Assembly (NCBI GenBank): GCA_029261035.1
Contig: JAJDCD010000004.1
Location: 132,765-196,764, forward strand
Source of the DNA: Candidatus Omnitrophota bacterium
GTDB taxonomy: Bacteria > Omnitrophota > Omnitrophia > Omnitrophales > JACROU01
Length of the DNA stretch: 64,000 nucleotides
Reading direction: 5' to 3'
The notes under the pieces were generated by a model that worked only from the letters and a program-made list of their open reading frames with translations, did not search any database and had not been told where the DNA came from. This document shows positions 1 through 64,000 of the stretch, one piece after another (position 1 is the first letter of the stretch; the number at the start of each line of letters is the position of its first letter). The translations under genes were made by a program, and so were the position numbers.

Positions 1-638
1 GCTGCCAAAAGAGATGCTCCTAACGCTGTTTGTTTTGCTAAGAGTGTTGCTTGTTTAACCGTAAGACCTCTCTTCACACCTTCCTTAGTTGCCAATTCCA
101 TCAATAAAAAATAATAAGCAGGACCACTTCCACTTAACGCGGTAACAGCATGAAAATGTTTTTCATTCAAAACGATAACTTCTCCACAGCATTCAAAAAT
201 TTTTATAGCTGAAGAAAGTAATGGTTTGTGCCCAGCCAATGCTGTAATCGACTCGCCCACTGTCGCTGCTAAATTGGGCATACAGCGAACAACTTGTACT
301 TTTGAACCAAAGTTCTTTTTTAATACCTGAACTGAAACTCCTGCTAAAATAGATATAATCTTAAGATTCTTTGGCTTTAGCCCTCGAACTATTTCTGCAA
401 TTTCTTTTAAGTTTTGAGGCTTCACAGCAAGAACAATAACATCCGATTTTTCAACTAAAGACTTAATTTCTTTAATCCATTTAACTTTCAATTCTTTTTG
501 TAACGCTTTTGGATTTTTAGAAATTACGTCATATACATATACTTGCGAAGGCGAAATTAGTTTTTGAAATAAAACACCTCTAATAATAGCCTCTCCCATA
601 TTACCAACACCGATCACACCTAATGACTTAAGTTTCAT
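1..638 (-). CDS. proC: pyrroline-5-carboxylate reductase (N-terminus complete, C-terminus runs off window start)
   Basis: Minus-strand ATG at 636-638 gives MKLKSLGVIGVGNMGEAII (Rossmann GxGxxG) and later an LSGSGPAY motif typical of P5C reductase. SD-like GGAGAA lies upstream. Absent from the ORF track because it is truncated by the window edge. Confidence 0.8.
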   Translation of the reverse strand, partial: MKLKSLGVIGVGNMGEAIIRGVLFQKLISPSQVYVYDVISKNPKALQKELKVKWIKEIKSLVEKSDVIVLAVKPQNLKEIAEIVRGLKPKNLKIISILAGVSVQVLKKNFGSKVQVVRCMPNLAATVGESITALAGHKPLLSSAIKIFECCGEVIVLNEKHFHAVTALSGSGPAYYFLLMELATKEGVKRGLTVKQATLLAKQTALGASLLA

Positions 639-658
639 TCTTTCTCCTCACTATAAAT

Positions 659-1333
659 TCAATAAACTCTTTCACCAAAAATAACGGTTCCTAAACGAAC
701 CATTGTCGCACCCTCTTCAACCGCTATGGAATAATCATGGCTCATCCCCATAGATAATTCTTTTAATTCTAACTTGTGATATTGAGCTTGCAACTCCTCA
801 CGCAAACAGCGTAATTCCTTAAAACAGTTTCTTATGATGCTTAGATCATCAGAGTGTGGCGCCATCGTCATAAGTCCTTTTACCCGAATCCGGTCCAATT
901 CTAGTATCCGCCCTAAATCAGACTCGACCTCAGAAGGCTTAAATCCATATTTCGTTTCCTCACCAGAAACATTAACTTGTAACAATACAGAAACTGTAAC
1001 ATCAACCTTCTCTGCTATTTTCTGAATTTCTTGTGCTAAACGAACACTATCGATGGAATGAATTAAAAACGTCTGTCCTACCAAATCCTTAACTTTATTC
1101 GTTTGAACATGCCCTATCATATGCCAACGGATATCTGACGGTAGTTCGGATTTCTTCCTCAAAAGCTCTTGGATCCGGCTCTCTCCAAAATCTCTAACCC
1201 CTAGATCATAAGCCTCTTTAATTTTATCTATATCCACTTTCTTACTTACTAGAACTAGTTGGCAAGCCTCTGTACTTGAATTATTTAACCCCATTAAAGC
1301 ATTCTGCACTTTAGTCAAATTATTCTGAATCAT
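659..1333 (-). CDS. YggS-family PLP-binding protein (alanine racemase N-terminal fold, PLP homeostasis)
   Basis: The 224-aa ORF has the length and motif pattern of the YggS/PROSC family (VSKKV...HMIGHVQTNKVK...MGMSHDY). Confidence 0.75.
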   Translation of the reverse strand: MIQNNLTKVQNALMGLNNSSTEACQLVLVSKKVDIDKIKEAYDLGVRDFGESRIQELLRKKSELPSDIRWHMIGHVQTNKVKDLVGQTFLIHSIDSVRLAQEIQKIAEKVDVTVSVLLQVNVSGEETKYGFKPSEVESDLGRILELDRIRVKGLMTMAPHSDDLSIIRNCFKELRCLREELQAQYHKLELKELSMGMSHDYSIAVEEGATMVRLGTVIFGERVY

Positions 1334-2699
1334 AACTCACTCCTAAATGAGAAATGATGTCTAATAGAATCAAAACGTCCTTTGGTGCCAATCGAAGTAT
1401 TTTAACATCATTTAAATCATCATGACTACCGCTTTTCACATATCCTTCAGATTTTTTTTCTTTTCCCGTAAGCTTAGCTTCAAAAACAAATGAGTCTTTT
1501 GTTTTCAATTTCAAAAAAATAGGGTCCATTTCATTCAAAACATCCCACTTCTCTTTTTTTTCTTGAGAAACATACTTTAATTCTTCAAAGGTATGCATCA
1601 AGTTCTGAAGCCAAGTTAGAGCCTCTGGATTTAAAGAATCTTCATTTTCCCACCATTGATTCTCAATTTTTTCAAAAGAATTGATTTGTTCATTGTGTTT
1701 AATATCTACCCTATTAATACCACCCAAGCTTTCCATCCATAAACGGCGATCGTAAAAATCTTCTGCTTTTCGGTTTAAATGCTTAGAAAAACGGGAATGG
1801 ATCATTGCCAAAGGAACTTTTTGGTCAATATGAATATAAAGCCCTGTTAACTCTCTAGAAGCATAGCCCAAATAAACTGTTTGGGGTTTCTGATTATAAA
1901 AAGAAAGCCTCACGTATTGCCTCTTATTTTTCAACCCCCACTTATCAGAAGTCCAGTCTTCCCCATCCACATATTGCGCAATAGACACCGAACGCAAGAA
2001 TTTAATATAGGCTTCAACTTCTTCCGAGTTTACTTTCTCATTTTTAAAGATCGAATTCGGATTAAAACCCCATCCGTTTTCAGAACGCACTAAATCAAAA
2101 TATCTCCCAGAATGCGCAATCCGAATACTTTTCACATCCCTTGGAACAAAACTAAACACTCCTCTTCGTCTTAAAGAATCCACAGATTTATCTAATGATT
2201 TTTTCAAATCTTCAGTAAGGTAAAATACCTGGGTGCTCCCATCCCACTTCGCATAATACAAATCTCTCAACTTCAACTTCTGTCCTACGATCAAAGTATG
2301 ATGAGCCCTAGACACAGTCGAGCCGACAACGAGTTTAAATAAAGGTTCATCAAATCCATAAGCTGCCCCTGTATCCTGAGAAAGAAACCCTTTTCCTTTT
2401 TTCCCATATCTCAACGACGTCAAGATACTCCCTACTGTTGCAGCATCACAAATTGTTTCTGTAGGCTCACTCATAAACCAATCTTCTTTAACTAATTGCA
2501 TTCTAATAGTTTTCTCGCCTAAACGTTCAAAACTTAAATAGTTGATTCGATCTTGAATGGGGAGAGGAAAAAGAACTTCTGCTTGAATAAATTCCTGAAA
2601 CAAATCCTTTTTATCTTCATTAATCACTTTAACTACTAAGTAGCCTACACCTAAAGCAACACATAAAATTAAAAGAATGGTTGTTCTGATTGTTTTCAT
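1320..2699 (-). CDS. DUF4340-like protein with N-terminal TM anchor, commonly found downstream of GldG-type genes
   Basis: 459-aa ORF with an N-terminal hydrophobic helix and no catalytic motifs. It is co-operonic and overlaps the gldG-like gene by 4 nt. Confidence 0.4.
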   Translation of the reverse strand: MKTIRTTILLILCVALGVGYLVVKVINEDKKDLFQEFIQAEVLFPLPIQDRINYLSFERLGEKTIRMQLVKEDWFMSEPTETICDAATVGSILTSLRYGKKGKGFLSQDTGAAYGFDEPLFKLVVGSTVSRAHHTLIVGQKLKLRDLYYAKWDGSTQVFYLTEDLKKSLDKSVDSLRRRGVFSFVPRDVKSIRIAHSGRYFDLVRSENGWGFNPNSIFKNEKVNSEEVEAYIKFLRSVSIAQYVDGEDWTSDKWGLKNKRQYVRLSFYNQKPQTVYLGYASRELTGLYIHIDQKVPLAMIHSRFSKHLNRKAEDFYDRRLWMESLGGINRVDIKHNEQINSFEKIENQWWENEDSLNPEALTWLQNLMHTFEELKYVSQEKKEKWDVLNEMDPIFLKLKTKDSFVFEAKLTGKEKKSEGYVKSGSHDDLNDVKILRLAPKDVLILLDIISHLGVSYDSE

Positions 2700-4228
2700 T
2701 TTTTAATCGTTTTTTTATAGCGAATCCAACGAAAAATAGTTCCAAGTAAAAGAATGCTGCACGGAAGATACACTGTAGGGGTCCAAAAAAGAATTTGCTG
2801 ATCTCCTGACTTGAGGACAAGAGGCGTATTAGGTCTTTGTTTATCCTGTATCCGTACTAAAGATAATTCGTCCGTAAGCCAAGCAATACTATTTAATATG
2901 AGATCCCGATTACCTGAGACATTGATATTGTTATTAATCACAAAATCTGAATCGCCAAATACAATCAATTTGTATTTTGTTTTTTGATGCCTCTGCAACT
3001 TAAGGTCTAATTCTGGAAAAGCCGTAACATTATCATCCTCGTTAGATTTTTCTGAGGAGGTTAACAAATCAAGGTTGTTTAACATAACATCAATTTTTGG
3101 AGTCTCACCCCCCTTAGTTGTTACTTTATCCACGCCCCCCACTTGACCTTCAACAACACAAGCAATAGAAACAGGCCCTTTCAAATCTTCAGAAATATCT
3201 AAAAACGCTTCCCCCTTTTCTAACTCTAGAACGTTAGACTCGGCCCAACTTGTTCCACTTGTAAAAGCTAAAGGAATTACAGAAACTCCAGGCGGAATAG
3301 CTTTTGATGGAGTCACTGAACGTGTTACGGGTAGCAAAGAAGCCAAAGTAAAATCGCGCGTTACAGGATGATCAGCATATTGAGTAACGACGGGAACTAA
3401 CAGGTCTGCACCTAAAGCTTTCCCAAGTTTATCCACAATAATGTTTTCTCCTAAATCAACACCCTTACGTCTGACCCATGTCTCAAAGCGAATTAAACTA
3501 TCTGGATTTACAGGATCAATAAGTATCAGTAAGTTACCACCTTCCATTAAATAACGTTCCAAAGAGTCCATTTCCAATTCAGAAAAGTCTGCTTTTGGGC
3601 CAAGAACAAGAACTACATCAGCATCTTCAGGAACGCCTCTATCATCTAAAACTAAATCGTCAACCGCATAGTTTTCATCTTCCAACTTCTGAGCAAGAGC
3701 CAAAGCCCCTCTTTTTGTTTTGCTAGTCATCAAAGACTCTCCATGCCCTTTAACAAAATACACTTTCTTTTTTTCTCCTCGAATAACACGTAAAAATGCA
3801 TTCGTCATTCTTTCTTCGCTAACTCCTTTAAGCCGTTCCGTTCGATCCATCACCTCAATGAGAACAACGCCATATTCATCCACACGGTATTTCTGGGTCA
3901 TAGAAGGTGTTTGATCTGGGTCATAGATAATGACTTGTAGCTTTTTTAATTTAGACTCATAACTCTTCATTAATTCCCTAAAGACTTCCCTCTCTCTGGA
4001 ATTGGATCTAAAAAAGGCTATCACTCTAACAGGTTCGTTTTCGATTTCTTGTAACACTTTGCCTGTAACACTTCCTAAACTAAAAATACGATTAGAGGTA
4101 AGATCAAATCTTAAGTTAAATTGAGTAACAATCCCATAAGCAAAGCAAATTAATATTGTTAAAATTAAAAAGCTAATTCCAATATGAAATTTTCCCCAAA
4201 ATTTAAATCGGCTTAAAGGTTGCTTCAT
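2696..4228 (-). CDS. GldG-like ABC-transporter accessory protein (ABC-type uncharacterized transport system)
   Basis: 510 aa with N- and C-terminal TM helices and a large periplasmic domain. Overlaps the upstream permease gene by 4 nt and lies in an A-F-G order with the ATPase and permease genes. Confidence 0.6.
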   Translation of the reverse strand: MKQPLSRFKFWGKFHIGISFLILTILICFAYGIVTQFNLRFDLTSNRIFSLGSVTGKVLQEIENEPVRVIAFFRSNSREREVFRELMKSYESKLKKLQVIIYDPDQTPSMTQKYRVDEYGVVLIEVMDRTERLKGVSEERMTNAFLRVIRGEKKKVYFVKGHGESLMTSKTKRGALALAQKLEDENYAVDDLVLDDRGVPEDADVVLVLGPKADFSELEMDSLERYLMEGGNLLILIDPVNPDSLIRFETWVRRKGVDLGENIIVDKLGKALGADLLVPVVTQYADHPVTRDFTLASLLPVTRSVTPSKAIPPGVSVIPLAFTSGTSWAESNVLELEKGEAFLDISEDLKGPVSIACVVEGQVGGVDKVTTKGGETPKIDVMLNNLDLLTSSEKSNEDDNVTAFPELDLKLQRHQKTKYKLIVFGDSDFVINNNINVSGNRDLILNSIAWLTDELSLVRIQDKQRPNTPLVLKSGDQQILFWTPTVYLPCSILLLGTIFRWIRYKKTIKK

Positions 4229-5001
4229 TTACTTAACACTCTCATTTCAAGTCTCATAATAGTAGCCATAAGAAAAAATAACGTTAACAAAGAATAATAA
4301 ATCACATCCTTCACCTCTAAAACTCCTTTAACCAGACTCCTATAATGATTCAAAGCTGAAAGGTGTCCTGTCCAACTAAGCCAAGAAGATTGATTCAAGC
4401 CTTCGATCCAACCAATAACCCACAAAAACATCATTATCGAAAAAGCAACAACAGCAGCTACAATTTGGTTCTCTGTTAAACTAGAACAAAAAATACCAAT
4501 TGCCATAAAAGAAGCTCCTAGCAACATCACTCCCAGAAAGCCTGTCAGCACCGTTCCCCATTCAAAATACCCTCCAACCATCTGAATTAATATTGGGTAT
4601 AAAAATAAAGGGAACGCCATAAAGAAAAACAATGTCATCATAGACAAGTATTTACCCACCACAACTTCCCAATCTCTCACTGGAAGAGTCAACAAAAGCT
4701 CTAAAGTCCCTTGTTTTTTTTCTTCAGAAAAACTTCTCATCGTTATTACCGGAACAAAAAAGATAACCAGTACAGCAACATTAGAATAGAGATGCGTTAG
4801 AACCATCTCCGTAAGATTGAAATTAAGGTTCTGGATCCCAGGGTTTTCATTCCACTGCTGAGACATAATAGAAAAAGAAGCCGTTAGAGAAAGAAAAAAA
4901 TAACTCGCAATAGATATAAATAGCGCCACCAATAAATAAGCTATAAACGAATGCAGCAGTTGAAACACTTCTCTTTTGTATATTGTAAAAACAGGTCCCA
5001 T
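4225..5001 (-). CDS. ABC-2 family permease (GldF-like)
   Basis: 258-aa polytopic membrane protein that immediately follows the ABC ATPase gene. Confidence 0.65.
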   Translation of the reverse strand: MGPVFTIYKREVFQLLHSFIAYLLVALFISIASYFFLSLTASFSIMSQQWNENPGIQNLNFNLTEMVLTHLYSNVAVLVIFFVPVITMRSFSEEKKQGTLELLLTLPVRDWEVVVGKYLSMMTLFFFMAFPLFLYPILIQMVGGYFEWGTVLTGFLGVMLLGASFMAIGIFCSSLTENQIVAAVVAFSIMMFLWVIGWIEGLNQSSWLSWTGHLSALNHYRSLVKGVLEVKDVIYYSLLTLFFLMATIMRLEMRVLSK

Positions 5002-5016
5002 AACTTAATATCCTAT

Positions 5017-5997
5017 TTAAATGTGTGTTGACGCTTTTTCTTGATTTCGTACTAATGCTAAAAAAACGTCTTCTAATTTCGATTCCTCTTCGACCATCTC
5101 TCTAATTTCTATATGATCATGAACTAGCTTCTCAAGTACTTGAGAAAGAATCTCGGCCTTTGGATTTGAAACAATTCTATAAAAATTATATTCTTCCAAA
5201 CTCTTCAGTTTAAGAACGGATTCAACTCCTGTAATACTTTTCAACAAAACCATTACCTTTTCATCATTTCCTTTTACTCCCAAACGATAATAACGTTTTA
5301 CCTTTAAGCGATCTGTCAACTCACTGGGTTTTCCACTCGCCAGAATTGTTCCTTGATTCATAATAAGAACACGGTCAGCCACCTTTTCAACTTCCGACAA
5401 CAAATGGGTAGATAGAATAACAGAAGAGTCTTTATTTAATTTCTTGATCAATTGCCTCATTTCTACTGTTTGCTCTGGGTCCAACCCTGATGTCGGTTCA
5501 TCCAACAAAATAAGCTTAGGTTTACCCAAAATAGCCTGAGCTAACCCCACTCGTTGCTTAAACCCCTTAGATAACTTTCCTATCAAATGAGATTCGACAG
5601 ATTCCAAAGACAAGAAATTCAACACTCGATCTAACTCTTCTTTTCTTTTTTGTTTATGAAGACGTTTCATATTGGCTATAAAAATCAAAAATTCTTTCAC
5701 CGTCATATCTAGATATAGAGGAACATTTTCAGGAAGGTAACCAATCTGTTTTCTAGAAAGAATAGGGTGTCCAACTAAGGAAAACCCATTAACAAAAATC
5801 TCACCTTGTGTTGGGGGAAGAAAACCTGCCAACATTCTTAAAGTGGTTGTCTTACCGGCTCCATTAGGACCTAACAACCCTAATGTTTCTTGAGGATGCA
5901 GCTTAAAAGTTAAATCAGTAACAGCATCAAAAGTACCAAAGGTCTTTTTTATATGATTAACTTCTAGAATAGATAAAGGTTGGTTTATTTCTGACAT
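5017..5997 (-). CDS. ABC transporter ATP-binding protein (GldA-like)
   Basis: Walker A GPNGAGKTT, ABC signature LSKGFKQRV and Walker B ILLDEP. Confidence 0.85.
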   Translation of the reverse strand: MSEINQPLSILEVNHIKKTFGTFDAVTDLTFKLHPQETLGLLGPNGAGKTTTLRMLAGFLPPTQGEIFVNGFSLVGHPILSRKQIGYLPENVPLYLDMTVKEFLIFIANMKRLHKQKRKEELDRVLNFLSLESVESHLIGKLSKGFKQRVGLAQAILGKPKLILLDEPTSGLDPEQTVEMRQLIKKLNKDSSVILSTHLLSEVEKVADRVLIMNQGTILASGKPSELTDRLKVKRYYRLGVKGNDEKVMVLLKSITGVESVLKLKSLEEYNFYRIVSNPKAEILSQVLEKLVHDHIEIREMVEEESKLEDVFLALVRNQEKASTHI

Positions 5998-6045
5998 TAA
6001 TATTCCCGAAACTAAGGTTTGATTTTTTAGAATTGATGATTTGGA

Positions 6046-7254
6046 CTAAGCTTTACAAACTCTTGCAAATTTTCTCTTCCCACACTGAATAATTACTTCT
6101 TGATCTAAATCAATTTCAAGCTTCGTATCCGTTATTTTTTCTTGATTAACTTTCACCCCACCCTGTTCTATTAGCCGGCGCGCTTCAGATTTACTACTAA
6201 CAAGCTTGATTTCAAACAACAAAGGGCCTATTTCCATCGAACTCTCTTTAAAAGTAAATAAGGGCATATCCTCAGGTAATTTTTTATTCTTAAAAATATG
6301 CTCAAATCCTTCATAAGCTTCTTCTGCTCGAGACTCATCATAATAAAGTGAAACGATTTGCTTTGCTAATTTAACTTTCATTTCTTTGGGGTGAATTTTT
6401 TCTTTATTCAAATCATTCTCTAAAGCATCACATGTAGCTCGATCCCAACCCGTAAAGTAGCGCATATATCGAAGCATTAAAGTATCTGAAACAGACATGA
6501 CTTTACCAAAAATTTCTGAAGGCTCCTCTTGAACTCCAATATAATTACCCAAAGATTTCGACATTTTTTGCACACCATCCGTTCCTTCAAGAATAGGTAA
6601 TGTTAAAACAGCTTGAGGAAACTTGCCATAATCCCTTTGTAATTCACGGCCCACTAATAAATTAAATTTCTGATCCGTACCACCTACTTCTACATCCGAA
6701 TCCACAACCACAGAATCATAACCCTGAAGCAGGGGATATAACAGTTCAATCACGGCTATGGGTAGATTCGATTTAAAGCGCTTATTAAAATCATCTCGCT
6801 CCAGGAGACGCGCCACAGTATATCGAGAAGTCAATGTAAGGAATTCCGTTGGAGACAATGCATCCAACCATTCGGAATTGTATCGAACCTCAGTTTGTTT
6901 TTTATTTAAAATTTTAAAAACTTGTTCTTGGTAAGTAATTGCATTTTGTTTAACCTCTTCTTCAGATAACGCTTTACGCGTTTCCGAAACACCTGAAGGG
7001 TCTCCAATACGCGCTGTAAAATCTCCAATAATAAATACAACAGTATGTCCAAGCTCTTGAATTTCACGAAGCTTTCTTAAAGGAACCGTATGCCCCAAAT
7101 GAATATCCGGAGCTGAAGGATCTGCGCCATACTTAACCCGCAAAGGCCTTTTCTCTTTCGCAGCGATTTCTAGCTTTTTAGAGAGTTCTTCTTCAGAAAT
7201 AAGCTCTTCCGCACCCTCTTTAAATACATCAATCTGATCTTTGACTGATTTCAT
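6046..7254 (-). CDS. tyrS: tyrosine--tRNA ligase
   Basis: Class I HIGH motif (HLGH), a KMSKS motif and a C-terminal S4 domain. 402 aa. Confidence 0.9.
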   Translation of the reverse strand: MKSVKDQIDVFKEGAEELISEEELSKKLEIAAKEKRPLRVKYGADPSAPDIHLGHTVPLRKLREIQELGHTVVFIIGDFTARIGDPSGVSETRKALSEEEVKQNAITYQEQVFKILNKKQTEVRYNSEWLDALSPTEFLTLTSRYTVARLLERDDFNKRFKSNLPIAVIELLYPLLQGYDSVVVDSDVEVGGTDQKFNLLVGRELQRDYGKFPQAVLTLPILEGTDGVQKMSKSLGNYIGVQEEPSEIFGKVMSVSDTLMLRYMRYFTGWDRATCDALENDLNKEKIHPKEMKVKLAKQIVSLYYDESRAEEAYEGFEHIFKNKKLPEDMPLFTFKESSMEIGPLLFEIKLVSSKSEARRLIEQGGVKVNQEKITDTKLEIDLDQEVIIQCGKRKFARVCKA

Positions 7255-7289
7255 AACATCCTCATAAAAGACAATTGATTTTATCTAAA

Positions 7290-7325
7290 ACAAAAAAAGG
7301 TCGCTCTAAAAAATAGAGCGACCTT
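7290..7325 (-). terminator. Rho-independent (bidirectional-looking) terminator downstream of rpsA
   Basis: GGTCGCTCT-N7-AGAGCGACC hairpin flanked by an A-run on one side and a T-run on the other. Confidence 0.55.
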
Positions 7326-7360
7326 TGTAAAACAGAACTACTCGATATAATTAACGACCA

Positions 7361-8986
7361 TTAAGATGCGCTAGAAACAGCTTCTTCAATAAGTCCTAAT
7401 GCAATCTTACGACCTTCCACATCGACCGTTAAAATATTTACCTCAATTTCTTGATCCACTTTAAAAGAATCTTCTAAGTTTTTAGATTGAGACTCAGGAA
7501 TCTTTGAAATATGAAGCAAGCCTTCAAAGCCGCCCACTAATTCAAGAAAAACACCAAAGTTTATTACTTTAGATACCTTTCCCTTAATAACAACCCCTTC
7601 TTTAATTTCTTCTGGTATAGAAGGCCATGGGTCTTCTTCTAACTGCTTAACTCCAAGAGATATTTTTCTTTCGCCAATATCCACAGAAAGGATTTTAGCT
7701 TTTACTTTATCTCCTTTATTCACAAATTCGCTAGGATGATTGATTTTTTTCACCCAAGACATATCAGAAATGTGAACGAGCCCACCAATTCCTGGTTCTA
7801 GCTCAACGAAAGCACCGTAATCGGTAAGATTACGAACTTCACCTTCAATAGTCTCACCCTCTTTATACTTGTCGTTAGCTTCACTCCATGGATTTTGTTC
7901 AATTTGCTTAATCCCAAGAGCAATTTTACGGCTTTCTTTATCGCAGCTCAAGATGATAGCTTCAACCTCATCACCAATCTTAAGAATCTCAGATGGATGC
8001 GTAATACGTTTCGTCCAAGAAAGCTCACTGATATGAACTAGTCCTTCAATTCCTTTTTCAATTTCAATAAAAGCACCATAAGGAAGAATGTTAACTACTT
8101 TCCCTTTGACTCTTTCATTAATTGGGAATTTATCACTCACACCATCCCAAGGAGATGCTTGGCATTGTTTTAGACCTAATGAAATTCTTTCTTTCACTTT
8201 GTCAAAACCAATAACCTTTAAATCCAACTCTTGGTTTAAAGAAACGATTTCACTTGGGTGAGAAATACGCCCCCAGCTAATATCCGTGATATGAAGCAGA
8301 CCATCAATACCGCCTAGGTCAATAAAAGCACCAAAGTCTGTAATGTTCTTAACACGACCTTTAACAATTTGGCCTTCTTCAATTTCACCCAACATTTTAC
8401 TGCGCGCTTCTTGCTTTTCACCTTCGAGAAAATCTTTTCTACTTAAAACAACATTCTTTCTCTTAGAGTTAATTTTTACGATTTTAAATTGACCACCTTG
8501 CCCTAAAAATTGGTCAAGATTTTTAGTTGGTTTCAAAGCAACTAAACTAGCAGGTAGGAAAGCTTCCATCCCAACATCAACCATAAAACCACCGCGAACT
8601 TTTCTGAAGATTCGGCCTTCTACAACATCCCCCTCTTCCATCTTAGAAAGGATGTCATTCCAACATTTGACCTTATCTGCTTTTCTTTTAGAAACAACAA
8701 CCATTCCTTCATCATCTTCTTGGTTCTCTAAAAGCACATCAATCTTCATTCCAATTTCCACTGTATGCGGATCTGTAAACTCATCTAACTTTAAAACACC
8801 TTCTGATTTATAGCCAATATCGACTAACACCTCTTTATTGCTTAAAGCAACTACCTCTCCCGAGATAATTTCACCTTCAGCAAAATTCTTAAAGGTGTCT
8901 TCGTATAGAGCTAACGTACTTTCAGAAGTTGTTCCTTCTTCGAGTTCGCTTTCAGTTTTGTTAAGTTCAAGTTCAGTTGATACCAT
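7361..8986 (-). CDS. rpsA: 30S ribosomal protein S1
   Basis: 541 aa with about six tandem S1 RNA-binding repeats (recurring GxV.GxV..i.dfGaFv). Confidence 0.9.
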   Translation of the reverse strand: MVSTELELNKTESELEEGTTSESTLALYEDTFKNFAEGEIISGEVVALSNKEVLVDIGYKSEGVLKLDEFTDPHTVEIGMKIDVLLENQEDDEGMVVVSKRKADKVKCWNDILSKMEEGDVVEGRIFRKVRGGFMVDVGMEAFLPASLVALKPTKNLDQFLGQGGQFKIVKINSKRKNVVLSRKDFLEGEKQEARSKMLGEIEEGQIVKGRVKNITDFGAFIDLGGIDGLLHITDISWGRISHPSEIVSLNQELDLKVIGFDKVKERISLGLKQCQASPWDGVSDKFPINERVKGKVVNILPYGAFIEIEKGIEGLVHISELSWTKRITHPSEILKIGDEVEAIILSCDKESRKIALGIKQIEQNPWSEANDKYKEGETIEGEVRNLTDYGAFVELEPGIGGLVHISDMSWVKKINHPSEFVNKGDKVKAKILSVDIGERKISLGVKQLEEDPWPSIPEEIKEGVVIKGKVSKVINFGVFLELVGGFEGLLHISKIPESQSKNLEDSFKVDQEIEVNILTVDVEGRKIALGLIEEAVSSAS

Positions 8987-9098
8987 TAGGATTGTATCCT
9001 CCTCAGAATATAATAAATTTGGGTTGTGATTATATCATATGTCCTTTAAAAGGACAGAGAAAATAAATTAACACTATAACTATATACTATGAAACAAC

Positions 9099-10280
9099 TT
9101 AAAGATTTACCCGGCTCTCATCTAAAGCTTTATTTTCATCCCTCAACTTCAAAAGAGCTTCACGAATCCTCCCCTGTACTATATGAACCTTATCTTTAGA
9201 TACAGGCAAAGACATCAAATCATCTAAGAATACAGGGGGGCCAAAAACCAAACTCACAGGAGTTTTGTTAACCTTAGACCCACCTCTAGACAGAGCCTTC
9301 TCAGTCCCCTCCATCCACGCTGGAATAATAGGAGCCCCCGTTCTTAATGCCATAAGAGCAGCCCCAGGCTTAATAGATCCTAACTCAAGATCTTTACTTC
9401 TAGTTCCCTCAGGAAACACACACAACGCATGTCCACTTATAATTAAACGCACAGCGAGCCGAATAATCGAGGTAATATCTCCTTTTCCTCTTTTAATCGC
9501 AAACGCGTTCAAACTTTCAATAAACCATTTGAACATAGGTTTTTCAAACAAAGTATCTCTCGCCAAAAAACTCAACATCTGCTTAGCGCCAAAACCCAAA
9601 ATCACGGGGTCTAAATGACTCCTATGATTGCTAGCCAAAATATAACCTCTGTCCTTAGGAAGGTTTTCTTGCCCTGAACTCCTAAGATTAAACATAATCG
9701 GATCAATAACTCTAATTCCAAATTGATACAAAAACCAATACATAAATTTCCAACTTCTCGGCTTTTGATGAATCTCATTTAAAATATGAAGATGTATTTC
9801 ATTCTCCGTTTTTCCATCCACACATACAAATTTCTTTTTTTCAGTTTTATCAAAAGCTTTTTTCTTAGAAAACAAATAAATACAAGATGTTAAAGAACTA
9901 TAAAAAGGTTGAACAAAATCACCAGACACAACAGCATTCAAAGAACCTACTAAATTCTTGTGGACAGAATTTATTTTTTTCCCAACACCTCTATATTCTG
10001 TCAATAAGAGCATCACCTCTTTAAACTTAGACTCCTCTATTTGAAAGTTCACAGATTCCTTTGAGGAATGAAGGTTTTCTAATATTTCAAAAGGAAGAGA
10101 ATCTACAAATAGAACAACTTCTTCTTTGTCATGAGGATTAATTGATTTTTCTAAAATTTGGTTGGCTAAATACTGATAAGTCAGAGTCGTGTCTAAATAG
10201 AAAGCATCTAAACGCTTTGCTAATAACTCCGATTGTGTTTGAACATAAGAAAGAGAATCTCCTTCAACAACAATAATCAT
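9099..10280 (-). CDS. plsC: 1-acyl-sn-glycerol-3-phosphate acyltransferase with an N-terminal degenerate cytidylate-kinase-like domain
   Basis: The C-terminal half has acyltransferase motifs NHRSHLD (HxxxxD) and FPEGTRS. The N-terminal 200 aa resembles Cmk (IIVVEG...LAKRLDAFYLDTTLTYQ) but the P-loop is degenerate. Sits upstream of rpsA, the classic cmk-rpsA linkage. Confidence 0.7.
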   Translation of the reverse strand: MIIVVEGDSLSYVQTQSELLAKRLDAFYLDTTLTYQYLANQILEKSINPHDKEEVVLFVDSLPFEILENLHSSKESVNFQIEESKFKEVMLLLTEYRGVGKKINSVHKNLVGSLNAVVSGDFVQPFYSSLTSCIYLFSKKKAFDKTEKKKFVCVDGKTENEIHLHILNEIHQKPRSWKFMYWFLYQFGIRVIDPIMFNLRSSGQENLPKDRGYILASNHRSHLDPVILGFGAKQMLSFLARDTLFEKPMFKWFIESLNAFAIKRGKGDITSIIRLAVRLIISGHALCVFPEGTRSKDLELGSIKPGAALMALRTGAPIIPAWMEGTEKALSRGGSKVNKTPVSLVFGPPVFLDDLMSLPVSKDKVHIVQGRIREALLKLRDENKALDESRVNL

Positions 10281-10295
10281 AATGTATACCTGGCA

Positions 10296-11126
10296 TCATG
10301 AATTCAGCTTCTTCCGTTTTTTTTCTGCGCTCGAAAGCAGCTTCTTTACAGAAGACCATTTCTTCCCTTTCGACAATTTTATAAAATGATCCAAAGTTTT
10401 CCTGTATTCTTTTAAGGAAGAAAGAAGAAATGGATTCGATGAAACAATATCCACCCATAACCCAGCATCCCCTTGAGCCACACGTGTCACATCTTTAAAC
10501 CCAGCACCACCAAACTGGATATTTTTTGATGGTATAGACTCGATCAAAAGAGAAGCCATCACATGAGGTAAATGACTTATATCCCCGACAATCTTGTCAT
10601 GATCCTTACTCGATACAACAGAAACACGGGCAGCGCCTGCTTTTTTCCAAAAAAGACTCACTTTTTTTATATCTTTTAACGTTCCATGATCTCGCGTCAC
10701 AAAAACCAAAGACTTCTCATACAGCCTCGCTTGCGCCGAAGACAAACCTGATCGATGCCCACCCGCCATAGGATGAGAGCCAACAAAATTCACCTTTTTT
10801 AATTTTGCTTTTTTAATTTTGTCTACAATGGATTTTTTTGTACTACCAACATCCGTAACCAACACTCTACGACTCACGGCTTTATCAATTCTTGAAACAG
10901 TCTCAACAATTTTAGAAACAGGAACACAAACACAAATCAACTCAACATCGTGAGGGATATCAGAAAATGCATTAATTCCTTTAAAAATAATTTTTGTATT
11001 CTTTGCTGTTCGAAGCTTCTTCTTATCCCGAGACAAACCCCACACTTCGTACTTTTTTCCTAACGACAAACCCAAAGAAGCACCCATCAAACCCAAACCT
11101 ACAATCAATACCTTCTTCTTTTTCAT
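10296..11126 (-). CDS. tyrA: prephenate/arogenate dehydrogenase
   Basis: N-terminal Rossmann motif VLIVGLGLMGAS and TyrA-like length within an aromatic amino-acid cluster. Confidence 0.75.
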   Translation of the reverse strand: MKKKKVLIVGLGLMGASLGLSLGKKYEVWGLSRDKKKLRTAKNTKIIFKGINAFSDIPHDVELICVCVPVSKIVETVSRIDKAVSRRVLVTDVGSTKKSIVDKIKKAKLKKVNFVGSHPMAGGHRSGLSSAQARLYEKSLVFVTRDHGTLKDIKKVSLFWKKAGAARVSVVSSKDHDKIVGDISHLPHVMASLLIESIPSKNIQFGGAGFKDVTRVAQGDAGLWVDIVSSNPFLLSSLKEYRKTLDHFIKLSKGKKWSSVKKLLSSAEKKRKKLNS

Positions 11127-11186
11127 ATTTTCCTTTAATTAAAAAGTTTAGCTAAATACAAAAGTTATTTTCTAACGATTGAGTAT

Positions 11187-12203
11187 TTAAATTTCCCTGC
11201 CGACCGCTCCTGCAACCTTCTTCAACTCAGCCATCAAAAGAGCAAATTTTTCAGGAAGCAAAGACTGCGCCCCATCACTAAAAGCATCCACAGGATTATT
11301 ATGCACTTCAATCATAATCCCATCAGCCCCACCCGCCAAAGCAGCTTTCGCCAATGGCCCTACATAATCCCAACGCCCTGTCCCATGAGAAGGGTCAACC
11401 AAAATAGGTAAATGTGTTTCGCTTTTCACAACAGGAATGGCATTGAGATCCAATGTATTTCGTGTTGCTGTTTCAAAAGTTCTAATACCTCTTTCAGCAA
11501 GCATTACATTAAAGTTTCCTTTGGACAATATATACTCTGCCGAAAGCAACCACTCTTTAACGGTAGAGCTCAGTCCTCGTTTAAGTAGGGTTGGTTTTTT
11601 TGAAATACCCACCTCTCTCAATAAATCAAAATTCTGCATATTACGAGCTCCAATTTGTAACATATCCGCATACTTAGCAACTATTTCTACTTGTCTCGTA
11701 TCCATCACTTCTGTGACAACCTGTAGCCCAACCTCGTCTGCCACTTCTCTCAAATACTTCAACCCCTCTTCCCCTAAACCTTGGAAAGCGTATGGAGATG
11801 TTCTTGGTTTAAACGCTCCTCCACGCAAAAAAGTAGCCCCCGACTTTTTAACTTCCTTCGCAATCAAATAAAGCATATCTCTATTTTCAACAGAGCAAGG
11901 CCCCGCCATCACCACAACTTTTTTGCCACCCACAATGGTTCCATCATTCATTTTAAATGAAGAGCTCTCATCTTTAAACTCACGGCTCACCAATTTATAA
12001 GGCTTTTCTATAGGAACAACACTCTCTACTCCAGGAAACGTTTCTAAAGATTCAACTCGAACTTTCCCCTCTTCTCCAATAACACCAATCACAGTTTTCT
12101 CAACCCCTCGAGAAATATTAGGGGTAAACCCTAGGTCTTTAACTTTTTGAACTACATGTTCTAGCTGAACAGGAGTTGCGCTTTTTTTCATTACAATAAT
12201 CAT
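11187..12203 (-). CDS. 3-deoxy-7-phosphoheptulonate (DAHP) synthase, type I-beta, with N-terminal regulatory domain
   Basis: KDO8P/DAHP synthase core motifs ([20 protein letters not shown]). Lies within the aromatic cluster. Confidence 0.75.
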
Positions 12204-12218
12204 GTTTTTTCCTTATCC

Positions 12219-13310
12219 TTATTTTCCTAACAAACTCTTCAACTCTTTGATGAATATCCTATTCTCTGCCATAGTTCCAACAGAAACTCGAACCCATTCA
12301 TTCATTCCGTAAGCTGCCATATCCCGTATGATGACCCCTTTTTTCAAAAGAGCTTGGAACAACTTCTTGCTGCTCGTCTTAACACAAACCAATACAAAGT
12401 TTGCTTCACTCTCAATATAAAAAAGTCCCATTGCTTTAAATTGTTTTTCTAAATAATTCCTACCGTCCACAACTACTTTTTGAGTTTGCTTCAAAAACGT
12501 TTTATCCGTCAAAGCTGCTATCCCTGCGACCTGAGCTAAATGATTCACATTAAAAGGCTGTCTTATTTTATGTAGATAACTTATTAATCGTTCATTCGCT
12601 ACCCCAAAGCCTAAACGAAGGCCCGCCAATCCATAAGACTTTGAAAAGGTTCTTAGAACAATGAGATTATATTTATCTATTAACTTCAATGTGTTGGGAT
12701 AATCTTTCGCTGTCACAAAATCAAAATAAGCTTCATCCACACAGACAACAACACTCTTAGGTATGTCCTCAAGAAAATTTTTTAAATTTTCTCCATTAAC
12801 ATAAGTTCCCGTTGGATTGTTCGGGTTTGCAATAAAAACCACCTTAGTACTTTTATCAATTTTTCGACTCAATGCCATTAAATCATATTTAAAATTTTTC
12901 ATCGGAACCGAAACATACTCTGCTCCAGCAACTTGTGTCACTAAAGGATAAACCAAAAAAGAAATATCGGATGAAACAACACAATCCCCCTCTCTCACAA
13001 ATCCGCGAATCAAAAATTCAATAATTTCGTTAGACCCATTTCCCACAATAATTTGAGCAGGCTTCACCTTATGGTATTTTGCTATTGCTTTTTTTAACTC
13101 TTGGATTCCTCCATCAGGATATACATTCACGAGCCCAGCATTTTTCTTTATCGCATCGATTGCTTTCCTAGATACACCCAAAGGGTTCTCATTACTCGCA
13201 AGTTTAATTACCTTTTTTATACGGTATTGCTTTTGAACTTCATCTATCGGCTTCCCCGGTTCGTACGGGTGAATGGAATCAACATATTTTTTATACATAA
13301 TGCAAAACAC
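12219..13310 (-). CDS. hisC: histidinol-phosphate/aromatic aminotransferase (class II PLP aminotransferase)
   Basis: LASNENPLG N-terminal signature and TFSKSYGLAGLRLG around the PLP-lysine. The true start is probably the MYKKY Met. Confidence 0.75.
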   Translation of the reverse strand: MFCIMYKKYVDSIHPYEPGKPIDEVQKQYRIKKVIKLASNENPLGVSRKAIDAIKKNAGLVNVYPDGGIQELKKAIAKYHKVKPAQIIVGNGSNEIIEFLIRGFVREGDCVVSSDISFLVYPLVTQVAGAEYVSVPMKNFKYDLMALSRKIDKSTKVVFIANPNNPTGTYVNGENLKNFLEDIPKSVVVCVDEAYFDFVTAKDYPNTLKLIDKYNLIVLRTFSKSYGLAGLRLGFGVANERLISYLHKIRQPFNVNHLAQVAGIAALTDKTFLKQTQKVVVDGRNYLEKQFKAMGLFYIESEANFVLVCVKTSSKKLFQALLKKGVIIRDMAAYGMNEWVRVSVGTMAENRIFIKELKSLLGK

Positions 13311-13356
13311 CTTTTTATTAATAATCAGTGGGTTTAAATCAAGAAATATTTAGAAG

Positions 13357-14439
13357 CTACTGAGAAGGATAGGAACCCAACACTTTCAAAAAGCGCACTT
13401 TCTTTTCCATCTCTTTTAACATTTTTTGCACTTTAGGATCATCAACATGTCCTTGGAAATCAATGAAAAAGAAATAATCCCAAACCTTCTTTTTTGAAGG
13501 GCGAGACTCTATCTTAGTCATATTGACCTTGCTTTTTCTTATGGGTTCTAACATTTCATACAACGCGCCTACCTTATCTTTAATCGAAACCATAAGAGAA
13601 GTCTTATCTTTTTTTGTTTTTTTAGGTACGGACTCTCCTATAACAAGAAACCGAGTTCTATTCCCAGAACTATCCTCTATTTTCTCTGCCAAAATATCCA
13701 AACCATACATCGTTGCAGCTAATTTACTACCAATAGCAGCGGACGCCGTTTCTTTTGATGCTTTCTGTGCCGCTTGAGTCGTGCTCATCGTTTCAATCAA
13801 TTCGACTCTAGGTGCATTTTTTTTAAGCCATGTACGGCACTGGCCGAATACTTGTGGATGCGAATATATTTTTTCAATGTCCTTTAAAGCTGCCTTAGAC
13901 ATTAAATTATGCTGAATGTTCTGCACAATTTCTGAACAAATTTTCAATTCCGAGTCAACAAACATATCCAATGTATAATTCACAACACCTTCTGTTGAGT
14001 TTTCAATTGGGATAACACCATAATCCGCATTTCCTTTTTCTACCTCAGTAAAAACATCTCCAATATTAGAACAAGACATATAACTCACACTAGAACCAAA
14101 CTTAGAAATTGAAGCTAAATGAGTGAAGGTGGCTTCAGGTCCCAAATAAGCAATCGTCATAGGATGTTCTAAGGCTAAAGCAGCAGACATAATTTCTCTA
14201 TATACCGCTTTTAAAGAATCTTGAGGTAAAGGACCTTTCTCTGCTAACTTAGCAATCTTAGCATAGACCTGACTTTCACGATCCGGAGAATAAATAGGAG
14301 TCCCATTATCCTTTTTATGATCCCCAATCTTCAACGCTACCTTTGTCCGTTCATTCAGGTAATGAATAATTTTTTTATCCAAAGTATCGATTTTTTTTCT
14401 GTATTCGTCTAAGCTCATGTGATGTTCCTTTTTCTTCAA
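13357..14439 (-). CDS. pheA: bifunctional chorismate mutase / prephenate dehydratase
   Basis: N-terminal AroQ chorismate mutase helix (LDEYRKKIDTLDKKII), then a PDT domain (IAYLGPEATFTH) and a C-terminal ACT domain. Confidence 0.85.
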   Translation of the reverse strand: MKKKEHHMSLDEYRKKIDTLDKKIIHYLNERTKVALKIGDHKKDNGTPIYSPDRESQVYAKIAKLAEKGPLPQDSLKAVYREIMSAALALEHPMTIAYLGPEATFTHLASISKFGSSVSYMSCSNIGDVFTEVEKGNADYGVIPIENSTEGVVNYTLDMFVDSELKICSEIVQNIQHNLMSKAALKDIEKIYSHPQVFGQCRTWLKKNAPRVELIETMSTTQAAQKASKETASAAIGSKLAATMYGLDILAEKIEDSSGNRTRFLVIGESVPKKTKKDKTSLMVSIKDKVGALYEMLEPIRKSKVNMTKIESRPSKKKVWDYFFFIDFQGHVDDPKVQKMLKEMEKKVRFLKVLGSYPSQ

Positions 14440-14542
14440 ATTTAAAGTAATCTAAAACCTTCTTACAACGTGTCATTCCCGAAACCTTTTGTCGGGAATC
14501 CATGATATATCAAACATAACTATACGTTTTACCAAAACCTAG

Positions 14543-14575
14543 ATCCCCGACACAAACATTCGGGGATGACAAACT
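14543..14575 (+). repeat. REP-like hairpin ATCCCCGA-N9-TCGGGGATGACAAACT
   Basis: Family member in the pheA-scpB spacer. A second imperfect hairpin lies at 14472-14505. Confidence 0.55.
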
Positions 14576-14582
14576 GTCCTAA

Positions 14583-15506
14583 TTAAACCTCTTCAGGGTT
14601 TTCTTTATTCTCTTCTTCAGAAGGAGTTTCTTCTTTTGGCTCTTCAGGCATTTCAAACTTCGTATTCGCACTCCCAATAACATCTGTAATCTCCGCCAAA
14701 ACCTTATCTCTTTCTTCAGAGCTAGGGGTATCATCAACTTCTACAGCATCTTTGTTCTCTTCTTCAACAGGAGCTTGATCTTGAGTTTTCTGTTCCAACT
14801 CCAACTCTTCTTTGTTAATCATAGAAGCAACCAGCTCTTTAATTTCACTTATATTTGGCAAATCGTCCAAAGACTTTAATCCAAAATGTTCTAGAAATTT
14901 TTCTGTAGTTCCGTACAACATAGGTCTTCCTGCAATTTCTTTTTTTCCTACAATCTTAATTAAATTTCTATCCAACAATGTAGACAACACTCCAGAAACA
15001 TTAACCCCTCTTAACTCTTCTATTTCCACACGTGTAACCGGCTGTTTATAAGCCAAAATCGCCAAAGTCTCTAACGCAGATTGTGTTGCTTGCTTCTTCT
15101 TTTTCTCGAGCTCCAACTTCATAATCCAAGGAGCATATTGAGGATGAGTCGAAATTTCGTAACCACCCGCTAACTCTTGAACACGAAAACTCAATCCTTG
15201 CTCTATATAGTATTCCCCAAGCTCCTTTAATGCTTTTTGAAACTCAGAGGGTTTAAACCCCTTTACTACCTTTTTCATTTCTTTTAAAGGGACTGGCTTG
15301 TTCGAAACAAACAAAAGAGCTTCAATAATTCGCTTCATAGAATCAAAATCAACTTCTGATTTTTCTTCATAAGTCTCAACATGAGTTTCCGAAACATCTT
15401 CACCCGTTGGAAGTTGTTCTCTAATCTCCCCTTCAATCTCTTTTCTCAACTCTTTAAGTTCTTTTTCTTTCTCTTTTTGCTTTGCTTCCTTCACACTGTT
15501 TCCCAT
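14583..15506 (-). CDS. scpB: segregation and condensation protein B with acidic C-terminal extension
   Basis: Two winged-helix ScpB repeats (IIEALLFVSNKPV; LETLAILAYKQPVTRVEIEELRG). Confidence 0.8.
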   Translation of the reverse strand: MGNSVKEAKQKEKEKELKELRKEIEGEIREQLPTGEDVSETHVETYEEKSEVDFDSMKRIIEALLFVSNKPVPLKEMKKVVKGFKPSEFQKALKELGEYYIEQGLSFRVQELAGGYEISTHPQYAPWIMKLELEKKKKQATQSALETLAILAYKQPVTRVEIEELRGVNVSGVLSTLLDRNLIKIVGKKEIAGRPMLYGTTEKFLEHFGLKSLDDLPNISEIKELVASMINKEELELEQKTQDQAPVEEENKDAVEVDDTPSSEERDKVLAEITDVIGSANTKFEMPEEPKEETPSEEENKENPEEV

Positions 15507-15518
15507 AACACGCCCCCT

Positions 15519-16373
15519 TTAAGCAATAGTATTCAGTTGTTTTCTTACGAGTTTGATTTCCCCAAACATTCCGGCCTGCGCCACACGGACATGTTTCTGT
15601 TTCACAATTTCTAATAACGCTAAAAATGTTGCAATAATTTCATTCTTTGATGCCGGCCCTCTAAATAGCTCCGAGAATAAGACTTCTTTCTTCTCGATGA
15701 TCAAATCTTTAATGTAATCCATTTTTTGTTCTATCGAAACAACTTCTTCAAACACCTCATGTTGAACGTCCTCTTTAGAATGCGTTTTTAACACATGGTG
15801 GAACGCTTGAATCAAATCGTAAAGATCCGCATCAAACTCTTCTTCCACCTCTGGAGCTTTATAATCTTCTCCAAAATAATAATCGCTAATCTGACGCGTG
15901 AAAATTTGATTTCTCTCCGCTTCACGAATTCCAAGTTCTTTAGCCGCTTCCTTAAACGCTTGGTATTCTAAAAGCTTTCTAACCAGCTCTGCTCTTGGAT
16001 CCAAACCGTCCTCATCATCATCATCTTGGTCATCCTCAGGCAACAACATTTTTGATTTAATATATAAAAGCGTTGAGGCCATCACCAAAAAATCTCCAGC
16101 AATATCCAAATCCATCTGACGCATCTGATCAATATAATCCAAATACTGCTTTGTAATCTCGATCATGGGAATATCATAGATATTAATCTCATTTTTTTTA
16201 ATTAAATCTAACAACAAATCTAAAGGGCCTTCATAAGCCGTCAACTTTACAGACAAGGAACTCTCTTCTTTTCTACCAAACAGAGGGGTGTCCTTTTGAT
16301 TCAACGACTCTTCCGTTTGCTGTAATTGTTGTTGTTCAGTCCCATCTTTTTCGTTTTGATTTTCTTCAATCAT
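15519..16373 (-). CDS. scpA: segregation and condensation protein A
   Basis: YEGPLDLLLDLIKKNEINIYDIPMIEIT signature of ScpA. Confidence 0.8.
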   Translation of the reverse strand: MIEENQNEKDGTEQQQLQQTEESLNQKDTPLFGRKEESSLSVKLTAYEGPLDLLLDLIKKNEINIYDIPMIEITKQYLDYIDQMRQMDLDIAGDFLVMASTLLYIKSKMLLPEDDQDDDDEDGLDPRAELVRKLLEYQAFKEAAKELGIREAERNQIFTRQISDYYFGEDYKAPEVEEEFDADLYDLIQAFHHVLKTHSKEDVQHEVFEEVVSIEQKMDYIKDLIIEKKEVLFSELFRGPASKNEIIATFLALLEIVKQKHVRVAQAGMFGEIKLVRKQLNTIA

Positions 16374-16390
16374 TTTTTATCCTCGGCTTA

Positions 16391-16423
16391 TTAGCGTAGA
16401 GCGTTTAGCTTGGAGCGTATAGG
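16391..16423 (-). promoter_or_regulatory. heptad-repeat element (CTNNNCG)x4 plus CTAATAA upstream of scpA
   Basis: Gene-sense CTATACG CTCCAAG CTAAACG CTCTACG CTAATAAGCCGAGGATAAAAAATG. Confidence 0.5.
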
Positions 16424-16452
16424 TTTCCTTTGTCTTTTTTAGGCAAAAGATC

Positions 16453-16483
16453 TATCCGCTCCACGCTATGCGCTAAACGCTAA
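16453..16483 (+). repeat. second heptad-repeat copy in inverted orientation, abutting the trpS stop
   Basis: CTATCCG CTCCACG CTATGCG CTAAACG CTAAT. With 16391-16423 it forms a roughly 31-bp imperfect inverted repeat around a 30-nt loop. Confidence 0.5.
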
Positions 16484-17458
16484 TTATATCCCTACTTTTT
16501 CTTTCGCTTCTTGAAGCGTCGCACTCGCAATTACTCTTGCTCGCTTCGCCCCTTCTTCTAAAATATCCGCTATTTTTCCTTTGTCCTTTTCCAACTCTTT
16601 TCTTTTTTCATAAACAGGCTCTAAGAATTTATTAAGCTCTTTCATTAAACTCTTTTTATCATCCACACAACCTAACTCAGCACTTCGACATCCTTGCTCA
16701 ATACTCGGGATTAAATCCGAATTAAAAATCTTTTGATAATAAAACACAGGACAAACTTCAGGATCCCCTGGGTCGTCTCTTCGTTTTCTCTGAGGGTCCG
16801 TCACCATACCCTTAATTTTCTTCTCTACTTCTTCTGGAGAATCAGACATGTAAATACAATTATTGTACGACTTACTCATCTTACGACCATCTGTACCAGG
16901 CAATTTTTTAACCTGGGTCAACATGGCTTGAGGTTCAGGAAATACCTCCCCGTACAAATGATTAAAACGTCTCGCAATTTCTCTCGTCAATTCCAGGTGA
17001 GGCAACTGATCTTCTCCCACCGGAACAAAATCCGCTTTGTATAACAAAATATCCGCGGCCTGTAACACAGGGTACCCTAAGAACCCATGCGTGTGTAGAT
17101 CCTTACCCTTTAACTCCTGAATCTGATCTTTATAAGTTGGATTTCTCTCCAACCAAGAAAGTGGCGTCATCATCGATAACAACAAAGCTAATTCAGCATG
17201 TTCTTTAACTTGGCTTTGAACAAAAATAGTACACTTCTCAGGATCCAAGCCCCCTGCAAGATAATCTAAAACGACTTCTATCACATTATTTCTAATTTCA
17301 GAATGAGATTCGTACTCCGTCGTTAAGGCATGCCAATCGGCAATCATAAAAAAAGCATCTTCTTCTTGAATCTTTTTCCAATTATCCAAAGCTCCTAGAA
17401 AATTACCTAAGTGCAACTTGCCTGTTGGCCTCATCCCACTTAAAACTCTTTTTTTCAT
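16484..17458 (-). CDS. trpS: tryptophan--tRNA ligase
   Basis: KMSKS motif and TrpS-like length. The track ORF extends to 17491, but the MKKRVLSGMRPTG Met at 17458 is the likelier start. Confidence 0.85.
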   Translation of the reverse strand: MKKRVLSGMRPTGKLHLGNFLGALDNWKKIQEEDAFFMIADWHALTTEYESHSEIRNNVIEVVLDYLAGGLDPEKCTIFVQSQVKEHAELALLLSMMTPLSWLERNPTYKDQIQELKGKDLHTHGFLGYPVLQAADILLYKADFVPVGEDQLPHLELTREIARRFNHLYGEVFPEPQAMLTQVKKLPGTDGRKMSKSYNNCIYMSDSPEEVEKKIKGMVTDPQRKRRDDPGDPEVCPVFYYQKIFNSDLIPSIEQGCRSAELGCVDDKKSLMKELNKFLEPVYEKRKELEKDKGKIADILEEGAKRARVIASATLQEAKEKVGI

Positions 17459-17530
17459 ATTATCCGATCCCAATAGACTCAATATAAACACCTAAATAGG
17501 TGCCCTAAACCTAATAAACAAACGGCATAT

Positions 17531-17565
17531 TATAGCATAAAGAGCGTGTAGCGTAGAGCGGATAG
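17531..17565 (-). promoter_or_regulatory. heptad-repeat element upstream of trpS
   Basis: Gene-sense CTATCCG CTCTACG CTACACG CTCTTTATG CTATA. Confidence 0.45.
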
Positions 17566-17734
17566 TACGTAATTAGTCCGTTTTATGTCATTATTGGGGA
17601 AGCAAGAATCCGATACTCCAAAAGAATTAAGGCTAGAAACAATAGGCAAGGCCTGTATCCCCAACTTTAGAGGGGATGAAAATTTTGAATATAAAGACAG
17701 AAGACCCTATCCTCTATGTGCTAAACGCTCTACA

Positions 17735-18565
17735 CTAGAAGAAGGAAATAATGAGTGTGATAAAACCCACAAAAAAGCAGTAATAGGAAAATAAATAGAA
17801 ATTGCCTCGGATAACGATTCTTGAAAGGATCTTAATCGCCACCAAACCAACAACAAAAGCCACCAAAGCACCAATTATATAAAGAAAAATCTTATCTGTA
17901 GCAAATTGAGAAATGTCTTTTAATTTAAAGACAAAGGCACCTAAAATTGTAGGAATAGAAAGAATAAAGGAAAAGCGAAATGCCAAATCACGACTCAAAC
18001 CCAGCTTCAACCCTGTCGCAATCGTCATTCCAGAACGAGAAACACCGGGCAAAATTGAAATAGCTTGAGCAAGCCCAACAATAAAAGCATCTTTCATTGA
18101 AAGGTCGTTCAACGATTTTTCATTGTACGGAGAAACGCGAGTCAATAAAATAACCCCTCCTGTAAAGATAAGAGAAAGCCCCACAACCAAAAGAGAGTTA
18201 AAAGACTGCTCTATTTGATCCGAAAAATAAACTCCGACACAACCTGCTGGAATCACAGCTATCAAAGCATAAATGAATAATTTTAAATTTTGATTCCGAT
18301 ACATAATATCTTTTACTCGGTTTCCATCAAAAAGTTCACCAAAAGCACTAAGGCTATCGAAAAGGATGTTCAGAAGATCTCTATGGAAATAAACAATAAC
18401 AGACATTAAAGTTCCCATATGAAGCATAATATTCAATTCCAACTGAGCTCCTTCAAAACCCAAAATTTTCTCCATAATCACAAGATGCCCTGAACTAGAA
18501 ATAGGGAGAAACTCCGTAAATGCTTGAACAACAGCTAAAAATATAATTTGAATTAATTCGGTCAT
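17735..18565 (-). CDS. uppP: undecaprenyl-diphosphatase
   Basis: BacA/UppP N-terminal signature FTEFLPISSSGHL and eight predicted TM segments. Confidence 0.85.
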   Translation of the reverse strand: MTELIQIIFLAVVQAFTEFLPISSSGHLVIMEKILGFEGAQLELNIMLHMGTLMSVIVYFHRDLLNILFDSLSAFGELFDGNRVKDIMYRNQNLKLFIYALIAVIPAGCVGVYFSDQIEQSFNSLLVVGLSLIFTGGVILLTRVSPYNEKSLNDLSMKDAFIVGLAQAISILPGVSRSGMTIATGLKLGLSRDLAFRFSFILSIPTILGAFVFKLKDISQFATDKIFLYIIGALVAFVVGLVAIKILSRIVIRGNFYLFSYYCFFVGFITLIISFF

Positions 18566-18574
18566 AACCGTCCT

Positions 18575-19648
18575 TTATAAATAATATTCCATTTTCTTTC
18601 GCTTCAATTCATCAATCACTTTTCTAATATCTTGCGCTCGATCTTTGCTTGCAACCAAAATAGCATCTTCAGACTCAACAACAATCAAGTCTGAAACCCC
18701 TACCAAAGCAACCAGCTTTGAATTTCCATGTACAATATTTTTTCCACTCTCAATAGAAACTATCTTTTGGATACTTGCATTCCTATCTTTATCTTTTGGC
18801 CACAACCCATCAAAAGCGGTCCAACTTCCCACATCCGACCAGCCAAAATCTCCAGGGATTACAAAAACATTTTTAGCTACTTCCATCAATGCATAATCTA
18901 TTGAAATAGATTTCAGTTTAGGATACAGCTGCTTTAACTTTGTTTTAAAGGACTTCTTCCCAATTTGATTTGCTATTTGAGATAATCCCTTAGAAAGAGC
19001 CGGTTGATATTTTTGTAGCTCCTCTAACAACAACGAAACTTTCCATACAAACATCCCACTATTCCAGTAATATCGTCTCGTTTGCACAAAACGCTTAGCT
19101 TTTGCAAGGTTCGGTTTCTCCACAAAACGTTTCACTTTATATACAGGAGTCCCTTTAATAGCCTCAGCCTTTTTACCTCTTTCAATATAGCCAAACCCAG
19201 TCTCTGGTGTCTTTGCAACAATACCAAAGGTTACATGACATTGATTCGACTTAGCAGTCTGAATACCCGCACTTAAAACTTTTAAGAACTCTGTCTTCTG
19301 AGAAATAATATGATCTGCAGGCAAACAAACCATAACTGCATTTGGATCTCTTTTATAAATAATAGAAGCCCCTAACCCAATCGCAGGAGCTGTATTTCTA
19401 CCCACAGGCTCCACAACAAAATTTTTACTCGGAATTTGAGGAAGCACTTTTTTAATTTCTTTAAGCTGAACTTCCTGTGTCAGGATAATTATCCGCTCAG
19501 GGGGAATTGTAGAACGAATACGTGAAACCGTTTCCTCAATTAAAGTCTTCTTGGAACCAAACGAAAGTAACTGCTTTGGTTTTCTTAAACGACTCGCTGG
19601 CCAAAATCGAGTCCCTGCTCCACCAGCCATAATAACTGCCCAATTCAT
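18575..19648 (-). CDS. manC: mannose-1-phosphate guanylyltransferase
   Basis: Nucleotidyltransferase motif IMAGGAGTRFWP and similar length to GMPs. Adjacent to a phosphomannomutase gene. Confidence 0.8.
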   Translation of the reverse strand: MNWAVIMAGGAGTRFWPASRLRKPKQLLSFGSKKTLIEETVSRIRSTIPPERIIILTQEVQLKEIKKVLPQIPSKNFVVEPVGRNTAPAIGLGASIIYKRDPNAVMVCLPADHIISQKTEFLKVLSAGIQTAKSNQCHVTFGIVAKTPETGFGYIERGKKAEAIKGTPVYKVKRFVEKPNLAKAKRFVQTRRYYWNSGMFVWKVSLLLEELQKYQPALSKGLSQIANQIGKKSFKTKLKQLYPKLKSISIDYALMEVAKNVFVIPGDFGWSDVGSWTAFDGLWPKDKDRNASIQKIVSIESGKNIVHGNSKLVALVGVSDLIVVESEDAILVASKDRAQDIRKVIDELKRKKMEYYL

Positions 19649-19662
19649 TTTTTGTCCTTTGT

Positions 19663-19698
19663 CTATTAGCGCATAGCGTTCAGCGGATAGCGGATAGG
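19663..19698 (-). promoter_or_regulatory. heptad-repeat element upstream of manC
   Basis: Gene-sense CCTATCCG CTATCCG CTGAACG CTATGCG CTAATAGACAAAGGACAAAAAATG. Confidence 0.5.
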
Positions 19699-19726
19699 CT
19701 CATTTGCCTTTTTCCCCGACCCAATT

Positions 19727-19811
19727 GTCATCCCCGACTTGATCGGGGATCTAGTGTCTTTTGCATTCAACTATCCAATGGATCCCGGATCATGTCCGGG
19801 ATGACAAACTA
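19727..19811. repeat. two adjacent REP-like hairpins in opposite orientation
   Basis: GTCATCCCCGACTTGATCGGGGATCTAG (19727-19754) and GGATCCCGGATCATGTCCGGGATGACAAACT (19781-19811). Confidence 0.6.
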
Positions 19812-19822
19812 CTTTTAAAAAG

Positions 19823-21181
19823 CTACTTTATTTTTTCCAGAAGTTCATTAACACGGTCTTCGATAGTTCTTCGGATCTCTTCAAGTCGCTTTTCGGTATT
19901 TGCTTCAAAACGCATAACAACGACAGGCTGGGTATTAGAAGCTCGAATCAACCCCCACCCATCTTCGAATGTAACACGAGCTCCATCAATGTCATTCACA
20001 TTGAGACCTTGTCGTTTAAAACTTTCTGTAGCTTCCTTAACCAGTTCAAACTTTCGATCGTCAGAACATTCTCTTCGAATTTCAGGGGTAGCAAAAGTTT
20101 GAGGGATTTCCGAAAGCATTTCTGATAGTGATTTATCCGAGTTTGCAACAATCTCTAATAACCGACAAGCCGTATAAACACCACTATCAAAACCAAACCA
20201 TCTGTCTTGATAAAAAATGTGCCCACTCATCTCTCCCGCTAACTCAGAATCCGTCTCTTTCATTTTTGCTTTAATTAAAGAGTGCCCTGTTTTCCACATA
20301 ATGGCTTTACCACCATGAGCTTCGATATCTTCATACATCAAGTTGCTGCATTTAACATCTCCAATAATCGTAGCTCCCTTTTTCCTTGATAAAACTTCTC
20401 TAGCAAGCAAGATCATCAAGCGATCACCAAACACGATATTTCCTTCGTTGTCCACAACGCCAACACGATCACCATCTCCATCAAAAGACAATCCTAAATC
20501 CACCTTGGATTTTTTAACTTTCCCTATCAATTCTTCTAGATTTTTAGGGACCGTAGGATCTGCTGGATGATTAGGGAATGTTCCATCAAGCTCTGTGTAC
20601 ATTTCCTCTGTCTTACACCCCAACTTCTTAAATACTTCAGGAGCTACAACCCCCGCCATTCCATTCGCACAATCTATAATAATAGACAGTTTTTTCTTCA
20701 ACTTAATTTGACTCACAATTTCATCAATATATTTATCTAAAATTTTAACGGAAGATGCCTTCCCTTTCCCTTCAAGAAAAGTTCCAAGTTGCATCATCTT
20801 ATACAACCCCTGAATCTCTGAGCCATGCATCGACGTCGTACCCACACAAATTTTTAAACCATTGTGATCCGGAGGATTATGACTGCCCGTCACCATAATT
20901 CCACCATCCACTTTCAAATGATGAATCGAATAATAAAGAGCCGGCGTCGTAACTAGACCTAAACGCTTTACATCCATCCCCGTCGAAGTGATCCCATCCA
21001 CTAACGCTTTCTCAATTCTTTTGGAACTAACACGACAGTCATGACCGACCGTCACAACTTTCTTCTTTGCATGCTTCAGCTGAGTTCCATAGGCTTTACC
21101 AATCGCTTCAACAACCTCTGAGGTCAAATCCGTATCAGCAACCCCTCTAATATCATATTCTCTAAAAATTTGTGGGTTCAT
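19823..21181 (-). CDS. manB: phosphomannomutase/phosphoglucomutase
   Basis: Active-site phosphoserine loop TGSHNPPDHNGLK and metal-binding loop FDGDGDR. Confidence 0.85.
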   Translation of the reverse strand: MNPQIFREYDIRGVADTDLTSEVVEAIGKAYGTQLKHAKKKVVTVGHDCRVSSKRIEKALVDGITSTGMDVKRLGLVTTPALYYSIHHLKVDGGIMVTGSHNPPDHNGLKICVGTTSMHGSEIQGLYKMMQLGTFLEGKGKASSVKILDKYIDEIVSQIKLKKKLSIIIDCANGMAGVVAPEVFKKLGCKTEEMYTELDGTFPNHPADPTVPKNLEELIGKVKKSKVDLGLSFDGDGDRVGVVDNEGNIVFGDRLMILLAREVLSRKKGATIIGDVKCSNLMYEDIEAHGGKAIMWKTGHSLIKAKMKETDSELAGEMSGHIFYQDRWFGFDSGVYTACRLLEIVANSDKSLSEMLSEIPQTFATPEIRRECSDDRKFELVKEATESFKRQGLNVNDIDGARVTFEDGWGLIRASNTQPVVVMRFEANTEKRLEEIRRTIEDRVNELLEKIK

Positions 21182-21295
21182 AATATACTTCCATTGTTTA
21201 TAGCCATTCGCTTTTGGCTATTGGTTAATTCTAAATTATGTCTGAACCGCCATACGACTGACTGCGCTAAAGCTTCGTCAGTTAAAAAAGCTGTT

Positions 21296-21362
21296 CTTGT
21301 TTTAAATTATGCCTGGCCCGCCAGACGAAGCTGAGGGCACGAAGAGTGCCTTAGCGTAGTCT
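21296..21362 (-). repeat. conserved tRNA 3'-trailer element (GC hairpin GTCTGGC-CCG-CCAGAC plus TTAGCGTAGTCTGG), copy 1
   Basis: Shares about 55 nt with the segment directly 3' of tRNA-Arg at 44333-44386. Confidence 0.5.
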
Positions 21363-21447
21363 GGTGCAGGGAGGGGGACTTGAACCCCCACGGCCTTGCG
21401 GCCACAAGCACCTCAAGCTTGCGTGTCTGCCATTCCACCACCCCTGC
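21363..21447 (-). tRNA. tRNA-Leu (anticodon GAG)
   Basis: Manual fold: acceptor GCAGGGG/TCCCTGC, anticodon stem CAAGC/GCTTG with loop TTGAGGT, long variable arm, T-arm GGGGG-TTCAAGT-CCCCC and an encoded CCA. Confidence 0.8.
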
Positions 21448-21634
21448 ACTTAAGTCAACCTCTTCACTTTGAAGGACTTGCAAGGGATTATATCGGAATA
21501 ACCTATAGTATTCAAACTTCTTGATTTAAAGGGTAATTCTCAATTTCCTCTGGCTCTCATCTCTTAATAACTTTTTTCTCAAAAACCTCTAGAAATTATG
21601 CAGATCTACCCTTAATATATACAACTCTTAAATA

Positions 21635-21708
21635 TGGGGAATGGTGTAATGGTAGCACGAGTGATTCTGGTTCATTTAGTCAAGGTTCGAGTCCTTGTTC
21701 CCCAGCCA
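21635..21708 (+). tRNA. tRNA-Gln (anticodon CTG)
   Basis: Manual fold: U1:A72 acceptor TGGGGAA/TTCCCCA (as in bacterial tRNA-Gln), anticodon loop TTCTGGT, T-arm CAAGG-TTCGAGT-CCTTG and an encoded CCA. Confidence 0.7.
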
Positions 21709-21822
21709 CACACAACAAGTATGTATGGCCGAGCCCTACTAAATTTTACTGATATGAGCCCTGTACCGACTACGAAGCGCTAGCGAAGTGTTCAGTCTGG
21801 TTCACGGGCCATACTAACAGAT

Positions 21823-24800
21823 TTATGCCGCTTGTGCGATTTGACGGTAAGATTCAATTTGCTCCTGTATCTCAGCTAGCACTCCAAGAACACCCAGACC
21901 TACTATCCAAGAGCTCCCTACCTGATTTAACCCTAATTTTCTTAAGACCCCTTCTCTATCAGAAGCCGCTAGTTGAGAAACTAATAGCAATACGGAAAAT
22001 AAAGGCGCTTTATCTAATTTTCCTCCAATGACGGTTTCATCAAAAGAAACAGATAGCTTATCTTTTTGTAGCACAACTTCTTCTCTTTGACTTTTAGAAT
22101 GAAGTTCTAAAACAGCCTGATTTTGAATCCATAAATCATCATAAGGTAACGGCACGATTCCTTGAGCTTTGGCTAATTCCCAAAGCCTTCTGAGTTGAGG
22201 TGATTTCTGATCAAAGTCCAACATAAAAATAATTTTGTCTTTATTGGATAAATTCTGAATTAAATCTTCCAACTCTTCTTGAGTCTGTTCTTCTAAAAAT
22301 TTTTGCGTTACTAGCAAAACTTTTGGATTATTATAATTTTGAGGTTTTAGATTTAAATATCGAAGCATATCTTCAAATTGAATTTCTTTTTCATCTGCTA
22401 AAACAAAACCTTTTATCTCTTCTGGCCAAACTGCTAAAGCTTCAACATCAAAAATTAAATTAGTTACTTCTACTACCGCAACAACATCCCCTAAACTACT
22501 ACCCAAACTTCTATTTATTCGTTGGCTTTCTCTTGAATTATCCTCAACCATTCTAATGTTTTCTCCTAAAATAACTTCATCTCCAACTGTTATAGAATTT
22601 AAAAACCTCTTCCCCTTTTCAATACCCGGAACAACAGCTCTCAATTTTCCAGTTTTGCGAGAACCGTCATTTAAGGTTACGGTAACGGTAGATAATCTAT
22701 TTATTATTTGTAAGAGTTCTCCAATTTTATTCGGATTTTCAAAATAAGGAACCTCTTCTCCCATACTACTTGCCTGAGTTGATAAATCTTCTGAGAACAC
22801 TCGGGTTCCTAAATTCAGTTTTTCATTAAATACCTGGGATAAGCCTGATGAATCAACAATCGTTCCGGTACGTCCTGGTCTTGCTTGAACAAAACGTACT
22901 ATTTCTTCCACTTTGGGCCCCATACTCCCTTTTGGGAATTGACCTTCTTCTAAATATTTAAGAAGCTGTTTTGGCAAGGGGCGTGACAACACTTCTTCTT
23001 CGGGAGAGCCGAAGTTAATGGTAACTTTAGGAACACCGGTTACAATCAATAAATGAGAGAAATCAAGTTCATGTGCTAATAGCTGTGAACTCCTATCTTT
23101 ATCATTCACCCCCTCAACTTTGGTAATATCTCCTAATTCATTCACAGACACAGGAATTCCTCCCCCACCAACAGCAACAACAACTTTTCCATCATTAACG
23201 GCTTCTCTAATATCTAATAAATCACTCTCTAGAATCGAATAAGGTTTAGGAGAAGGAACAACTCGACGGTATTTTTTAGGATCTTTAGGATCTTGAAGTC
23301 TTTGTTCTTTCAAATCCCAAAAGTTCACTTTCCTCAATCTTTCTGATTGTGTCCTAGTGTAATACTCTCCAACCGGCTTCGTCGGATCAGAAAAAGCAGG
23401 GTCATCCTCCCGCACAATGACATGTGTTTTATTTAAATGAAGTTTTGGCAAGCTGATTTGCAGTTCTGTTGAAAGTTCTTTCCAAGCTCTTTGAATATAT
23501 CCAAAAATATTTTCTTGCGTCTGATCTACGATGTCATATAAAGGCGGTAAACTATCTCTACGCCCGCTTGCAACCTCTGCTTCAAAGTGTTTTAGCAAAT
23601 CTCCAACTTGAGGCCCGTTTCCATGAACCAATAATATTTTATACCCCTGCCGATAAAGATCGACCACACCTCGAAGAGCCTCTTTTACATTTAAATACTG
23701 ACTCTCAGAATCTCTCTTTCCAGCTCTAGGCCCCTCTGTCATAATAAATGCATTTCCACCCAAAGCAATCACAACTCTTTTCGATGCTCCTAAACTATCT
23801 CCAAAAAAACTCTGAATCTCAGTAGCCCTCTTCAATAAAGACTTCCTCTCACCTGTCCCTGGCCCCTTAAAATAGAGCTGTCCTAATTTAAATTTTTTAC
23901 CCCCATTATCAGCAGGATTGTTATAACGAATAACTCCATAAAGAGCTCCCATCTTTAACAGAACTCCAAAAGAAGATGTGCTCAATTTTGATGAGTTTGA
24001 AGCAGGTGCTGCCCAGTCATAAATACCTAATATTTCCCCATCTTTAAATAACTTAATTCCTACAATCTTAATAATATCTAATAACTCTCTTTTAGAAAAA
24101 ACATCAAGCGCTTTAGCTTGAATAGGTTTTACTCCTCCTGATTTTCTGTCTAACAACATGAGGGGAATATCGAACCAAGCTGGTTTTTGCCCTAAAGAAG
24201 ATGCTTTAATTGTTTCAATAGTCCCAAAAGCCAATCTCTGGCGCGCACTCACAACACGTTGTCCCATTAAAGCTACCTGAGCCTCATCAGACTGTGCCCA
24301 TGACGCTTTCATCAATGTTGACTTTCTAAAGCCTCGAACCATTGATTCTTTATATTGAGAAGGTTTAAGCTCTGAAATCCGAGGTTGTATTGAGGAATAA
24401 GAAATCCGCTCCCTTTCAAAGAGTTTAGATAATCCAGATGTGTGAAATCCGCCCGAGACCAAGATGGCTTCCGAATGATTATTCTCTTTCAAATATTCTC
24501 TTATTTTTCTTAAAAAAGTCTCGTCCCTTTTCTCTACTTCTTTGTAAAAAGAAAGAGCTTTGGATATCGCCTCGCCTACACCAAATTCTGAATAAGCTTT
24601 TGTTTGGACTAAGGTTTCATACCGTTTAGGCGTGAGTTCTAAAGCAAGCAAGTCTTGAGTTAAATGAAATTGATGTGTTTTGAGAATTAATTCCGATTGT
24701 TCTAAAGAGAGAGCTATTTTTTCCCAGAGTAGGTTTGCCATTCGATCCACTTCATCAAATAAACCTTCTGAAAAAATCTCAGATTGAAGAATTCGATTCC

Positions 24801-25809
24801 TAGAAAGAGCGCTTAGCTGTGGATAATCCTTAAAAAGAAAACCTCTATCCTTAAATCTTGAATAAAACTGCTCTAGTAAAATTCTTAAAGAAGAAACAGG
24901 AGAACCTCGAGTATCATAATCACTGGAAAATAAAAGTTCCTGCAATTCATGAGCCCAGGGTTGAGCCATCTCCTGTTTCAAAAATAGTTGTGTTATTTGA
25001 TTCCATTCTGTTTTAGCTTGTTCTAAGTCTAATACTTGTTCTTGATTTTGAAGGGCATATAAACGAACTAAATTAGGATACTTCCATTGATGTTTTGCCT
25101 CTTTTAGATTTAACCCCAAGGTCTCTTCAGCCATCAAATATAAAAGATCTACATAAGAAGCCCAAGACTCTGATTCAGGTCTATTCAAAAAATAACGATA
25201 GAGCTTGAGAGATTTTTTACGAAACAACTTTGACGCTTGTTTATCTAGCAATAGTTTTTGTTTTTCCTTCCACTCAACTACTTGACTTTCTATCGCCATA
25301 ACTTCCTGAAACAAATTAAAATTTTTCCTGTATTGCTCGATAGACTCAATACCAATAACTCTAAGGTTTCCATCTTGAAGCAAAGCAAGCTCCGCAGCAT
25401 TAATTTCTCCTAGATCAACAAGGTGCTCCAGCACATTTTCATTCAATAACGGATCTTGATCCAACTGAAGGTAACTAGAGTCTAACGTTTCAACAGCCCC
25501 CTCAAGAAAAACAATCTTCACTCCTCTTTCTTTGGATAATCGTAAAATAAGCTCAGAGACTTTTCTTTGCCCCTGCGCATTACCATGAGCATCTTGAATA
25601 TGGATAATATGAGGGTTTTCAGAAGTAAAGGATTGAGAAAAGAGCTTTTGGCTCTGAATTTTTGCTAAGACAGAAGGAATAGAAACTGCTGAAGTCATAG
25701 GTGCTGAGAGAGTACTTGAAGAAGCGAAACCTAAACTATTTGAAGTTGCAACCAAACTCACAATTAAACTATAAGAAACTAATTTATATAAATATTGCTT
25801 TATGCCCAT
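21823..25809 (-). CDS. very large (1328 aa) putative secreted multidomain protein with an embedded carbamate-kinase-like domain
   Basis: N-terminal signal-peptide-like segment. Central region has carbamate kinase signatures VVIALGGNAF...LLVHGNGPQVG...VAVGGGGIPV...DKD...GSMGPKV. About 650 aa N-terminal and 330 aa C-terminal have no recognisable catalytic motifs (possible TraB/GumN-like GGFHTSG region). Confidence 0.6.
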   Translation of the reverse strand: MGIKQYLYKLVSYSLIVSLVATSNSLGFASSSTLSAPMTSAVSIPSVLAKIQSQKLFSQSFTSENPHIIHIQDAHGNAQGQRKVSELILRLSKERGVKIVFLEGAVETLDSSYLQLDQDPLLNENVLEHLVDLGEINAAELALLQDGNLRVIGIESIEQYRKNFNLFQEVMAIESQVVEWKEKQKLLLDKQASKLFRKKSLKLYRYFLNRPESESWASYVDLLYLMAEETLGLNLKEAKHQWKYPNLVRLYALQNQEQVLDLEQAKTEWNQITQLFLKQEMAQPWAHELQELLFSSDYDTRGSPVSSLRILLEQFYSRFKDRGFLFKDYPQLSALSRNRILQSEIFSEGLFDEVDRMANLLWEKIALSLEQSELILKTHQFHLTQDLLALELTPKRYETLVQTKAYSEFGVGEAISKALSFYKEVEKRDETFLRKIREYLKENNHSEAILVSGGFHTSGLSKLFERERISYSSIQPRISELKPSQYKESMVRGFRKSTLMKASWAQSDEAQVALMGQRVVSARQRLAFGTIETIKASSLGQKPAWFDIPLMLLDRKSGGVKPIQAKALDVFSKRELLDIIKIVGIKLFKDGEILGIYDWAAPASNSSKLSTSSFGVLLKMGALYGVIRYNNPADNGGKKFKLGQLYFKGPGTGERKSLLKRATEIQSFFGDSLGASKRVVIALGGNAFIMTEGPRAGKRDSESQYLNVKEALRGVVDLYRQGYKILLVHGNGPQVGDLLKHFEAEVASGRRDSLPPLYDIVDQTQENIFGYIQRAWKELSTELQISLPKLHLNKTHVIVREDDPAFSDPTKPVGEYYTRTQSERLRKVNFWDLKEQRLQDPKDPKKYRRVVPSPKPYSILESDLLDIREAVNDGKVVVAVGGGGIPVSVNELGDITKVEGVNDKDRSSQLLAHELDFSHLLIVTGVPKVTINFGSPEEEVLSRPLPKQLLKYLEEGQFPKGSMGPKVEEIVRFVQARPGRTGTIVDSSGLSQVFNEKLNLGTRVFSEDLSTQASSMGEEVPYFENPNKIGELLQIINRLSTVTVTLNDGSRKTGKLRAVVPGIEKGKRFLNSITVGDEVILGENIRMVEDNSRESQRINRSLGSSLGDVVAVVEVTNLIFDVEALAVWPEEIKGFVLADEKEIQFEDMLRYLNLKPQNYNNPKVLLVTQKFLEEQTQEELEDLIQNLSNKDKIIFMLDFDQKSPQLRRLWELAKAQGIVPLPYDDLWIQNQAVLELHSKSQREEVVLQKDKLSVSFDETVIGGKLDKAPLFSVLLLVSQLAASDREGVLRKLGLNQVGSSWIVGLGVLGVLAEIQEQIESYRQIAQAA

Positions 25810-25993
25810 GCGTAACCACCGTAAATAAATTTGGGTAAAAGTCTAGCATAAGCACTTATGATTACAAGAGGTTATGTAATAAGAATCTATGATTTTTAGA
25901 TTAAAACTATCTAAGTACTTGTGGTATAAGAATATAGATATAAAACAAGATTGCTTGGTACCAGACACCTAAAGAGGTGCCTGGCACTACAAA

Positions 25994-26386
25994 CTACGAG
26001 CGAGGAAGATTGGGTATTTCATAAGGCTTAGGAGGTGATTTTGGCTTTTCAGGGATTTTAGTCATCTCACCCGCACCCATAGCATCTAAAGCCGCTCTTT
26101 TTGCTCTAACCGCTTGCTGCATATCTCCAATTTCCATATTCAGTTTAGAAATTTTGTCTTTATTGCGATCTCGATCTCTAGAACTTTGAATGTCAGCTCC
26201 AAATTCACTTTGTTCTCTAGCAATTCGTTGCTGTTTAAACCTCATCTCTTTTTCCAAATCTTCTATTTCATACTTCAATTGCTCTGCTTCTGATTTCGCT
26301 TCAGGCCGTTCACTTCCAGCATATAAAGGGCCCATAACTAAACACAATACGATCAAACTCAAACAACTTTTTATCCATACATTCAT
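25994..26386 (-). CDS. small secreted coiled-coil protein (hypothetical)
   Basis: Start moved to the MNVWIK Met, which has AGGAGG 8 nt upstream. Signal peptide, then a charged coiled-coil region. Confidence 0.5.
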   Translation of the reverse strand: MNVWIKSCLSLIVLCLVMGPLYAGSERPEAKSEAEQLKYEIEDLEKEMRFKQQRIAREQSEFGADIQSSRDRDRNKDKISKLNMEIGDMQQAVRAKRAALDAMGAGEMTKIPEKPKSPPKPYEIPNLPRS

Positions 26387-26396
26387 AACACACCTC

Positions 26397-26933
26397 CTAT
26401 TTTGCTTTAGGTCTTGCACCATCTAAATAATCCTTATTATACTTTTTTACGATCTCCAAAGCTTTTTCAGCATTTTCCCAACCCATAACAGCCGTTTCTT
26501 TCTCTTCCATTTCTTTATACCGGTTGAAAAAATATTCAATTTCATCTAACTGATGCTTGGGTAATTCATCATAGTCGTTAACATTTAAATAGTACGGATC
26601 CGTACAATGCACGGCAATAATTTTTTCATCTAGATCTTTCTCATCCCGCATTGTTAAAACACCAATGGGTCTTGACTCAATTAAACAACCGGTAAAAGTA
26701 GGCTCTCTTGTTAACACAAGAACATCTAAAGGATCATCGTCAGGAGCATAGGTGGATGGAATAAATCCATAAGGTGCCGGATATGTAATCGTTGAATAAA
26801 TAGTTCGGTCCAGTTTAAAAACTTCCCATTTAGGATCATATTCATATTTACTTCGAGAACCTTGCGGTATCTCAATAATTGCATTCACCAAATTTATTTC
26901 TAATTTCCCTGCTGGTAATTCTGTTAAATTCAT
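26397..26933 (-). CDS. ppa: inorganic pyrophosphatase (family I)
   Basis: 178 aa with family I PPase fold signatures (EYDPKWEVFKLDR...DDDPLDVLVL). Confidence 0.85.
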   Translation of the reverse strand: MNLTELPAGKLEINLVNAIIEIPQGSRSKYEYDPKWEVFKLDRTIYSTITYPAPYGFIPSTYAPDDDPLDVLVLTREPTFTGCLIESRPIGVLTMRDEKDLDEKIIAVHCTDPYYLNVNDYDELPKHQLDEIEYFFNRYKEMEEKETAVMGWENAEKALEIVKKYNKDYLDGARPKAK

Positions 26934-26940
26934 CTTACCC

Positions 26941-27639
26941 TCACTTTAAAAATTGTTTAGCATTATTCATTAACAAATTAGTTCCATATACATTCTTATT
27001 CACTACTTTATAGACAACATCTCTCTCTCGAACTTTGGACTTTGTAATAATTCCTATCTCTTCTCCTTTACTCGCCTGCTCCACATCTTTGCGATTAATC
27101 TGCATCGATTTAATCTTTTGCTTAAAATCGCTTGTTACACCTTTAATATGGATTTGATCTCCAATTCTCAAGGTTCCTTTTTCAATCTTAATTATACCCG
27201 CTTTTACGCCAGAAAAGTAATGGGTAATCACTCCAACTTGCTCTCCTAACCCTGAAGAAGCCTTGCCTTTCACTCTACGAAGGGCCTTTTTAACAGGCTT
27301 CTTCATTTTTTTCTTCTTCACCGCTTTTTTCTTTATTTTCTTTTTTAAAGGCTTCTTTTTTAGAACTTTCTTAACTTTCTTCTTAGCGACTTTCTTTTTT
27401 GCCTTTTTTTTCTTAACCGCTTTTTTCTTAACTACTTTCTTTTTTTTGGCTTTTTTCTTAACAACCTTCTTTTTAACTTTTTTCTTCGTCACTTTCTTTT
27501 TAGAAACCTTTTTCTTAACAGGCCTCTTCTTCTTAACGGTTCGCTTTTTTACGACCTTTTTCTTCTTACGTCTTTTAGGCTTCTCATCCTCACCCATCAA
27601 AACCTTAAATGCCCTAACCACTCGCTTAAATATTGGCAT
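26941..27639 (-). CDS. lysine-rich histone H1-like protein with C-terminal EF-Tu-domain-2-like beta-barrel
   Basis: Residues 20-115 are almost pure K/V/A/R repeats (nucleotides about 27285-27590 are AAG/AAA low complexity). The C-terminal 100 aa (GVITHYFSGVKAGIIKIEKGTLRIGDQIHIKG) looks like a small beta-barrel. Confidence 0.6.
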   Translation of the reverse strand: MPIFKRVVRAFKVLMGEDEKPKRRKKKKVVKKRTVKKKRPVKKKVSKKKVTKKKVKKKVVKKKAKKKKVVKKKAVKKKKAKKKVAKKKVKKVLKKKPLKKKIKKKAVKKKKMKKPVKKALRRVKGKASSGLGEQVGVITHYFSGVKAGIIKIEKGTLRIGDQIHIKGVTSDFKQKIKSMQINRKDVEQASKGEEIGIITKSKVRERDVVYKVVNKNVYGTNLLMNNAKQFLK

Positions 27640-27731
27640 AACAAACCATCCCTTTTTTAACGATAAGATGCATATCTATGGAGCTTTTGTTTTCACCCCC
27701 CTACCTGCCCCCACAAGATAATAACTTCAAA

Positions 27732-27816
27732 GCTCAGAGATTGCTCTTCGCCGCGAGTTCACAAAAGTGACAATCACTTTTGTGCTGTCTGAGCGCCGGA
27801 GAGCAATCTCTGAGCG
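27732..27816 (+). repeat. nested-hairpin intergenic element, copy 1 (core CGCCGCGAGTT...CTGTCTGAGCGCC)
   Basis: Outer 17-bp inverted repeat GCTCAGAGATTGCTCTTCG/CGGAGAGCAATCTCTGAGC around the conserved core. Lies between gltX and the K-rich gene. Confidence 0.7.
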
Positions 27817-27833
27817 TAAAACCAACTCCTTAA

Positions 27834-29156
27834 TTATTCCTTAAAAGGAAGCTCCCCTAGATTTTCGATCACAAACCCTATTCTCTTAAGAACTTTCTCT
27901 TTTCCTAACAATTCCATAACCTCAAAAAGCCCCGGACTCACACCCCAACCTGTAATTGCCACTCGTATCGGATGAATCAACGTCGCCGCATTCACCCCTA
28001 ACGTTTCAGCCGTTTTCCGAACACACTCCTCTAAACCTTTTTCTGTAAAGTCGCTCAACGCTTCACATGCAGAAAGAACAGAAGTGAGAATGCGACTAAC
28101 TCCATCTACCTTTAAATATTTTTCAACAGAACTCTTGTCATACACCAAGGAATCACAAAAACAATAATCAGCTTGAATCAACACATCCTTCCACGTCTTA
28201 ATGCGTGTCTGAAAAAGCATAAACACTTTCCTAACATCTTCTTCAGAGCATCTCTCAGGAAAAAGTTTTCTGTTCTTCAAAAAAGACAACCCTTCTTCAG
28301 CACAATCTTCTGGCTTCATCTTTTTTAAATGTTCACTATTAATATAGTTTAACTTTTTTTGATTAAATCCAGCATTCGCTGAATTAACACGTTTTAGAGA
28401 AAATTTCTTAATCAGAGCTTCTTTAGAAAAAAGCTCTTCATTTCCTCCTGGCCCCCAACCCAACAGAGCCAAATAGTTCAACAAAGCTTCTGGAAGATAC
28501 CCTTCCTCTTGATAAGAGACTAAAGATACGTTGCCATGACGTTTGGATAAAGGAGCTCCGTCATCCCCCACAATCAAAGGAAGATGCGCATACTTAGGGA
28601 TCTTCCACCCAAAGGCCTCATACAAAAGAATATGCCTAGGTGTATTCGAAACATGATCTTCTCCTCGAATAACATGAGAAACCTCCATATCATGATCATC
28701 GACAACACATGCAAAATGATATGTTGGAAAACCATCCGACTTTAAAATAACTAAATCATCAAAAAGAGAAGCGTCGAATTCTATTTTCCCTTTAACCACA
28801 TCCCAGAAGACGACTTGTTTATGAGGCATTTTAAATTTTATTGCAGGCGTATCATCAACCTTGTAAGCCACCCCCTCAGCAACAAGCTGCTGAGCTAATT
28901 CTTGATAGCGAGGTAAATGCTCCGTTTGTCGTGAGATGTCCCCATCCCACTCCATACCAATCCACTTCAAACTATTCAAAATCTCATGCGTAAACTCTTC
29001 AGCGGAACGCTCTTGATCCGTATCTTCTATACGAAGAACAAATTGGCCTCCTTGATTTCGGGCGTAGAGATAGTTAAACAAAGCCGTTCGCACACCTCCA
29101 ATATGAAGATGCCCAGTGGGTGATGGGGCAAAACGTACTTTAATGTTATTAGACAT
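27834..29156 (-). CDS. gltX: glutamate--tRNA ligase
   Basis: HIGH motif PSPTGHLHIGG, a KMSKS-like LSKR and GluRS length of 440 aa. Confidence 0.85.
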   Translation of the reverse strand: MSNNIKVRFAPSPTGHLHIGGVRTALFNYLYARNQGGQFVLRIEDTDQERSAEEFTHEILNSLKWIGMEWDGDISRQTEHLPRYQELAQQLVAEGVAYKVDDTPAIKFKMPHKQVVFWDVVKGKIEFDASLFDDLVILKSDGFPTYHFACVVDDHDMEVSHVIRGEDHVSNTPRHILLYEAFGWKIPKYAHLPLIVGDDGAPLSKRHGNVSLVSYQEEGYLPEALLNYLALLGWGPGGNEELFSKEALIKKFSLKRVNSANAGFNQKKLNYINSEHLKKMKPEDCAEEGLSFLKNRKLFPERCSEEDVRKVFMLFQTRIKTWKDVLIQADYCFCDSLVYDKSSVEKYLKVDGVSRILTSVLSACEALSDFTEKGLEECVRKTAETLGVNAATLIHPIRVAITGWGVSPGLFEVMELLGKEKVLKRIGFVIENLGELPFKE

Positions 29157-29185
29157 AATTAAACCTATGATTGAATAATGTTAGG

Positions 29186-32100
29186 TTAAGAAGCTTTAGA
29201 TATCGGCTGAGGATCTACTTGCGATGCCGCATTCGCTTTAGAAAGTATATGAGTCACTTTTTTCTTCGCCTCATCCATTTTAGGATAGCGAACTTTTCTA
29301 TAACCCCGAACATATTCAGGAGACTCAAAGATTGTGACATAATCCTGGTAAGAGGTTTTTCCATTTAAAGTCAGCTCATCTACTAAATCAATGTACCAGT
29401 CTCTAAATTGTTTTTCTTTTCGATGCCAAGCTGGAAGTAGTTTTCTTAAAATTCTTAGATGCTTCATAATATTCAACATCCAATCCTTGGTTTTCATATC
29501 AAACTCTATATCCCAAGAACCAATCGTGAATTGAGGACGATTAATATGTGTGTATTTCACTTTATCCCCTCGGTTCAGATCAATACCATATCGTTCCTTG
29601 TCTCTTCGATATTTCTCGACACTGGTTAGCAAATGAGCCACATAAATCTCGTCTTTAATCAACATCACTTTAGCCAAATACAAAATCACAGCTTTAGTAA
29701 CAAGATAACCTTGTTCATCTTTATCTCGAAGATAAATCGACTTAATTCTATCTAAGTATTTTTGCGCATAAGCTAGATCTTCAAACTGAATCAAATCATA
29801 AGTTCGAAGAGCAATTTGCAAGTTCGTTTCATCATCCAATTTTAGGAACTTCACAACCTCTTCAACGTTACGTTTGTACTCTTCAGCTATCTTCTTATTA
29901 CTATTTTTTTGAGACAAAATTTCAAACTTATCATCGATCATCTCTTTATATGTTGCTAAACTTTTTTCTTTCTCAAATTGAGCTGGGTTCTCAGCTACTT
30001 TTCTACCCAAGTTAAAAGCTCTTAAATTTTTCTCAAATCCCCGTTTAGTTGCTGTTGCTTTAATTGCCCATTCAATATTTTCTAAATTTATAGGAAGCTC
30101 ACCCTTTTGATATGCAATACCTAGCATCACAATATTAGAAAAAATAGTATTTCCTAAAAGCTTTTGAGCAATGTCAGAAACATTCACTCCAAAAAAACGT
30201 TCTCTCTTAGAAGAAGCACAAATCATTTCTTCTAAATCTGAAGGGTCAAAATCGTCTTCACCCAACAACATCGTAATGGTAGGTGTTTTTGCTGTATTCA
30301 CAACCGCCGCCGTGTAATCAGGGCTCCCAACGCGTAAATTAAGTTTAGGGTCAAAACTACGAACACTTTCGAGCAAATCAAGGCCTAAGACCAAGTTAGC
30401 TTTTCCGTAAGGAATAATTGGAGAAATAATATTTAGATGATCTTTCTGTGTAAATGTAACGTGCGAATAAACTCCTCCATTACGAATCGCTAGTCCTTTT
30501 TTATCCGCAAAATCAACACGATAACCTTGCTTCAAACCCGCTTGAACCAAAATTGCTGTAACCAAACCAATTCCCATGCCCCCCACACCTGCTAAATAGG
30601 CACTCCACGAATCATCAAACTTATTTAAGTTTGGCAAAGGCAAGTTAGACAAATCAACATCATCCATAGGATCTACTGGTTTTTTATTTCGAACAACAGT
30701 CAATTCTTCAAAAGAAGGGCATGCCTTAACACGAGCACATGCTCCATCTGAAACACACAAAGACAAGTCTGTTGCAATCTTTGGGCCGTAGTGTGTTTTT
30801 TCAACCGTCAAACCAGGGCAACCTGTTGTTGTAGTACACTCCAAACAATTTTCGCAAACTTCAGGAGTTACATTAACAAATGTTTTTTCAGGAAGAAAAC
30901 CTTTATCCCGAATCACCGTTTGTTCATCCCGAATCACTTGGCGATTATAAGTAATACCACACTCTTTATCCGCTATAACAATTTTAACCCCTTTTTCTAG
31001 AACGGTTTTTTCTAAAAGATCTCTATAGCTATCTCGATATTCAGGGTTAACTCGATAAACTGGGATCTCACTATTTTTCGCCATCCCCTTAACCACTTCT
31101 TCAATATTTTGTTTAAAGGTCGACTCTCCCAAAATATCATAATTCTGTCCCGGAGTTGGCTGATGCCCTGTCATCGCTGTTGTATCGTTATCTAAAATCA
31201 TAACCATAATATCTTGGCCGTGTTTCATAGCATCCGAAATTGCAATCATTCCTGAGTGAAAGAACGTCCCATCTCCCATAAACACAATTTGCTTATTATC
31301 AATAAACGGATCAATACCTGCCCCCGTCGCAATACCGAGCCCCATACCGGAGTAATTATGCATCAAAGACTTATTCGGTTTAAACATCAACATCGTGTAG
31401 CAACCCGTATCTCCATGAAAAACTAAATCCACAGAACCTTTAACACCATGATTCTTTTCCATATACTCGACATTCATAAAATTAGTTTTCATATCTAAGA
31501 AAACACTAGAAGAATCTCTATGGGGACATCCGGGACAAAAAGCAGGTGTTCTTGTTGGAATTTGAATATCAAATTGAGATGTTTTCTCAATTAAATTAAT
31601 TTCGCGCTCCCAATAAGAAATAACTTCTTTTTCCTGTTTCAATTCCATATGTTTTAAAAGAGGCACTAAAATTTCAATTAAGACAGAGGTGTTTAAACCT
31701 CGAGTCGAAGGAATTGGTGTTATCCCGCCAGGAAAGTTTTTTCCCCAAACAGAATTCCGTCTAGAAATTTTTCCTTTTTGTTCCGCCACTTTTAAAATTT
31801 CTGTGATTTGAGTTTCAATAAAACTTCTCTTCTCTTCCACAACAACGATATGGTCAACCTGATTAGAAAAATTCAAAAGAATCTCAGAATCAATGGGATA
31901 AGTTAACCCATATTTTAAAATAGGAATTTGTCCTCTAAGCCCTAATAATTCCAAAGCATGTTCCAAGTATCCATAAGCAAGTCCACTCGTAACAAAACCT
32001 ATTCTTTCAACAGAACCTTCCTTCGCTGGGTTAATAATTTTATCTAATTGTTGTTTGCGCACGTATTGATGCAACACCTCATAGCGCCCTTGCAACGTCT

Positions 32101-32776
32101 CTTCTCTTTCCGCTGTACGAGGAGAAAGAACAACTGTTTCTTCTACTGGAATTTTTTCTGTATCTAAAGTGACATGATTATGAGCATTAATTTCAGGATA
32201 TTGATTTGGGGAAACTTCGACCGTTGCACCACCATCCGCTAAGTTCGTGGTCACAAGATAAGTTATGTAAAGGTTAGAACATTGAGAAGCCTCAAAACCG
32301 ATTCGAATCCAATCCTTTAATTCTTGAAAAGTTGCAGGCTCCATTATTGGCATATGTAAATGTTGGGATAAAAATCGAGAATCTGTTGGAACTTGTGTGC
32401 TTTCAGACCATGGGTCATCACCCACAACAACCAGAGCGCCACCCTTACTGCCTGCTTTAGAAATATTCCCCAAAGCTAAACCGTCAGAGGCTACATGAAG
32501 ACCTACACTCTTCATAACACAAAGACCTCGAATATCCGACATCTGAGAACCATTTAAACGCGCAACACCCAAAGCTTCATTATTGGCGATCTGAAGCAGA
32601 ACACCTTTTTCCTTCAAAACTTCATCTGCTTGCTTTGCAATATTAAAGAAATCAGCCACAGGAGATCCTGGATACCCTGTAAGTAAACTGGCACCCCCTT
32701 CTAAAGCTCCCTTAAAGAGAAGCTCCGTCCCCGTGTATGCTTGAATTCCTGATTCTTGAATAAATCGTTTGTCCAT
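29186..32776 (-). CDS. indolepyruvate:ferredoxin oxidoreductase, fused alpha/beta form (2-oxoacid:ferredoxin oxidoreductase family)
   Basis: 1196 aa with a TPP-binding GDG motif (FMGDGTFFHSG) and Cys-rich ferredoxin-like cluster motifs (CENCLEC, CPGC), giving an IorA-IorB fusion architecture. Confidence 0.75.
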   Translation of the reverse strand: MDKRFIQESGIQAYTGTELLFKGALEGGASLLTGYPGSPVADFFNIAKQADEVLKEKGVLLQIANNEALGVARLNGSQMSDIRGLCVMKSVGLHVASDGLALGNISKAGSKGGALVVVGDDPWSESTQVPTDSRFLSQHLHMPIMEPATFQELKDWIRIGFEASQCSNLYITYLVTTNLADGGATVEVSPNQYPEINAHNHVTLDTEKIPVEETVVLSPRTAEREETLQGRYEVLHQYVRKQQLDKIINPAKEGSVERIGFVTSGLAYGYLEHALELLGLRGQIPILKYGLTYPIDSEILLNFSNQVDHIVVVEEKRSFIETQITEILKVAEQKGKISRRNSVWGKNFPGGITPIPSTRGLNTSVLIEILVPLLKHMELKQEKEVISYWEREINLIEKTSQFDIQIPTRTPAFCPGCPHRDSSSVFLDMKTNFMNVEYMEKNHGVKGSVDLVFHGDTGCYTMLMFKPNKSLMHNYSGMGLGIATGAGIDPFIDNKQIVFMGDGTFFHSGMIAISDAMKHGQDIMVMILDNDTTAMTGHQPTPGQNYDILGESTFKQNIEEVVKGMAKNSEIPVYRVNPEYRDSYRDLLEKTVLEKGVKIVIADKECGITYNRQVIRDEQTVIRDKGFLPEKTFVNVTPEVCENCLECTTTTGCPGLTVEKTHYGPKIATDLSLCVSDGACARVKACPSFEELTVVRNKKPVDPMDDVDLSNLPLPNLNKFDDSWSAYLAGVGGMGIGLVTAILVQAGLKQGYRVDFADKKGLAIRNGGVYSHVTFTQKDHLNIISPIIPYGKANLVLGLDLLESVRSFDPKLNLRVGSPDYTAAVVNTAKTPTITMLLGEDDFDPSDLEEMICASSKRERFFGVNVSDIAQKLLGNTIFSNIVMLGIAYQKGELPINLENIEWAIKATATKRGFEKNLRAFNLGRKVAENPAQFEKEKSLATYKEMIDDKFEILSQKNSNKKIAEEYKRNVEEVVKFLKLDDETNLQIALRTYDLIQFEDLAYAQKYLDRIKSIYLRDKDEQGYLVTKAVILYLAKVMLIKDEIYVAHLLTSVEKYRRDKERYGIDLNRGDKVKYTHINRPQFTIGSWDIEFDMKTKDWMLNIMKHLRILRKLLPAWHRKEKQFRDWYIDLVDELTLNGKTSYQDYVTIFESPEYVRGYRKVRYPKMDEAKKKVTHILSKANAASQVDPQPISKAS

Positions 32777-32885
32777 TTATTTCCCTTAACTATAGAATTA
32801 TTTTGATTTAGATATCCCTATCCCAATTACGTCCTATAAGAAGGTTAGAATAAGGTTCATAGAGAGCCTTTATTTCAGATCAAAA

Positions 32886-33719
32886 TCAGAAGGGTATTTT
32901 AAACTTTTCTTGCAGAGTTTGGAAGTAACTTCTTTTAGAACTTTTGATTAATTTGACAGGAGTTTCACTCTGAGTTACCTCTATAAGGTGATTTTCGCCT
33001 ATTTGAAGGCTATTTTGGCCATCTGCCACTAAAAGCGCATGCTCTTCTGGAGCCCGACAAACGATCTTCGAAACGATCTTTTCAGAGCCAGGAACAACAA
33101 TTGGCCTTAACGAGGACACATGAGGACAAATCGCTGTAATAATAATGCCGTTCATTCTAGGATGAACAATAGGCCCTCCAGCAGATAAAGAGTACGCCGT
33201 CGAACCTGTTGGCGTCGCAATAATAACTCCATCTCCAGAATAACTCGTAAAAGTTTCTGAGCCAATTTTTAACTCAACTCTCAAATAACGAGTCAAACCT
33301 TCCCTATTAATCACAATATCATTAAACGCTTGAAAGCGACGGTTCTCATTTGTCTTCTCATCTTTAACACGGCAAGACAACATCGTCCTCTCTTCAATTT
33401 TATACTCTCCAGAAAATACCGTTTTCAATTCTTCAAACAACTCTTCTTTTTTTACTTCCGTAATAAATCCTAAATTTCCCAAATTCACACCCAAAACTGG
33501 AACCGAACGATGAACCATATGATGAGTCAAATTCAAAAGAGTCCCATCACCTCCCATACAAATCAAAAGTTCTGCACTCGCAAGAATCTCATCAATTTGA
33601 GTCGTCTCATTGTCCAAGACAGAGCAACTCCGTTTCTCAAGCCACTGCCTCAACTCTTGCAGCAACTCCAAAGCCCCCTCTTTATTAGAATTAATAACAA
33701 TACCAATATTTTTCATCAT
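32886..33719 (-). CDS. nadK: NAD kinase
   Basis: GGDGT motif (CMGGDGTLL) and NadK length. Confidence 0.85.
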   Translation of the reverse strand: MMKNIGIVINSNKEGALELLQELRQWLEKRSCSVLDNETTQIDEILASAELLICMGGDGTLLNLTHHMVHRSVPVLGVNLGNLGFITEVKKEELFEELKTVFSGEYKIEERTMLSCRVKDEKTNENRRFQAFNDIVINREGLTRYLRVELKIGSETFTSYSGDGVIIATPTGSTAYSLSAGGPIVHPRMNGIIITAICPHVSSLRPIVVPGSEKIVSKIVCRAPEEHALLVADGQNSLQIGENHLIEVTQSETPVKLIKSSKRSYFQTLQEKFKIPF

Positions 33720-33725
33720 TTGTCA

Positions 33726-33759
33726 CTATAGCGCACAGCGTTTAGCGTAGAGCGTATAG
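33726..33759 (-). promoter_or_regulatory. heptad-repeat element (CTNNNCG)x4 plus CTATAG immediately upstream of nadK
   Basis: Gene-sense reading CTATACG CTCTACG CTAAACG CTGTGCG CTATAGT, ending 6 nt before the ATG. Confidence 0.5.
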
Positions 33760-33890
33760 ATTCCTTTATCTTTAAATAAATTTATATTTATTGCGCGAAG
33801 CACCTTATCTACCTTATAACAAAATTTGGCTCGATGCCAAACTTTGTTACCCCTCCCCACACAAAAAAATATGTGTACTCCCTAAGGAGG

Positions 33891-33965
33891 AGGAAGCATT
33901 CCTTACCGCCGCGAGTTGCGCAGGGCAAAGCCCGAGCATGTCTGAGCGCCGGAAAGGAATACTTC
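33891..33965 (+). repeat. nested-hairpin intergenic element, copy 2
   Basis: Same conserved CCGCGAGTT / TGTCTGAGCGCC core as the other two copies but a different, self-complementary outer stem (GGAAGCATTCCTTACCG/CGGAAAGGAATACTTCC). Lies between dxs and nadK. Confidence 0.65.
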
Positions 33966-34004
33966 CGACGACTAAAACTTCCCACAACCACCCATTTTTT
34001 CCAA

Positions 34005-35891
34005 TTAACTTAAAGCAGAAAGGTCTTTAGTTTTATCTAAAATAGTTTTGGAGATCTTTTCAGGAGTAAGACCAAACTTATCAAAAATAATCTCACGCTC
34101 CCCATGCTGAATCACCTCATCCGGCACAGCAATTCGCTGAACATCCACATTCCTCAACTCATTTCTTTCACAAAATTCCAAAACACGCGCCCCTAACCCA
34201 CCCGAGTACACATGATCTTCAATCACCACCCATTTGGTAATAGACTCTGAAAGTTTTTTCAATAAAGTTTCATCTAGTGGCTTAGCAAATCTTAAGTTTA
34301 CAACCGTCGCTTGAATCCCTTGTTCTCTTAACAACTCTCTAACCACGAGCGCTCTAGAAACAAAAGACCCTATCGCCAAAATTGCTACATCATTCCCATC
34401 TGCAACAATTTCACCCTCACCAATCTTAAAGAGGTTCTTTGCTTCCCCTTCAATTTCAGGAACATTTTCTTTAGGATAACGAATTGAAAACACACCTTGA
34501 TGTTCTAAAGATAAACGCATCATCTGATTCATTTCAAAATCAGTCCAAGGACTACAAATCACAGAGTTAGGAATCACTCCTACATAACCAATATCAAACA
34601 AACCTTGATGTGTTGGACCATCAGGACCTACTACTCCAGCTCGATCCAAACAAAAGGTTACATTAACATCTTGTATTGTTACATCGTGAATCAGTTGGTC
34701 AAAAGCTCTTTGAAGAAAAGTAGAATAAATGGCACAAATGGGCTTTATCCCCGATCGGGCTAATGCTCCTGCAAATGAAACAGCATGCTGTTCAGCAATA
34801 CCAACGTCAAAAAAACGATCTGGAAATTTATCTTGGAAGGGTCTCAACCCTGTTCCTTCTCTCATCGCTGCCGTAATTGCAACAACCTTAGGATCTTCCT
34901 CTGCTAGAAGTGTCAAATTATTCACAAAACAATTGGTATAACTCAAAGGAGCTGGAGTTACTGTTGCTTTTTTCTTTGGAGCTCCTGATTCCAAATGAAA
35001 CGGCTGAACTCCATGAGAAGTTACAGGGTCTTTCTCTGCAAATTCACACCCTTTCCCCTTCTTAGTAATCAGATGAAGCAAAATAGGTTTTTTAATATCT
35101 TTGATATTTTTAAATAATTTAACCAGCTCTTTAACATCATGGCCATCTACCGGACCAAAATAGCGAAAACCTAATTCCTCAAAAACAATCCCAGGCACTA
35201 ATAAATTCTTAAAACCTTCCTCAGCATTCTTAACCAATTTTCTTAACCGAGGAAAATTATTAAGTTGTTCTTCTAATTTTTTTCTAACGCGATTATAAAT
35301 AGGGGCAGAAATAATTCTATTGAGATAAGTGCTAATTGCTCCTACATTTGGAGAAATAGACATTTCATTATCATTGAGAATACAAAGAAAATCTGTTTTG
35401 ATGTGGCCAGCGTTGTTTAAAGCTTCATAACAAACACCACCCGTTAACGCTCCATCACCAAAGATAGAAACTATTTTTTCATCTCCACCCTTCAAATCTC
35501 GGGCAACCGCAAGACCTAAACCTTGAGACACTGCTGTGGAGGCGTGTCCAACACTAAAATGATCATGAACACTTTCAGTATGGCTCGTAAAACCACTTAA
35601 ACCTTCATATGTACGAATCGTTTTCATTCGATCCCGCCTGCCCGTAATCAGCTTATGCGCATACACCTGATGACCCACATCCCAGACGAACTTATCTTTC
35701 GGAGAATCAAAAACATAATGAAGAGCCACAATCAAATCAACCGTACCCAAAGACGCCCCTAAATGCCCCCCTGTTTCAGAGGTTATCTCTACAAGCTCTT
35801 CTCTTAAACCAGCGCACACCTCGGGCAATTGCTCTATCGATAGCTTCTTTAAGTCTTCTGGGCTTTTAATCGTTTCAGACAATCGGGACAT
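34005..35891 (-). CDS. dxs: 1-deoxy-D-xylulose-5-phosphate synthase
   Basis: 628 aa with the TPP-binding GDGAL.TGG motif (GDGALTGG) and a transketolase-like C-terminus. Confidence 0.9.
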   Translation of the reverse strand: MSRLSETIKSPEDLKKLSIEQLPEVCAGLREELVEITSETGGHLGASLGTVDLIVALHYVFDSPKDKFVWDVGHQVYAHKLITGRRDRMKTIRTYEGLSGFTSHTESVHDHFSVGHASTAVSQGLGLAVARDLKGGDEKIVSIFGDGALTGGVCYEALNNAGHIKTDFLCILNDNEMSISPNVGAISTYLNRIISAPIYNRVRKKLEEQLNNFPRLRKLVKNAEEGFKNLLVPGIVFEELGFRYFGPVDGHDVKELVKLFKNIKDIKKPILLHLITKKGKGCEFAEKDPVTSHGVQPFHLESGAPKKKATVTPAPLSYTNCFVNNLTLLAEEDPKVVAITAAMREGTGLRPFQDKFPDRFFDVGIAEQHAVSFAGALARSGIKPICAIYSTFLQRAFDQLIHDVTIQDVNVTFCLDRAGVVGPDGPTHQGLFDIGYVGVIPNSVICSPWTDFEMNQMMRLSLEHQGVFSIRYPKENVPEIEGEAKNLFKIGEGEIVADGNDVAILAIGSFVSRALVVRELLREQGIQATVVNLRFAKPLDETLLKKLSESITKWVVIEDHVYSGGLGARVLEFCERNELRNVDVQRIAVPDEVIQHGEREIIFDKFGLTPEKISKTILDKTKDLSALS

Positions 35892-35898
35892 GATCAGA

Positions 35899-36720
35899 CT
35901 ACTTCTTTCTATTTAATATAAGATCTGCTATTTCTGCTAATCTTTTAGACTTTGAATTCAAAAATTGGATGCTCTTTTTTGCTTTAACCGTCACACTAGA
36001 CGCTTCATTGAAAGCTTCATGACGGGACATTATACGTGTAAACCCGTCAGAGTCCAGTATATCATCCACAATTTGGAAGGTGAAACCGAGGTGACATCCA
36101 TAATCATCCATTGCCTTCAAATGTTGCTTTGAAGCTTTAGCTATAAGTGCTCCAGATAAACAACTTACACGAATCAGCTGCCCCGTTTTCTGTATATTCA
36201 CATAAGAAATCTCTGGCAGCTCTAAAGACTCTTTATTCTCTAATTCTTTATCTACAACTTGCCCACCTACCATACCCATCGATCCTATAGCATGTGTAAT
36301 TAAAGGAAGTAACTTATGAACAACCTTACTATCTTTAACCTCACTCAAAATTTGAAAGGCGATCGTCAATAGAGCATCCCCTGTTAAAACAGCATTCGCT
36401 TCTCCGAATCTCTTATGACATGTTGGTTTTCCACGACGGTAATCATCATTGTCCATACAAGGAAGGTCGTCATGCACTAGTGAATAACAATGAATAAGCT
36501 CTAAAGCACATGCCGCAGGAAGCACATCTTTAAGTTTTCCACCCAAAGCCTCACATACTGCGATCGCTAAAATAGGACGAAAGCGCTTCCCTCCATTAAA
36601 AACAGAATAACGCATCGCTTGATGAATTGTTTTTGGGTAAGCTGTACTTTTAGGAAGGTAATTTTTGAGGGCCTCTTCCACAATTTTTTTATTTTTATCG
36701 AAATATTGTTTTAGTGTCAT
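35899..36720 (-). CDS. ispA: polyprenyl (farnesyl/geranyl) diphosphate synthase
   Basis: First and second Asp-rich motifs (LVHDDLPCMDNDDYRRG; FQIVDDILD). Confidence 0.85.
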   Translation of the reverse strand: MTLKQYFDKNKKIVEEALKNYLPKSTAYPKTIHQAMRYSVFNGGKRFRPILAIAVCEALGGKLKDVLPAACALELIHCYSLVHDDLPCMDNDDYRRGKPTCHKRFGEANAVLTGDALLTIAFQILSEVKDSKVVHKLLPLITHAIGSMGMVGGQVVDKELENKESLELPEISYVNIQKTGQLIRVSCLSGALIAKASKQHLKAMDDYGCHLGFTFQIVDDILDSDGFTRIMSRHEAFNEASSVTVKAKKSIQFLNSKSKRLAEIADLILNRKK

Positions 36721-37028
36721 TAAAAAAGGCTTCCCTCATCTTCATCTGATTTAGAAGATTTCTTTTTACGTGTTTTTTTTAAAGCTCCTGTAGATTCATC
36801 TTGTTCTAAATCAAAATCTTCAGTTTCAATCTTACCATTCAATGCTTTGGTTAAAATTTCAACTTTTTTTTCAGCTTGGGTCAATTTCTCAGTACAAATT
36901 CGAGATAATTTCACCCCTTCTTCATATTGTTTTATCGCATCTTCCAAAGAAACATCCCCAGACTCTAACTGAGAAACAATACTCTCCAACTGATCAATTG
37001 CCTTTTCAAACTTTACTTCTCCGCTCAT
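36720..37028 (-). CDS. xseB: exodeoxyribonuclease VII small subunit with K-rich C-terminal tail
   Basis: 102 aa with an XseB helical core (FEKAIDQLESIVSQLESGDVSLEDAIKQYEEG). Its stop overlaps the ispA start by 1 nt. Confidence 0.8.
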   Translation of the reverse strand: MSGEVKFEKAIDQLESIVSQLESGDVSLEDAIKQYEEGVKLSRICTEKLTQAEKKVEILTKALNGKIETEDFDLEQDESTGALKKTRKKKSSKSDEDEGSLF

Positions 37029-37175
37029 AAAACACCTCCTCCTTTTACGCTTAATAATTTATTTCGGATTCAAACCGCATTTCCGCACATGCGGAAATAC
37101 CTTCAACCAAAATAAATTAGGTGCTCGATGCACCTAATTTATTATCCCTCCACACCCCCTAAAGAAGTAAAGAAC

Positions 37176-37256
37176 CATGGAGTTACCCTCGCCGCGAGTT
37201 CACAAAAATCGCATTTCAATTTTTGTGCTGTCTGAGCGCCGAGGGTAACTCCATGG
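37176..37256 (+). repeat. nested-hairpin intergenic element, copy 3
   Basis: Outer stem CCATGGAGTTACCCTCG/CGAGGGTAACTCCATGG around the conserved core. Abuts the xseA stop. Two more unrelated hairpins fill 37078-37153. Confidence 0.7.
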
Positions 37257-37257
37257 T

Positions 37258-38553
37258 TCACAACAACCTCTTAACCTTCTCAACCCTCTTAACTTCCGAC
37301 TCCACAACCCCCTTACCCAACTGCGTCCTAATCATCTCCCCAACCTTCAACTGCCCAGCTTCCCTAACCGGCTTCATCTTCTCATCCACCGTAACACTAT
37401 ACCCTCTAGACAAAATCCCCAAAGGACTCAAAGCATCCAATTGGGCCAGTAATTTAGAAAATCCCGCTTTCTTTTGCAACAAAACATTACTCAACAAAGG
37501 AGTCATCTGAATTCGAGACAACTGAATTCTCTTATCCGATACCACACCCAAAAGATAATTCGACATCTGCCTCAAAAGCTCATCCAATCTCTGCCTTGCT
37601 TGTTCTACTAATCGCTCTGGTTGCGTCAGCGCATAACTCTCTTTCGCATTCGTGATTCTCTCTTTTAAATCTTCTAAAAGATTCTTAACAGCCAAAAGCA
37701 TTCTTTCTTTATTTTCTCTCAACTGCCCCAACAACTCATCTCGACTCGGAACCGCTATCTCAGCCGCTTGAGAAGGAGTCGCCGCTCTCTTATCCGCAAC
37801 AAAGTCACTGATCGTCACATCCACTTCATGGCCCACTGCAGAAATAATTGGAATTTCAGAATTAAAAATAGCACGCGCTACAACTTCTTCATTAAAAGCC
37901 CATAAATCTTCTAAACTTCCTCCTCCACGTCCCACAATCAAAACATCACATAACTTATGCTTATTCATCGACTCAATCGCTTCTACAATTTCTTCTCGAG
38001 CACCGTCCCCTTGCACTTTAACGGGGTATAATAAAATCGGTATCCCAGGGAACCTCCTCTGAGACACATTAATAATATCTCGAATAACAGCCCCTGTTGG
38101 AGACGTAATCACCCCAATTCTTTCCGGCAAAAATGGGATCTCTTTTTTATATTCTTCTTCAAACAAACCTTCATTCTTCAACTTTTCAATCAGCTGTCTC
38201 AAAGCCAGCTCTAAGGCCCCAACACCTTTCGGCTCTACTCTCTCAACAACAATCTGATAATTCCCACGCTTTTCATAAACAGTCACTTTCCCAAACACCA
38301 CAACCTGCAACCCATCTTTCATTTCAAAAGGAATTTTTGCGTTTACGTTTCTAAAAATAACTGCGGAAATTTGAGCTCCTTCATCTTTTAAACTCAAATA
38401 CATATGTCCAGAAGAATGGTGTACTAGATTAGATATTTCTCCCTCAATCCAAACAGAACCATACTGAGTTTCGAGAGAACGTCGAATTTGTCGGGTAATA
38501 TCTGAAATGGAATGGATTGTTTTTTGTTGCTCATCTTTTTCTAAATCAAGCAT
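37258..38553 (-). CDS. xseA: exodeoxyribonuclease VII large subunit
   Basis: 431 aa with an N-terminal OB fold and XseA catalytic region (VGRGGGSLEDLWAFN). Confidence 0.85.
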   Translation of the reverse strand: MLDLEKDEQQKTIHSISDITRQIRRSLETQYGSVWIEGEISNLVHHSSGHMYLSLKDEGAQISAVIFRNVNAKIPFEMKDGLQVVVFGKVTVYEKRGNYQIVVERVEPKGVGALELALRQLIEKLKNEGLFEEEYKKEIPFLPERIGVITSPTGAVIRDIINVSQRRFPGIPILLYPVKVQGDGAREEIVEAIESMNKHKLCDVLIVGRGGGSLEDLWAFNEEVVARAIFNSEIPIISAVGHEVDVTISDFVADKRAATPSQAAEIAVPSRDELLGQLRENKERMLLAVKNLLEDLKERITNAKESYALTQPERLVEQARQRLDELLRQMSNYLLGVVSDKRIQLSRIQMTPLLSNVLLQKKAGFSKLLAQLDALSPLGILSRGYSVTVDEKMKPVREAGQLKVGEMIRTQLGKGVVESEVKRVEKVKRLL

Positions 38554-38580
38554 AGATTCCTACCCAAAGTTTAAAGGTTG

Positions 38581-39375
38581 TTATTTCTGTAAAAATTCCT
38601 GCACACGTTCTATATGAGTTGCTTTACCTGTATTCACATCAACATCAACAATTGCTCCACAAAGCCGTACATCTTCAGTAGCAACATCAAATTTAGAAGG
38701 AAGTTGATTTATAAATTTATAAAGAACAGGTTCGATTTCGCGGCCAATAACAGATTGATGAGGGCCTGTCATGCCCGCATCCGTGATATAGCCTGTTCCT
38801 TTAGGCAACACTCGTTCATCCGCTGTTTGAACATGCGTATGGGTTCCAAACACACAAGAAACTTGTCCGTCCAAAAACCAACCCATCGCCACTTTTTCTG
38901 AAGTTGCTTCTGCGTGCATATCGACAACAATTACTTTCGCATGACCTTTTATTTCTTTTAAAATCCGTTTTACTTTTCTAAAAGGACAATCCAAAGGCTC
39001 CATAAAAACTCGTCCCATCAAATTAATCACAGCAATAGGAACTCCACCCGGAGTTTCTGTAATCACATAACCACGCCCCGGAGTTCCATCAGGATAATTG
39101 GCAGGTCGAATAATACGTTCATCTTCCTCGACCAAATCAACAGCTTCTTTTTTTCGGAAGGTATGATCCCCTAAAGTAACTAAGTCTGTTTCTCCTATAA
39201 AAATATCTTTAATCGTGGAAGGGGTTAAACTGGATCCTCCCGCAATATTCTCTGCATTCGAAATCACATAATCGACATTTTTATTCTTCTTAATTTCAGG
39301 AATCAGCTTCATACAAGCTTCTCGTCCTGGTTTTCCAACAATATCTCCAACAACTAAAATTCTCAAATTCGACAT
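38581..39375 (-). CDS. YmdB-like metallophosphoesterase (TIGR00282 family)
   Basis: MSNLRILVVGDIVGKPGR N-terminus and GTHTHVQTAD motif. The real start is probably the MSNL Met rather than the track start at 39453. Confidence 0.75.
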   Translation of the reverse strand: MSNLRILVVGDIVGKPGREACMKLIPEIKKNKNVDYVISNAENIAGGSSLTPSTIKDIFIGETDLVTLGDHTFRKKEAVDLVEEDERIIRPANYPDGTPGRGYVITETPGGVPIAVINLMGRVFMEPLDCPFRKVKRILKEIKGHAKVIVVDMHAEATSEKVAMGWFLDGQVSCVFGTHTHVQTADERVLPKGTGYITDAGMTGPHQSVIGREIEPVLYKFINQLPSKFDVATEDVRLCGAIVDVDVNTGKATHIERVQEFLQK

Positions 39376-39476
39376 AAGACTCCTCTTGTCCTGCTTATAG
39401 TTTATAGCTCTTGGCTTTTGGTTGAATTTATTATCAAAAAATGCTTTTACCAAAAGCTAAGAGCCAAAAACCATCC

Positions 39477-40052
39477 TTAGTTATGTATCACCAAATCCAT
39501 CTGTAAATCATGCTCTTCAACGGGAAGTTCGCCGACTAATTGAAAATCATATGCCAAACCCACCTTCATTACATGATGATTAAGCTGACTTAAAAACCGA
39601 TCATAATATCCTTTTCCCCGACCCAAACGATGATTCTTCCGATCGAAGGCAACTCCTGGAACAAAAACTAAATCCAACTTCTCTATTGGAAACACAGAAT
39701 CCCACTCTTTCGGTTCCAAAATACCATATTTACCTGGCTTCAAATGATCTAAGTCATGCAACTGAACTGGCAAAAGAGTCTCTTCACCAAGCTGAACAAC
39801 CGGCAAAATCACTGTTTTGTTTTCTGACAAAGCGTGCTTAATTATTTCTCTCGTATCAACTTCTTCTTCCATTGATAAATAAAACATCACGACAGAAGCT
39901 TTTCTATAAGCTGTTAAGTCATGCACCAAACCATCAATGATCTTACAGTTCTTAAACCGGTTTTCCTCAGACTGATGGCGTAATTTTTTTTTCAACGAAT
40001 CTCTAAGCTTTTTCTTATTCTCTTGTATTTTTTGCTTCATAGAACCCATCAT
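39477..40052 (-). CDS. 5-formyltetrahydrofolate cyclo-ligase
   Basis: C-terminal GRGKGYYDRFL motif. The track start at 40142 overlaps a REP-like palindrome, so an internal Met at about 40040-40052 is the likelier start. Confidence 0.75.
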   Translation of the reverse strand: MMGSMKQKIQENKKKLRDSLKKKLRHQSEENRFKNCKIIDGLVHDLTAYRKASVVMFYLSMEEEVDTREIIKHALSENKTVILPVVQLGEETLLPVQLHDLDHLKPGKYGILEPKEWDSVFPIEKLDLVFVPGVAFDRKNHRLGRGKGYYDRFLSQLNHHVMKVGLAYDFQLVGELPVEEHDLQMDLVIHN

Positions 40053-40106
40053 TTTAGCTAAGAATCCACATTCGTCCAAGCTTTTTAGTAACAAAGACTT
40101 TCTATA

Positions 40107-40213
40107 GTCATTGCGAGGCATTAGAAAGTCGAGCCGTGGCAATCTCAGATTAAGGGAAGAAAGGTCCGTCTCAAAACCAAGAGATTGCCGCAGCTCCTTT
40201 GTGGAAGCCTCTC
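40107..40213. repeat. nested inverted-repeat element (GTCATTGCGAGG...GCCGTGGCAAT / ATTGCCGC...CCTCTCAATGAC)
   Basis: Same architecture and end sequences as the element at 42987-43093. Confidence 0.6.
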
Positions 40214-40304
40214 AATGACTGATTTATAAAAAACTATCATCTGTCTCTGATATAATACGAGTCATTACCCACTTTCATCACTTATAAACTACCGAGGGAC
40301 TACC

Positions 40305-42539
40305 ATGAGACATCTCCTTTTTGTTCTATTATTTTTAGTTATTTCTACCCCTTTTGCTGAGGCCAGCATTATCGGAGCATTAGAGAACGTAACTCGACAA
40401 ATTGAGTCCGGAGGTTCATCTAGTAACAACACCTCTTCATCCTCCAGCTCAAGACCTTCTAGCACCACAAATACCAACCCCTCACAATATGAAACTCAAT
40501 ACCCAACACTCATGCCTTCAGACGGAAGCAGTGGCTCTGTTATGTCTATCGATCCAACAACAGGCACAGTGACTCAAAGCTCTTTAAATCCTGATGGCTC
40601 CAGAACGGTAACCGAAACAAACGCGGATGGAAATACAACAGAAGAAGTAATCCCTGAAGATCAACCGGATAGTGCCTCTTCTCTAGATTCCGAAACCGGA
40701 ATCACAACTACTTCCGTTGAAAACCCAGATGGGTCTCGTACTGTTATTGAAACGGATGCCGAAGGCAACATCGTAAGTTCAACACGTGTCCCATCAACGC
40801 AAACAACATCTGCCTCTGCTACAGATCCTGACACAGGCATCACAACAACATCTACTCGAAACGCAGACGGATCTAGAACCGTCACACAAACAGACGCGGA
40901 TGGAAATGTTTTAAATACGCGGAATGAACCCGCTCGTGGTTCAGGAAGATCTTCTGCTTCTTCTACAAATACAGATACTGGCGTTACAACAACTTCAACT
41001 CGCAATGCCGATGGCTCTAGCACAGTTACAGAAACAGACTCTCAAGGTAATACCCTCAGTTCGCGCAACGAGCCCGCCCGAGGATCACGCCCAGACTCTG
41101 CATCCGCCACCGACACCCGTACAGGAAATACAACAACATCCACTCGAAACGCAGATGGCTCTCGCACCGTCACTCAAACAGACTCTCAAGGAAATACTCT
41201 TTCAACACGAACAGAACCTAATAGAAATTCAACACCTTCTTTTGCATCTTCAACCGATTCTAATACAGGAATTACAACAACTTCGACTCAAAATGCCGAT
41301 GGCTCTCGTACGGTCAATCAAACAGACTCTAATGGCAACCTTCTCAATTCTCGAAGAGAACCTGCTCGTGGCTCGAGTCCAAGCTCTGCTTCTTCAACGA
41401 ACACCGATACAGGAGTCACTACAACATCGACTCGCAATGCAAACGGCTCCCGTACGGTTACTGAAACGGACGAGCAAGGAAATACATTAAATACTAGGAA
41501 CGAGCCTGCTCGTGGTTCCCGTCCAACATCTGCATCTGCCACAGATACAAATACCGGAATCACAACAACGTCCACTCGCAATACAGACGGTTCGCGTACC
41601 GTTACCGAAACAGACGAGCAAGGAAATACCTTAAATACAAGAAACGAGCCTGCTCGTGGTTCCCGCCCTACTTCAGCTTCAGCAACGGATACGAATACAG
41701 GCATTACAACAACGTCCACACGCAATACGGACGGATCTCGTACCGTTACCGAAACAGACGAGCAAGGAAATACCTTAAGCACCCGAAACGAGCCTGCTCG
41801 TGGAACAACCCCCTCTTCTGCTTCTGCGACAAACCCAGACACAGGAATTACAACAACATCAACACGTAACCCGGATGGTTCTAGAACTGTGACTCAAACG
41901 GATAAAGATGGAAATGTGTTAAATACACGCAACGAACCCGCCAGAGGAACAGGAACATCCTCCGCCTCTTCAACAAATACCGATACAGGTGTCACAACGA
42001 CATCCACTCAAAACGCAGATGGGTCTCGTACGGTTACAGAAACAGATAAAGACGAAAATGTTCTAGGCTCTCGCAACGAACCCGTATCAGGTACAGCCCC
42101 CTCTTCGGTAACATCAACAGATATGCTGTCAGGAGCACAAACAACCTCTACTATGAATCCCGATAAAAGCAGAACCCTTATCTTAAAAGACAAAGATGGA
42201 AAAGTAATTTCGAAAGAAACTACATATGGGTCCACAGGAATCGTTTCTAAAGTAACTTATAATAAAGATGGAACAGCTTTATTTATTCAAAAGGATGGAA
42301 GAGGTAGAACACTGATGGAAAAATCCTTCGCAAAAGTGCTGCAACCTAAATTTAGAAATCAAGCCATTGATATTCTATTTAACGTATCTAGACCGCAGGT
42401 GTACTCCTTACCTGGTTTTGCCAGCGCTCCTGGTTATCCAGCAACTCCAGACAAAACGGTTATCAATAATTCTTTAGGAGAAAAGATACAAGAGTACGAA
42501 GGCCCTCCTCGCGATTATGATGGGTCCAATTACCAGTAG
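40305..42539 (+). CDS. secreted Ser/Thr-rich tandem-repeat surface protein (putative adhesin-like)
   Basis: Signal peptide MRHLLFVLLFLVISTPFAEA. About 11 tandem 48-aa units (SASATDTNTGITTTSTRNxDGSRTVTETDxQGNTLxTRNEPARGSRPx), then a non-repetitive C-terminal domain. Confidence 0.75.
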   Translation: MRHLLFVLLFLVISTPFAEASIIGALENVTRQIESGGSSSNNTSSSSSSRPSSTTNTNPSQYETQYPTLMPSDGSSGSVMSIDPTTGTVTQSSLNPDGSRTVTETNADGNTTEEVIPEDQPDSASSLDSETGITTTSVENPDGSRTVIETDAEGNIVSSTRVPSTQTTSASATDPDTGITTTSTRNADGSRTVTQTDADGNVLNTRNEPARGSGRSSASSTNTDTGVTTTSTRNADGSSTVTETDSQGNTLSSRNEPARGSRPDSASATDTRTGNTTTSTRNADGSRTVTQTDSQGNTLSTRTEPNRNSTPSFASSTDSNTGITTTSTQNADGSRTVNQTDSNGNLLNSRREPARGSSPSSASSTNTDTGVTTTSTRNANGSRTVTETDEQGNTLNTRNEPARGSRPTSASATDTNTGITTTSTRNTDGSRTVTETDEQGNTLNTRNEPARGSRPTSASATDTNTGITTTSTRNTDGSRTVTETDEQGNTLSTRNEPARGTTPSSASATNPDTGITTTSTRNPDGSRTVTQTDKDGNVLNTRNEPARGTGTSSASSTNTDTGVTTTSTQNADGSRTVTETDKDENVLGSRNEPVSGTAPSSVTSTDMLSGAQTTSTMNPDKSRTLILKDKDGKVISKETTYGSTGIVSKVTYNKDGTALFIQKDGRGRTLMEKSFAKVLQPKFRNQAIDILFNVSRPQVYSLPGFASAPGYPATPDKTVINNSLGEKIQEYEGPPRDYDGSNYQ
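40550..42140 (+). repeat. intragenic 144-bp tandem repeats (about 11 copies, near-identical in the centre)
   Basis: The three consecutive central units are nearly identical at the protein level and at the nucleotide level. Antisense ORFs in this span are frame artefacts of the repeats. Confidence 0.8.
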
Positions 42540-42544
42540 ATTAG

Positions 42545-43095
42545 AAGAAGATTTTGTCATCTCCTCCTTGATCCATTTGTCATCCCCGAATGCTTTAATC
42601 GGGGATCCAGTCAGACAAAACGATTAATTTAGAAATTAAATAAAGCACAAACACATGGATCCCCGCCTTCGCGGGGATGACAGAAAAGCGCGGGAAGATA
42701 CAAGAATAGGACGGTCCACCTCGAAATTATGATGGAAAATTTTATGGGTAGATTTACGCTTGTCATTATTTAATTCAAAGACCCTAGATTCCCGCCTACG
42801 CGGGAATGACAAACACTTTTATTCATTCTTGTCATCCTGAACTAGCGCCTGCCCGCCGTCTTGCCCGCCACGAAAAACGGCGGGTCCGCCAGCTTATTAG
42901 GAGGATTGGGCGGGAAGGATCTCAGACTCAGAGATTCTTCGTCGCAAAGCTCCTCAGAATGACAGCTGTGTAGAAATTTAAATCCGTCATTGCGAGGCTA
43001 AAACAAAAAGAGCCGTGGCAATTTCAGGTTTTTACTTCTTATTCATCCCGAGATTGCCACGGCTCAATATGTCGATACCTCGCAATGACAGTTTT
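42545..43095. repeat. cluster of REP-like palindromic elements (BIME-like) in the 580-bp intergenic region
   Basis: At least six hairpins with GTCATC/GATGAC-type ends: 42578-42610, 42656-42682, 42786-42812, 42830-42895, 42921-42965 and 42987-43093. Confidence 0.7.
42697..42751 (+). repeat. degenerate duplicate of the 3' end of the repeat-protein gene
   Basis: GATACAAGAATAGGACGGTCCACCTCGAAATTATGATGG..TAG closely matches the gene terminus GATACAAGAGTACGAAGGCCCTCCTCGCGATTATGATGG...TAG. Confidence 0.55.
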
Positions 43096-43120
43096 TCTAT
43101 AAGCTAATGGCTGACAGCTT

Positions 43121-44089
43121 TTACTGAACTTGAACTAAATAAGGTTTCATCGCTTTCATTAAAACCCAACTATCATTTGCTTCACCAAAGTGATCTTTGT
43201 CCGTATATAAAACATCGCCCGAAACATTCACACCAGGAATTTGATTGAGATCTTGACTATTAATCTTAACAACTCCATCGGACCAACTGCATTGTTCCCT
43301 TGAAGCAATTAAAGGACAACCGCTCCCAATAATAATGGAGTACATAATCCCTTGTGGTAAAGGACGGCTGGAAAAATTATTTAAACCATCAATCTCGTCT
43401 TCAGGAGCTCCATTTAAATTAATATCCTTACTTTTAAATTCTTCAGGAGAATCAGGTTCGAGCCCCCCTTCTAAATAAATACTCTTCGGTCTTAAGTCTC
43501 GAACAGCATCACTCTTCGTATCTACCTTCCAAACAAGATTTCGAACGGTCTTTGGAATGATCTTAAGGGCTAATTTCTCTACATCAAAATTACTCCCTCT
43601 ATGCGGAGTCCCTAAAGAAACAAATCCTCCAACATCCTCTTTATAATAATCTGATTGCAAATATTCTCTTATAGCCAAACCACCCATGCTATGCCCTATT
43701 AAAATTACTTTCTCGGCACGATTGAAAATTTTAATTTTTTCGATGACTGCCGCCAACTCTTTCCCTTGCTGAACAATCGCCAACTCCCCCGAAGAAAAGC
43801 TCAGCGTATAAATATGTGCAGGCTTCACTATTGTTGGAGAAACCACTACTTCTCCATCAATCAATTTAGGTTTCAGGTCAGCTCCTGTATCCCAACCCAA
43901 GTTATTAAATTCTTTAAAGGTTTTACTCTCTCTCCAATAGTCTCCGCTATAGCCTAATCCATGAACAAAAATAATAGGATACTTCGGAAGATAAACTCCA
44001 TCCCCAAAACCTTGTTGTTTAAACTGACTCTGAGCAGAAGAACAACCCACCAAAGTTAAACATAGAAAAATAATCATTAAATTCTTCAT
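43121..44089 (-). CDS. secreted lipoprotein lipase/esterase (alpha/beta hydrolase)
   Basis: Lipobox LTLVGC after the signal peptide, oxyanion-region FVHGLG and nucleophile elbow GHSMGG. Confidence 0.65.
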   Translation of the reverse strand: MKNLMIIFLCLTLVGCSSAQSQFKQQGFGDGVYLPKYPIIFVHGLGYSGDYWRESKTFKEFNNLGWDTGADLKPKLIDGEVVVSPTIVKPAHIYTLSFSSGELAIVQQGKELAAVIEKIKIFNRAEKVILIGHSMGGLAIREYLQSDYYKEDVGGFVSLGTPHRGSNFDVEKLALKIIPKTVRNLVWKVDTKSDAVRDLRPKSIYLEGGLEPDSPEEFKSKDINLNGAPEDEIDGLNNFSSRPLPQGIMYSIIIGSGCPLIASREQCSWSDGVVKINSQDLNQIPGVNVSGDVLYTDKDHFGEANDSWVLMKAMKPYLVQVQ

Positions 44090-44140
44090 TCTATTTCCTC
44101 CCACTTTTTATGTATTACGAATTATATCTAAATCAGGATT

Positions 44141-44250
44141 TCCCCTCTCCCTTTTTAAGGGAGAGGGCTAGGGTGAGGGTTTGAGTTGATTTAGAATTTA
44201 CCATTAAACCACCCTCACCTTAATCCTCTCCCTCCAAAGGAAGGAGAGGA
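44141..44250. repeat. nested palindromes built from GGGAGAGG / GGTGAGGG motifs
   Basis: CCCTCTCCCTTTTTAAGGGAGAGGGCTAGGGTGAGGGT ... ACCCTCACCTTAATCCTCTCCCTCCAAAGGAAGGAGAGG. Confidence 0.5.
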
Positions 44251-44278
44251 AAATTCAAAGACATTCACTTGTCTGCCT

Positions 44279-44304
44279 GGATTCCCGCCTCCGCGGGAAT
44301 GACC
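44279..44304 (+). repeat. REP-like hairpin (GGATTCCCGCCTCCGCGGGAATGACC)
   Basis: Same family as 42786-42812 and 58234-58260, including the shared CCTGGATTCCC lead-in. Confidence 0.6.
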
Positions 44305-44332
44305 GTATCACCAAAAGCCAATAGCCAAAAGC

Positions 44333-44386
44333 TAACGTCTGGCCCGCCAGACAAAGCCAATGACACGCTAGTGCTTTAGCGTAGTC
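44333..44386 (-). repeat. conserved tRNA 3'-trailer element, copy 2
   Basis: GTCTGGCCCGCCAGAC hairpin plus TTTAGCGTAGTCTGG immediately 3' of tRNA-Arg, homologous to 21296-21362. Confidence 0.5.
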
Positions 44387-44463
44387 TGGCGTCCCCGACT
44401 GGAGTCGAACCAGTGGCCTTCTCCTTAGGAGGGAGACGCTCTATCCATCTGAGCTACGGGGAC
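44387..44463 (-). tRNA. tRNA-Arg (anticodon CCT)
   Basis: Manual fold: acceptor GTCCCCG/CGGGGAC, D-arm GCTC-AGATGGATA-GAGC, anticodon loop CTCCTAA, T-arm ACTGG-TTCGACT-CCAGT and an encoded CCA. Confidence 0.8.
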
Positions 44464-44498
44464 TCTTAAAATATTCTTCTAATTTTTGTATAAAGGGA

Positions 44499-45032
44499 TC
44501 AATACTTTAATAGAGAAAAAACTTTATGGTCTTTAACCTTAGACCTTCCCTTAAGAAAGGATAATTCAATGAGGTATCCTAGCGCTTTAATGTTTCCGCC
44601 CAAACGTTCGACTAGCTTTACCACAGCCTTTGAAGTTCCCCCTGTGGCTAAAAGATCGTCAATAATTAAAACGCGATCCCCTTTATTAATTGCATCTTTA
44701 TGAATCTGAAGAGTGTCTGTCCCATACTCAAGCTTATATGAAACGGAAGCTGTCTTATATGGAAGTTTCCCTTTCTTTCTTACGGGTACAAAACCCGCTC
44801 CTAAATGGCTTGCGATAATCGGAGCAAAAATAAACCCTCGAGACTCCACTCCAATAACAATATCAATTTTATATTTTTCAGCCTTTTCAGAAAAAAGATC
44901 ACACGCCAACTTCAGAGAATCTGGGTCTTTAATTAACGTTGTAATATCTTTAAAGATAACTCCCTTTTTAGGAAAATCTTTAACATCTCGGATCATCTCT
45001 TTAAGTCGGGCTATTTGAACTGTTGTAGACAT
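44499..45032 (-). CDS. apt: adenine phosphoribosyltransferase
   Basis: 177 aa with a PRPP-binding motif ([13 protein letters not shown]) and an Apt-like N-terminus. Confidence 0.85.
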
Positions 45033-45196
45033 GGCAGGAGGCTCCTATGAAAATAAGAAACCAGAGAAAAGAAACAAGAAACCGAGAAACTTACTTGTCT
45101 GGTTTCGTATACCCTGACTTCTCTTCCCGGTACTAATGCTTCATTATCAAATAAACTTGCAGTCTAAAAAGGGTCTATTAAAAACGAACCCTCTCG

Positions 45197-46105
45197 CTAA
45201 TAAACGTAGTTTTCAAACTTATCGTCTTCAAGCAATAACTTTTGACGAACTTTTTGCAGTGCAATTACTTCAATTTGTCGTACGCGTTCTCGAGTAATCC
45301 CAAATTGCTTCGCAGTTTCTTCTAAAGTGTGAGGTTCTTCCCCTTTTAAACCAAATCGAAGCACAATTACTTTTCGTTCACGATCATCCAAAATTTGCAT
45401 AATTTTATCTATGCGTTGAGTCTTAAAAAATTCATCCGTATCTTTTAACGCACGGTCTCCATGCTCATCTTCAATCAAATCGATTAACTCTGCCGATCCA
45501 TCAATACTTAAGGGTGTATTCAAAGAGCTTGGTTTATTCGCAATATTTTCAATCTCTTTAATTTTTGCTTCAGGTACTTTCATATATTTGGCAATTTCAG
45601 CAGCCGTTGGATTACGATCCAACTTTTGCATCAAGGCATCTCGAACTTTTCTCCACTTAGAAACAATATCAAACATATAAACAGGAATACGAATTGTTTT
45701 CCCTTGATTAGAAAGAGATCTCATAATGGCTTGCTTAATCCACCAAGAAGCATATGTTGAAAAACGGTATCCTTTTTTATAATTAAACTTATCTACCGCA
45801 CGCATCAAACCAATATTTCCTTCTTCAACAAGATCAGAAAAAGATAACCCTAAATTGGTGTAACGTTTTGCAATACTGATTACAAGACGCAAATTACTCT
45901 GAATCATTTTGTTTCTGGCTTGTTTTGCTCCGCGAACTTTCGAATGCATTTTCTTTGCTAAATCAACTTCTTCTTGAGGAGTTAATAGAGGGATTTTCTC
46001 AATTTGTCTAAGGTAGATAGACATAGGAGTCTGATTTAATGTAATCTCAGACTGACTGGGTCTTTTTGGCTTGTGTGCTTTTGTAGTTTCAACTCGTTTG
46101 CGCAT
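45197..46105 (-). CDS. RNA polymerase sigma-70 family factor (RpoD-like, no region 1.1)
   Basis: Region 1.2 (IYLRQIEKIPLLT), region 2 (DLVEEGNIGLMRAVDKFNYKKGYRFSTYASWWIKQAI) and region 4 HTH (LEETAKQFGITRERVRQIE). 302 aa. Confidence 0.8.
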   Translation of the reverse strand: MRKRVETTKAHKPKRPSQSEITLNQTPMSIYLRQIEKIPLLTPQEEVDLAKKMHSKVRGAKQARNKMIQSNLRLVISIAKRYTNLGLSFSDLVEEGNIGLMRAVDKFNYKKGYRFSTYASWWIKQAIMRSLSNQGKTIRIPVYMFDIVSKWRKVRDALMQKLDRNPTAAEIAKYMKVPEAKIKEIENIANKPSSLNTPLSIDGSAELIDLIEDEHGDRALKDTDEFFKTQRIDKIMQILDDRERKVIVLRFGLKGEEPHTLEETAKQFGITRERVRQIEVIALQKVRQKLLLEDDKFENYVY

Positions 46106-46236
46106 TTATCTTCCTTATAAACGTTAGAGAAGATGAATCATACGTGAATTTACGGCACGCAATGAAGAGGACTTGAATCTTTAGTATTTTTAATTCTGAG
46201 GGGCACCATACCTAGTGCCCCTCAATTAAATTAGAA

Positions 46237-49002
46237 CTATTTCTTTTTCTTTCTTAAACCTTGCTGTACAGAAGCTTGAGCTGCTGCCAAACGAGCAATC
46301 GGCACTCGGTAAGGAGAACAACTCACATAATCCATACCCACAGAGTAACAAAAAGAAACAGAAGCTGGGTCGCCGCCCTGCTCTCCACAAATCCCAACTT
46401 TCAACTTTGGATTTGTTTTTCTTCCAAGCTCAATCCCTGTTCGAATCAACTGACCAACACCTTCAACATCAACGGATTGGAAAGGATCTTTTTCAATAAT
46501 TTCTTTACTTAAGTAATTTTCTAAGAAAACAGCAGCATCATCTCTAGAGAAACCATAAGCCATCTGAGTCAAGTCATTGGTTCCGAAAGAAAAGAATTCT
46601 GCATCTTCCGCTATTTTGTCTGCAATTAACGCAGCTCTAGGAACTTCGATCATTGTTCCAATCATGTAAGCTACTTTTGTTTTCTTTTGTTTAAAAACCT
46701 CTTCAATTACAGCAAGAGATCTTTTCTTTAAATACGCAAGTTCATTCTTAGTTCCAACCAAAGGAATCATAATTTCTGGAAGAACTTTAATTCCCTTCGC
46801 TTTTACATTAATTGCCGCTTCAATGATAGCGCGAACTTGCATCTCATAAATTTCTGGATAAGTAATACCCAAACGACAACCACGATGACCCAACATCGGA
46901 TTAAATTCACTCAATTGGTGAACCTTCTCCTGAATGGTCTCTAAAGAAACTTTCATTACTTTCGCCATTTCTTTTTGACTGTCAACTTCATGAGGCAAGA
47001 ATTCATGTAAAGGCGGATCTAAAAGACGAACCGTTACAGGAAGACCTTTCATTGCCTTAAATATTCCTTCAAAGTCTTTTCGTTGAATTGGAAGAAGTTT
47101 CAACAATGCTTTTTTTCTTTCTTCTAATGTATCTGAAAGAATCATGTCTCGCATTGCAATGATTCGGTCTGCTTCAAAGAACATATGCTCTGTTCGGCAA
47201 AGCCCAATCCCTTCTGCCCCAAAACGACGAGCAACCAAAGCATCATGAGGAGAGTCTGCATTCGTTCTAACGTTGATGTTACGGAATTGATCCGTCATCT
47301 TCATCAGCTTACCAAACGCTCCACCCAAAGCAGGTTCCACGGTCTTAACTTGTCCTAAGTAAACTTCACCTAAAGTACCGTCCAAGGAAATCCAGTCACC
47401 TTCTTTAACAACTTTTTTAGCTGTCTTAAATGATTTAGTTTTATAATCGATTACGATATCACTCGTACCCGCAACACAGGTTTTACCCATACCACGAGCA
47501 ACCACAGCCGCATGAGAAGTCATTCCTCCACGAGCGGTCAAGATACCTTGAGCTGCATCCATTCCGGCAATATCTTCAGGAGAGGTTTCAACACGAACCA
47601 AAATTACCTTTTCTCCCTTTTTAGCCAACTCTTCAGCATGCTCTGCAGTAAATACAACCACACCACTTGCAGCCCCTGGAGAAGCAGGCAATCCCTTAGC
47701 AATTTTGTCTTTCTTTGCGTTAGGGTCAAATGTAGGATGAAGCAATTGATCCAACTGTTTTGGATCCACACGAAGAATCGCTTCTTTATCGTTAATTAAT
47801 TTTTCTTTCACAAGATCACAAGCAATATTAACAGCAGCCATCGCTGTTCTTTTACCTGATCTTGTTTGCAAGAAATAAAGAGTTCCTTCTTGAATCGTAA
47901 ACTCCATATCTTGCATGTCTCTGTAATGTTTTTCCAATCGGTCTTTAATCTGAACCAATTGCTTGTAAACTACTGGATTTTCTTTTTGTAATAAAGGAAG
48001 TGGTTTTGGTGTACGAATACCAGCAACAACATCTTCCCCTTGTGCGTTCATCAAATACTCCCCGTAGAAATAATTTGCACCGGTAGATGGGTCACGAGAA
48101 AAACAAACACCTGTTCCAGAGGTATCACCCATGTTACCGAAAACCATTGCTTGTACGTTAACCGCTGTTCCGATTAACCCACGGATGTCATTCAACTCAC
48201 GATACTTGTTTGCTCTTGGGTTATGCCAAGATTTAAATACCGCATTGATTGACTTACGTAATTGGTCTTTTGGATTCGTTGGAAAATCTTCTCCAGTTTT
48301 CTTACGAACTAACTTTTTATATGAAGAAACAACTTGCTTCAAATCAGCTGTTGTTAACTCCGTATCTTGAGCTGCATTTACTTCTTCTTTCTTTGCTTCC
48401 AAGATATGTTCAAAATCATGATGATCAATTTCCATCACAACGTTTCCAAACATTTGCATAAAACGACGGTAACTATCCCATGCGAATCGTTCGTTTCCTG
48501 TTTTTACAATCAGCCCTTGAACCGATTCTTCATTAAGACCCAAATTCAAAATCGTATCCATCATACCTGGCATTGAAGCTGCTGCACCAGAACGAACAGA
48601 AACAAGTAATGGATTATTAGAGTCACCAAATTTTGCACCGAATGCTTTTTCTAATTTTTCGATATTCGTATTAATTTGCGCTTCTAGCCCTGATGGCCAT
48701 TTGCGTCCACTCTTGTAATAAAGATCACAAACTTCTGTTGTGATTGTAAACCCTGGAGGAACCGGAATTCCCAAGTTAACCATCTCGGCCAAGTTAGCTC
48801 CCTTACCACCAAGAAGCTCTTTCATTCCTTGTTTACCTTCAGATTTTTTGTTTCCAAAAAAGTATACGTATTTTGTCTTAGAAGCACTTTTAGCTTTAGA
48901 CTTCTTTTTAGCAGGCTTTTTAGCTGCTGGTTTTGCTTTTGTTTTCTTCTTCACTGTTGTCTTCCCCTTTTTCTTAGGTTTTGCTTTCAATAATGTAGCC
49001 AT
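46237..49002 (-). CDS. ppdK: pyruvate, phosphate dikinase with about 45-aa lysine-rich N-terminal extension
   Basis: PPDK/PEP-utilising enzyme motifs (GGMTSHAAVVARGMGKTCV phospho-His domain and a C-terminal PEP-binding TIM barrel). The N-terminus MATLLKAKPKKKGKTTVKKKTKAKPAAKKPAKKKSKAK is histone-like. Confidence 0.85.
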   Translation of the reverse strand: MATLLKAKPKKKGKTTVKKKTKAKPAAKKPAKKKSKAKSASKTKYVYFFGNKKSEGKQGMKELLGGKGANLAEMVNLGIPVPPGFTITTEVCDLYYKSGRKWPSGLEAQINTNIEKLEKAFGAKFGDSNNPLLVSVRSGAAASMPGMMDTILNLGLNEESVQGLIVKTGNERFAWDSYRRFMQMFGNVVMEIDHHDFEHILEAKKEEVNAAQDTELTTADLKQVVSSYKKLVRKKTGEDFPTNPKDQLRKSINAVFKSWHNPRANKYRELNDIRGLIGTAVNVQAMVFGNMGDTSGTGVCFSRDPSTGANYFYGEYLMNAQGEDVVAGIRTPKPLPLLQKENPVVYKQLVQIKDRLEKHYRDMQDMEFTIQEGTLYFLQTRSGKRTAMAAVNIACDLVKEKLINDKEAILRVDPKQLDQLLHPTFDPNAKKDKIAKGLPASPGAASGVVVFTAEHAEELAKKGEKVILVRVETSPEDIAGMDAAQGILTARGGMTSHAAVVARGMGKTCVAGTSDIVIDYKTKSFKTAKKVVKEGDWISLDGTLGEVYLGQVKTVEPALGGAFGKLMKMTDQFRNINVRTNADSPHDALVARRFGAEGIGLCRTEHMFFEADRIIAMRDMILSDTLEERKKALLKLLPIQRKDFEGIFKAMKGLPVTVRLLDPPLHEFLPHEVDSQKEMAKVMKVSLETIQEKVHQLSEFNPMLGHRGCRLGITYPEIYEMQVRAIIEAAINVKAKGIKVLPEIMIPLVGTKNELAYLKKRSLAVIEEVFKQKKTKVAYMIGTMIEVPRAALIADKIAEDAEFFSFGTNDLTQMAYGFSRDDAAVFLENYLSKEIIEKDPFQSVDVEGVGQLIRTGIELGRKTNPKLKVGICGEQGGDPASVSFCYSVGMDYVSCSPYRVPIARLAAAQASVQQGLRKKKK

Positions 49003-49062
49003 TTAATTCTTTCCTCCATTTATCCTTGTTAAATTCAAATTTCGTTTATTTTCTGTCATTCT

Positions 49063-49136
49063 GAGGAGCCTAGCGACGAAGAATCTCTTTGTCTAAGATC
49101 CTTCACTCCGTTCAGGATGACAAAAAACTAAAAACT
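49063..49136 (+). repeat. two-hairpin intergenic element (GTCATTCTGAGG..GAAGAATCT..AGATCCTTCACTSCGTTCAGGATGACA), copy A
   Basis: Near-identical architecture and stems to 59957-60033. The first hairpin also occurs in inverted orientation at 42921-42965. Confidence 0.65.
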
Positions 49137-49141
49137 CTGTC

Positions 49142-51295
49142 TTATAAATTAGAAATACAAGAAAGATCCGCAACCGAATCAACGTAAAGAGAGTTAATCT
49201 TTCTCAATAACGCCTGTCGATTCGCCCGCACTTTTTGATCTTCTGCATTCACAAGCACTCCATCAAAAAATTGATGAATCGGCTCATAAAAAATATCTCC
49301 ATAAAACTCAGTTGCCTCAGCATAGTGCTTACCGACAAGTTTTTCTTTAAACTGAGCTTCATTGGATTCAAACACTTCAAACAACTGCTTCTCTAAATTT
49401 TCTTGAAGCAACTCTTTCTTAATTTGGGTTGGAATCTCATCTTTAACACCTTTGAGAATTCGCCCCGTTCTTTCTACAACCTTGGCAGCTCGTGTGAACT
49501 TGCCTGTTTGCTTCTTAGCATATTTGTTCAGAAGTTCGAATTTCTGATACACATCGCTCAAATCATCAAACCCCGTCTCCAAAATCGCTTGCAAGATTTC
49601 GTAAGACTGCGTTCCTGATTTTGCTTCCAGCTCATAAACCAAACGTTCTTTAATAAAGGAGTTTAGCTTCTTCCCTGTCTCCGCATTAAACTCAGAAACT
49701 TTATTTCCATAAAGCTCTTTCGCCTTTTCGATCAATGCCAATAAAGAAAAAGAAAAACCAAATGCACGAATGGTTTTAACAACACCCCCACAAGCACGTC
49801 TCAGCGCATACGGATCCTGGCTTCCCGTTGGGATTAACCCAGAACCAAAAGCCCCTACTAATGTATCTAATTTTTCAATTATGGCTAACAGAGCACCCGT
49901 AGAATTCATTTGTTTCTTTAATGCAGAAAAACTTAAATTCAGACTCTTAGGCCAATAATGGGCATCAATGGCCTTGGCTACTTCCGATCTTTCCTTACTG
50001 AAGGTAGCATATTCTGCCCCCATCACACCTTGAAGTTCAGGGAATTCAAACACCATCGAAGTAACTAAATCTGCCTTACACAGCTCGGCAGCACGGACCA
50101 AATCTTGTTTCTCTTGCTCTGAGATACCAATAGAATCTGATAAGAATAAAGCAAGTTGCTTTAAACGTCCAGTCTTTTCGTAGACCGTTCCCAGTTTCCC
50201 TAAAAAGACAATTCCTTTAAGCTTAGACACCTTATTTTCCAAGGGTTCGCGCGTATCTTCCTGATAAAAAAACTGAGCGTCTCTCAAACGACTTTCAAGC
50301 ACATTTTGATAGTCTGCAGAGACCTTTTTTGCATTCTTTCTTTTTCCATTCAAAACAGCCACAAACTCTGGCACCAACTTACCTTTTGTGGAGAAACAAG
50401 CAAAAATTTTCTGGTTCTTTTTCATACAGGTTGAAAGCACCTGACTCGGCAGCTTGAGGAAGCTTTTATCAAACGATCCCGAACAAGCAAATGGCTCTTC
50501 GACCAGATCCGTAATTTCTTCAACCAGCCCCGCGTCAAAGTAATCCGCATTCCACGATTTCTTCTTTGCCAGTTGGTTAATTTGTTTTACCACCAAAGAG
50601 CGTCTTTCTTTACGATTCAAAATAACGTGATTTTTCTTAAGAAGCTTTTCATATTCTGCAATGCGCTTCACTTTAAACTCTTTTGGAGAAAGAAAACGAT
50701 GCCCTCGGGACACATTCCCCGTTTTAACTCCTGCAAACTCAAAAGGAACCACTTTATCTTTATATAAAGACAACAACCAACGCACAGGTCGTGTAAAACG
50801 AATTCCTGTTTCTTCCCACCGCATATTTTTAGAAAAAGGTAGCTTTTGAATCAATGTCTTTAACAACTCTGGCACAATCGCTGTGGATTTTTTAGATGAC
50901 TCAGAGACACGTGCAATAATGTACGTTCCCTTGTCTGTTTTTTCTTGAGTTGTTTTTGCTAGGGTTACACCTTTGGATTGAAGAAAACCTTGAAGCGCTT
51001 TTGTTGGCTTTCCATCTGCATCAAAGGCTTTATCAACAGAAGGCCCTCTATGTACTTTATCGGATACCTTTTGCTTATCAGAAACACCCTCAAACAAAAA
51101 TACAATTCGACGGGGCGTTGTATTAATCTGTAATGAGGAGTACTCCAAACGATACTCTTGAAACAAATCGCTCGCTAACTTCTCCCAAGCTCCCGATGTT
51201 ACGAAACGCCAATGACTGAGAGGAAGTTCTTCAACTCCGATTTCCAGTAACAAACGATTACTCTCTGATTTTAATATTTTCTTTTTGTCTGCCAT
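49142..51295 (-). CDS. glyS: glycine--tRNA ligase beta subunit
   Basis: GlyS-like length and motifs. Start placed at the MADKKK Met (ATG at 51293-51295), which shares 1 nt with the glyQ stop (TAATG). The track ORF extends spuriously to 51370. Confidence 0.8.
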   Translation of the reverse strand: MADKKKILKSESNRLLLEIGVEELPLSHWRFVTSGAWEKLASDLFQEYRLEYSSLQINTTPRRIVFLFEGVSDKQKVSDKVHRGPSVDKAFDADGKPTKALQGFLQSKGVTLAKTTQEKTDKGTYIIARVSESSKKSTAIVPELLKTLIQKLPFSKNMRWEETGIRFTRPVRWLLSLYKDKVVPFEFAGVKTGNVSRGHRFLSPKEFKVKRIAEYEKLLKKNHVILNRKERRSLVVKQINQLAKKKSWNADYFDAGLVEEITDLVEEPFACSGSFDKSFLKLPSQVLSTCMKKNQKIFACFSTKGKLVPEFVAVLNGKRKNAKKVSADYQNVLESRLRDAQFFYQEDTREPLENKVSKLKGIVFLGKLGTVYEKTGRLKQLALFLSDSIGISEQEKQDLVRAAELCKADLVTSMVFEFPELQGVMGAEYATFSKERSEVAKAIDAHYWPKSLNLSFSALKKQMNSTGALLAIIEKLDTLVGAFGSGLIPTGSQDPYALRRACGGVVKTIRAFGFSFSLLALIEKAKELYGNKVSEFNAETGKKLNSFIKERLVYELEAKSGTQSYEILQAILETGFDDLSDVYQKFELLNKYAKKQTGKFTRAAKVVERTGRILKGVKDEIPTQIKKELLQENLEKQLFEVFESNEAQFKEKLVGKHYAEATEFYGDIFYEPIHQFFDGVLVNAEDQKVRANRQALLRKINSLYVDSVADLSCISNL

Positions 51296-52194
51296 TACTT
51301 TTTCTTCTTCCCTGACTTTAGTAACGGGAATCCTAACACACGTCTTTTTTCTAAATAGGCCTCTGCACATCCTTTGGCAATACCTCTAACACGTCCAATA
51401 TAGCGGGGCCGTTCAGTAACACTAATAGCACCACGGGCATCCAAAAGATTAAACGCGTGTGACGCTTTCATACAAAAGTCATAGGCGGGTAAAACAAGAT
51501 TTTTTTCTAAAATACGTTTTGCTTCCGATTCGTACTCATCAAAGTGACGCAACAACATCTCGACATTGGCCTCTTCAAAATTAAAAGCGGAGAACTCTTT
51601 CTCCCCTTCTAAATGAACATCGCCATAAGTTTCTTTTCCATTCCAATCAATATCGAACATCGAATCTCTGTTTTGAAGAAACATCGCAATCCGTTCTAAA
51701 CCATATGTAATTTCTATGGGGATCACTTCCAAATCAATACCACCGCATTGTTGAAAATAAGTAAACTGCGTAATTTCTAAACTATCAATCCAAACTTCCC
51801 AACCTAAACCCCAAGCCCCTAAAGTTGGAGACTCCCAGTCATCTTCCACGAAACGTAAATCAAATTCATCCACGTTAATTCCAATATAACGAAGGCTTTC
51901 TAAATAAAGTTCCTGAATGTTTTTTGGAGAGGGTTTTAGAATTACTTGATATTGATAATAGTGTTGTGTTCTCAGTGGGTTCTCACCATAACGCCCATCC
52001 GTAGGACGACGCGAAGGTTCCACATAAGCGGCACTCCAAGGTTCCGGACCTAATGCACGTAAAAAAGTATGTGGAGAGAATGTTCCCGCACCTTTTTCCA
52101 TATCATAAGGCTGTACAACGAGACACCCTTGGCGGGACCAAAACTGGTTTAACCGCTGAATCAGATCTTGAAAAGAAATAGTTTTTGTAGGCAT
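51295..52194 (-). CDS. glyQ: glycine--tRNA ligase alpha subunit
   Basis: 299 aa with a highly conserved GlyQ core ([24 protein letters not shown]). Confidence 0.9.
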
Positions 52195-52371
52195 AAGAGC
52201 CAGCTATTCTAGCAAAAAGCACCTCTCAAATCAAGAGGACTAAGCCCTTTTGAACTCAAGACTTACACAGGGCTTTAATTCCCATTTTTATAAAAAAGAG
52301 GTGGTTCGGGTTTTATCCTCTACCACCTCTTTAACTGGGAAAACTCTAATCGTTAAGAAAATATGTTCAAT

Positions 52372-52662
52372 TTACACGCGAATCTGGCTTTTAATCCTCT
52401 CAAAGGTCTTGGGGCCAATACCCTTTACATTGACGATTTCGTCAATAGAATCAAAGGTTTGATAGACCCTTCGATACTCCAGAATCCGATCCGCGTACTT
52501 AGGACCAATACCCGTAATTTGCTGCAATTCTTCCTTTGTGGCTGTATTGATATTGATCTGGGTTCCTTCAGGTTGAGGGATTTCCTCTGCATTTACTGAG
52601 GACACCCCCATCAAGGCCACCAGACCCAAACAGACTAGAATTAGCTTACTTCGATTCATCAC
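52372..52662 (-). CDS. comEA: ComEA-like helix-hairpin-helix DNA-binding protein with signal peptide
   Basis: Signal peptide plus two HhH motifs (LQQITGIGPKYADRILEYR; VNVKGIGPKTFERI). Confidence 0.7.
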   Translation of the reverse strand: MMNRSKLILVCLGLVALMGVSSVNAEEIPQPEGTQININTATKEELQQITGIGPKYADRILEYRRVYQTFDSIDEIVNVKGIGPKTFERIKSQIRV

Positions 52663-52799
52663 ACCGTTCTCCTTTCGTATTAGAGTAAAAGGAGCTTAAT
52701 TCATTATTGATTTATTGTCAATATTTAATTTAATATACTAAATATTCATATTTTGCGCTTTTTGTTTTTATTTTTCCCAATCATGTCTATTGCTTAAAC

Positions 52800-52842
52800 A
52801 GATCGATAGCGCTATAATCTTTTCACTTTGGAGGAAGTAAAT
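52800..52842 (+). promoter_or_regulatory. putative promoter/RBS for the XRE regulator gene
   Basis: TATAAT at 52813-52818 and GGAGGAAG at 52830-52837 ahead of an in-frame TTG at 52843. Confidence 0.35.
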
Positions 52843-53391
52843 TTGGATATCGGTTTTCGCATTCGACAAGTTAGGAAAGAAAAAAACATCACTCTTGTTG
52901 AGCTTTCTAAATCAACAGATGTTGCTCAAGCCACTCTCTCTCGTATTGAAACTGGAGATATGACGGGGACTTTAGAGTGTCATAGTAAAGTTGCCAACTC
53001 TCTCGGTATGAGTTTGAGCGAACTTTATGAAGGTATCGATAACCGTTCTGCTAAAACCAAGATTACCAAAAATGGAACTGCCGAACTTCTTTCTAAAAGT
53101 ACGGATCAAATCCGCAGCGAAATTTTAACTTCAAAAGCTTTAAAGAAAAAACTCCTCCCTATCAAAACAACTCTTAAACCAAATTCAAAGTCCGAACCTG
53201 AAAAGGCTGAGAAAGCGACTGAGAAATTTGTTTATTGTACAGAAGGTCAAATCACGGTTTATCTCAATAATGAAGGTCATGATTTAGAAACGGAAGAAAG
53301 TATTTATTTTGATGGGTCTTTACCACACAGCTTCGAAAACAAAACCGCTAAGGTTGCAAAACTCATTAGCGTTACTTCTCCACCCGCGTAA
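52843..53391 (+). CDS. XRE-family HTH transcriptional regulator with C-terminal cupin domain
   Basis: N-terminal HTH_XRE (IGFRIRQVRKEKNITLVELSKSTDVAQATLSRIETG) and a C-terminal cupin-like region. Start is TTG at 52843 or 52828 (non-ATG). Confidence 0.65.
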   Translation: MDIGFRIRQVRKEKNITLVELSKSTDVAQATLSRIETGDMTGTLECHSKVANSLGMSLSELYEGIDNRSAKTKITKNGTAELLSKSTDQIRSEILTSKALKKKLLPIKTTLKPNSKSEPEKAEKATEKFVYCTEGQITVYLNNEGHDLETEESIYFDGSLPHSFENKTAKVAKLISVTSPPA

Positions 53392-53407
53392 ACTTTTTTA
53401 AATCGAA

Positions 53408-54490
53408 TTATTCCTGAGCCAAAACATTTTTATAAATTTCTAATGTTTCTTTCGCTGTTTTTTCCCAGCTAAATTCTGCAGCTTTCATTTGTCCTTTATG
53501 CACCAGCTCTTTTCTTAATTGATCATCTACGAGTATGTTTTCGATACCGATCGAGATTTCTTCTATGTCGTAAGGGTTTACTAGTTCTGCTGAGTCTTTG
53601 CCTAATTCTCCGAGACTGGAGTTGTTCGAGCAAAGCACGGGTGTTCCGCAATGAAAGGCTTCGATGAGCGGTAAACCGAATCCTTCGTACAAAGAAACAA
53701 AAGCTACCATTTCGGCTGCGCTATAAGCACAGCTGAGTATTTCGTCCGAAACGAACCCGGTGGTGATGACGTCTTCTTCTAATCCGTTTTGTTTGACGGC
53801 CTTTTCGAACTCGCTACTTCCCCATTGTTTTGCGCCGACGACTAAGAGTTTGGGGATGTCTTTTCTTCTTTTTTTGACTAGGTTAAATGCTTCGAGGAGT
53901 CGGACTAAGTTTTTTCTGGGTTCGATGGTTCCGACGCACAGGACGAAGGGGTCTGTGAGTCCTAGTTCTTTTTCTAAGATTTGTTTTGCGATATCTGTTG
54001 GTTTTTTGACGATGTTGTTGTCGGGTGCGATGTAGGTTACGGATATTTTTTCGGGTGCGATGCCTAAGTGTTCGATGAGGTCTTTTCTTGAGTTTTCGGA
54101 TACGGTGATGAGGTGGTCTGCTTTTTTAAAGCATTTTGGGAGCCATTTACTCCAGTAGTAGCGTGAGCTGAAAGACAAGTTTTGAGGAAATAGGTACCCG
54201 ATGATGTCGTGGGCTGTGATGATGACTTTTGAGTGTTTGAGTTTTTTGACGCCGAAGCCGGGGACGTGGAAGATATCAGCGTTGGATTGCTTGATTATGC
54301 GTGGCAGGGTTACTGCTTCCCAGTAGAGGCGGTTTGGGGTTTTTAGGTCGCCTGTGATGTTGCCGCCTACCTTTCTTAGGTCTAGGCTTGGGTCGTTGAT
54401 TTGTTCGATTGCCTTGATTAGATTGCCTACGTAACGTGGGATTCCTGTGGCGGTTCCGGTTAGGGTGTGGGTGTCTATGGTTAGGTTCAT
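53408..54490 (-). CDS. glycosyltransferase family 4 (GT1-fold)
   Basis: EGFGLPLIEAFHCGTPVLCS signature E-x7-E region. Higher GC than the genome background. Confidence 0.75.
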   Translation of the reverse strand: MNLTIDTHTLTGTATGIPRYVGNLIKAIEQINDPSLDLRKVGGNITGDLKTPNRLYWEAVTLPRIIKQSNADIFHVPGFGVKKLKHSKVIITAHDIIGYLFPQNLSFSSRYYWSKWLPKCFKKADHLITVSENSRKDLIEHLGIAPEKISVTYIAPDNNIVKKPTDIAKQILEKELGLTDPFVLCVGTIEPRKNLVRLLEAFNLVKKRRKDIPKLLVVGAKQWGSSEFEKAVKQNGLEEDVITTGFVSDEILSCAYSAAEMVAFVSLYEGFGLPLIEAFHCGTPVLCSNNSSLGELGKDSAELVNPYDIEEISIGIENILVDDQLRKELVHKGQMKAAEFSWEKTAKETLEIYKNVLAQE

Positions 54491-54500
54491 TTTTTGGCCG

Positions 54501-54734
54501 CTATTTCGTTAATTGTATAGCAGCTGATGTCGCTGCTATCAGTATTAGAATTAAAAGGATTATGTATTTTCCTTTGTTTAGCTGGCGTTCTTGTTTTTTT
54601 AGCCAGCTTTTTACGATGGTTTGTTTTTTGTCGGAATACTCGCCTTTTGTTAGGCGGGCTTCGACTGCTTCTTTGCCTAGGAGTTTTAGGCTCTTTTCGA
54701 ATTCTTTCCAGTAGTGGGTATCTTCGTGTTCCAT
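54501..54734 (-). CDS. small tail-anchored membrane protein (hypothetical)
   Basis: 77 aa with a C-terminal TM helix IILLILILIAATSAAI. Co-directional with and immediately upstream of the GT gene. Other overlapping ORFs in 54436-54946 were rejected. Confidence 0.4.
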   Translation of the reverse strand: MEHEDTHYWKEFEKSLKLLGKEAVEARLTKGEYSDKKQTIVKSWLKKQERQLNKGKYIILLILILIAATSAAIQLTK

Positions 54735-54896
54735 GGTTATCCTCTTCGCTTTGCATGGGATTTAACGTTGGGGGTATTATACAGGAAGTGGGGGGATTTG
54801 GCACGAGTGGGGTGGTTGTTCGGTTCCCTTTGTCATCTTTGGCTTGGTTGGGGATCTGGGGGTTTTGGAGTGGTATACTTTTAGTAGAGGACGAAA

Positions 54897-55553
54897 ATGG
54901 GAAATACAATAAAAATCAAAAAACATCCTACAAAAAACAATCCTAATTATTTTTTAATAGATTCAGACTTTTTTGTTAATAGATACCTATCTAAACATTT
55001 GTCATATTTAAACCTAAACTCGGGAAATAGTGGTGAAGAATCAATAGAAAAAAGTGCTTTATGGTGGAATGAAATTAATTCTCAGCTAAAAAATGAAATA
55101 GCTTATCTATTTATTCCAAATGTTTGCATTTCAGAGACATTTAAAGTCCTAGCTAAAAGACAATACGACAAAGATGAAAAAATCATTAAGAAATATAAAT
55201 ATTACAAGGAGTTAATCGATGAAATTTCAGAAGATCTTCATGTCAACCCTAAACTTCCCGAAACACAGAAGAAAAAACAAAGAATTCATGACCTAGAAAC
55301 AAACCGTGATATTGTTATTGGAACAGATAGATTTTTAAGGTTAATAATGAAAAATGGTTATAAAACAATATCAACATTTGATTTAATGTTGCTAGTTCAT
55401 GGAAAGTTGCTTTTGAAACATTACAACTTTAATAAGAGAAATCTCTTTATTATTACAGGAGATAAAACGCTATACAATGCCTCTAAACCATTTCCTGATA
55501 TTCCACGAGTATGCTGTCCTAACATAAACTCATTTGATAGTTCATTCGATTAA
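54897..55553 (+). CDS. PIN-domain nuclease-like protein
   Basis: Acidic quartet in canonical PIN order: FLIDSDFF, ISETF, HDLETNRD, TFDLML and FIITGDKT (T-x-D). About 30% GC. Confidence 0.5.
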   Translation: MGNTIKIKKHPTKNNPNYFLIDSDFFVNRYLSKHLSYLNLNSGNSGEESIEKSALWWNEINSQLKNEIAYLFIPNVCISETFKVLAKRQYDKDEKIIKKYKYYKELIDEISEDLHVNPKLPETQKKKQRIHDLETNRDIVIGTDRFLRLIMKNGYKTISTFDLMLLVHGKLLLKHYNFNKRNLFIITGDKTLYNASKPFPDIPRVCCPNINSFDSSFD

Positions 55554-55643
55554 ACCCAACGCATTCAATTTTAAAGGTTTAATACCAAAATCGAATTCTA
55601 GATAGATTGGATACGTAGTTTACGAGCGTTAAAACAATAACTG

Positions 55644-58058
55644 CTAAAATGGTAAAGAAGATTTATTTTTAAGTAAATAATATTTTGCATGTGCAATCAA
55701 GAAAACCTTGTTTCTAAAGAAAAAGAACCTTTTTTCTCCTAACTTCTTTTTCAAAATCTTAACATCATCGAATGGTTTATCGGCCTTTTTATCATAACCT
55801 AGCATGTAACTCTTATTAAACAAAGTCTCTATTAGCTTCTCTTTTTTTAACTGATTAAACTTAAACTCTCTAAGAATCTTGATAAATTTCCTATACTCAA
55901 TCTGCTTACCATGATACTCTTGCAACCTTGTAAGAATTTCGGATATTTCTGGAAACTCAGCCCTTGTTTCTGCTATTAAATTATTATTCAAAAACTCTGT
56001 ATAACTTGTAATAGCATATTTTAAGTCCTTTCTATCTACTTTGTGATTGCCATTATTGATAGCAGACTCGAATAACTTTGCAACAAAATATATTAAGTCT
56101 CTTGGACGCTTCGTAATAATCTCCTGTATTATTTCAAAAGGGTGCCTTTTCTCTTTAAAGTTAAAAAATTCCCTCCATGCTTTTTTTTCTAACAATTCAC
56201 TGTCGGACTCATCCAATTTTAATATATGCGCAAATCTATTCTCAATTAACTTTTTTAATAGGCCCGGATAATCTTCCCAGTTTATATAGTGAGCCATAAG
56301 AACTAACTTATCAGGCTCTGCTACCTCGTTGCGAATATAGTTGAATATATCTTCTCTTAAAAAAATAATTTGTTTAACCTCAACCTGAGAATCTTTACTA
56401 AGTAATTCTTTTTGTATTTTATTTTCTATCTCTAATAAAGTACTCATCATCTCTGATTGTATTTTAAGATCATTTTTGGGATCCCAAGTCTTATCTAAAT
56501 TGTCTGCTAAAACAATCACTTTATAGTATTTTTTTCTAATTGATGTAAAGTAATTACGCAAACATGCAGTTAATGGCGAAAGGTATTCTTTAAAAAGAGT
56601 CTCCATGACCTCGGGACCGGAAATCTCCCTTGAATTTGTTCTTCTAACATTAACTTCTCGAACAACTCCAAAAAAGTTAAGCTTAGTGAACTCTTCATTT
56701 TTTTCTACAAAATTTATTATAGCTTCCTCCTCATCAGTCATTGTTACACTATTTTTTTCATCAAGTATACGCTCCACAATAGAAATAGCTAGTTTTGAAA
56801 AAATTACTAATTTCCACACAGCAACAAAAAAGCTTATTCTAGAAGAATCAAATAGTTTGGACAGCTGAATGTCATCAAGCAATTCATCAGACTCAGGTTT
56901 CAAACTAACAATATAATTATTTTTTTCTTCTGGCAAATCATCAGATAATTTGATGTAGATAGCAGATTTTCCACTACCTTTTCGCCCAACAACAATCGAC
57001 TTTTTATAATTTAATGCTTTTTGATATGAAGCAGTATTAACAAAATAACTTAAGAGTTCCCGACTCTCATTCTCTGCTATGTCACACCCAATACCCAACT
57101 CGATTAAATTTGTTTCATGTTCTATGATTTCACTCTTCTCTTGCGTTGTATCAAAAGCTAGTTGTTTGTCCAACCAAGGACTAATAAATTCCTTTATTTC
57201 ATCAGAAATTTCATAAGTAACCAAAATATCATGGTAATCTAAAGGTGGTTTGAACTTTGCAGGTGCAAGCAACAAAACATCACATCCCCATCCACAAGCA
57301 ACTCCAGCATAAAAAGCATTTTTTGCGTTTTCCATAAATGAATTTTGATAATTCTCTCCTAAAAGATGAATAAGAACCACTCTTGCCTTTAAAAGGTTCT
57401 GAAAATACCAAGTTAATGTTTGATATTTAATTTCAGATAAATCATCTGCAACAAGAGATAGTGACTTATTGTCTTTATAATCAATAATATGGTCCGTAAG
57501 CTCTATTGAATCTTGAGTTGCAAGTTTACTTTGAATATAAAATATGTCTGTACTTTTAGAGGTTAGATTTTTAAAATTCACAAACTTATTTAAAAGATTA
57601 TTTTCAAAGCTTTTTTGCTGAAGGGCTTTCTGGATACAATATGAATTTTTAAAAGGTATATAACGAATATCTTTTAGAATAAATTCTTTGTAAATCTTAT
57701 TGGGAAACCCAAGCTCATTATTAACACTAATATTTTCATTAATTAAGATTAGAATATATTTATTTTTTGCTATAGCATATCCAAGCTCAAACAAAACATT
57801 GTGATTAAAATACGTCAGATCACACACAAAAACTTCACTTCCGTCAATTGCTGAAAGGATTTCCTTACTAATTGTAGTTGTTTGTTTATATTCCTCCCAA
57901 CTTCTAGCTTTATAAGTTTTTTGGTGTTGATTAAAGGCTTCAATCGCCTTTTTAATTGATTCAACATTGTTATCAGCTAACCCATTAGAACGTCCTTGAT
58001 AAGCAAAAAATATTTTTTTTTGTGGTAATTCAGAATTTTTTGATACCATTATTACCAA
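55644..58058 (-). CDS. tandem NDT/TIR-like Rossmannoid domains fused to a P-loop NTPase (candidate defence/conflict protein)
   Basis: Residues about 15-110 KIFFAYQG...EVFVCDLTYFNHNVLFELGYAIAKNKYILIL (nucleoside 2-deoxyribosyltransferase-like FE(L/I)GYA motif). Second degenerate copy ...NAFYAGVACGWGCDVLLLAPAKF. Walker A VVGRKGSGKSAIYI and candidate Walker B YKVIVLADNLD. About 400 aa helical C-terminus. About 29% GC. Confidence 0.55.
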   Translation of the reverse strand: MVIMVSKNSELPQKKIFFAYQGRSNGLADNNVESIKKAIEAFNQHQKTYKARSWEEYKQTTTISKEILSAIDGSEVFVCDLTYFNHNVLFELGYAIAKNKYILILINENISVNNELGFPNKIYKEFILKDIRYIPFKNSYCIQKALQQKSFENNLLNKFVNFKNLTSKSTDIFYIQSKLATQDSIELTDHIIDYKDNKSLSLVADDLSEIKYQTLTWYFQNLLKARVVLIHLLGENYQNSFMENAKNAFYAGVACGWGCDVLLLAPAKFKPPLDYHDILVTYEISDEIKEFISPWLDKQLAFDTTQEKSEIIEHETNLIELGIGCDIAENESRELLSYFVNTASYQKALNYKKSIVVGRKGSGKSAIYIKLSDDLPEEKNNYIVSLKPESDELLDDIQLSKLFDSSRISFFVAVWKLVIFSKLAISIVERILDEKNSVTMTDEEEAIINFVEKNEEFTKLNFFGVVREVNVRRTNSREISGPEVMETLFKEYLSPLTACLRNYFTSIRKKYYKVIVLADNLDKTWDPKNDLKIQSEMMSTLLEIENKIQKELLSKDSQVEVKQIIFLREDIFNYIRNEVAEPDKLVLMAHYINWEDYPGLLKKLIENRFAHILKLDESDSELLEKKAWREFFNFKEKRHPFEIIQEIITKRPRDLIYFVAKLFESAINNGNHKVDRKDLKYAITSYTEFLNNNLIAETRAEFPEISEILTRLQEYHGKQIEYRKFIKILREFKFNQLKKEKLIETLFNKSYMLGYDKKADKPFDDVKILKKKLGEKRFFFFRNKVFLIAHAKYYLLKNKSSLPF

Positions 58059-58233
58059 TCTCCATTAATAAATTATTTTTACAGTCCTTCAGTTGTTGCA
58101 GCCTCTGGGCTCAGTTGTTGAATGTTAAAAAAACATTCACTAAACTTTTAACTTATAACTCTCTATTCCTTTTATATTCTTAGAAATAAATTTTGTCAAG
58201 GAATCAAGTTTTTCTGAGGGTATTTTCAAGCCT

Positions 58234-58260
58234 GGATTCCCACCTTCACGGGAATGACAA
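58234..58260 (+). repeat. REP-like hairpin (GGATTCCCACCTTCACGGGAATGACAA)
   Basis: Family member with the CCTGGATTCCC lead-in. Confidence 0.55.
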
Positions 58261-58330
58261 TTGTCTTGGATTCAGTCGTTAAATATCTAATTATACCTCT
58301 TCCCCCTCCTAAGTACGTTATAATTGGGTT

Positions 58331-59941
58331 ATGAAGAGCTACCGTTTCTTATTCACCCTTCTTTTACTCTACCCCTTTCTCATTCTCACCCTTTCTGCTT
58401 TTCGGCCGGGGCCTGTGAACTCTCCTTTTGTGGAATATCAGGAGCCGGAGTTTTTGACTTATGAGGAGCTTCAGGAGTTGAGTCGGAATCCGGAGCCAAA
58501 TCGGAAGTTGAAGGCTAAGCTTGAGCGATTTTGGAAGACCCCTATTATTAGTAATGAGGCTTATATTCAAGGGATGATGCCTGCTGTGAAGAAAAATCGG
58601 CGTTTGGGCACCTTTATGCGAGTTGCGAGTTGGAATATTGAGAAGTCTCTTAATATTCCAGATGCGATTACTGTGTTTACTTCTCCTGAAAAATTTAAGG
58701 GTTTGATTAACACAGATATTCCTGTGGGTTCTACGGATTATGAATATATTCTTTTGCAGCAAAAACGGTTGATGACTTCGGATGTTGTGATCTTGCAGGA
58801 AATGGATATCGGGGTTAAACGATCGGGTTATAGGAATGCGACTGCCGATTTAGCCAAGGCGATGAATATGAATTACGCCTATGGGCCAGAACAGTTGGAA
58901 GTGGATCCTGTGATTCTGAGTCTTGAGAGTTTAAAGTTTGAAGATGATCGTTTGGATGAGGAAGCTACAAAATACTTTAGAGCCGACCCTGAGAAAGTGA
59001 AAGGGGTTTTTGGGAGTGCTGTTTTGTCTAAGTACCCTATCAAGTCTGCAGAGGTGTTTCAGTTAGAGACTCAGACTTATGATTGGTACTCCGGAGAGAT
59101 AAAGAAAACTACGTTTCTTGAGAAAGGGCGAAGAACGGGTTCGAAGACTGTTTTTAAGAATGAGTTGACGCGTGAGGTTAAGGTTGGCGGGCGAATTTTT
59201 TTTAGAGTGGATTTGTATGTGCCTGAGCTTCCGAATGAGACGTTGACGGTGATTAATGTGCATCTTGAGATTAAGTGTACGCCTAAAGGGCGTGAAATGC
59301 AGATGAAAGAGATTTTGAGTTATATTAAGGATATTAAGAATCCGGTGATTTTGGCTGGGGATTTTAATTCTGCCCCTACCGATTTGAGTCCGACGTCGGT
59401 GACTCGGGTTGTGAAACGGACGGCAAAGAATCCGACGACTTGGCTTTCTGTTGGGATTAATTATTTTACGGCTGAGGGGGCTACGATTAACACTTCCCGC
59501 TTTCTTTCTAATGCGACGAAGAATTTTCAAAATCCTTTGGCGAAGCATATTCCGATTGTGGCTCCGAATGCCGTTAAGGGGTTGTTTGATCGGGTTGAGT
59601 ATTTTCGGTTTAAGGATGATGGGGTTTTTGATTTTCGTGGGAATGGTGAAAGGTCGATGAATGGGAAGGATAAGAAGTTGGCTAATTCGAATGAGAGGGA
59701 TTTGATTGGGTTTAAGACGACGTTTCGTGTGAGACGGCCTATTGGGTTTATTGGGAAGTATCGATTGGATTGGATTTTTGTGAAATCGTTTTTGAAGGAT
59801 GGGAACGATGATTTTGGGTCGTATCGGTTTGCTCCGCATTTTGGGGAGACGCTTGAGGAGATGAATACGAGTTTGGTGAGAGCGGTTTCGGATCATCATC
59901 CGAATGTGGTGGATTTGCCTTTTGAGGAGCCGGGGGTTTAG
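58331..59941 (+). CDS. secreted endonuclease/exonuclease/phosphatase (EEP) family protein
   Basis: Signal peptide and EEP motifs: VASWNIE, ILQEMD, VINVHLE, AGDFNS and SDHHP. GC-rich and G+T-rich coding strand. Antisense ORFs 58364-58762 and 59063-60043 rejected. Confidence 0.65.
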   Translation: MKSYRFLFTLLLLYPFLILTLSAFRPGPVNSPFVEYQEPEFLTYEELQELSRNPEPNRKLKAKLERFWKTPIISNEAYIQGMMPAVKKNRRLGTFMRVASWNIEKSLNIPDAITVFTSPEKFKGLINTDIPVGSTDYEYILLQQKRLMTSDVVILQEMDIGVKRSGYRNATADLAKAMNMNYAYGPEQLEVDPVILSLESLKFEDDRLDEEATKYFRADPEKVKGVFGSAVLSKYPIKSAEVFQLETQTYDWYSGEIKKTTFLEKGRRTGSKTVFKNELTREVKVGGRIFFRVDLYVPELPNETLTVINVHLEIKCTPKGREMQMKEILSYIKDIKNPVILAGDFNSAPTDLSPTSVTRVVKRTAKNPTTWLSVGINYFTAEGATINTSRFLSNATKNFQNPLAKHIPIVAPNAVKGLFDRVEYFRFKDDGVFDFRGNGERSMNGKDKKLANSNERDLIGFKTTFRVRRPIGFIGKYRLDWIFVKSFLKDGNDDFGSYRFAPHFGETLEEMNTSLVRAVSDHHPNVVDLPFEEPGV

Positions 59942-59956
59942 GGAGTAATCGATTGT

Positions 59957-60033
59957 CATTCTGAGGGATTTGGCAAATGCGCCGAAGAATCTTTTTGTCA
60001 GAGATCCTTCACTGCGTTCAGGATGACAGGGGG
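59957..60033 (+). repeat. two-hairpin intergenic element, copy B
   Basis: GTCATTCTGAGG...GAAGAATCT...AGATCCTTCACTGCGTTCAGGATGACA, matching copy A at 49063-49136. Confidence 0.65.
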
Positions 60034-60040
60034 TTATATG

Positions 60041-60220
60041 CACCAGTCTTTGGTCTGCTGGGTTTTCAGTATTAGCAATTTTAAAGATTTTGGGAATATA
60101 TGTACCCGTCTTGGGTCTGCTGGATTTCGAGTATTAGCAATTTTAAAACTTTTGGGAGTATACGCACCCGTCTGGGTCTGCTTGGATGTGTTGTATTAAC
60201 AATTTTAAAGATGTTGATCC
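60041..60220 (+). repeat. three tandem direct repeats of about 62 bp
   Basis: Units at 60041-60104, 60105-60166 and 60167-60220 share CCCGTCTTGGGTCTGCTGG..GTATTAGCAATTTTAAA..TTTTGGGAGTATA at about 80% identity. There are no unique spacers between them. Confidence 0.8.
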
Positions 60221-60399
60221 CATGGGGATTCGGCGCCCTCTGTTCGTTACTTGCTGGTCGCAAGCACTCACTCCGGGTCGGCCACTCGCTTCTCATAAAG
60301 AATTCAACAAATAAAGACCTGACATTGGGTCAGTTCTCTATTTATTTCATCGTGATGTATTTGTCGGCGCTCACTTTGAATTCCCAAGGGAATTCAAAC

Positions 60400-60438
60400 A
60401 TAAAAAAGGCCCAGCTGGTTTTTCAGCTGGGCTTTTTT
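60400..60438 (-). terminator. bidirectional Rho-independent terminator directly 3' of tRNA-Glu
   Basis: GCCCAGCTG-GTTTTT-CAGCTGGGC hairpin with a T8 run on the plus strand and A/T-rich flank on the minus strand. An adjacent perfect palindrome TTGAATTCCC-AA-GGGAATTCAA lies at 60369-60390. Confidence 0.65.
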
Positions 60439-60439
60439 T

Positions 60440-60517
60440 TGGCGTCCCCAAGGGGATTCGAACCCCTGTCGCCAGAATGAAAATCTGGTGTCCTAGGCCT
60501 GACTAGACGATGGGGAC
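60440..60517 (-). tRNA. tRNA-Glu (anticodon TTC)
   Basis: GTCCCCATCGTCTAGTCAGGCCTAGGACACCAGATTTTCATTCTGGCGACAGGGGTTCGAATCCCCTTGGGGACGCCA closely resembles bacterial tRNA-Glu. CCA is encoded. Confidence 0.85.
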
Positions 60518-60581
60518 GCAATTTGTTTGTGCAAAAGAGGGCAAATTATAAACTAATGCTGGGGTTATGTAAATAGCCATT

Positions 60582-61253
60582 TTATGAGCTGCGGGTTACT
60601 CCTATTTTTGGGCAGAATTTTTGCATGGGGCATTGGGTGCATTTGGGGGTTCTGGCTTCGCAGAGGGCGCGGCCGTGGTAGATCATTTCATGACAGAATT
60701 GGGTCCAGCGGGGTTTGGGGATGATTTTCATGAGGTCTTGCTCTACCTTTACTGCTTCCTTATTATACTTTGAGAAGCCGAACCTATAGCTCAAGCGGCC
60801 TATGTGGGTGTCTACTACCATGCCTGGGATGTTGAAGGCGTTGCCTAGGACTACGTTGGCTGTTTTGCGGCCTACGCCTCTTAGTTTGACTAGCTTCTCT
60901 AGTTCGTTGGGTACTTCTCCTCCGTGGAGCTCTAGGATGTCTCTGGAGCAAAATTTGATGGATTTGGCTTTGTTGCGGTAGAAGCCTGTCGACTTTACGG
61001 CTTCTTCTATGTCTGTTAAGGGGGCTTCTGCGAATGCTTTTACTGTTGGGTATTTTTTGAAGAGGCCCGGGGTTACTTTGTTTACTCGGACATCCGTGCA
61101 TTGGGCAGATAAGATGGTGGCAATTAAGAGTTGGAACGGGTTGTTATAGATTAGGGCGCAGTGAGCGTCGGGGTATTCTTTTTTGAGACTGCGTAAGACT
61201 TGGCCTACTCGCTTTTTGAGTTCTTCTTGTTTGGTGCTGGTTTTTTGAGTCAT
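60582..61253 (-). CDS. nth: endonuclease III (DNA glycosylase/AP lyase)
   Basis: HhH-GPD fold with catalytic region LVKLRGVGRKTANVVLGNAF and a 4Fe-4S loop CEARTPKCTQCPMQKFC. GC-rich. The internal ORF 60784-61101 is rejected. Confidence 0.85.
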   Translation of the reverse strand: MTQKTSTKQEELKKRVGQVLRSLKKEYPDAHCALIYNNPFQLLIATILSAQCTDVRVNKVTPGLFKKYPTVKAFAEAPLTDIEEAVKSTGFYRNKAKSIKFCSRDILELHGGEVPNELEKLVKLRGVGRKTANVVLGNAFNIPGMVVDTHIGRLSYRFGFSKYNKEAVKVEQDLMKIIPKPRWTQFCHEMIYHGRALCEARTPKCTQCPMQKFCPKIGVTRSS

Positions 61254-61268
61254 TCGTTTTGGGTAAGT

Positions 61269-61751
61269 TTAGTTACTTTGCTTGTCTGCTTCTTCTTTGA
61301 TCATGATGTTCCACTCTTCCCTTTTAACACGAAGAAGATCACCTAAGGTGTGTTCGTAAGCTTTGTCTTCTGTTGATATCGGCAAGTTACGGAACTCGGA
61401 GTCACAGATGTAACATACTTTGAGGAATTGAAGTTTTTTGTAAAGAATCCAATCGATGAAAGCTGCTACGGCTAAACTAAGACCATAAGTCCAAATGCTG
61501 AGAATGGCTCCTGCAATAAAGATGAGGAGGCCTAGCATTTTGTTGAAATCTTTCACCAAGTAAAAGTCATCGTAACCGCATAAGTGGCATTGAAATTTTT
61601 CTGCTTTTGGGTCTGAGACGAATTTAATTTTGTATTCGCAGTTTCCGCACTGGGTTCCCTCGTTAGGATCATCTACGACCACTTCGTTTTTATATTCACA
61701 AGCAGGACAATAATAACGGAAAATTAAGTCTTCATTTTTTTCTTGGCTCAT
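61269..61751 (-). CDS. zinc-ribbon membrane protein (hypothetical)
   Basis: Start moved to the MSQEK Met. Two CxxC pairs (CPACEY...CGNCEY; CHLCGY) followed by TM helices. Confidence 0.4.
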   Translation of the reverse strand: MSQEKNEDLIFRYYCPACEYKNEVVVDDPNEGTQCGNCEYKIKFVSDPKAEKFQCHLCGYDDFYLVKDFNKMLGLLIFIAGAILSIWTYGLSLAVAAFIDWILYKKLQFLKVCYICDSEFRNLPISTEDKAYEHTLGDLLRVKREEWNIMIKEEADKQSN

Positions 61752-62590
61752 AATGGAAATCCTATCGCTTGAAAGATGTAGTCTGCAAAAAGTTCTCCTA
61801 TAAATACAAAAATACAGGCGACATACAAAATACCTGTCGCCGCTTGATTCGAACGAAGTTTTGCTGTTTCTAAAATCATAAAAGATAAAATCAACGGTCC
61901 TAAAATCCCCCACACCACTCTCATGATGAAAAAGAGACCCAACTCGTTAAAAGACACTGCCCGTAACGGCAACGCATGTGCTTGAGGCCCCAGAAAGAAG
62001 TAGAACATCACAAAGAAAAGAATCAGACTCGCACCACGAATGATAGAAGAGGTTACCAAAGTTTTAGAGGCGTTAATCAAGTAACGAAATGGCAAATTAG
62101 GGGTTACTAAATACCAGTGCCCTAAGATCATCGTTCCGTAACTCCAACCCAACAGAACTGACCCCAACAGCAAAGATGTTCCGCCTAATATTTGAGCAAT
62201 AATAGATAGCTCCCCACTGACACCCATCATCCCTCTAGAAAATACAGTGGCAATCCCAGCAAGTACCGCCACAAACAAAAGGACGCGCGTCATCGTAAAA
62301 GCTTTAAATAAAACAAACAGATAAGAAAGTAAGAACACAGACATAACGATAATCAGCATAGTTTGAAATGTTGGATAATATAATTCAAACACAGCTGAGT
62401 TTGGCGCATTAGGATAGTTCTGTAAATAGTTTCTGAAAAGAAACAAGGAAAACAAAAGAAAGGAAAATGCAAAGAACCCATTGAGCAAATAAAAATTATG
62501 CTTTAATTGTTTGAGAGGCATAAATAACATAAACAATAATATGCCCACACCAAATTGTAAAAAAAACAAACTTGCTATTTGAGATAACAT
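61748..62590 (-). CDS. polytopic integral membrane protein (hypothetical)
   Basis: 280 aa with about 8 hydrophobic helices and no catalytic motifs. Confidence 0.45.
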   Translation of the reverse strand: MLSQIASLFFLQFGVGILLFMLFMPLKQLKHNFYLLNGFFAFSFLLFSLFLFRNYLQNYPNAPNSAVFELYYPTFQTMLIIVMSVFLLSYLFVLFKAFTMTRVLLFVAVLAGIATVFSRGMMGVSGELSIIAQILGGTSLLLGSVLLGWSYGTMILGHWYLVTPNLPFRYLINASKTLVTSSIIRGASLILFFVMFYFFLGPQAHALPLRAVSFNELGLFFIMRVVWGILGPLILSFMILETAKLRSNQAATGILYVACIFVFIGELFADYIFQAIGFPL

Positions 62591-62605
62591 GGGACTTCCT
62601 TTCGG

Positions 62606-62726
62606 TGACTGTCATTGGCCTGCTTTTAGCAGAGCACAGTGACTGTCACCCAAAACTCATTTTAATCACGGTTCAATAATAGTGACAGTCACTTTGCTCT
62701 GCGGTACGCAGGCAAGTGACAGTCAC
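62606..62726. promoter_or_regulatory. array of four GTGAC(A/T)GTCAC palindromes (putative operator sites / large hairpin)
   Basis: Copies at 62606, 62639, 62682 and 62716. Copies 2 and 3 sit inside a longer inverted repeat (GCAGAGCACAGTGACTGTCAC / GTGACAGTCACTTTGCTCTGC). The array lies between the pepA stop and the start of the membrane-protein gene. Confidence 0.55.
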
Positions 62727-64000
62727 TATTTCCAATCTTTAAGTAATTGGCACAGAAGACGAACGCCGGCTCCGGTTGCCCCTACAGGAGTGTATGGATT
62801 TGGACTGTCGGCCCATGCAACACCCGCAATATCTAAATGAACCCAAGGATAATCTGCAACAAAATGTTGCAAGAACTTCCCTGCTGTAATCGTTCCCGCT
62901 AAACCAGAACTTACATTTTGAATGTCACAATATTTACTTTTAATCAGGTCATCATAGTCATCCCACATAGGAAGTTCCCATGTACGCTCACCCGAATCGG
63001 TACCTGCTTTAGTTACCTTAGAACCTAGTTTTGCATTATTAGTCATTAACCCCATGCATTTATCACCAAAAGTGTAAACACACATTCCGGTTAATGTGGC
63101 TAGATCAATAATTGCGTCCGGCTTAAATTTTTGAGCATAGGCTAAAGCATCCGCCAAAATCAAACGTCCTTCAGCATCCGTATTAATTACTTCGATTGTT
63201 TTATTATTGGAAGCCGTAACAATGTCTCCAGGTCTCTGTGCGTTATGGCCTGGCATATTTTCAACACAAGGGGTTATCCCAATGATATGGATCGGTAAAT
63301 TCATTTTACTGATCGCTTTCATGGTTCCGATTACTGCTGCAGCTCCCATCATATCGAATTTCATTTTTTCCATATCTTTTGAGGGTTTAATCGAAATACC
63401 ACCGGTATCGAACGTAACTCCCTTACCCACTAAACAAATGGTCTTCTTCGCATTTTTGGGTTTCTTCTCAAGCACAATCAGGTTTGGTTTATTGATACTG
63501 CCCTGAGCAACACCCAAAAGAGCTCCCATTTTCATTTTCTTGAGATCTGCTTCTTTAAAGACTTTGCAAGTAAGACCCTCTTTCTTTGCCATAGCTTGCG
63601 CTTCTTTTGCTACTTGATCTGGAGTCATCACGTTTGCAGGTTCATTGCCCAGATCTCGAGTAACACACATTGCGTCCGCAACAATAGCTCCATATTCTTT
63701 TCCTTTTTCAGAAAGTTTTTTCTCCCCTGCTTTATCTACAACGTAATCAATCTCTTCTAGAAGAAGTTTTTTGTTCTTAGATTTATCCGAATAATATTTT
63801 CCAAACTTATACTGAGACAGCACCAAAGATTCTGTAATCGATTGAGCAACCCGTTCTATAGACAACCCTTTTCCAGCAAAACTAGGAAGGTAGATCGCAA
63901 CTCTTCTTGTTTTTATTGTTTTAAGCTTTGCAAGTAACCCGGCTACATTTGCCGCCAAACTATGAGCATCCAGTTTCGCTTTACTACCTAAACCTACAAA
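62726..64000 (-). CDS. pepA: leucyl aminopeptidase (M17), N-terminus beyond window end
   Basis: M17 catalytic signature NTDAEGRLILADAL. The reading frame stays open to the window edge. Confidence 0.85.
   Translation of the reverse strand, partial: FVGLGSKAKLDAHSLAANVAGLLAKLKTIKTRRVAIYLPSFAGKGLSIERVAQSITESLVLSQYKFGKYYSDKSKNKKLLLEEIDYVVDKAGEKKLSEKGKEYGAIVADAMCVTRDLGNEPANVMTPDQVAKEAQAMAKKEGLTCKVFKEADLKKMKMGALLGVAQGSINKPNLIVLEKKPKNAKKTICLVGKGVTFDTGGISIKPSKDMEKMKFDMMGAAAVIGTMKAISKMNLPIHIIGITPCVENMPGHNAQRPGDIVTASNNKTIEVINTDAEGRLILADALAYAQKFKPDAIIDLATLTGMCVYTFGDKCMGLMTNNAKLGSKVTKAGTDSGERTWELPMWDDYDDLIKSKYCDIQNVSSGLAGTITAGKFLQHFVADYPWVHLDIAGVAWADSPNPYTPVGATGAGVRLLCQLLKDWK

Follow-up and report, generated by a model that had tools for sequence, protein, structure and literature searches.

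The six heptad arrays found in the 64-kb window (the whole stretch of DNA analysed here) are best explained, with a probability that we place at roughly 55% from their sequence and arrangement, as gene-less orphan or miniature derivatives of cassettes that resemble ribosomal intervening sequences (IVS) and encode a PF05635 protein. The arms of these elements would zip into a stem of the kind that is cut by RNase III. The arrays belong to a family of heptad arms, each about 35 nucleotides (nt) long, that extends across phyla, and such arms constitute the inverted termini of PF05635 cassettes. The copies in the window are recent, lineage-specific insertions that do not carry the gene. Because neither a PF05635 gene nor a remnant of one is present in the 64-kb window, their descent from a cassette is a relationship that we infer.

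Heptad arrays in the window and its syntenic relatives

Each array is approximately 35 nt long and consists of four tandem heptads of the form CTNNNCG followed by a CTAWTAG unit, and together the six arrays form two inverted pairs and two solo arms. Five had been reported in the initial annotation, and all five are present once their coordinates are shifted by 1–3 nt; the sixth (arm F) had been missed. Arm A (16388–16422, minus strand; CTATACG CTCCAAG CTAAACG CTCTACG CTAATAA) is located 14 nt 5′ of the scpA ATG (16373), and its conserved 5′ flank runs on to position 16441. Arm B (16452–16486, plus strand; CTATCCG CTCCACG CTATGCG CTAAACG CTAATTA) is antisense to the genes, and the stop codon of trpS (TAA on the minus strand) coincides with its final three bases. 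These two arms diverge from each other and form a gene-less pair of 99 nt (16388–16486), which fills the 110-nt spacer between trpS and scpA.

Arm C (17529–17565, minus strand; CTATCCG CTCTACG CTACACG CTCTTTATG CTATAAT) is found 70 nt upstream of the trpS ATG (17458). One of its units is 9 nt long, and its 3′ end forms the extended −10-like sequence TGCTATAAT. The inverted partner of arm C is the degenerate arm F (17707–17741, plus strand; CTATCCT CTATGTG CTAAACG CTCTACA CTAGAAG), which was recovered by a mismatch-tolerant scan and is likewise antisense, with the uppP stop codon (17735–17737) formed by the CTA of its last unit. The C/F pair spans 17529–17741, and its interior of 141 nt holds no detectable trace of PF05635 coding sequence. 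The solo arms are D (19663–19697, minus strand; CTATCCG CTATCCG CTGAACG CTATGCG CTAATAG), which lies 14 nt upstream of the manC ATG (19648), and E (33725–33759, minus strand; CTATACG CTCTACG CTAAACG CTGTGCG CTATAGT), which lies 5 nt upstream of the nadK ATG (33719). In arms A to E, the fifth unit keeps CTA alone (CTAATAA, CTAATTA, CTATAAT, CTAATAG and CTATAGT, respectively). The distances to the start codons of scpA (14 nt), manC (14 nt), nadK (5 nt) and trpS (70 nt) are as originally described. The description of the copies as lying in gene sense upstream of genes applies to A, C, D and E, but B and F are antisense, adjoining or overlapping the stop codons of the trpS and uppP genes.

The abundance of these units in the window greatly exceeds chance, with 11 matches to three consecutive CTNNNCG heptads (at most one mismatch) compared to 0.06 expected from shuffled sequence. 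When the 64 kb are searched with a profile of the six copies, precisely these six are recovered (E-values from 2e-9 to 2.5e-13), with no further match in the window below E = 1. The copies also resemble one another for about 18 nt on the 5′ side of the heptads (AAAGACAAAGGAAn). TRF reports periods of 7 and 14 at the arrays, which as tandem, head-to-tail 7-nt units in intergenic DNA correspond to long simple-sequence repeats (LSSRs) or STRRs. A single arm comprises four direct heptads that do not match their own reverse complement, and therefore is not a palindrome of the REP/REPIN kind.

The genes flanking the arrays, all on the minus strand, were assigned by Pfam as pgm, manC, uppP (bacA), trpS, scpA and scpB, and elsewhere as dxs and nadK. 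All six copies reside between protein-coding genes, and none is an insertion in helix 25 or 45 of 23S rRNA, the location of an IVS proper. An Rfam scan of positions 14000–36000 (E ≤ 1) returned two tRNAs only, with no rRNA and no family that matches the arrays. A replication origin considered at approximately 52 kb was rejected because no dnaA gene is present and the skew is heterogeneous. The KK-repeat ORF and small palindromes of the window had suggested a chlamydial origin, but this was rejected because TrpS homologues place the window in Omnitrophota.

Three relatives of the source genome (L122, L123 and L125), whose TrpS proteins are 76–83% identical to that of the window, were read over 21 kb each. 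All three keep the gene order manC-uppP-...-trpS-scpA-scpB-pheA..., and the gap between trpS and scpA is 0–32 nt in these genomes versus 110 nt in the window. Conservation in related genomes had been proposed as a check on a regulatory role, and none of the three 21-kb regions carries a CT...CG array. The lack of arrays in these relatives, together with their short spacers, indicates that the window arrays are lineage-specific insertions rather than conserved regulatory sites.

Distribution and geometry of the array family

The pattern CTATMCGCTNNNCGCTNNNCGCT was used to scan one genome per GTDB species and yielded at least 120 loci, which represent a sample and not a census. The matches listed span Omnitrophota, Atribacterota, Planctomycetota, Elusimicrobiota, Lentisphaerota, Syntrophorhabdaceae, Nitrospirota and CPR groups, among others, and some GC-rich matches in this list are plain (CTATCCG)n or CTGTCCG runs. 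The 120 matches listed contain 182 arrays in about 850 kb, approximately 60 of which are additional to the seeded ones, and 131 kb of unrelated fabD loci contain none. The number of units has its mode at four (101 of 179 arrays in the matches listed), and the bases that follow the last unit are C in 96%, T in 91% and A in 61% of cases in the same list. The middle triplets, again among the matches listed, are drawn from a small vocabulary consisting of ATA, ATC, AAA, CTA and GTC. Leaving aside the 14-nt harmonic, period 7 accounts for 289 arrays in the array-bearing loci listed, compared to 0–29 for any other period, and 147 period-7 arrays of other skeletons co-occur in these loci.

The arrangement of the arrays relative to genes was assessed among the matches listed with crude ORF calls (longest ORFs, chosen greedily), on which all of the cross-genome geometry rests. 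A total of 141 arrays are intergenic among the 120 matches, and for arrays that have an inverted partner, the arrangement is divergent in 44 and convergent in one. The 3′ (CTA) end of the array is a median of 24.5 nt from gene starts and 11 nt from gene stops, and on the 5′ side the next gene is about 105–120 nt away. The stop codons of abutting genes fall in the heptad register in 25 of 69 cases. The antisense strand of an array presents TAG every 7 nt, such that all three frames are covered. This geometry describes an element that turns its outer ends toward the genes on either side.

This arrangement bears directly on the interpretation in the initial annotation, wherein the arrays serve as a promoter or operator for short-leader mRNAs, or as another shared cis-regulatory module, and thereby couple nadK, manC, scpA and trpS in one regulon. 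Several features of the window are compatible with this possibility. The four sense copies end 5–70 nt before start codons, arm C ends in the −10-like sequence noted above, arm E ends in TATAGT 5 nt before an ATG, and a TATAAT sequence occurs between array blocks in the long alleles of the 5′ arms of related cassettes. However, arms B and F point into gene ends, and the bias toward gene starts that had been assumed is absent among the matches listed, where 62 arrays have their 3′ end toward a gene start and 71 toward a gene end. Orientation is also neutral, given that 27 of the solo arrays between co-directional genes in this list are in sense and 24 in antisense orientation. The downstream genes are unrelated, as illustrated by the lack of kinship among the 57 proteins encoded downstream of sense arrays in the matches listed. 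The claim that the arrays end in a −10-like hexamer is valid for arm C, but no sigma-70 consensus coincides with the other arrays in the window; matches to sigma-70 and terminator consensus sequences on the arrays occur at the level of chance, with no enrichment of −35 or −10 elements. The balance between gene starts and gene ends, the neutral orientation and the unrelated downstream genes refute a start-codon-specific element of the regulon type. Coupled with the absence of the arrays from syntenic relatives, these findings render a promoter or operator role quite improbable, and the window arrays show no regulon logic.

A gene-less pair of arms is present at the fabH-fabD junction of two genomes whose FabD proteins are 70% identical, with differences in one unit and in the middle triplets. 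The pair is absent at this junction when FabD identity is 64–66%, and two closer relatives among the metagenome fabD loci have a different repeat there. The retention of a gene-less pair at 70% FabD identity could mean that it has a function rather than that it is neutral. A phage origin for the family was considered and rejected, as IMG/VR gave only 23 matches, although the contigs concerned are themselves rich in period-7 arrays.

Inverted arrays around PF05635 genes

Clustering of 831 ORFs from the array-bearing loci listed produced one unexpected family, which has seven members of about 117 amino acids; the other recurrent clusters are response regulators and ABC ATPases. The family corresponds to PF05635 (‘23S rRNA-intervening sequence protein’) and TIGR02436 (‘four helix bundle protein’), and it also matches the Avd protein of DGRs weakly. 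Each of the seven genes is bracketed by inverted heptad arrays, with an upstream array that is rich in purines when read on the sense strand and the complement of this array downstream. Brackets of the CGCT type are found in Atribacterota, Pirellulales and Omnitrophota, and PF05635 genes with other heptads are found in Peregrinibacteria, another Omnitrophica genome, Holophagae and Nitrospira. A single array in Nitrospira grades from CTACTCC through CTACCCG to CTATACG. In related loci (L037, L116, L097/L117 and L201–L224), a PF05635 ORF lies between the arms.

The protein of the CGCT-type subfamily has more than 5369 close metagenome homologues (E ≤ 1e-20). Three of these were retrieved with their genomic context, of which two reside between a pabB-like gene and a class-IV aminotransferase gene and one is inside an acs operon. 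In all three, the gene is preceded by (AGCGNNN)4 and followed by CCTATACGCTAAACGCT...CTA. In this subfamily, the last codons of the gene (CCT ATA CGC TAA, encoding P-I-R-stop) double as heptads one and two of the 3′ arm. The sequence CTAT[AC]CG CT...CG ... CTA is common to the arms of the window and the 3′ arms of the cassettes. The second unit of gene-less arrays is CTAAACG in 23% of cases, compared to 8–12% at other positions (matches listed), which is expected if many of these arrays derive from a coding 3′ arm. Strains whose ORFs differ by 0–1 nt of 351 have at least three alleles of the 5′ arm that differ by heptads or whole blocks. Moreover, one Omnitrophota contig carries a cassette along with several gene-less pairs that have related interiors.

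An independent set comprised eight genes annotated as ‘four helix bundle’ or ‘S23 ribosomal protein’ on PLSDB plasmids of cultured cyanobacteria and Riemerella. Six of the eight are enclosed by an inverted heptad bracket whose sequence is specific to the lineage. The heptad is CAGGAGT for the Nostoc punctiforme gene, GGGAAGA for that of Geminocystis, GGAGATA for that of Picosynechococcus (located between cmr2 and cmr3), ACAGGTG for that of Anabaena 90 (located between cas6 and cas4) and GGTTCAA for that of Riemerella. The gene on a Nostoc 7120 plasmid has only the downstream arm. A strict test demanded period-7 arrays on both sides of the gene, with consensus heptads that are reverse-complementary at no fewer than six of seven positions. 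This test was passed by 9 of 17 PF05635 genes, compared to 3 of 691 other genes from the same array-rich loci. The energy of RNA duplexes between gene flanks does not discriminate, because equally low values are obtained for controls in GC-rich genomes.

The link between heptad arrays and PF05635 genes is therefore drawn from three observations: inverted arms bracket the gene, an arm encodes its last codons, and the type of heptad changes together with the protein subfamily. Such a link accounts for the presence of the same CT...CG arrays in Omnitrophota, Atribacterota and Planctomycetota. No PF05635 match was obtained in any frame of the 64-kb window or in the interiors of its pairs, and a literature search found no description of the CT...CG arrays or of a connection between heptad arrays and PF05635.

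Folding, descent and possible functions of the gene-less arrays

On one strand, a full cassette consists of about four AGCGNNN units, a short leader, a 116-amino-acid PF05635/TIGR02436 gene for a four-helix-bundle protein, and about four CTNNNCG units that end in CTA. Cassettes and their far commoner gene-less derivatives occupy intergenic spacers, including those internal to operons, where the outer (CTA) end of each arm lies up against a flanking stop or start codon. The window copies presumably descend from such cassettes or have spread alongside them. In a transcript, any left arm could pair with any right arm via the AGCG/CGCU skeleton to form a stem of about 28–35 bp. This stem would loop out the insert and is a plausible substrate for RNase III, as in rRNA IVS elements, and the looping out might make insertion between tightly packed genes tolerable. 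The copies are probably neutral passengers with regard to the host, whose effects on mRNA processing or stability, or through a −10-like hexamer or stop codons, are incidental.

The closest precedent is the IVS of Coxiella (PMC4990558). This selfish element carries an S23p ORF, and the inverted repeats at its termini pair into a stem of 28 bp that RNase III cleaves. The 23S rRNA IVS elements of Coxiella and Leptospira similarly have a patchy distribution, carry the PF05635 ORF in the IVS loop, and are known to undergo decay or loss of this ORF (PMC4990558). In contrast, the elements described here are found in the intergenic spacers of mRNAs rather than in rRNA helices, the window copies have no ORF, and the arms are made of degenerate 7-nt units. 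A 28-bp stem is equivalent to four heptads, and four full units plus the CTA unit make five. We know of no description of heptad periodicity in IVS stems.

Terminal inverted repeats capable of forming a stem of about 28 bp are present in the window pairs, and arms D and E are solo. As the initial annotation had recognized, the facing copies A and B create a long imperfect hairpin directly after the trpS stop codon (RNA MFE −46.5 kcal/mol, z = −6.2), which could act as a processing structure according to this predicted fold. The arms of the C/F pair also base-pair in the MFE structure. The stem is interrupted by bubbles of 1–3 nt at every heptad, which may or may not permit cleavage by RNase III. 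Complementarity between paired arms at the variable positions is 0.588, compared to 0.614 ± 0.027 for a null composed of arms from unrelated loci. Paired arms are thus no more complementary than random arms, so there is no pair-specific covariation that would reveal selection for the stem, and we have set aside the idea that the hairpin is selected as such. The AGCG/CGCT skeleton and the limited set of triplets already make any two arms about 83% complementary, and for this reason the low pair-specificity is not read as evidence against the stem itself.

The arrays might instead be functional RNA sites, or single- or double-stranded DNA sites, for a homopentameric PF05635 protein that contacts one heptad per protomer. 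The gene-less arrays would then not be relics but a trans-acting network, which might, for example, process or protect mRNAs or control translation where genes meet. We regard both the binding sites and the network as unlikely, although a number of observations point in this direction. The modal four units plus the CTA unit give five heptads, and the homologue in PDB entry 2GSC has five chains. The skeleton positions are kept even as the middle triplets and the number of units vary, including where the ORF is identical, and the sequence of the heptad shifts with the protein subfamily from lineage to lineage. In addition, the gene-less pair at fabH-fabD persists at an orthologous site. Precedents for this type of recognition are TRAP and HutP, ring-shaped RNA binders that read triplets spaced with a period of 5 or 7 nt. 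On the other hand, Avd has been reported to bind nucleic acids non-specifically, close relatives of the source genome manage without arrays, such that any function must be dispensable, and the window has no PF05635 gene. The initial annotation had also raised the prospect of an iteron-like protein binding site. Such a site is possible, but its candidate binder would be the four-helix-bundle protein encoded by the cassette and not a transcription factor for nadK, manC, scpA and trpS.

Other origins for the arrays require consideration alongside descent from a cassette. Replication slippage in place could generate ordinary long simple-sequence repeats that have no tie to a cassette and no function, and this process would be consistent with the dominance of period 7, the many other heptad sequences in the same loci, the existence of pure (CTATCCG)n runs, and alleles that differ by insertion or deletion of heptads or blocks. 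We nevertheless judge slippage to be improbable, because array length peaks sharply at four units and the CT...CG skeleton is constant across phyla despite its variable middle. Furthermore, the six copies agree in their order of units and in the non-repeat flank of about 18 nt, which indicates the copying of a block of approximately 50 nt. The consistent divergent pairing, the outward polarity and the tight linkage to PF05635 also weigh against slippage. The arrays might alternatively be REP/REPIN- or MITE-like elements moved by an unsampled transposase (RAYT or IS-encoded). Elements of this kind would match the intergenic location, the inverted doublets and decayed singlets, the high copy number, the patchy phylogeny and the assembly breaks at a palindrome. 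However, each arm by itself is a run of direct heptads rather than a palindrome, there is no consistent target-site duplication at 22 pairs, and no transposase is encoded between the more distant arm pairs (matches listed). Likewise, the 831 ORFs next to arrays in the loci listed include no recurrent transposase-like family, and the sole recurrent bracketed gene among them is PF05635. We consequently give very little credence to this origin.

A comparably remote alternative is an operator for a ribbon-helix-helix (RHH) protein that recognizes contiguous 7-bp duplex repeats, like omega of pSM19035 or ParG at parH. The operators of these systems are also composed of contiguous 7–8-bp units, each with a conserved box and an AT-rich spacer, in direct or inverted arrangement, and they are read cooperatively by small oligomeric proteins. 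The 4-bp CGCT box, the 3-bp AT-rich spacer, and the direct and inverted arrays described here are similar in design. However, the omega and ParG sites are plasmid promoters or centromeres with a linked RHH gene, whereas the present arrays are found at chromosomal gene boundaries, and no linked RHH gene was detected. The gene that recurs beside them is PF05635, and they adjoin gene ends no less often than promoters.

The arrays have several partial analogues among established repeat families. REP/REPIN elements and MITEs such as the Correia elements of Neisseria are also intergenic inverted repeats of about 100 nt that are co-transcribed, form hairpins, occur as doublets and decayed singlets, and can carry promoters or RNase III sites. 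They differ in that the arms considered here are non-palindromic, lack an associated RAYT, transposase or target-site duplication, and have a full-length relative that carries a four-helix-bundle gene. Heptamer repeats of the STRR type were reportedly described in cyanobacteria by Mazel in 1990, and Mrazek is said to have noted in 2007 an excess of heptanucleotides among long simple-sequence repeats. These STRRs and heptanucleotide LSSRs are likewise tandem, degenerate heptamers that are intergenic and numerous in each genome, and heptads of this general kind bracket PF05635 genes on plasmids of Nostoc, Anabaena and Calothrix. The arrays described here are distinguished by their CT...CG skeleton, their defined number of four to five units and their inverted-pair architecture. 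The general excess of heptanucleotides has been summarized previously (PMC4679880), along with TAACTGA repeats that are found in Beggiatoaceae, Cyanobacteria and Bacteroidetes as 2–6 copies located a few nucleotides before the starts of unrelated genes (PMC4679880). The latter resemble the present arrays in their cross-phylum, HGT-like distribution and lack of a functional theme (MacGregor 2015, PMC4679880). However, the TAACTGA arrays are built from exact units, mostly in direct orientation (169 direct sets versus one indirect set), whereas the units here are degenerate, are often arranged in inverted pairs, and adjoin stop codons as often as start codons.

A broader proposal is that degenerate heptanucleotide arrays of the CGCT type, and probably also those of the STRR type, are cognate sites of homopentameric PF05635 proteins (S23p- or Avd-like), again with one heptad per protomer. 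We consider this proposal unlikely. The S23p protein from Xanthomonas is described as a homopentamer of four-helix bundles (PMC4990558), and 2GSC has five chains. If the proposal is true, the gene and its inverted arrays would represent a previously unrecognised cassette that spreads horizontally, and the gene-less arrays, lodged between genes in many phyla, would exert an effect in trans on transcripts. No class of long simple repeats is commoner in bacteria than heptanucleotide arrays, whose origin and role have gone unexplained since the discovery of the cyanobacterial STRRs. To our knowledge, the thousands of PF05635/TIGR02436 proteins have no known function outside of the Avd proteins of DGRs. 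The link between the two gives each a concrete partner that can be tested. With respect to genome annotation, such arrays should not be counted as promoters or regulons. The link also accounts for assembly breaks at array sites, and Logan contig L001 ends exactly at the centre of the A/B palindrome.

Inverted heptad elements and an assembly break

The inverted pair of CGCT arms in the trpS-scpA spacer (A/B, positions 16388-16486) coincides with a break in a second assembly of the same strain. This independently assembled contig (Logan SRR15505516) is 100% identical to the window over positions 16434-18160, and its end falls at the exact centre of the A/B palindrome. Inverted heptad elements therefore break short-read assemblies.

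Heptad arrays and cassettes in other genomes

Cassettes in which inverted heptad arms bracket a PF05635 four-helix-bundle protein gene were found within CRISPR-Cas operons on two plasmids, co-oriented with the cas genes. The cassette lies between cas10/cmr2 and cmr3 on a Picosynechococcus plasmid (L196) and between cas6 and cas4 on a plasmid of Anabaena sp. 90 (L199). Contigs classed as 'viral' in IMG/VR that match the CGCT pattern (L127-L149, including L137 and L144), which may be phage or misassigned host DNA, carry period-7 arrays of many sequences at extreme density: there are 85 arrays in 178 kb, and L144, 14 kb long, contributes 19 of them. In Atribacterota, a conserved motif, TATACTAACGACTA, follows the CGCT arrays by ~8-12 nt (L010, L026, L039, L040, L044, L084, L085 and L100); among the matches listed, it was not found in other phyla.

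Heptad arrays with units other than CGCT also exist. The window contains weak period-7 arrays at 44310-44341, 45051-45082, 21207-21237 and 39393-39423, with CCAAAAG, AAACAAG and TTGGC/TTAGC-type units, and its relatives have such arrays too, for example AGGACTC x4 in the syntenic locus L125.

Base composition and repeat-bearing ORFs

The GC content of positions 55000-58000 is 0.29-0.31, versus ~0.38 for the window, and this block may be acquired DNA. It contains an 804-aa ORF for which nothing was found beyond a weak nucleoside 2-deoxyribosyltransferase-like match. GC skew is strongly negative over 1-52 kb and breaks down from ~52 kb onward; dnaA was not found near this point in the window.

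Two further ORFs carry coding repeats. The 744-aa ORF at 40305-42539 (+), which is among the few plus-strand genes of the window and had no match in a Pfam search, includes ~11 tandem repeats of 144 nt (48 aa) at 40586-42203. A Lys-rich, KKxVKK-type repeat with a 15-nt period (27286-27537) occupies the N-terminal part of the 232-aa ORF at 26941-27639 (-). The repeat initially suggested a chlamydial Hc2-like protein, which proved misleading, and the ORF yielded nothing beyond a weak match to EF-Tu domain 2.

Small palindromic repeats

Further families of small palindromic intergenic repeats share the frame GTCAT-stem-loop-stem-ATC, as in GTCATCCCCGA..TCGGGGATC, GTCATTGCGAGG..CCGTGGCAATCTC and GTCATTCTGAGGAGC..GACGAAGAATCTC. 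They are located at 14539-14573, 19725-19807, 40107-40151, 42576-42681, 42783-43095, 44276-44303, 49053-49122, 58231-58258 and 59978-60028. Three tandem 62-nt repeats (60030-60215; 69-84% identical) adjoin one of these palindromes. Units similar to the GTCAT-type palindromes directly adjoin CGCT heptad arrays in a Pirellulales locus (L032) and in another MAG (L041). Separately, a 45-nt inverted repeat at 62605-62726, 84% complementary with a 32-nt spacer, has the palindromes GTGACTGTCAC and GTGACAGTCAC at its ends.

Follow-up and report, generated by a model that had tools for sequence, protein, structure and literature searches.

A carbamate kinase module carried as cargo by a member of a large Omnitrophota protein family with a TIKI/TraB/erythromycin-esterase-like head domain

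Introduction

Known carbamate kinases (CKs) are stand-alone, soluble enzymes of ~310 aa. They are homodimers, and their genes usually lie in arginine deiminase or related operons. The Omnitrophota are uncultured bacteria of ultra-small size and wide occurrence. A 64-kb stretch of DNA from one of them, referred to here as the window, contains a gene whose product carries CK motifs in the middle of a 1,328-aa protein that begins like a secreted one. The locus raises the question of what kind of protein contains such a module, and where the module would act.

Results

Gene and domain order

The gene and its parts are as follows.

21823..25809, minus strand: whole gene, 1,328 codons plus stop, one unbroken ORF
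25816..25820, minus strand: Shine-Dalgarno-like GGTGG, read from the sequence, with 6 nt between its end and the ATG
25723..25809, minus strand: Sec-type signal-peptide-like segment, residues 1-29, from sequence features by rule of thumb
24325..25677, minus strand: family-defining head domain, residues 45-495, TIKI/TraB/ChaN/erythromycin-esterase-like
23785..24324, minus strand: linker between head and CK, residues 496-675, no assigned fold
22795..23784, minus strand: CK module, residues 676-1005, from Pfam, TIGR00746, phmmer and residue mapping
21826..22794, minus strand: orphan C-terminal region, residues 1006-1328, no homologues

The ORF starts at an ATG, and upstream of it a stop codon is reached after just 11 additional codons. 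The sequence-only reading had described a single 1,328-aa protein; the assembled sequence is indeed stop-free throughout, and GC3 is even across the domains (0.22-0.28 in four segments). Database protein P0001, encoded on a 222-kb NCBI contig, has the identical sequence. At 90% identity, each window protein tested stands alone in its cluster. A signal-peptide-like N-terminus is followed by a ~450-aa head, a ~180-aa linker, a complete CK and a 323-aa orphan C-terminus. The flanks of the CK had been put at about 650 and 330 aa; at 675 aa (N-terminal) and 323 aa (C-terminal), they come close to those figures. The product is a genuine modular protein from a bacterium of Omnitrophota type.

The CK module

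The module aligns end to end with the CK model TIGR00746 (arcC; 232.4 bits, E=6e-69), and residues 677-976 match the Pfam AA_kinase model PF00696 (64.9 bits, cut-off 24.9, E=1.2e-17). A phmmer comparison of residues 676-~1000 with CKs of solved structure gave E=7.1e-51 (2e9y), 3.8e-49 (1e19) and 5e-43 (1b7b). Six solved CKs were matched in all, with E=7.1e-51 to 2.4e-34, covering chain residues ~2-300 and including the CK-specific protruding subdomain, a likeness well past what chance would give. Each of the CK motifs named in the sequence-only reading was located in the translation, namely GGNAF (684-688), HGNGPQVG (729-736), GGGGIPV (881-887), DKD (903-905) and GSMGPKV (961-967), as was a further GGFHTSG motif in the N-terminal part.

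Residues were numbered on an Enterococcus faecalis CK sequence; it agrees with the published numbering cited next from Lys128 on, with a shift of one residue at the N-terminal glycine loop. Residues with known roles in the E. faecalis enzyme are the Gly11/Gly12-Asn13 loop, Lys128, Arg158, Lys209-Asp210, Tyr238 and Lys271, and the Asn-Gly oxyanion hole corresponds to Asn55-Gly56 in Giardia CK (PMC3659122). All catalytic and ligand residues are kept in the module (G684-G685-N686, N731-G732, K811, R848, K904-D905, F933 and K966), F933 being the counterpart of Tyr238 with the aromatic retained. TIGR00746, the solved-CK alignments and the catalytic residues agree with the earlier claim that the domain is CK-specific, beyond the generic amino-acid-kinase fold.

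The curated equivalog cut-offs are not reached. The score of 232.4 compares with 358.25 for TIGR00746, and the other NCBIfam CK models are likewise below cut-off (NF009007, 226 against 266; NF009008, 213 against 361; NF006926, 144 against 416). The nearest relatives of the module are stand-alone CKs of 312 aa with ~40% identity.

The head domain

The fold of the head domain is that of TIKI/TraB/ChaN/erythromycin esterase, and a constellation of acid-His, Glu, Arg and His is conserved in it. Its alpha/beta core (~48-160 and ~412-495) is interrupted by a ~250-aa helical insert (161-411), and a parallel-sheet alpha/beta core is common to the head and the solved TIKI/TraB/GumN/ChaN/Ere members. 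The putative active site comprises D73-x-H75, E103, R428 and H456, with residues placed after predicted strands 67-72, 99-102 and 447-452. H75, E103, R428 and H456 are invariant in 15 family members, with D73 at least 90% conserved, and the same H, E, R and H show no variation in a further 21. H456 lies within GGFHTSG (453-459), which had been read as possibly TraB/GumN-like and does fall in a TraB/GumN/TIKI/Ere-type domain.

Many bacterial and animal members of this superfamily, such as ChaN, GumN and TIKI, are extracytoplasmic. The superfamily motif is defined by a 2His/2acid constellation at strand ends, with an additional Arg in RRSP (PMC6254334). TIKI, TraB-PrgY, GumN, ChaN and Ere (Bcr135/136), including the effectors RRSP (MARTX) and HopBA1, share with the head both the core and catalytic-type residues at the ends of strands, in the order acid-x-His after strand 1, Glu after strand 2, a helix Arg and Gly-x-His after a later strand. 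The head differs from the superfamily in having Asp in place of the first Glu, in the split of its core by the helical insert, in its obligatory N-terminal position in long multidomain proteins, and in the absence of a significant sequence or profile match to any superfamily Pfam model. The Pfam search of the protein gave no TraB_PrgY_gumN, Erythro_esteras or Cofac_haem_bdg match at E<=1, and 15 head domains searched against the superfamily Pfam models gave one sub-threshold Erythro_esteras match (E=0.067). Nothing relevant was found when the head profile was compared with PDB sequences.

The head-domain family and its cargo

The head defines a very large, uncharacterised paralogous family in which an N-terminal head is followed by variable downstream cargo. 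The family comprises 10,315 clusters/representatives at 50% identity, with 542 confirmed loci in species-representative genomes. Its profile matches residues 3-517 of the CK-bearing protein with 498 bits (E=3e-144), and the best segments shared with loci L001 and L002, both from one Omnitrophota metagenome-assembled genome (MAG), are 33% and 31% identical. The match starts at residues 1-63 in all 150 family representatives listed. Family proteins are 630-7,683 aa long, and the head is never stand-alone. The proteins come almost entirely from Omnitrophota MAGs, each genome having several copies. Among 79 loci listed, most are labelled Omnitrophota, with at most five loci per MAG.

The cargo is often nucleotide-dependent and of cytoplasmic type, including pyruvate phosphate dikinase (PPDK), UDP-glucose dehydrogenase, PMM-like, GMPP-like and HATPase domains. 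Transmembrane segments do not intervene in the members with UDP-glucose dehydrogenase (P0004, P0006), GMPP-like (L063) or PMM-like (L079) cargo, nor in L016 and L024 with PPDK-like cargo. PPDK-like cargo is found in seven further members, two of which (L020, L059) have later transmembrane-like segments. None of the other family sequences examined carries a CK, and a search for a second sequence with the same CK fusion found none. The CK is merely the cargo of one family member. The protein is no isolated oddity: its family spans more than 10,000 clusters, mostly Omnitrophota, that share the signal-peptide-like start and the head and carry other enzymes of cytoplasmic type as cargo.

N-terminus, linker and C-terminus

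The N-terminus was assessed for a positive n-region, a hydrophobic h-region 7-15 residues long and small side chains at -3/-1. By these simple rules the signal-peptide-like start noted earlier is present, with K4 and K9 in the n-region, an h-region from L10 to A21 and a c-region ending G27-F28-A29 before S30. The mean hydropathy of the 11-residue hydrophobic core is 2.25. Under the same rules, 179 of 187 family members begin with a signal-peptide-like segment, and the n-region carries a net positive charge in 178 of the 187. No convincing transmembrane segment follows the N-terminus in the 1,328-aa protein.

The linker has no Pfam match, and nothing in the family set resembles it significantly over its length; its first 50-70 residues are alignable, in that BLASTP matches to the proteins of L001, L002, L025 and L012 extend to query residues 534-564. 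Relatives of the last 323 aa were searched for and none was detected. By eye, this region has a small beta-rich segment (~1030-1095) and an alpha/beta segment (~1108-1250), and the tail (1259-1328) is predicted to form helix, helix, beta-hairpin and long helix before terminating in -QAA; the AlphaFold model of the region is unreliable (pLDDT 38.5). The tail was compared with the family C-terminal domain, which is ~250 aa long and ends in -RSL/-AL or -AA/-SA. The -AA/-SA terminus is common to the protein and a family subgroup, and the profile similarity is not significant (p ~0.06).

Gene neighbourhood

Three features lie close to the gene.

21362-21447, minus strand: tRNA-Leu(GAG), just past the stop codon
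21635-21708, plus strand: tRNA-Gln(CTG), just past the stop codon
25994-26422, minus strand: small signal-peptide and coiled-coil gene, upstream of the start

The two tRNAs said to follow the gene do lie beyond its stop; the small secreted coiled-coil gene placed after them is instead upstream of its start. Neighbours within the window include PMM/PGM, a GMP-type nucleotidyltransferase, BacA, TrpRS, pyrophosphatase, GltX and an indolepyruvate-type oxidoreductase. The 64 kb inspected show no arginine deiminase, agmatine or oxalurate catabolic context, and neither arcA nor arcB was found near the gene. Family genes also sit among housekeeping genes, with dnaX-recR at six loci. Delivery machinery was found neither beside the CK-bearing gene nor recurring beside family genes.

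Discussion

The module is alignable end to end with ArcC (EC 2.7.2.2; Aeropyrum pernix 2e9y, Pyrococcus furiosus 1e19, E. faecalis 1b7b/2we5, Giardia 3kzf), and glycine loops, a protruding subdomain with Lys/Arg, a Lys-Asp pair and a C-terminal Lys are common to both. Unlike ArcC, it is an internal part of a long protein with a signal-peptide-like N-terminus, scores below the equivalog cut-offs and is encoded among housekeeping neighbours.

We place the CK-bearing protein, as a variant, among the long multi-enzyme proteins of Omnitrophota that have recently been described; its head was previously unannotated. Multi-enzyme long proteins with signal peptides are described in two preprints (10.1101/2023.11.21.568195; 10.64898/2026.06.07.730766), and 94% of the Omnitrophota long proteins with metabolic Pfam domains are reported to bear a signal peptide or transmembrane segment (10.64898/2026.06.07.730766). 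The phylum-level distribution of the long and giant proteins ("multi-enzyme metabolic clusters", Archaeovorin and dockerin types) matches that of the head-domain family. They too have a signal peptide or transmembrane N-terminus and combine Pfam domains typical of cytoplasmic enzymes (PGM/PMM, PPDK_N, HATPase_c, methyltransferases and HEAT/TPR) within a single polypeptide. In those studies the catalogued proteins have a length of at least 10,000 to 20,000 aa or more, whereas the CK-bearing protein has 1.3 kaa and one recognisable enzyme. The N-terminal regions of the long proteins are described as without identifiable domains (10.64898/2026.06.07.730766; 10.1101/2023.11.21.568195; PMC10066038). 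The words TraB, Tiki, GumN and carbamate have no occurrences in the 2026 preprint (10.64898/2026.06.07.730766), nor TraB in the 2023 preprint (10.1101/2023.11.21.568195). The head domain and CK cargo are absent from the long-protein studies compared, and our literature search found no paper tying Omnitrophota to TraB, Tiki, GumN or erythromycin esterase.

MARTX effector toxins are similar in concept, with conserved termini bracketing variable enzymatic modules, and their RRSP module has the TIKI fold. The likeness is an analogy only: Pfam detected no RTX repeats or cysteine protease domain in the protein, and its N-terminus looks like a Sec signal whereas MARTX toxins use type I secretion.

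The sequence-only reading had proposed a phosphotransfer enzyme outside the cytoplasm or, alternatively, a cytoplasmic multi-enzyme held by an anchor, and either function is conceivable. We lean towards a Sec-exported modular protein carrying an active CK and a hydrolase-like head. The Sec system would export the protein, so that head and cargo would come to lie together on the extracytoplasmic side; no later transmembrane segment is present. There, in the envelope or where two cells meet, the head may have hydrolase (peptidase or esterase) activity, and may process its own protein or a partner. The CK module would interconvert carbamoyl phosphate + ADP and carbamate + ATP wherever nucleotides exist. 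Against export, CK requires ADP/ATP, neither of which is expected in the periplasm or outside the cell, and delivery machinery was found neither beside this gene nor recurrently beside its family members. The likeliest site would be the interface with, or the interior of, a host or prey cell, in line with the proposal that Omnitrophota live as symbionts or predators; a host-dependent lifestyle has been suggested (PMC10066038).

The nucleotide requirement also speaks for a rather unlikely alternative, in which the hydrophobic helix is an anchor, the head and an ATP-generating CK face the cytoplasm at the inner membrane, and the long polypeptides are tethered metabolons. The CK, PPDK, UDP-glucose dehydrogenase, HATPase and GMPP-like cargo all require cytoplasmic cofactors, and the intact CK catalytic residues, the housekeeping gene setting and the uniform codon composition are also in keeping with such tethering. 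However, a positive n-region, a ~12-residue core and a small-x-small site are typical of a Sec signal that can be cleaved and whose C-terminal side is translocated. Most enzyme-bearing members lack a later transmembrane segment to return the chain to the cytoplasm, and many superfamily members (ChaN, GumN, TIKI) are extracytoplasmic. Scores below the curated cut-offs of four NCBIfam models, an identity of just ~40% to the nearest CKs, and a unique context with arcA and arcB not nearby would suit a module that is no carbamate kinase in function: a diverged domain of the amino-acid-kinase fold that phosphorylates a different carboxylate or carbamate-type substrate, or one used for nucleotide binding or as a scaffold. 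We consider this quite improbable given the full-length alignment to solved CKs, protruding subdomain included, and the conservation of K811 and R848 (counterparts of Lys128 and Arg158), K904-D905, K966 and both glycine-rich loops. Finally, a CK fusion known from this single genome, with no second example, could arise by assembly or sequencing error, if two or three genes (head, CK and unknown) were merged through a lost stop or compensating frameshifts. Such an artefact is highly improbable: 1,328 codons are stop-free in DNA of 36-40% GC, including 180 before and 323 after the CK that resemble nothing else, GC3 is uniform between segments, the CK junction has no ATG or well-spaced ribosome-binding site, the head is never stand-alone in the family, and the protein has the family-typical -AA end.

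A more far-reaching version of the export reading is speculative and, in our view, unlikely. The TIKI/Ere-like head would mark an unrecognised phylum-wide class of exported modular multi-enzyme proteins, with which Omnitrophota nanobacteria would bring enzymes of cytoplasmic type to, or into, host or prey cells. The CK would harvest ATP from host carbamoyl phosphate, as paralogue PPDK would from phosphoenolpyruvate, and the invariant hydrolase site of the head would serve to process or dock these proteins.

The hallmark long proteins of Omnitrophota have been termed functionally obscure in the literature. One conserved hydrolase-type head with an invariant active-site-like constellation stands at the front of more than 10,000 protein clusters, and the CK-bearing protein is a short member of the family, small enough for expression and assay. 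The CK cargo is easy to assay, making the protein a practical model for export, processing and module activity outside the cell. A membrane-tethered cytoplasmic enzyme would be a more ordinary outcome, yet even then the head would stand for a large, newly defined domain family. If the protein is exported and active, Omnitrophota would possess enzymes of central metabolism that are extracellular or directed at a host, which would be a new theme for bacterial symbiosis and predation.

Gene integrity and the carbamate kinase module

The analysis shows the domain order of the 1,328-aa protein: a signal-peptide-like N-terminus (residues 1-29), a head domain (45-495), a linker (496-675), a carbamate kinase (CK) module (676-1005) and an orphan C-terminus (1006-1328). 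The sequence borne by positions 21823-25809 (minus strand) is one ATG-initiated frame of 1,328 codons, as the sequence-only reading had stated, and all the motifs cited in that reading are found (residues 453-459, 684-688, 729-736, 881-887, 903-905 and 961-967). Upstream of the ATG there are only 11 in-frame codons before a stop, and 6 nt separate the ATG from the end of a ribosome-binding-like GGTGG. No internal start signal was found on inspection of the CK junction. GC3 is 0.22-0.28 across all four gene segments, so that neither chimeric assembly nor recent insertion of a segment is indicated; an assembly artefact behind the 1,328-codon frame is extremely improbable. An identical protein, encoded on one NCBI contig of 222 kb, is present in the public collection and is a singleton at 90% identity there, as are the other window proteins that were looked up and are present there.

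The claim of a carbamate kinase domain, beyond the generic amino-acid-kinase fold, holds for residues 676-1005. A phmmer search of all PDB sequences matched CKs only (E=7e-51 to 2e-34), with end-to-end alignments. The NCBIfam model TIGR00746 (arcC) aligned over positions 1-307 of 309 with 232 bits, which is below its curated equivalog cut-off of 358; three other NCBIfam CK models likewise fell below cut-off. Of 5.8 billion proteins, those closest to the module come from many phyla and are ordinary CKs of 312 aa, with ~40% identity. The residues of CK that bind carbamoyl phosphate and nucleotide are known from structure and mutagenesis (PMC3659122), and alignment to known CKs revealed counterparts for all of them in the query.

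Counterparts of CK substrate-binding residues in the query
Gly-Gly-Asn loop (E. faecalis CK): G684-G685-N686
Asn-Gly oxyanion hole (Asn55-Gly56 in Giardia CK): N731-G732
Lys128 (E. faecalis CK): K811
Arg158 (E. faecalis CK): R848
Lys209-Asp210 (E. faecalis CK): K904-D905
Tyr238 (E. faecalis CK): F933
Lys271 (E. faecalis CK): K966

The head domain

When the whole protein was used in a homology search, no CK was among the matches, which were 14 long proteins (847-2,237 aa). These relatives, from Omnitrophota, Elusimicrobia and unclassified MAGs, match only query residues ~10-493, and their downstream domains differ (UDP-glucose dehydrogenase, crotonase, methyltransferase, HEAT, TPR). Invariant in the head alignment are H75 (IHIQDAH), Q81, E103 (LEG), G153/E155, F421, R428, G453-G454-x-H456 (GGFHT) and P476, and D73 is at least 90% conserved. 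The same residue pattern occurs again in 21 further members.

The head domain has no Pfam, NCBIfam or PDB-sequence profile match. The head profile matched only FliG among PDB sequences, at chance level, and Pfam searches at E<=10 with 15 head domains gave no family in common and one sub-threshold Erythro_esteras match. Foldseek of the head model against the PDB gave nothing significant (Bcr135, E=0.1, probability 0.60). All seven structures listed as relatives of the head belong to the TIKI/TraB/GumN/ChaN/Ere superfamily.

Structural relatives of the head domain, with the listed figure for each
2rad, Bcr135/136-type erythromycin-esterase-like protein: 10.0
8bqs_DQ, TraB-family protein: 9.6
HopBA1: 9.4
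ChaN: 9.3
2qgm, second Bcr135/136-type entry: 9.0
EreC: 8.7
RRSP: 7.5

Active members of this superfamily have a 2His/2Glu site at the ends of core strands, with an additional Arg in RRSP (PMC6254334). Similarly, the conserved residues of the query immediately follow predicted strands 67-72, 99-102 and 447-452 or sit on helix 412-443. Because these residues fall at superfamily active-site positions, and given the structural relatives of the head, the earlier suggestion that GGFHTSG might be a TraB/GumN-like motif was a sound one. By its predicted model the head is of the TIKI/Ere type, and it carries a conserved set of residues resembling an active site; its core is split by a predicted ~250-aa helical insert (residues 161-411).

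The insert (nt 24577-25329) also gave weak Foldseek alignments to the alpha-pore-forming toxins AhlB, MakE, ClyA, YaxA and XaxA (probability <=0.06, E 0.1-1.5). This likeness, seen with a predicted model, is probably a mere resemblance of long helices.

A large family with variable cargo

A search of 1.84 billion representatives of 50%-identity clusters with the head-domain profile matched 10,315 proteins at E<=1e-3 and 7,273 at E<=1e-30. The head match begins within the first ~60 residues in 150/150 listed proteins (the best 150 of 10,315), and protein length among the matches listed ranges from 630 to 7,683 aa. A scan of one genome per species, seeded with a 3-sequence alignment since one of 15 sequences diverged too far for patterns to be designed from it, confirmed 542 family loci. 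Most of the 79 listed loci are labelled Candidatus Omnitrophota, including Ca. Omnitrophus magneticus; two further labels, Ca. Taenariivivens and Ca. Aadella, are Omnitrophota as well. A few of the 79 are labelled Planctomycetia, Eisenbacteria or unclassified. Among the matches listed, up to five family loci occur in one MAG, and the closest locus (L001) has only 33% identity to the query. No second family member is present within the 64-kb window, and scans with the whole protein found no relative in species-representative genomes or in JGI metagenomes.

The cargo downstream of the head is diverse and mostly unannotated. Recognisable domains include UDP-glucose dehydrogenase, HATPase_c, PPDK_N, a xylose-isomerase-like TIM barrel, GlnD-type nucleotidyltransferase, metallophosphoesterase and DUF218. 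Further segments are PPDK-like (at least nine members), PMM-like and GMPP-like and resemble stand-alone enzymes encoded in the window; judging from such sequence likeness, copies of housekeeping enzymes seem to have been taken up by the family as cargo. CK cargo was found in 0/191 family sequences (including the best 150 of 10,315) and in none of the fetched loci; this check is a limited one, and the word-indexed search, given sub-sequence queries, missed even the query protein itself. The results show that the query is one of a large set of paralogues, centred on Omnitrophota, whose enzyme cargo varies. It is not a unique giant exported CK but a compact member of a very large uncharacterised family; the original observation is confirmed, and its interpretation is supported in part.

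In alignments of up to ~580 aa, the stand-alone pyruvate phosphate dikinase of the window (46237-49002, minus strand) has 24-37% identity to segments lying inside family proteins of other Omnitrophota (e.g. L020, L016, L024, L059, L015, P0191 and P0155). The PMM/PGM and mannose-1-P guanylyltransferase-type genes of the window (19823-21181 and 18575-19648, both minus strand) resemble segments of the proteins of loci L079 and L063.

Linker and C-terminus

Residues 496-~560 can be aligned to the closest relatives, and residues ~560-675 have no match in Pfam or in the family-set comparison. Residues 1006-1328 likewise match nothing, and a homologue search with the C-terminal 329 aa gave no match at E<=0.1. 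The AlphaFold model of the C-terminal 325 aa is unreliable (pLDDT 38.5) and was therefore left out of the fold search. Most complete members share a ~250-aa C-terminal domain, outside Pfam coverage, that ends in ...DWKxAQDEVLRSL or in -AA/-SA. Its strikingly conserved end may act as a sorting signal, a docking element or a site for protease recognition. Among complete members drawn from proteins P0148-P0286 and loci L001-L079, 84/154 end in L (mostly …DWKxAQDEVLRSL) and 35/154 in A (-AA, -SA, -WA). In the query, the closing -QAA is preceded by a helix, a hairpin and a long helix, all predicted, and one family subgroup ends likewise. Family C-terminal-domain and tail profiles did not match the query significantly (p ~0.06 by shuffling for the tail); its tail is consistent with the family, not demonstrated to be of it.

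The tripeptide S-L-G (or S-M-G) is found at nearly every inferred domain border of the query: residues 25-27, 538-540, 672-674, 1015-1017 (SMG), 1101-1103 and 1105-1107 (about nt 25729-25737, 24190-24198, 23788-23796, 22759-22767 and 22489-22509). SLG occurs five times versus ~1 expected (P=0.003). A role as a repeated cleavage or linker site was rejected, SLG being only 1.2-fold, not enriched, in the family. The excess is unexceptional, as every protein has tripeptides as "significant" or more so, and it may be due to chance.

Genomic surroundings

The CK gene lies within a long minus-strand run of housekeeping genes. On its upstream side it has GltX, a protein with a region resembling EF-Tu domain 2, inorganic pyrophosphatase and a coiled-coil protein of 142 aa with a signal peptide. 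On the downstream side it has tRNA-Gln and tRNA-Leu, together with PMM/PGM, an enzyme of the mannose-1-phosphate guanylyltransferase type, BacA and TrpRS. The gene had been described as followed by two tRNAs and a small secreted coiled-coil gene; the tRNAs are downstream, but the coiled-coil gene is transcriptionally upstream of the CK gene. An Rfam scan of the window found four tRNAs and nothing else.

Other features of the window
25994-26422 (-): 142-aa ORF immediately upstream of the CK gene; N-terminal hydrophobic segment, highly charged coiled-coil-like body; no Pfam match; its start overlaps the pyrophosphatase gene end by 26 nt
26941-27639 (-): 232-aa protein between GltX and pyrophosphatase; EF-Tu domain 2 (residues 150-200, E=4.5e-7) is its sole Pfam match
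40305-42539 (+): 744-aa signal-peptide protein; ~13 tandem Thr/Ser-rich repeats of ~45 aa each, consensus …TGxTTTSTRNADGSRTVTETDxxGNxL…RNEPARG…; no Pfam match
55644-58058 (-): 804-aa ORF; weak nucleoside 2-deoxyribosyltransferase-like match only

No arginine deiminase, transcarbamylase or secretion genes are near the CK gene within the 64-kb window. With housekeeping neighbours and none of these genes, the context therefore offers no functional clue. Only housekeeping genes (dnaX, recR, fabI-like) recur as neighbours at the 79 listed family loci, and no secretion system recurs beside them. At six family loci of different MAGs, including L020 and L029, dnaX and recR stand immediately upstream of the head-domain gene, which suggests one positionally conserved orthologue group in the family.

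Hypervariable loci of Omnitrophota genomes are reported to hold EF-Tu/EF-G and ribosomal-protein content (10.64898/2026.06.07.730766). Elsewhere in the window, the 744-aa ORF is the only long plus-strand ORF thereabouts, the next listed of similar size starting near 52.8 kb, and it lies in the sole high-GC, A-skewed island (GC 0.459, AT skew +0.18). The 804-aa ORF lies in the lowest-GC part (GC 0.305 at 56-58 kb), and the sign of the GC skew flips at ~54-60 kb, where gene orientation turns mixed.

Putative export and function

A hydrophobic N-terminal core is present in 179/187 members and a positively charged n-region in 178/187. Beyond the N-terminus, the query and most of the enzyme-bearing members lack transmembrane-like segments, so head and cargo should be on the same side of the membrane. 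Because all substrate-binding residues are kept, the CK module is expected to be catalytically competent; that it is repurposed or inactive seems quite improbable. We lean slightly towards a joint reading in which the N-terminus would be a cleavable Sec signal, the entire chain would be exported, the head would be a hydrolase with the envelope or a cell-cell interface as its site of action, and CK would interconvert carbamoyl phosphate and ADP with carbamate and ATP wherever nucleotides exist. The main alternative, in which the hydrophobic N-terminus does no more than anchor the protein at the cytoplasmic face and the role of CK is its ordinary fermentative one, is rather unlikely. If the chain is exported, the site with nucleotides for a host-dependent or predatory nanobacterium, as this lifestyle has been proposed (PMC10066038), would lie where it touches a partner cell, or within that cell.

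Proteins of this general architecture form a class that is already known: in two preprints, giant proteins of Omnitrophota are described in which metabolic Pfam domains occur together with signal peptides or transmembrane helices (10.1101/2023.11.21.568195; 10.64898/2026.06.07.730766). Their N-terminal regions are generally without identifiable domains (10.1101/2023.11.21.568195), and 137/916 long proteins of the 2026 catalogue have no match in any InterProScan database (10.64898/2026.06.07.730766). Both catalogues begin at >=10,000 aa, whereas the query has 1,328 aa. The term "TraB" occurs in neither preprint, "Tiki", "GumN" and "carbamate" do not occur in 10.64898/2026.06.07.730766, and a search of one literature library found no paper tying Omnitrophota to the TIKI/TraB/GumN/ChaN/Ere superfamily. 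What the head domain is, how large its family is and that CK occurs as cargo all appear not to have been described so far, and the query offers a compact, assayable member of this family.

Follow-up and report, generated by a model that had tools for sequence, protein, structure and literature searches.

The REP, BIME and REPIN sequences of Enterobacteria and Pseudomonas are mobilised by RAYT, a Y1/HUH transposase, and are thought to be handled as folded single strands. REPs are mostly restricted to a genus or family, and the RAYT gene associated with them is typically flanked by REPs. Bacterial MITEs occur in tens to hundreds of copies, with conserved terminal inverted repeats and direct target-site duplications. 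Mobile DNA can also land in extragenic palindromes in a fixed orientation, as IS1397 and ISKpn1 of the IS3 family and members of IS110/IS1111 do. In integrons, attC sites carry conserved boxes (RYYYAAC and GTTRRRY) at the base of a hairpin with a variable middle, and arrays of cassettes stand beside intI. In the REPs that one study describes, the whole palindrome is conserved and a conserved GTAG or CGTC tag stands at one end (PMC3733652), and another records ISPpu9 copies inserted in REP sequences (PMC12288879).

Here we analyse a small hairpin element that occurs three times in a 64-kb stretch of DNA (the window), which its best named homologues assign to Candidatus Omnitrophota. On the plus strand, copy 1 reads 5'-arm-GCCGCGAGTT-hairpin-CTGTCTGAGCGCC-arm-3', and the other two copies have the same orientation. 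The copies and their parts are:

27732..27815, motifs read on the plus strand, genes on the minus strand: copy 1, in the spacer from gltX to the next gene (EF-Tu domain 2)
27732-27749 and 27798-27815: arms of copy 1, 18 bp with one G.T
27750-27759: core 5' half of copy 1
27760-27784: inner hairpin of copy 1
27785-27797: core 3' half of copy 1
33892..33966, orientation as copy 1: copy 2, in the spacer from dxs to the NAD kinase gene
33892-33907 and 33951-33966: arms of copy 2, 16 positions with mismatches A.A and C.A
33908-33917: core 5' half of copy 2
33918-33938: inner hairpin of copy 2, GGGCAAAGCCC type
33939-33950: core 3' half of copy 2
37172..37259, orientation as copy 1: copy 3, in the spacer from xseA to xseB
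37172-37190 and 37241-37259: arms of copy 3, 19 bp with no mismatch
37191-37200: core 5' half of copy 3
37201-37227: inner hairpin of copy 3
37228-37240: core 3' half of copy 3

Three copies in the window and a wider family

The original prediction, made from the window alone, had proposed three copies of one structured element, and the copies are real, with their sequences where it had placed them. GCCGCGAGTT has exactly three exact occurrences in the 64 kb (at 27750, 33908 and 37191), and five matches with at most one mismatch against 1.3 expected. TGTCTGAGCGCC also has exactly three (at 27786, 33939 and 37229), always on the plus strand and 21-28 nt after GCCGCGAGTT. A covariance model of 88 copies (R1) gave bit scores of 68.1 for copy 1, 52.3 for copy 2 and 71.4 for copy 3, and a covariance-model search of the 64 kb with filters off found nothing else above 20 bits, and hence no fourth copy. 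Pfam bore out the gene names that had been given (gltX, dxs, nadK as NAD kinase, xseA and xseB), and what had been called a K-rich gene after gltX matches EF-Tu domain 2. The window copies do all lie in one orientation within spacers of co-directional operons, as had been stated, each beginning 0-39 nt past a minus-strand stop codon (of gltX, dxs or xseA). Copy 1 lies 18 nt past the gltX stop (27834-27836) and 92 nt short of the next start (27639), copy 2 lies 38 nt past the dxs stop (34005-34007), and the stem of copy 3 takes in two bases of the xseA stop codon (37258-37260).

The outer stems are long, self-complementary and unrelated to one another, as predicted, but their length had been put too low, at 13-17 bp, against the 18 bp, 16 positions and 19 bp that we found. 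The inner hairpin is of the CACAAAA...TTTTGTG type in copies 1 and 3 and not in copy 2, and the arms differ in all three. The core, described as single-stranded, is indeed conserved but is partly paired, with 3+2 bp predicted, broken by C.C and G.A mismatches and one bulged G. Folding energies of the three copies range from -32 to -55 kcal/mol, and on either strand the z-scores against shuffled sequence run from -3.6 to -10. Directly past the stems the mRNA strand reads UUUGAAGUU, UCCUCCUU and UCUUUACUU, which are not clear U-tracts, the terminator-consensus scan being unable to score such large loops. Canonical terminators occur elsewhere in the window, for example at 60402-60439.

The window copies are members of a family of small, repeated hairpin elements that had not been catalogued before and that spans at least five bacterial phyla. 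When species-representative genomes were scanned once for both half-sites in exact form, at least 107 loci were returned. More than 100 further copies with a flanking stem are among the matches listed, and the conserved core with variable closing stems is, as had been claimed, a real and non-random structured element; about a dozen matches arise by coincidence within coding sequence, for instance where a conserved protein C-terminus ends in ...VDV*. The hosts are Atopobiaceae, Omnitrophota, Eisenbacteria, Planctomycetota (a MAG) and Gemmatimonadota (a Longimicrobiales MAG). Atopobiaceae hosts (Olsenella, Thermophilibacter) carry many copies per genome, roughly 100 by a rough extrapolation. Model R1 gave 118 matches in 730 kb of family loci, variant and decayed cores included, among them the variant core GCGCGCAGTT...CTGTTTGAGCAC. 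An extended form, GTT-CCGCAG-stem-CGAGGAC-TGTC, with a second conserved internal loop, is present in Atopobiaceae, Omnitrophota, Eisenbacteria-like and Longimicrobiales copies.

No copy was found on plasmids, viral contigs gave one match, stem-less and taken as chance, and a metagenome scan for the window-type inner hairpin gave zero matches. Comparison with Rfam, which the original prediction had suggested, matched no Rfam 15 family: at the gathering threshold the whole window contained only four tRNAs, 17 family loci gave no match, and three copies scanned at E<=10 gave only generic miRNA-hairpin matches far under threshold; window and non-window copies alike had no match at either setting. 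Among the Rfam ribozymes and mobile RNAs considered and set aside (hammerhead, twister, twister-sister, pistol, hatchet, HEARO and IS605-associated), no model matched. Full-text literature searches for the core sequences and for repeats in these taxa returned only unrelated primers and papers.

The cassette and its arms have separate histories

Across the family, a cassette of ~45-60 nt always occupies the middle of a long palindrome that is specific to its locus and usually follows closely on a gene. It comprises imperfect 7-bp ends, CCGCCGC...GCGCCGG, which match at six of seven positions, the 5' half-site GCGAGTT, an inner hairpin and the 3' half-site CTGTCTGAGCG. About 23 nucleotides are invariant, mostly in internal loops between the two helices, and unpaired nucleotides are identical across phyla. 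The sequences just outside the cassette are reverse complements of each other, not direct repeats. The half-sites stand 10 to more than 60 nt apart, a distance set by the inner hairpin, and are therefore brought together only by the folding of one strand, so that the cassette would have to be recognised as a folded single strand.

The outer stem has a median of 19 near-perfect base pairs. Among window copies, and likewise among those of Atopobiaceae, the arms cease to resemble one another 2-7 bp out from the core. Double-sided changes occur at 13 of the 14 modelled variable stem positions, with all four Watson-Crick pair types present. Stem cells are paired in 92.3% of cases against 68.8% in column shuffles, a level that 0 of 500 shuffles reach, and pairing drops to 34-45% when partners are slid by 1-3 columns. 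Such statistics alone would pass as strong evidence for a structured RNA, and the covariation of the stems had indeed been attributed to selection on a folded structure. That attribution fails on the way in which cassettes and stems are combined. Four inner-hairpin types account for 50 of the 77 Atopobiaceae copies, and in these hosts inner hairpins can be identical over 24-28 nt, loops included, at different loci with wholly different arms; the CTTGCCGAGCGCCCTTCTCGGCAAGC inner hairpin, for instance, has five occurrences in four unrelated arms. At the locus 3' of nrdD, the same 23-bp arms are found in six species with three different cassettes. Identical inner hairpins in unrelated stems indicate that core and inner hairpin were copied as a unit, with stems specific to the locus; independent compensatory evolution would have diversified the inner hairpin too. 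The cassette has been copied between loci, by transposition or conversion, and the arms belong to the locus.

Arms are nonetheless shared over 13-18 bp in two genomes. Omnitrophota Bin_214 has at least seven near-identical copies, arms and ~45 nt of flank included, several of them at or near contig ends, and in one Eisenbacteria MAG three loci have 13-14 bp of arm in common, beyond which each adds a 6-bp palindromic extension of its own. Between orthologous copies, the arms differ at ~5 of 26 positions, and each change is compensated.

Almost all of the further copies recovered by the genome scan keep a near-perfect outer stem, yet we judge this covariation to be poor evidence for selection on the fold. 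The original prediction had also counted covariation against a MITE, an argument undone by the copying of cassettes between loci, presence and absence at orthologous sites, decayed copies and the stems shared in some genomes; a MITE with target-site duplications had been named as the contrary case, and no direct target-site duplications were found. Its alternative reading, a small element inserted into hairpin apexes, fits better, although no orthologous site with the same arms but no cassette was found. In 541 kb from the same genomes there are 30 perfect hairpins that hold no cassette, with stems from 11 to 52 bp and for the most part of 11-20 bp.

Several loci carry partial or inverted copies. 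At the nrdD 3' locus of seven Atopobiaceae (L034, L064, L068, L071, L076, L085 and L075), ACTCGCGGCGG, the reverse complement of the core 5' half, precedes the GCCGCGAGTT-side arm. We first read this as chance and later as a possible inverted partial copy; it may be what is left of an inverted partner, or have arisen by fold-back duplication across the arm. In L041 (6643-6855), neighbouring inverted copies have arm segments in common, and in L024 and L096 the full copy is immediately preceded by truncated copies of the 5' half, a pattern that suggests recombination or slippage between adjacent copies. We also considered GGCGAGAAGG as a separate REP family and rejected it, since all 14 of its inverted pairs have the cassette between them and its solitary occurrences are consistent with frequent G-E-K codons.

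Orientation, occupancy and the window spacers

Gene ends in the high-GC loci, which are mostly from Atopobiaceae, were taken from crude GC3-based gene calls. By these calls the adjacent gene end lies on the GTCTGAGCGCC side only in 48 copies, on both sides in 12, and on the opposite side only in 10, the Atopobiaceae ones of which are at locus edges or are borderline calls. In ~20 inverted pairs, from roughly a dozen independent loci, the GTCTGAGCGCC side always points outward, towards the flanking genes, and the copies of the window and of Bin_214 obey the same rule. This very strong bias points to selection or a mechanism acting through transcription. Among Eisenbacteria copies, five are reversed inside co-directional operons, three obey the rule, and one lies between divergent genes. 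As for the strand that is read, one stem position shows 35 G.U against 1 A.C on the plus strand, antisense to the upstream gene, and the cases counted may go back to a small number of sub-family founders. At a second core pair the signal is reversed in one of the pairing registers, and overall folding energies show no strand preference, so we do not call the strand.

The neighbouring genes are ordinary and unrelated (PFOR, rubredoxin, HtpG, YchF, MFS transporters, nrdD and others), and a riboswitch or leader reading was dropped because the downstream genes are unrelated. Within the sampled loci of 8-20 kb, no transposase or recombinase lies beside the copies and no RAYT gene was seen among the neighbours. 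A search for an autonomous long version found no half-site pair flanking a gene. In one Omnitrophota MAG (L012, 938-1678), a protein with an EcoRII C-terminal domain adjoins a copy, probably by coincidence.

As mobile repeats in general do, the element shows presence and absence at orthologous sites together with near-identical copies at non-orthologous ones. Several orthologous sites in Atopobiaceae lack the whole hairpin, arms included; these sometimes keep 9-15 nt of one distal arm and may be deletions rather than pre-insertion states. Truncated remnants stand at other Atopobiaceae orthologous sites, and decayed cores are common to orthologues, so selection does not maintain such copies. 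Whether the element was gained or lost can be told only for the spacers of the window, which are:

27640..27833, minus strand: spacer past gltX, 194 nt, carrying copy 1
33720..34004, minus strand: dxs-nadK spacer, 285 nt, with copy 2 and other repeat motifs
37029..37257, minus strand: xseA-xseB spacer, 229 nt, with copy 3 and other repeat motifs

No copy occurs in 98 kb from more distant Omnitrophota relatives, and in three such relatives xseA and xseB overlap by 16 nt and dxs and nadK by 4-28 nt; set against these overlaps, the 229- and 285-nt spacers are derived. Relatives also have a HIT-family gene (115 aa) between gltX and the EF-Tu-domain-2 gene (L190 18333-18680, L193 20030-20377). This gene is missing from the window, where copy 1 lies in the spacer that replaces it. 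The three spacers of the window are thus derived insertions into a formerly compact operon, and they are mosaics of several repeat motifs, as in BIMEs.

The closest relative found (L110; syntenic, dxs 80% identical) has no copy either. Its xseA-xseB spacer of 106 nt and its dxs-nadK spacer of ~23 nt each hold a hairpin repeat unlike that of the window, and past gltX, where the window has copy 1, it carries a different, 95-nt MITE-like hairpin. Past xseA and past dxs stands a 13-bp REP-like hairpin, GGGACGGTTCTAG...CTAGAACCGTCCC (8706-8738 and 11893-11925; over both sites GGGACGGTTCT(G/A)G-4 nt-CTAGAACCGTCCC), which is absent from the window. To judge by these sequences, junctions between genes of this operon seem to act as hot spots for hairpin repeats of various kinds.

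Other repeats were seen in the window. A second MITE-like hairpin family, TGTCATCCCGGACTTGATCCGGGATC...GATCCCGGATCAAGTCCGGGATGACA, has one copy there (19725-19807) and three in the 22 kb of L110 (2524-2604, 17780-17860 and 19014-19096), one of those three lying at the gltX 3' junction, exactly the place of copy 1 in the window. TACGCTCTACGCTAAACGC occurs four times within three mismatches, where none is expected (33738-33756, 16401-16419, 16462-16480 and 17544-17562); one occurrence is in the dxs-nadK spacer, and two form an inverted repeat at 16390-16484. Long imperfect inverted repeats with arms of 16-49 nt lie at 42980-43095, 40131-40196, 62605-62726, 44139-44252 and 39397-39474, and two of them have GAGCCGTGGCAAT(C/T)TC / GAGATTGCC in common. 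Hairpin repeat families abound in the genome of the window. Each copy of the element is followed on the mRNA strand by a G-rich block, GTGTGGGGAGGGG, GGGGGTGTGGAGGG and GTGGGGGCAGGTAGGGGGG (within the regions 33820-33866, 37111-37160 and 27694-27720), and after copies 2 and 3 the block is followed by a second hairpin with the same apex, GCATCGAGC, and then a U-rich tail. This apex 9-mer occurs exactly in only those two places in the window, and the repeated unit in the window lineage may be longer than the hairpin. Plus-strand GC skew runs from -0.17 to -0.30 up to ~52 kb and then from ~0 to +0.07 (52000-64000), a shift possibly due to a replication landmark, to an inversion or to foreign DNA.

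Interpretation and comparison with known systems

On balance we lean, by a little, towards the element being a non-autonomous, selfish mobile cassette of the REP/BIME/MITE-like kind, recognised when folded and with REP-like side effects on transcripts. Recognition in the folded state only would call for a structure-specific DNA enzyme that acts in trans, is not encoded nearby and copies the cassette; an HUH/Y1 transposase, an IS110-like recombinase and a tyrosine recombinase are candidates. The arms could be pre-existing terminator-like hairpins. Alternatively, fold-back (template-switch) copying of one flank could create them and preserve their perfect pairing, an option supported by the compensated differences between orthologous arms and by the locus-specific palindromic extensions. 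Once inserted, the stem-loop in the mRNA would act as REPs do, as a barrier to 3' exonucleases or a partial terminator, and the insertion would uncouple formerly translationally coupled genes. By analogy with REPs, a long stem-loop just past a stop codon probably affects mRNA 3' ends, and such effects would explain the orientation bias by selection. A more far-reaching proposal, which we put forward tentatively and rather doubt, is that this is a new mobile unit, a ~50-nt cassette that homes to hairpin apexes or builds its own palindromic arms and is read only as a folded single strand by an enzyme conserved in at least five phyla, or else that the same fold is a new catalytic or protein-binding nucleic acid.

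The bias in orientation could instead reflect a cis-acting structured RNA, part of the 3' UTR of the upstream gene or of an intercistronic spacer, whose conserved internal loops would bind a conserved protein or RNase. Such an RNA would mark a site of processing, stabilise the transcript or terminate it without a U-tract, and its repeat-like spread would be secondary. Consistent with this, the window copies all lie 0-39 nt past stops in co-directional operons, the gene end abuts the GTCTGAGCGCC side in 60 high-GC copies against 10 in which it abuts only the other, the GTCTGAGCGCC side is outward in all of the ~20 inverted pairs, orthologues keep the core unchanged as arms and loops vary, and the folding z-scores are very strong. 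We nevertheless consider a role in cis unlikely, given both orientations within operons of one Eisenbacteria genome and a copy between divergent genes, decayed copies that persist in orthologues, and the absence of the element from the same operon in all relatives, with overlapping genes in the more distant ones. The neighbouring genes have no function in common, the 35 G.U against 1 A.C favour the strand antisense to the upstream gene, and folding energy shows no strand preference.

Spread might also have required no enzyme, proceeding by template switching or gene conversion between hairpin apexes, with the core kept by descent and concerted evolution. The fold-back copying involved is quasipalindrome correction, and the differences between orthologous arms (~5 of 26 positions, all compensated), the inverted partial core copy on the far side of the nrdD arm and the neighbouring inverted copies with common arm segments in L041 all agree with it. 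Such a process leaves unexplained both the identical unpaired bases across five phyla and the first arrival at new loci and genomes, however, and the homology available for conversion is only 10-13 nt per side; we regard it as improbable. Lastly, hammerhead and twister ribozymes are carried on repeats, and the core might likewise be a repeat-borne RNA, either a small ribozyme that cleaves itself or one with some other catalytic or ligand-binding function. Its patchy, multi-phylum, multi-copy distribution, the ~23 invariant nucleotides in internal loops with an extended form (CCGCAG...CGAGGAC) common to four phyla, and the G.A mismatches and bulged G on the plus strand could all be read in this way. 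But no Rfam 15 ribozyme model matched, the core motifs misfit the hammerhead consensus by inspection, and the candidate active strand is antisense to genes in most lineages and would thus rarely be transcribed, leaving this the faintest of the possibilities.

If the reading as a mobile cassette holds, it carries a caution for the discovery of RNA motifs, as perfect covariation of a closing stem can then come from a conserved cassette that enters various palindromes or makes them itself; judged by covariation scores alone, the element would have been accepted as a structured RNA. Unpaired bases identical across phyla would likewise imply a conserved factor that reads the folded single strand, and finding it would lengthen the short list of structure-reading DNA and RNA enzymes. 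The insertions would have split the formerly overlapping, presumably translationally coupled pairs xseA/xseB and dxs/nadK, a case of repeats remodelling operons.

Analogies in function only are offered by the RNase III sites between the cistrons of phage T7 and by mRNA stabilisers of the REP type, which likewise place a long stem with a conserved asymmetric internal loop within a polycistronic mRNA, between its cistrons. The element differs in being absent from the operons of relatives and in occurring in both orientations in one phylum. A kink-turn of the L7Ae type, in which a Watson-Crick stem and a 3-nt bulge lead to tandem sheared G.A/A.G pairs and a second stem, was rejected on inspection of both strands: on the plus strand GA/GA can be opposed, but the adjoining stem needs G.G, U.U and U.C, and the mRNA strand has UC where GA is needed.

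Recombination sites read as folded single-stranded DNA, namely the attC sites of integrons and the attP of CTX phage in its folded state, resemble the element in that the features by which the hairpin is recognised exist only once one strand folds. Like attC, the element lies directly 3' of an ORF in a fixed orientation and combines variable sequence with conserved structure, and its weak strand signal also favours the strand antisense to the upstream gene. The arrangement is the inverse of attC, however, with conservation at the centre and variability at the base, and the flanking genes are syntenic housekeeping genes rather than cassettes, with no integrase nearby. The insertion sequences that home to palindromes are 1-1.5 kb long and encode their own transposase, whereas the insert here is ~50 nt and gene-less.

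With REP, BIME and REPIN sequences the element shares the form of a short GC-rich extragenic hairpin, multi-copy, past genes or between convergent genes and often in inverted pairs, embedded in mosaic spacers with other motifs and transcribed as a stem-loop. In contrast to REPs, in which the palindrome is conserved as a whole, conservation is confined to the inner cassette, the outer 10-25 bp differ from locus to locus and one identical core recurs across the phyla; the identity of its unpaired bases exceeds what REPs usually show and counts against the REP-like reading. No conserved tag of the GTAG/CGTC type was found beside the arms. With MITEs (Correia/NEMIS, RUP, BOX) it has in common that it is non-autonomous, hairpin-forming and intergenic and numbers tens to hundreds of copies, with decayed copies and presence or absence among relatives, but its conserved ends are only ~7 bp and imperfect, and its flanks are inverted rather than direct. 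Although it departs from both groups in the very features that define them, the element works most like REP/BIME sequences and MITEs.

Follow-up and report, generated by a model that had tools for sequence, protein, structure and literature searches.

What kind of protein does an uncultured bacterium make from an array of tandem 144-bp repeats, and how does such an array change in length? The question is raised by a gene in a stretch of 64,000 nucleotides that was analysed as a whole and is referred to below as the window. The host is an uncultured Candidatus Omnitrophota, and the best matches of the YmdB protein encoded near the gene are Omnitrophota MAGs. Members of this phylum are uncultured, mostly ultra-small, presumed predators or parasites, whose cell contact beyond giant proteins is largely obscure. 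The use of large surface proteins for attachment to other cells has been proposed for them (PMC10066038; bioRxiv 10.1101/2023.11.21.568195). The locus provides a small, tractable candidate for an envelope or surface protein from a rare repeat family, and no established idea is overturned by it.

The explanation that we prefer, with the chances about evenly balanced, is that the gene encodes an envelope- or surface-displayed multivalent adhesion or scaffold protein, the reach and valency of which would be set by the number of units, and that the array evolves by gain and loss of whole units in its centre.

The gene and the ends of its product

The layout of the locus is given in Table 1. Judged from its sequence, ORF 40305-42539 is a real gene, and homologues of its product were found at E values down to 3.5e-45. 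The start codon is preceded by a Shine-Dalgarno-like element and by a putative extended -10-like element; a consensus scan upstream of the gene found no full -35/-10 pair.

Table 1. Positions, in the window, of the repeat-protein gene, its parts and the sugar genes
Feature	Position	Strand	Remarks and basis
manC-like gene	18575-19648	opposite to repeat gene	window scan
PGM/PMM gene	19823-21181	opposite to repeat gene	window scan
Extended -10-like promoter element TGATATAAT (putative)	40248-40256	+	about 50 nt upstream of start codon; read from sequence
Shine-Dalgarno-like GAGG	40294-40297	+	7 nt before ATG; sequence inspection
Complete CDS, repeat protein	40305-42539	+	744 aa plus stop codon; ORF call
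Sec-type signal peptide (predicted), aa 1-20	40305-40364	+	predicted cleavage between AEA and S; n/h/c regions by inspection
Conserved leader motif SIIGALENVTRQIESGG, aa 21-37	40365-40415	+	predicted helix; family pattern, AlphaFold
Ser/Thr/Asn/Pro-rich low-complexity linker, aa 38-76	40416-40532	+	predicted disordered; composition
Units 1 and 2, aa 77-169	40533-40811	+	divergent, 45-46-aa period
Units 3-11, aa 170-601	40812-42107	+	nine 48-aa units, strict 144-bp register
Unit 12, aa 602-647	42108-42245	+	degenerate
Partial 13th unit TGIVSKVTYNKDGTALFIQKDGRGRTLMEKSFA, aa 644-676	42234-42332	+	BLASTP self-matches to other units; three strands
C-terminal tail, aa 681-744	42345-42536	+	predicted helix 681-694, then disordered, ending in motif YEGPPRDYDGSNYQ
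Downstream intergenic region with short palindromic TGTCATCCC/GGGATGACA elements throughout	42540-43120		outside protein
GT4 gene	53408-54490	opposite to repeat gene	window scan

By inspection, the predicted signal peptide MRHLLFVLLFLVISTPFAEA, followed by S, could be divided into an n-region, an 11-residue hydrophobic core and a c-region with an A-x-A site (MRH, LLFVLLFLVIS and TPFAEA), which are the features of a Sec/signal peptidase I substrate, and the AlphaFold model contains a helix at residues 2-13. The signal peptide reported in the initial annotation is upheld by this inspection, as is the description of a Thr/Ser-rich repeat protein of secreted type (T 20% and S 15% of the whole protein). 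The same layout is common to orthologues and relatives, with the leader motif beginning directly after A-x-A.

The conserved helix motif SIIGALENVTRQIE, placed between the signal peptide and the Ser-rich linker, was modelled as a helix at residues 22-37. The leader motif follows the family pattern GGLxGA[LM][DN]x[VI][TS]x[QR]I[DE]; in 31 of 165 family members it immediately precedes the repeat array, and where it is N-terminal it forms the mature N-terminus. The linker behind it has pLDDT values below 50 (residues 37-76). At the other end of the protein the tail, including YEGPPRDYDGSNYQ, is conserved only in the orthologue from genome L088, in comparison with which it is the fastest-evolving part of the protein (pN 0.38), and the C-terminal 144 residues (unit 12 onward) used as a query found no homologue in metagenome contigs. 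The protein has no recognisable anchor: it contains no Cys and hence no lipobox, and no TM segment, LPXTG or PEP-CTERM motif was found in it.

Repeat units and their divergence

The 48-residue tandem unit and the consensus described in the initial annotation were confirmed, and its count of about 11 repeats was corrected to 12 recognisable units and a partial 13th, the latter with strands at residues 646-675 in the AlphaFold model. Units 1 and 2 pair one to one with units 1 and 2 of the orthologues P0051 and L088. Units 3-11 have the consensus ASATDTNTGITTTSTRNxDGSRTVTETDxQGNTLNTRNEPARGSxPSS and are joined at an invariant P-x-S-A-S-[AS] junction; T and S together make up 40% of them, hydrophobic residues 7.4%, and there is a single aromatic residue in 432 aa.

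The 144-bp periodicity is far beyond chance, with nine exactly spaced units, TRF scores of 370-609 and protein identities of 60-94% among units 3-11. The repeats had been taken to be near-identical, the central copies above all at the nucleotide level, and this did not hold: units 3-11 are only 62-83% identical to one another in DNA (highest for units 8/9, 83%, and 7/8, 81%), the longest exact direct repeat measures 40 bp and the next 23 bp, and TRF recognised no more than about 3 copies, with 80-83% matches. Between units pS is 0.66 (range 0.48-0.73) and mean pN 0.18, with synonymous sites near saturation. On account of this divergence and of the excess of pS over pN, the units are duplicates of old date on which purifying selection acts.

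The antisense and off-frame ORFs within the repeats are shadows of this gene, as had been supposed, since selection acts on its frame (pN much below pS) and the L088 orthologue differs in frame by one 48-codon unit. A collapse of the array during assembly, against which the initial annotation had warned, is unlikely here because the units are 17-38% diverged in DNA. It could still be argued that the whole region is an assembly artefact, or a non-coding stretch of repeats in which the ORF is spurious, as repeat regions are prone to misassembly and an exact-sequence look-up found no record of the protein in the protein collection. This explanation can be virtually dismissed: units with such differences are resolvable by short reads, and the independent assembly L088 contains a collinear, syntenic orthologue in which, again, pN is much lower than pS.

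Orthologues, synteny and copy number

The gene is flanked on one side by Dxs, IspA, XseA, YmdB and 5-FTHF cyclo-ligase and on the other by an alpha/beta-hydrolase lipoprotein, a PRTase, sigma-70 and PPDK, housekeeping neighbours which give no functional hint. In L088 an identical neighbourhood, with neighbours 69-88% identical, surrounds a positional orthologue of 696 aa and 11 units. The two proteins are collinear and 71% identical (pN 0.21 vs pS 0.67), with pN at its minimum in the units (0.135-0.17), and they differ in length by exactly one 48-aa unit. Units 5 and 6 of L088 show 97% DNA identity, with a 75-bp exact repeat. With synonymous sites saturated, unit-to-unit orthology between the two proteins has no resolution in the central array. 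The positional orthologue in L083/L084 (P0051; neighbours 55-82% identical) has 223 aa and 3 units, and in L001 synteny is kept and the gene is absent. A lineage-specific 3-kb insertion, suggested by L001, was considered and dropped, positional orthologues being present in the same neighbourhood. Among 80 loci around the YmdB homologues of GTDB species representatives, a tblastn search with the protein found no relative.

The slots with 3, 11 and no units, and in particular the L088 array, one unit short and with its 97%-identical pair, indicate that copy number changes between lineages. To that extent the strain-to-strain variation expected in the initial annotation was found, in that related genomes differ in unit number (12 in the window protein, 11 in L088, 3 in L083/L084, no gene in L001); its phase- or size-variable character was not supported for this genome. 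The corresponding explanation, a contingency locus in which near-identical repeats recombine often and cells or strains differ in copy number, could invoke the spread of unit numbers across lineages and the nearly identical pair of the sister orthologue. It is very unlikely for the window protein, however: the features of contingency repeats (more than about 95% DNA identity, long exact repeats) are found only in L088, and gains or losses of whole units preserve the reading frame and provide no on/off switch. Given 62-83% identity and near-saturated synonymous sites, unit number therefore changes only seldom in the course of evolution and does not switch rapidly. The series of 0, 3, 11 and 12 units in one conserved slot could be used to study the growth of an array under purifying selection.

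Structural models

In the AlphaFold models each unit is predicted as four antiparallel beta strands with pLDDT values of 80-95, joined by linkers of low confidence. The model of three units has a pTM of 0.37 and that of the whole protein 0.30; no global fold emerges, and the inter-unit geometry is modelled without confidence. Foldseek returned only local matches to beta-meanders (propeller blades, the single-layer sheet of OspA, Rhs and teneurin shells), with TM scores of at most 0.30, and when the repeat profile was run against PDB sequences, no match had an E value below 0.8.

The size of the unit (48 aa, four antiparallel strands) is that of a propeller blade, and the top Foldseek matches are propellers (PHL lectin, coronin, NHL, WD40), so that the 12 units might be thought to form the blades of one or two beta-propellers. 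We regard this arrangement as highly improbable. The full-length model reaches TM scores of 0.09-0.14 to propellers, and the three-unit model 0.20-0.27, at rmsd values of 16-43 A; no ring closure is indicated at a pTM of 0.30; blade-blade cores cannot be formed with 7.4% hydrophobic residues; and relatives with 1-4 units cannot close a propeller. A hydrophobic content of about 7% argues likewise against an RHS shell.

The central sheet of Borrelia OspA is, like the modelled units, a highly polar antiparallel sheet without a hydrophobic core. OspA variants are among the Foldseek matches, but at TM scores of 0.19-0.30 and with no sequence relationship. Staphylococcal SasG/Aap E-G5 rods are also single-layer beta-sheet surface proteins of tandem modules, and an extended shape, presumed for the window protein, is a further point of likeness to proteins of this kind; SasG was absent among the listed Foldseek matches, and a literature search on single-layer beta-sheet surface repeats found nothing relevant. 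A calcium-binding role of N-x-D-G and D-x-x-G-N was rejected, its sole hint being a non-significant EF-hand match (E 0.98); we take these motifs to be classic hairpin turns.

Relation to known repeat families

The profile of the unit matched 369 of 1.84 billion (1.84e9) cluster representatives at E<=1e-3, and the repeat family is rare and barely covered by current domain databases. Other members contain 1-6 units, compared with 12 in the window protein. A Pfam scan of the latter at E<=10 gave only a spurious CPSF_A match, and an NCBIfam scan gave no family.

With Pfam PF19079, CFSR (collagen-flanked surface repeat, a 49-aa profile), the family has in common tandem repeats of about 48-49 aa in proteins of secreted or surface type; the window protein has the 48-aa period and 12 units after a signal peptide. 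Weak matches to the CFSR model were found in 13 of 22 relatives (best 1.5e-8), and P0007, with units 58% identical to those of the window protein, reached 27.9 bits against a cut-off of 27. The model did not match the window protein (E<=10) or the L088 orthologue (E<=1). Collagen-like G-X-Y flanks, implied by the name CFSR, were not seen on reading the translated protein, and the conserved leader helix motif sets it apart from CFSR. A literature search on CFSR found no papers, and therefore no function is transferable to the window protein. Relatives also showed weak, sub-threshold matches to TIGR04203 (RPT_S_cricet) and Pfam SSSPR-51, with the N-x-D-G-S/T-x-T-V-T hairpin at their centre (12-21 bits vs a cut-off of 60); the window protein gave no match.

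The resemblance to YD/RHS repeats pointed out in the initial annotation is partly borne out. The core G-x-R-T-V-T-x-T-D-x-x-G-N resembles Y-x-Y-D-x-x-G-R-L, both repeats are beta-hairpins with D-x-x-G-N/R turns, one 48-aa unit corresponding to about two YD hairpins, and the unit profile matches a bona fide RHS protein (P0134) with an E value of 2.9e-13 over 11 stretches, in a common register of about 47 aa. The hhalign comparison with RHS gave P 5.8e-4 at a probability of 29% over 28 columns. At the profile level the resemblance is a weak one. For a true RHS/YD-repeat protein, forming a shell or serving as a polymorphic-toxin scaffold, one may further cite the Rhs and teneurin shells among the local Foldseek matches and the variable C-terminal domains with HExxH motifs borne by some long relatives. 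There is nevertheless scarcely any likelihood of such a protein here. Neither RHS_repeat (PF05593; E>10) nor YD_repeat (TIGR01643) matched the window protein, and RHS_repeat matched only 3 of 22 relatives, all at E>=0.47. The aromatic Y of the YD repeat is T in the window units, in which neither the YD dipeptide nor a hydrophobic inner face for a shell is found, and flexible linkers recur every 48 aa. The TM score to Rhs shells is at most 0.10. No DPxGL autoproteolysis motif, RHS core or toxin domain was found in the protein, its C-terminal 64 residues being a predicted helix and a disordered tail.

Sugar genes and glycosylation

The high Thr/Ser content had been connected with O-glycosylation and with mannose-activation and GT4 genes in the same window. 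The manC-like, PGM/PMM and GT4 genes are indeed present, but they lie 11-21 kb off, on the other strand and among housekeeping genes, and are unlinked to the repeat gene; the window ORFs scanned contained no family of protein O-glycosyltransferases or oligosaccharyltransferases. A heavily O-glycosylated, mucin-like coat or stalk protein, with units acting mainly as glycan carriers, would be compatible with our main explanation, and the T+S content of the units, their invariant junction, the Ser-rich disordered linker and the sugar genes within the window would suit it. We consider it unlikely in view of the position of these genes and the lack of a transferase family among the scanned ORFs, and also since Thr and Ser are predicted inside ordered strands with conserved turn motifs and many of the Thr residues are exchanged for Lys or Val in homologues.

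The hallmarks of serine-rich repeat glycoproteins (SRRP; Fap1/GspB) are long S-x dipeptide repeats, an LPXTG anchor and an accessory SecA2/Y2 and glycosyltransferase locus. The window protein departs from them in its structured 48-aa units, in having no LPxT[GAS] and in its housekeeping neighbours.

Proposed organisation and role

The adhesion or scaffold protein that we favour would be exported by the Sec pathway and has no enzymatic domain. After cleavage, the mature protein would consist of the short conserved helix IIGALENVTRQIE, the disordered Ser-rich linker and 12-13 autonomous 48-residue modules, each probably a small four-stranded antiparallel beta-meander stabilised by turn motifs (TG, N-x-D-G-S, D-x-x-G-N) and not by a hydrophobic core. 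Since short P/G/S/R linkers connect one module to the next, the protein most probably has an extended, hydrophilic form, a rod or a string of plates studded with Thr and located outside the cytoplasm. In other environmental bacteria 1-6 such modules are attached to varied secreted payloads (subtilase S8, HExxH domains, an FGE-sulfatase domain), often at the extreme C-terminus of the payload protein, which points to binding, anchoring or spacing at the envelope as the role of the module. The near-absence of aromatic residues in the units is unusual for carbohydrate-binding repeats and counts against an adhesion function. The missing anchor counts against our explanation as well, and so does the lack of a secretion system next to the gene, which leaves export through a diderm outer membrane without an explanation.

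The giant proteins of the same phylum ("Archaeovorins", dockerin-type) are likewise repeat-rich and extracytoplasmic, with a proposed role in attachment to host or prey (bioRxiv 10.1101/2023.11.21.568195; PMC10066038). The window protein differs from them in its small size (744 aa) and in having no HEAT, dockerin or TSP3 domains and no TM helices.

One may speculate further, as a rather long shot, that the leader helix (GGLxGALDxVTxQI) together with the CFSR-like 48-aa repeats constitutes a new mobile surface-targeting cassette, which in the window protein would be expanded, carry no payload and have a periodic ligand. By means of such a cassette, uncultured bacteria of diverse groups (Omnitrophota, a Brocadiales bacterium of Planctomycetota, Hyphomicrobiales and others) would display proteases, HExxH effectors and other payloads on their own surface or on that of host or prey cells. 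The flat Thr ladders (T-x-T-x-T on adjacent strands, 12 times) might then bind a glycan lattice, an S-layer or a mineral or ice-like surface, and an ultra-small epibiotic bacterium would adjust reach or avidity through the length of the array.

A curated model of the repeat and the leader motif would annotate several hundred secreted proteins now called "hypothetical". The genomic contexts considered for the family (P0003, P0036, P0037, L092) revealed no consistent partner genes. In single cases a paralogue in the sister genome (L099) sits behind an ECF sigma factor and P0042 comes after a VWA protein. The intergenic region with palindromic elements downstream of the gene, to which a spacer of 11 bp corresponds in L088, forms part of the difference between this locus and its relatives.

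The repeat gene and its product

The repeat gene encodes a 744-aa protein (table below). Anchoring on D-G-S-R-T-V gave 12 units, to which a partial thirteenth is added. Nine units stand in register, so the periodicity described in the initial annotation is real, but its figure of about 11 near-identical 144-bp repeats does not hold for either count or likeness. Thr and Ser account for 20% and 15% of the whole protein, which contains neither Cys nor Trp; units 3-11 contain 40% Thr+Ser, only 7.4% hydrophobic residues and a single aromatic residue in 432 aa, as expected for the Ser/Thr-rich product first described. By inspection the N-terminus, MRHLLFVLLFLVISTPFAEA/S, is organised like a Sec signal peptide, with n/h/c regions and an A-x-A site, in agreement with the earlier assignment. 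The basic residues of units 3-11 are almost exclusively Arg (38 R vs 2 K), at positions where homologous units from other phyla are Lys-rich (KTDKDGNVLSKE). The mature product is acidic, with a net charge of -20.

Features of the window and of related loci
Feature	Position	Strand	Description
Repeat gene	40305..42539	+	744-aa product
Signal peptide helix	residues 2-13		full-length model
Motif helix	residues 22-37		full-length model
Disorder	residues 37-76		full-length model
Units 1-2			period 45-46 aa
Units 3-11	40812-42107		strict 48-aa (144-bp) register
Unit 12			degenerate
Partial 13th unit	aa 644-676		self-BLAST and structure model
12 four-stranded units plus three extra strands			pLDDT 80-95, weaker linkers; full-length model
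Helix	residues 681-694		then disordered tail; full-length model
C-terminal end	42495-42536 (aa 731-744)		YEGPPRDYDGSNYQ
Spacer	42540-43120		580 bp, 3' of repeat gene
Palindromic elements elsewhere	14471-14571, 19726-19806, 8653, 58251
Genes on one side of repeat gene		-	Dxs, IspA, XseA, XseB, YmdB, 5-FTHF cyclo-ligase
Genes on other side			alpha/beta-hydrolase lipoprotein, PRTase, sigma-70, PPDK
manC-like gene	18575-19648	opposite to repeat gene
PGM/PMM	19823-21181	opposite to repeat gene
GT4	53408-54490	opposite to repeat gene
1328-aa ORF	21823-25809	-	amino-acid-kinase domain, residues 677-976
804-aa ORF	55644-58058	-	in the window's lowest-GC segment (0.305 vs ~0.38)
11-unit orthologue	L088:6001-8091		696 aa
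3-unit paralogue	L099:4360-6429		leader MERALEKIP...
P0042 and VWA/Sad1-UNC-like gene	L085:102-2472		266 and 522 aa

Age of the units and changes in array length

Near-identical DNA copies, as initially proposed, are not present in this genome. Pairs within units 3-11 share 62-83% of their nucleotides (highest for 8/9, 83%, and 7/8, 81%), TRF recognised only about three copies at 80-83%, and the longest exact repeats are 40 and 23 bp. Since synonymous differences between units (pS 0.48-0.73, mean 0.66) are near saturation while non-synonymous ones are few (mean pN 0.18), the units are old duplicates whose protein similarity is held by purifying selection. Assembly collapse of units this diverged is unlikely.

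In a set of 80 loci fetched from other genomes none encoded a relative of the repeat protein; in locus L001 the hydrolase directly adjoins the cyclo-ligase. The identical slot is occupied in loci L083/L084 (neighbours 55-82% identical) by P0051, a 223-aa protein of 3 units collinear with window residues 1-203, which span the signal peptide and motif, the linker and units 1-3. A closer genome (locus L088, on a 2.17-Mb contig, neighbours 69-88% identical) encodes an orthologue of 11 units with the same C-terminal tail; identity is 71%, and the two proteins align collinearly apart from a single clean 48-aa gap corresponding to window unit 6. In the orthologue, units 5 and 6 agree at 97% of their DNA positions and share an exact repeat of 75 bp, which indicates a recent duplication lacking in the window gene. 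It follows from these comparisons (0, 3, 11 and 12 units) that array length changes by whole units across lineages, slowly in that of the window; the suggested copy-number variation holds between lineages but not as a rapid process here.

Between the two orthologues pS was 0.67 and pN 0.21, with the pN minimum in the units (0.135-0.17), and the gene is genuine and under selection; the antisense ORFs are shadows of its frame, as had been supposed. The tail evolves fastest (pN 0.38), in contrast to its extreme end, almost the same in the orthologue (YDGPPKDYDGSNY) and missing from P0051; this end may act as a signal for sorting or anchoring. The L088 genome also carries a 3-unit paralogue with a different leader; its gene comes right after those for an ECF sigma factor and a 230-aa product that has no Pfam match and could be an anti-sigma factor.

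The repeat family and its relation to CFSR and RHS/YD repeats

At E<=10 the window protein gave only a spurious CPSF_A match in Pfam and none in NCBIfam. A word-indexed search returned 35 relatives, the best 39% identical across half of the protein. The family is rare, since an exhaustive search by a profile built on three aligned units matched just 369 of 1.84 billion cluster representatives at E<=1e-3 (33 at E<=1e-30). Other members have 1-6 units, by far fewer than the window protein. The units lie N-terminally after a signal peptide in proteins of 733-2524 aa that also have coiled-coil regions, Ala-rich regions and C-termini that vary and in some cases contain HExxH; at the extreme C-terminus (2-4 units) of unrelated proteins of ~500-600 aa; or next to subtilase, HExxGH protease or FGE-sulfatase domains. 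Readable source names include Omnitrophica, Brocadiales bacterium, Eisenbacteria, Hyphomicrobiales and 'bacterium BMS3Bbin10', and the leader of one member is of planctomycete type (Planc_extracel match, below threshold). In 31 of 165 members a second conserved element, GGLxGA[LM][DN]x[VI][TS]x[QR]I[DE], immediately precedes the array; where N-terminal, this leader motif begins right after the predicted signal-peptide cleavage site.

Six large secreted relatives (P0001, P0002, P0003, P0006, P0009 and P0101) have in common the signal peptide, the leader motif and the repeats as one cassette. A conserved YFENELGG region comes next, then a coiled coil and an Ala-rich segment; C-terminal domains carry HExxH motifs (HEYxHS, HEAGHG) or differ, a layout resembling polymorphic effector or toxin proteins. 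In another relative, P0042 (signal peptide, motif and then 4 units), the gene begins 2 bp beyond a VWA/Sad1-UNC-like gene, and this spacing suggests that the two form an operon there.

The closest curated model is Pfam CFSR (PF19079, 49 aa), matched weakly by 13 of 22 relatives (P0007 at 27.9 bits, cut-off 27) but not by the window protein or the orthologue in L088; a literature search on CFSR found no paper. Among the relatives NCBIfam gave nothing above threshold, only sub-threshold TIGR04203 matches. The likeness to YD/RHS hairpins noted initially is partly sustained: the unit profile matches P0134, a bona fide RHS protein that scores 475 bits against RHS_repeat, with E 2.9e-13, in 11 stretches in register with that protein's own ~47-aa period (TDGEGNxTxxxxDALGNVxHQET). 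With hhalign, unit against RHS unit gave P 5.8e-4 but a probability of just 29% over 28 columns, and Rhs and teneurin shells were among the Foldseek matches, though with TM <=0.11. Against membership, the window protein matches neither RHS_repeat nor any NCBIfam family, has Thr where RHS/YD repeats have Tyr and a linker each 48 aa, and contains neither a DPxGL motif nor a toxin domain. The hairpin motif is YD-like, yet the protein is no RHS protein.

Predicted structure and proposed role

A three-unit model built from 25 aligned sequences showed four strands in each unit and reached pLDDT 80 and pTM 0.37; the full-length model reached pLDDT 75 and pTM 0.30. Foldseek against the PDB found just local all-antiparallel meander matches (propeller blades, the OspA single-layer sheet, Rhs shells), with TM 0.17-0.30 for three units and 0.05-0.14 for full length; low hydrophobicity and low pTM count against a propeller or shell. 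N-P-D-G and D-x-x-G-N are classic hairpin turns, and the picture is of a string of small polar beta-sheets that such turn motifs would stabilise.

In the best reading the protein is an enzyme-free, putatively Sec-exported product whose beta-meander modules would form an extended array at the envelope or cell surface, serving as a multivalent binding or scaffold protein for a presumed ligand and evolving in length through unit gain and loss. Other bacteria have the same modules fused to many different secreted payloads, which points to a role in binding, anchoring or spacing. The Omnitrophota lifestyle has been proposed to be attachment-dependent (PMC10066038; bioRxiv 10.1101/2023.11.21.568195), consistent with this reading. 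The protein belongs with known tandem-repeat secreted surface-type proteins, the variant part being a CFSR/YD-like hairpin repeat.

Genomic context

The neighbouring genes are housekeeping genes; among GTDB species representatives the nearest homologues of YmdB are from Candidatus Omnitrophota MAGs (<=70% identity). The mannose-activation and GT4 genes noted initially were found, 11-21 kb from the repeat gene amid aromatic amino-acid, tRNA-synthetase and other housekeeping genes. No protein O-glycosyltransferase family occurred among the window ORFs scanned; glycosylation is possible, and linkage lends it no support.

The spacer 3' of the repeat gene is packed with short palindromic elements (TGTCATCCC ... 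GGGATGACA, e.g. GATCCCCGCCTTCGCGGGGATGACA), and the window contains 9 copies of GGRATGACA, with ~1 expected. As the corresponding L088 spacer is just 11 bp, these REP/MITE-like elements were inserted in the window lineage. Large parts of the 1328-aa ORF flanking its sole Pfam match are unannotated. The 804-aa ORF, without Pfam match in the lowest-GC segment, may be foreign or fast-evolving.
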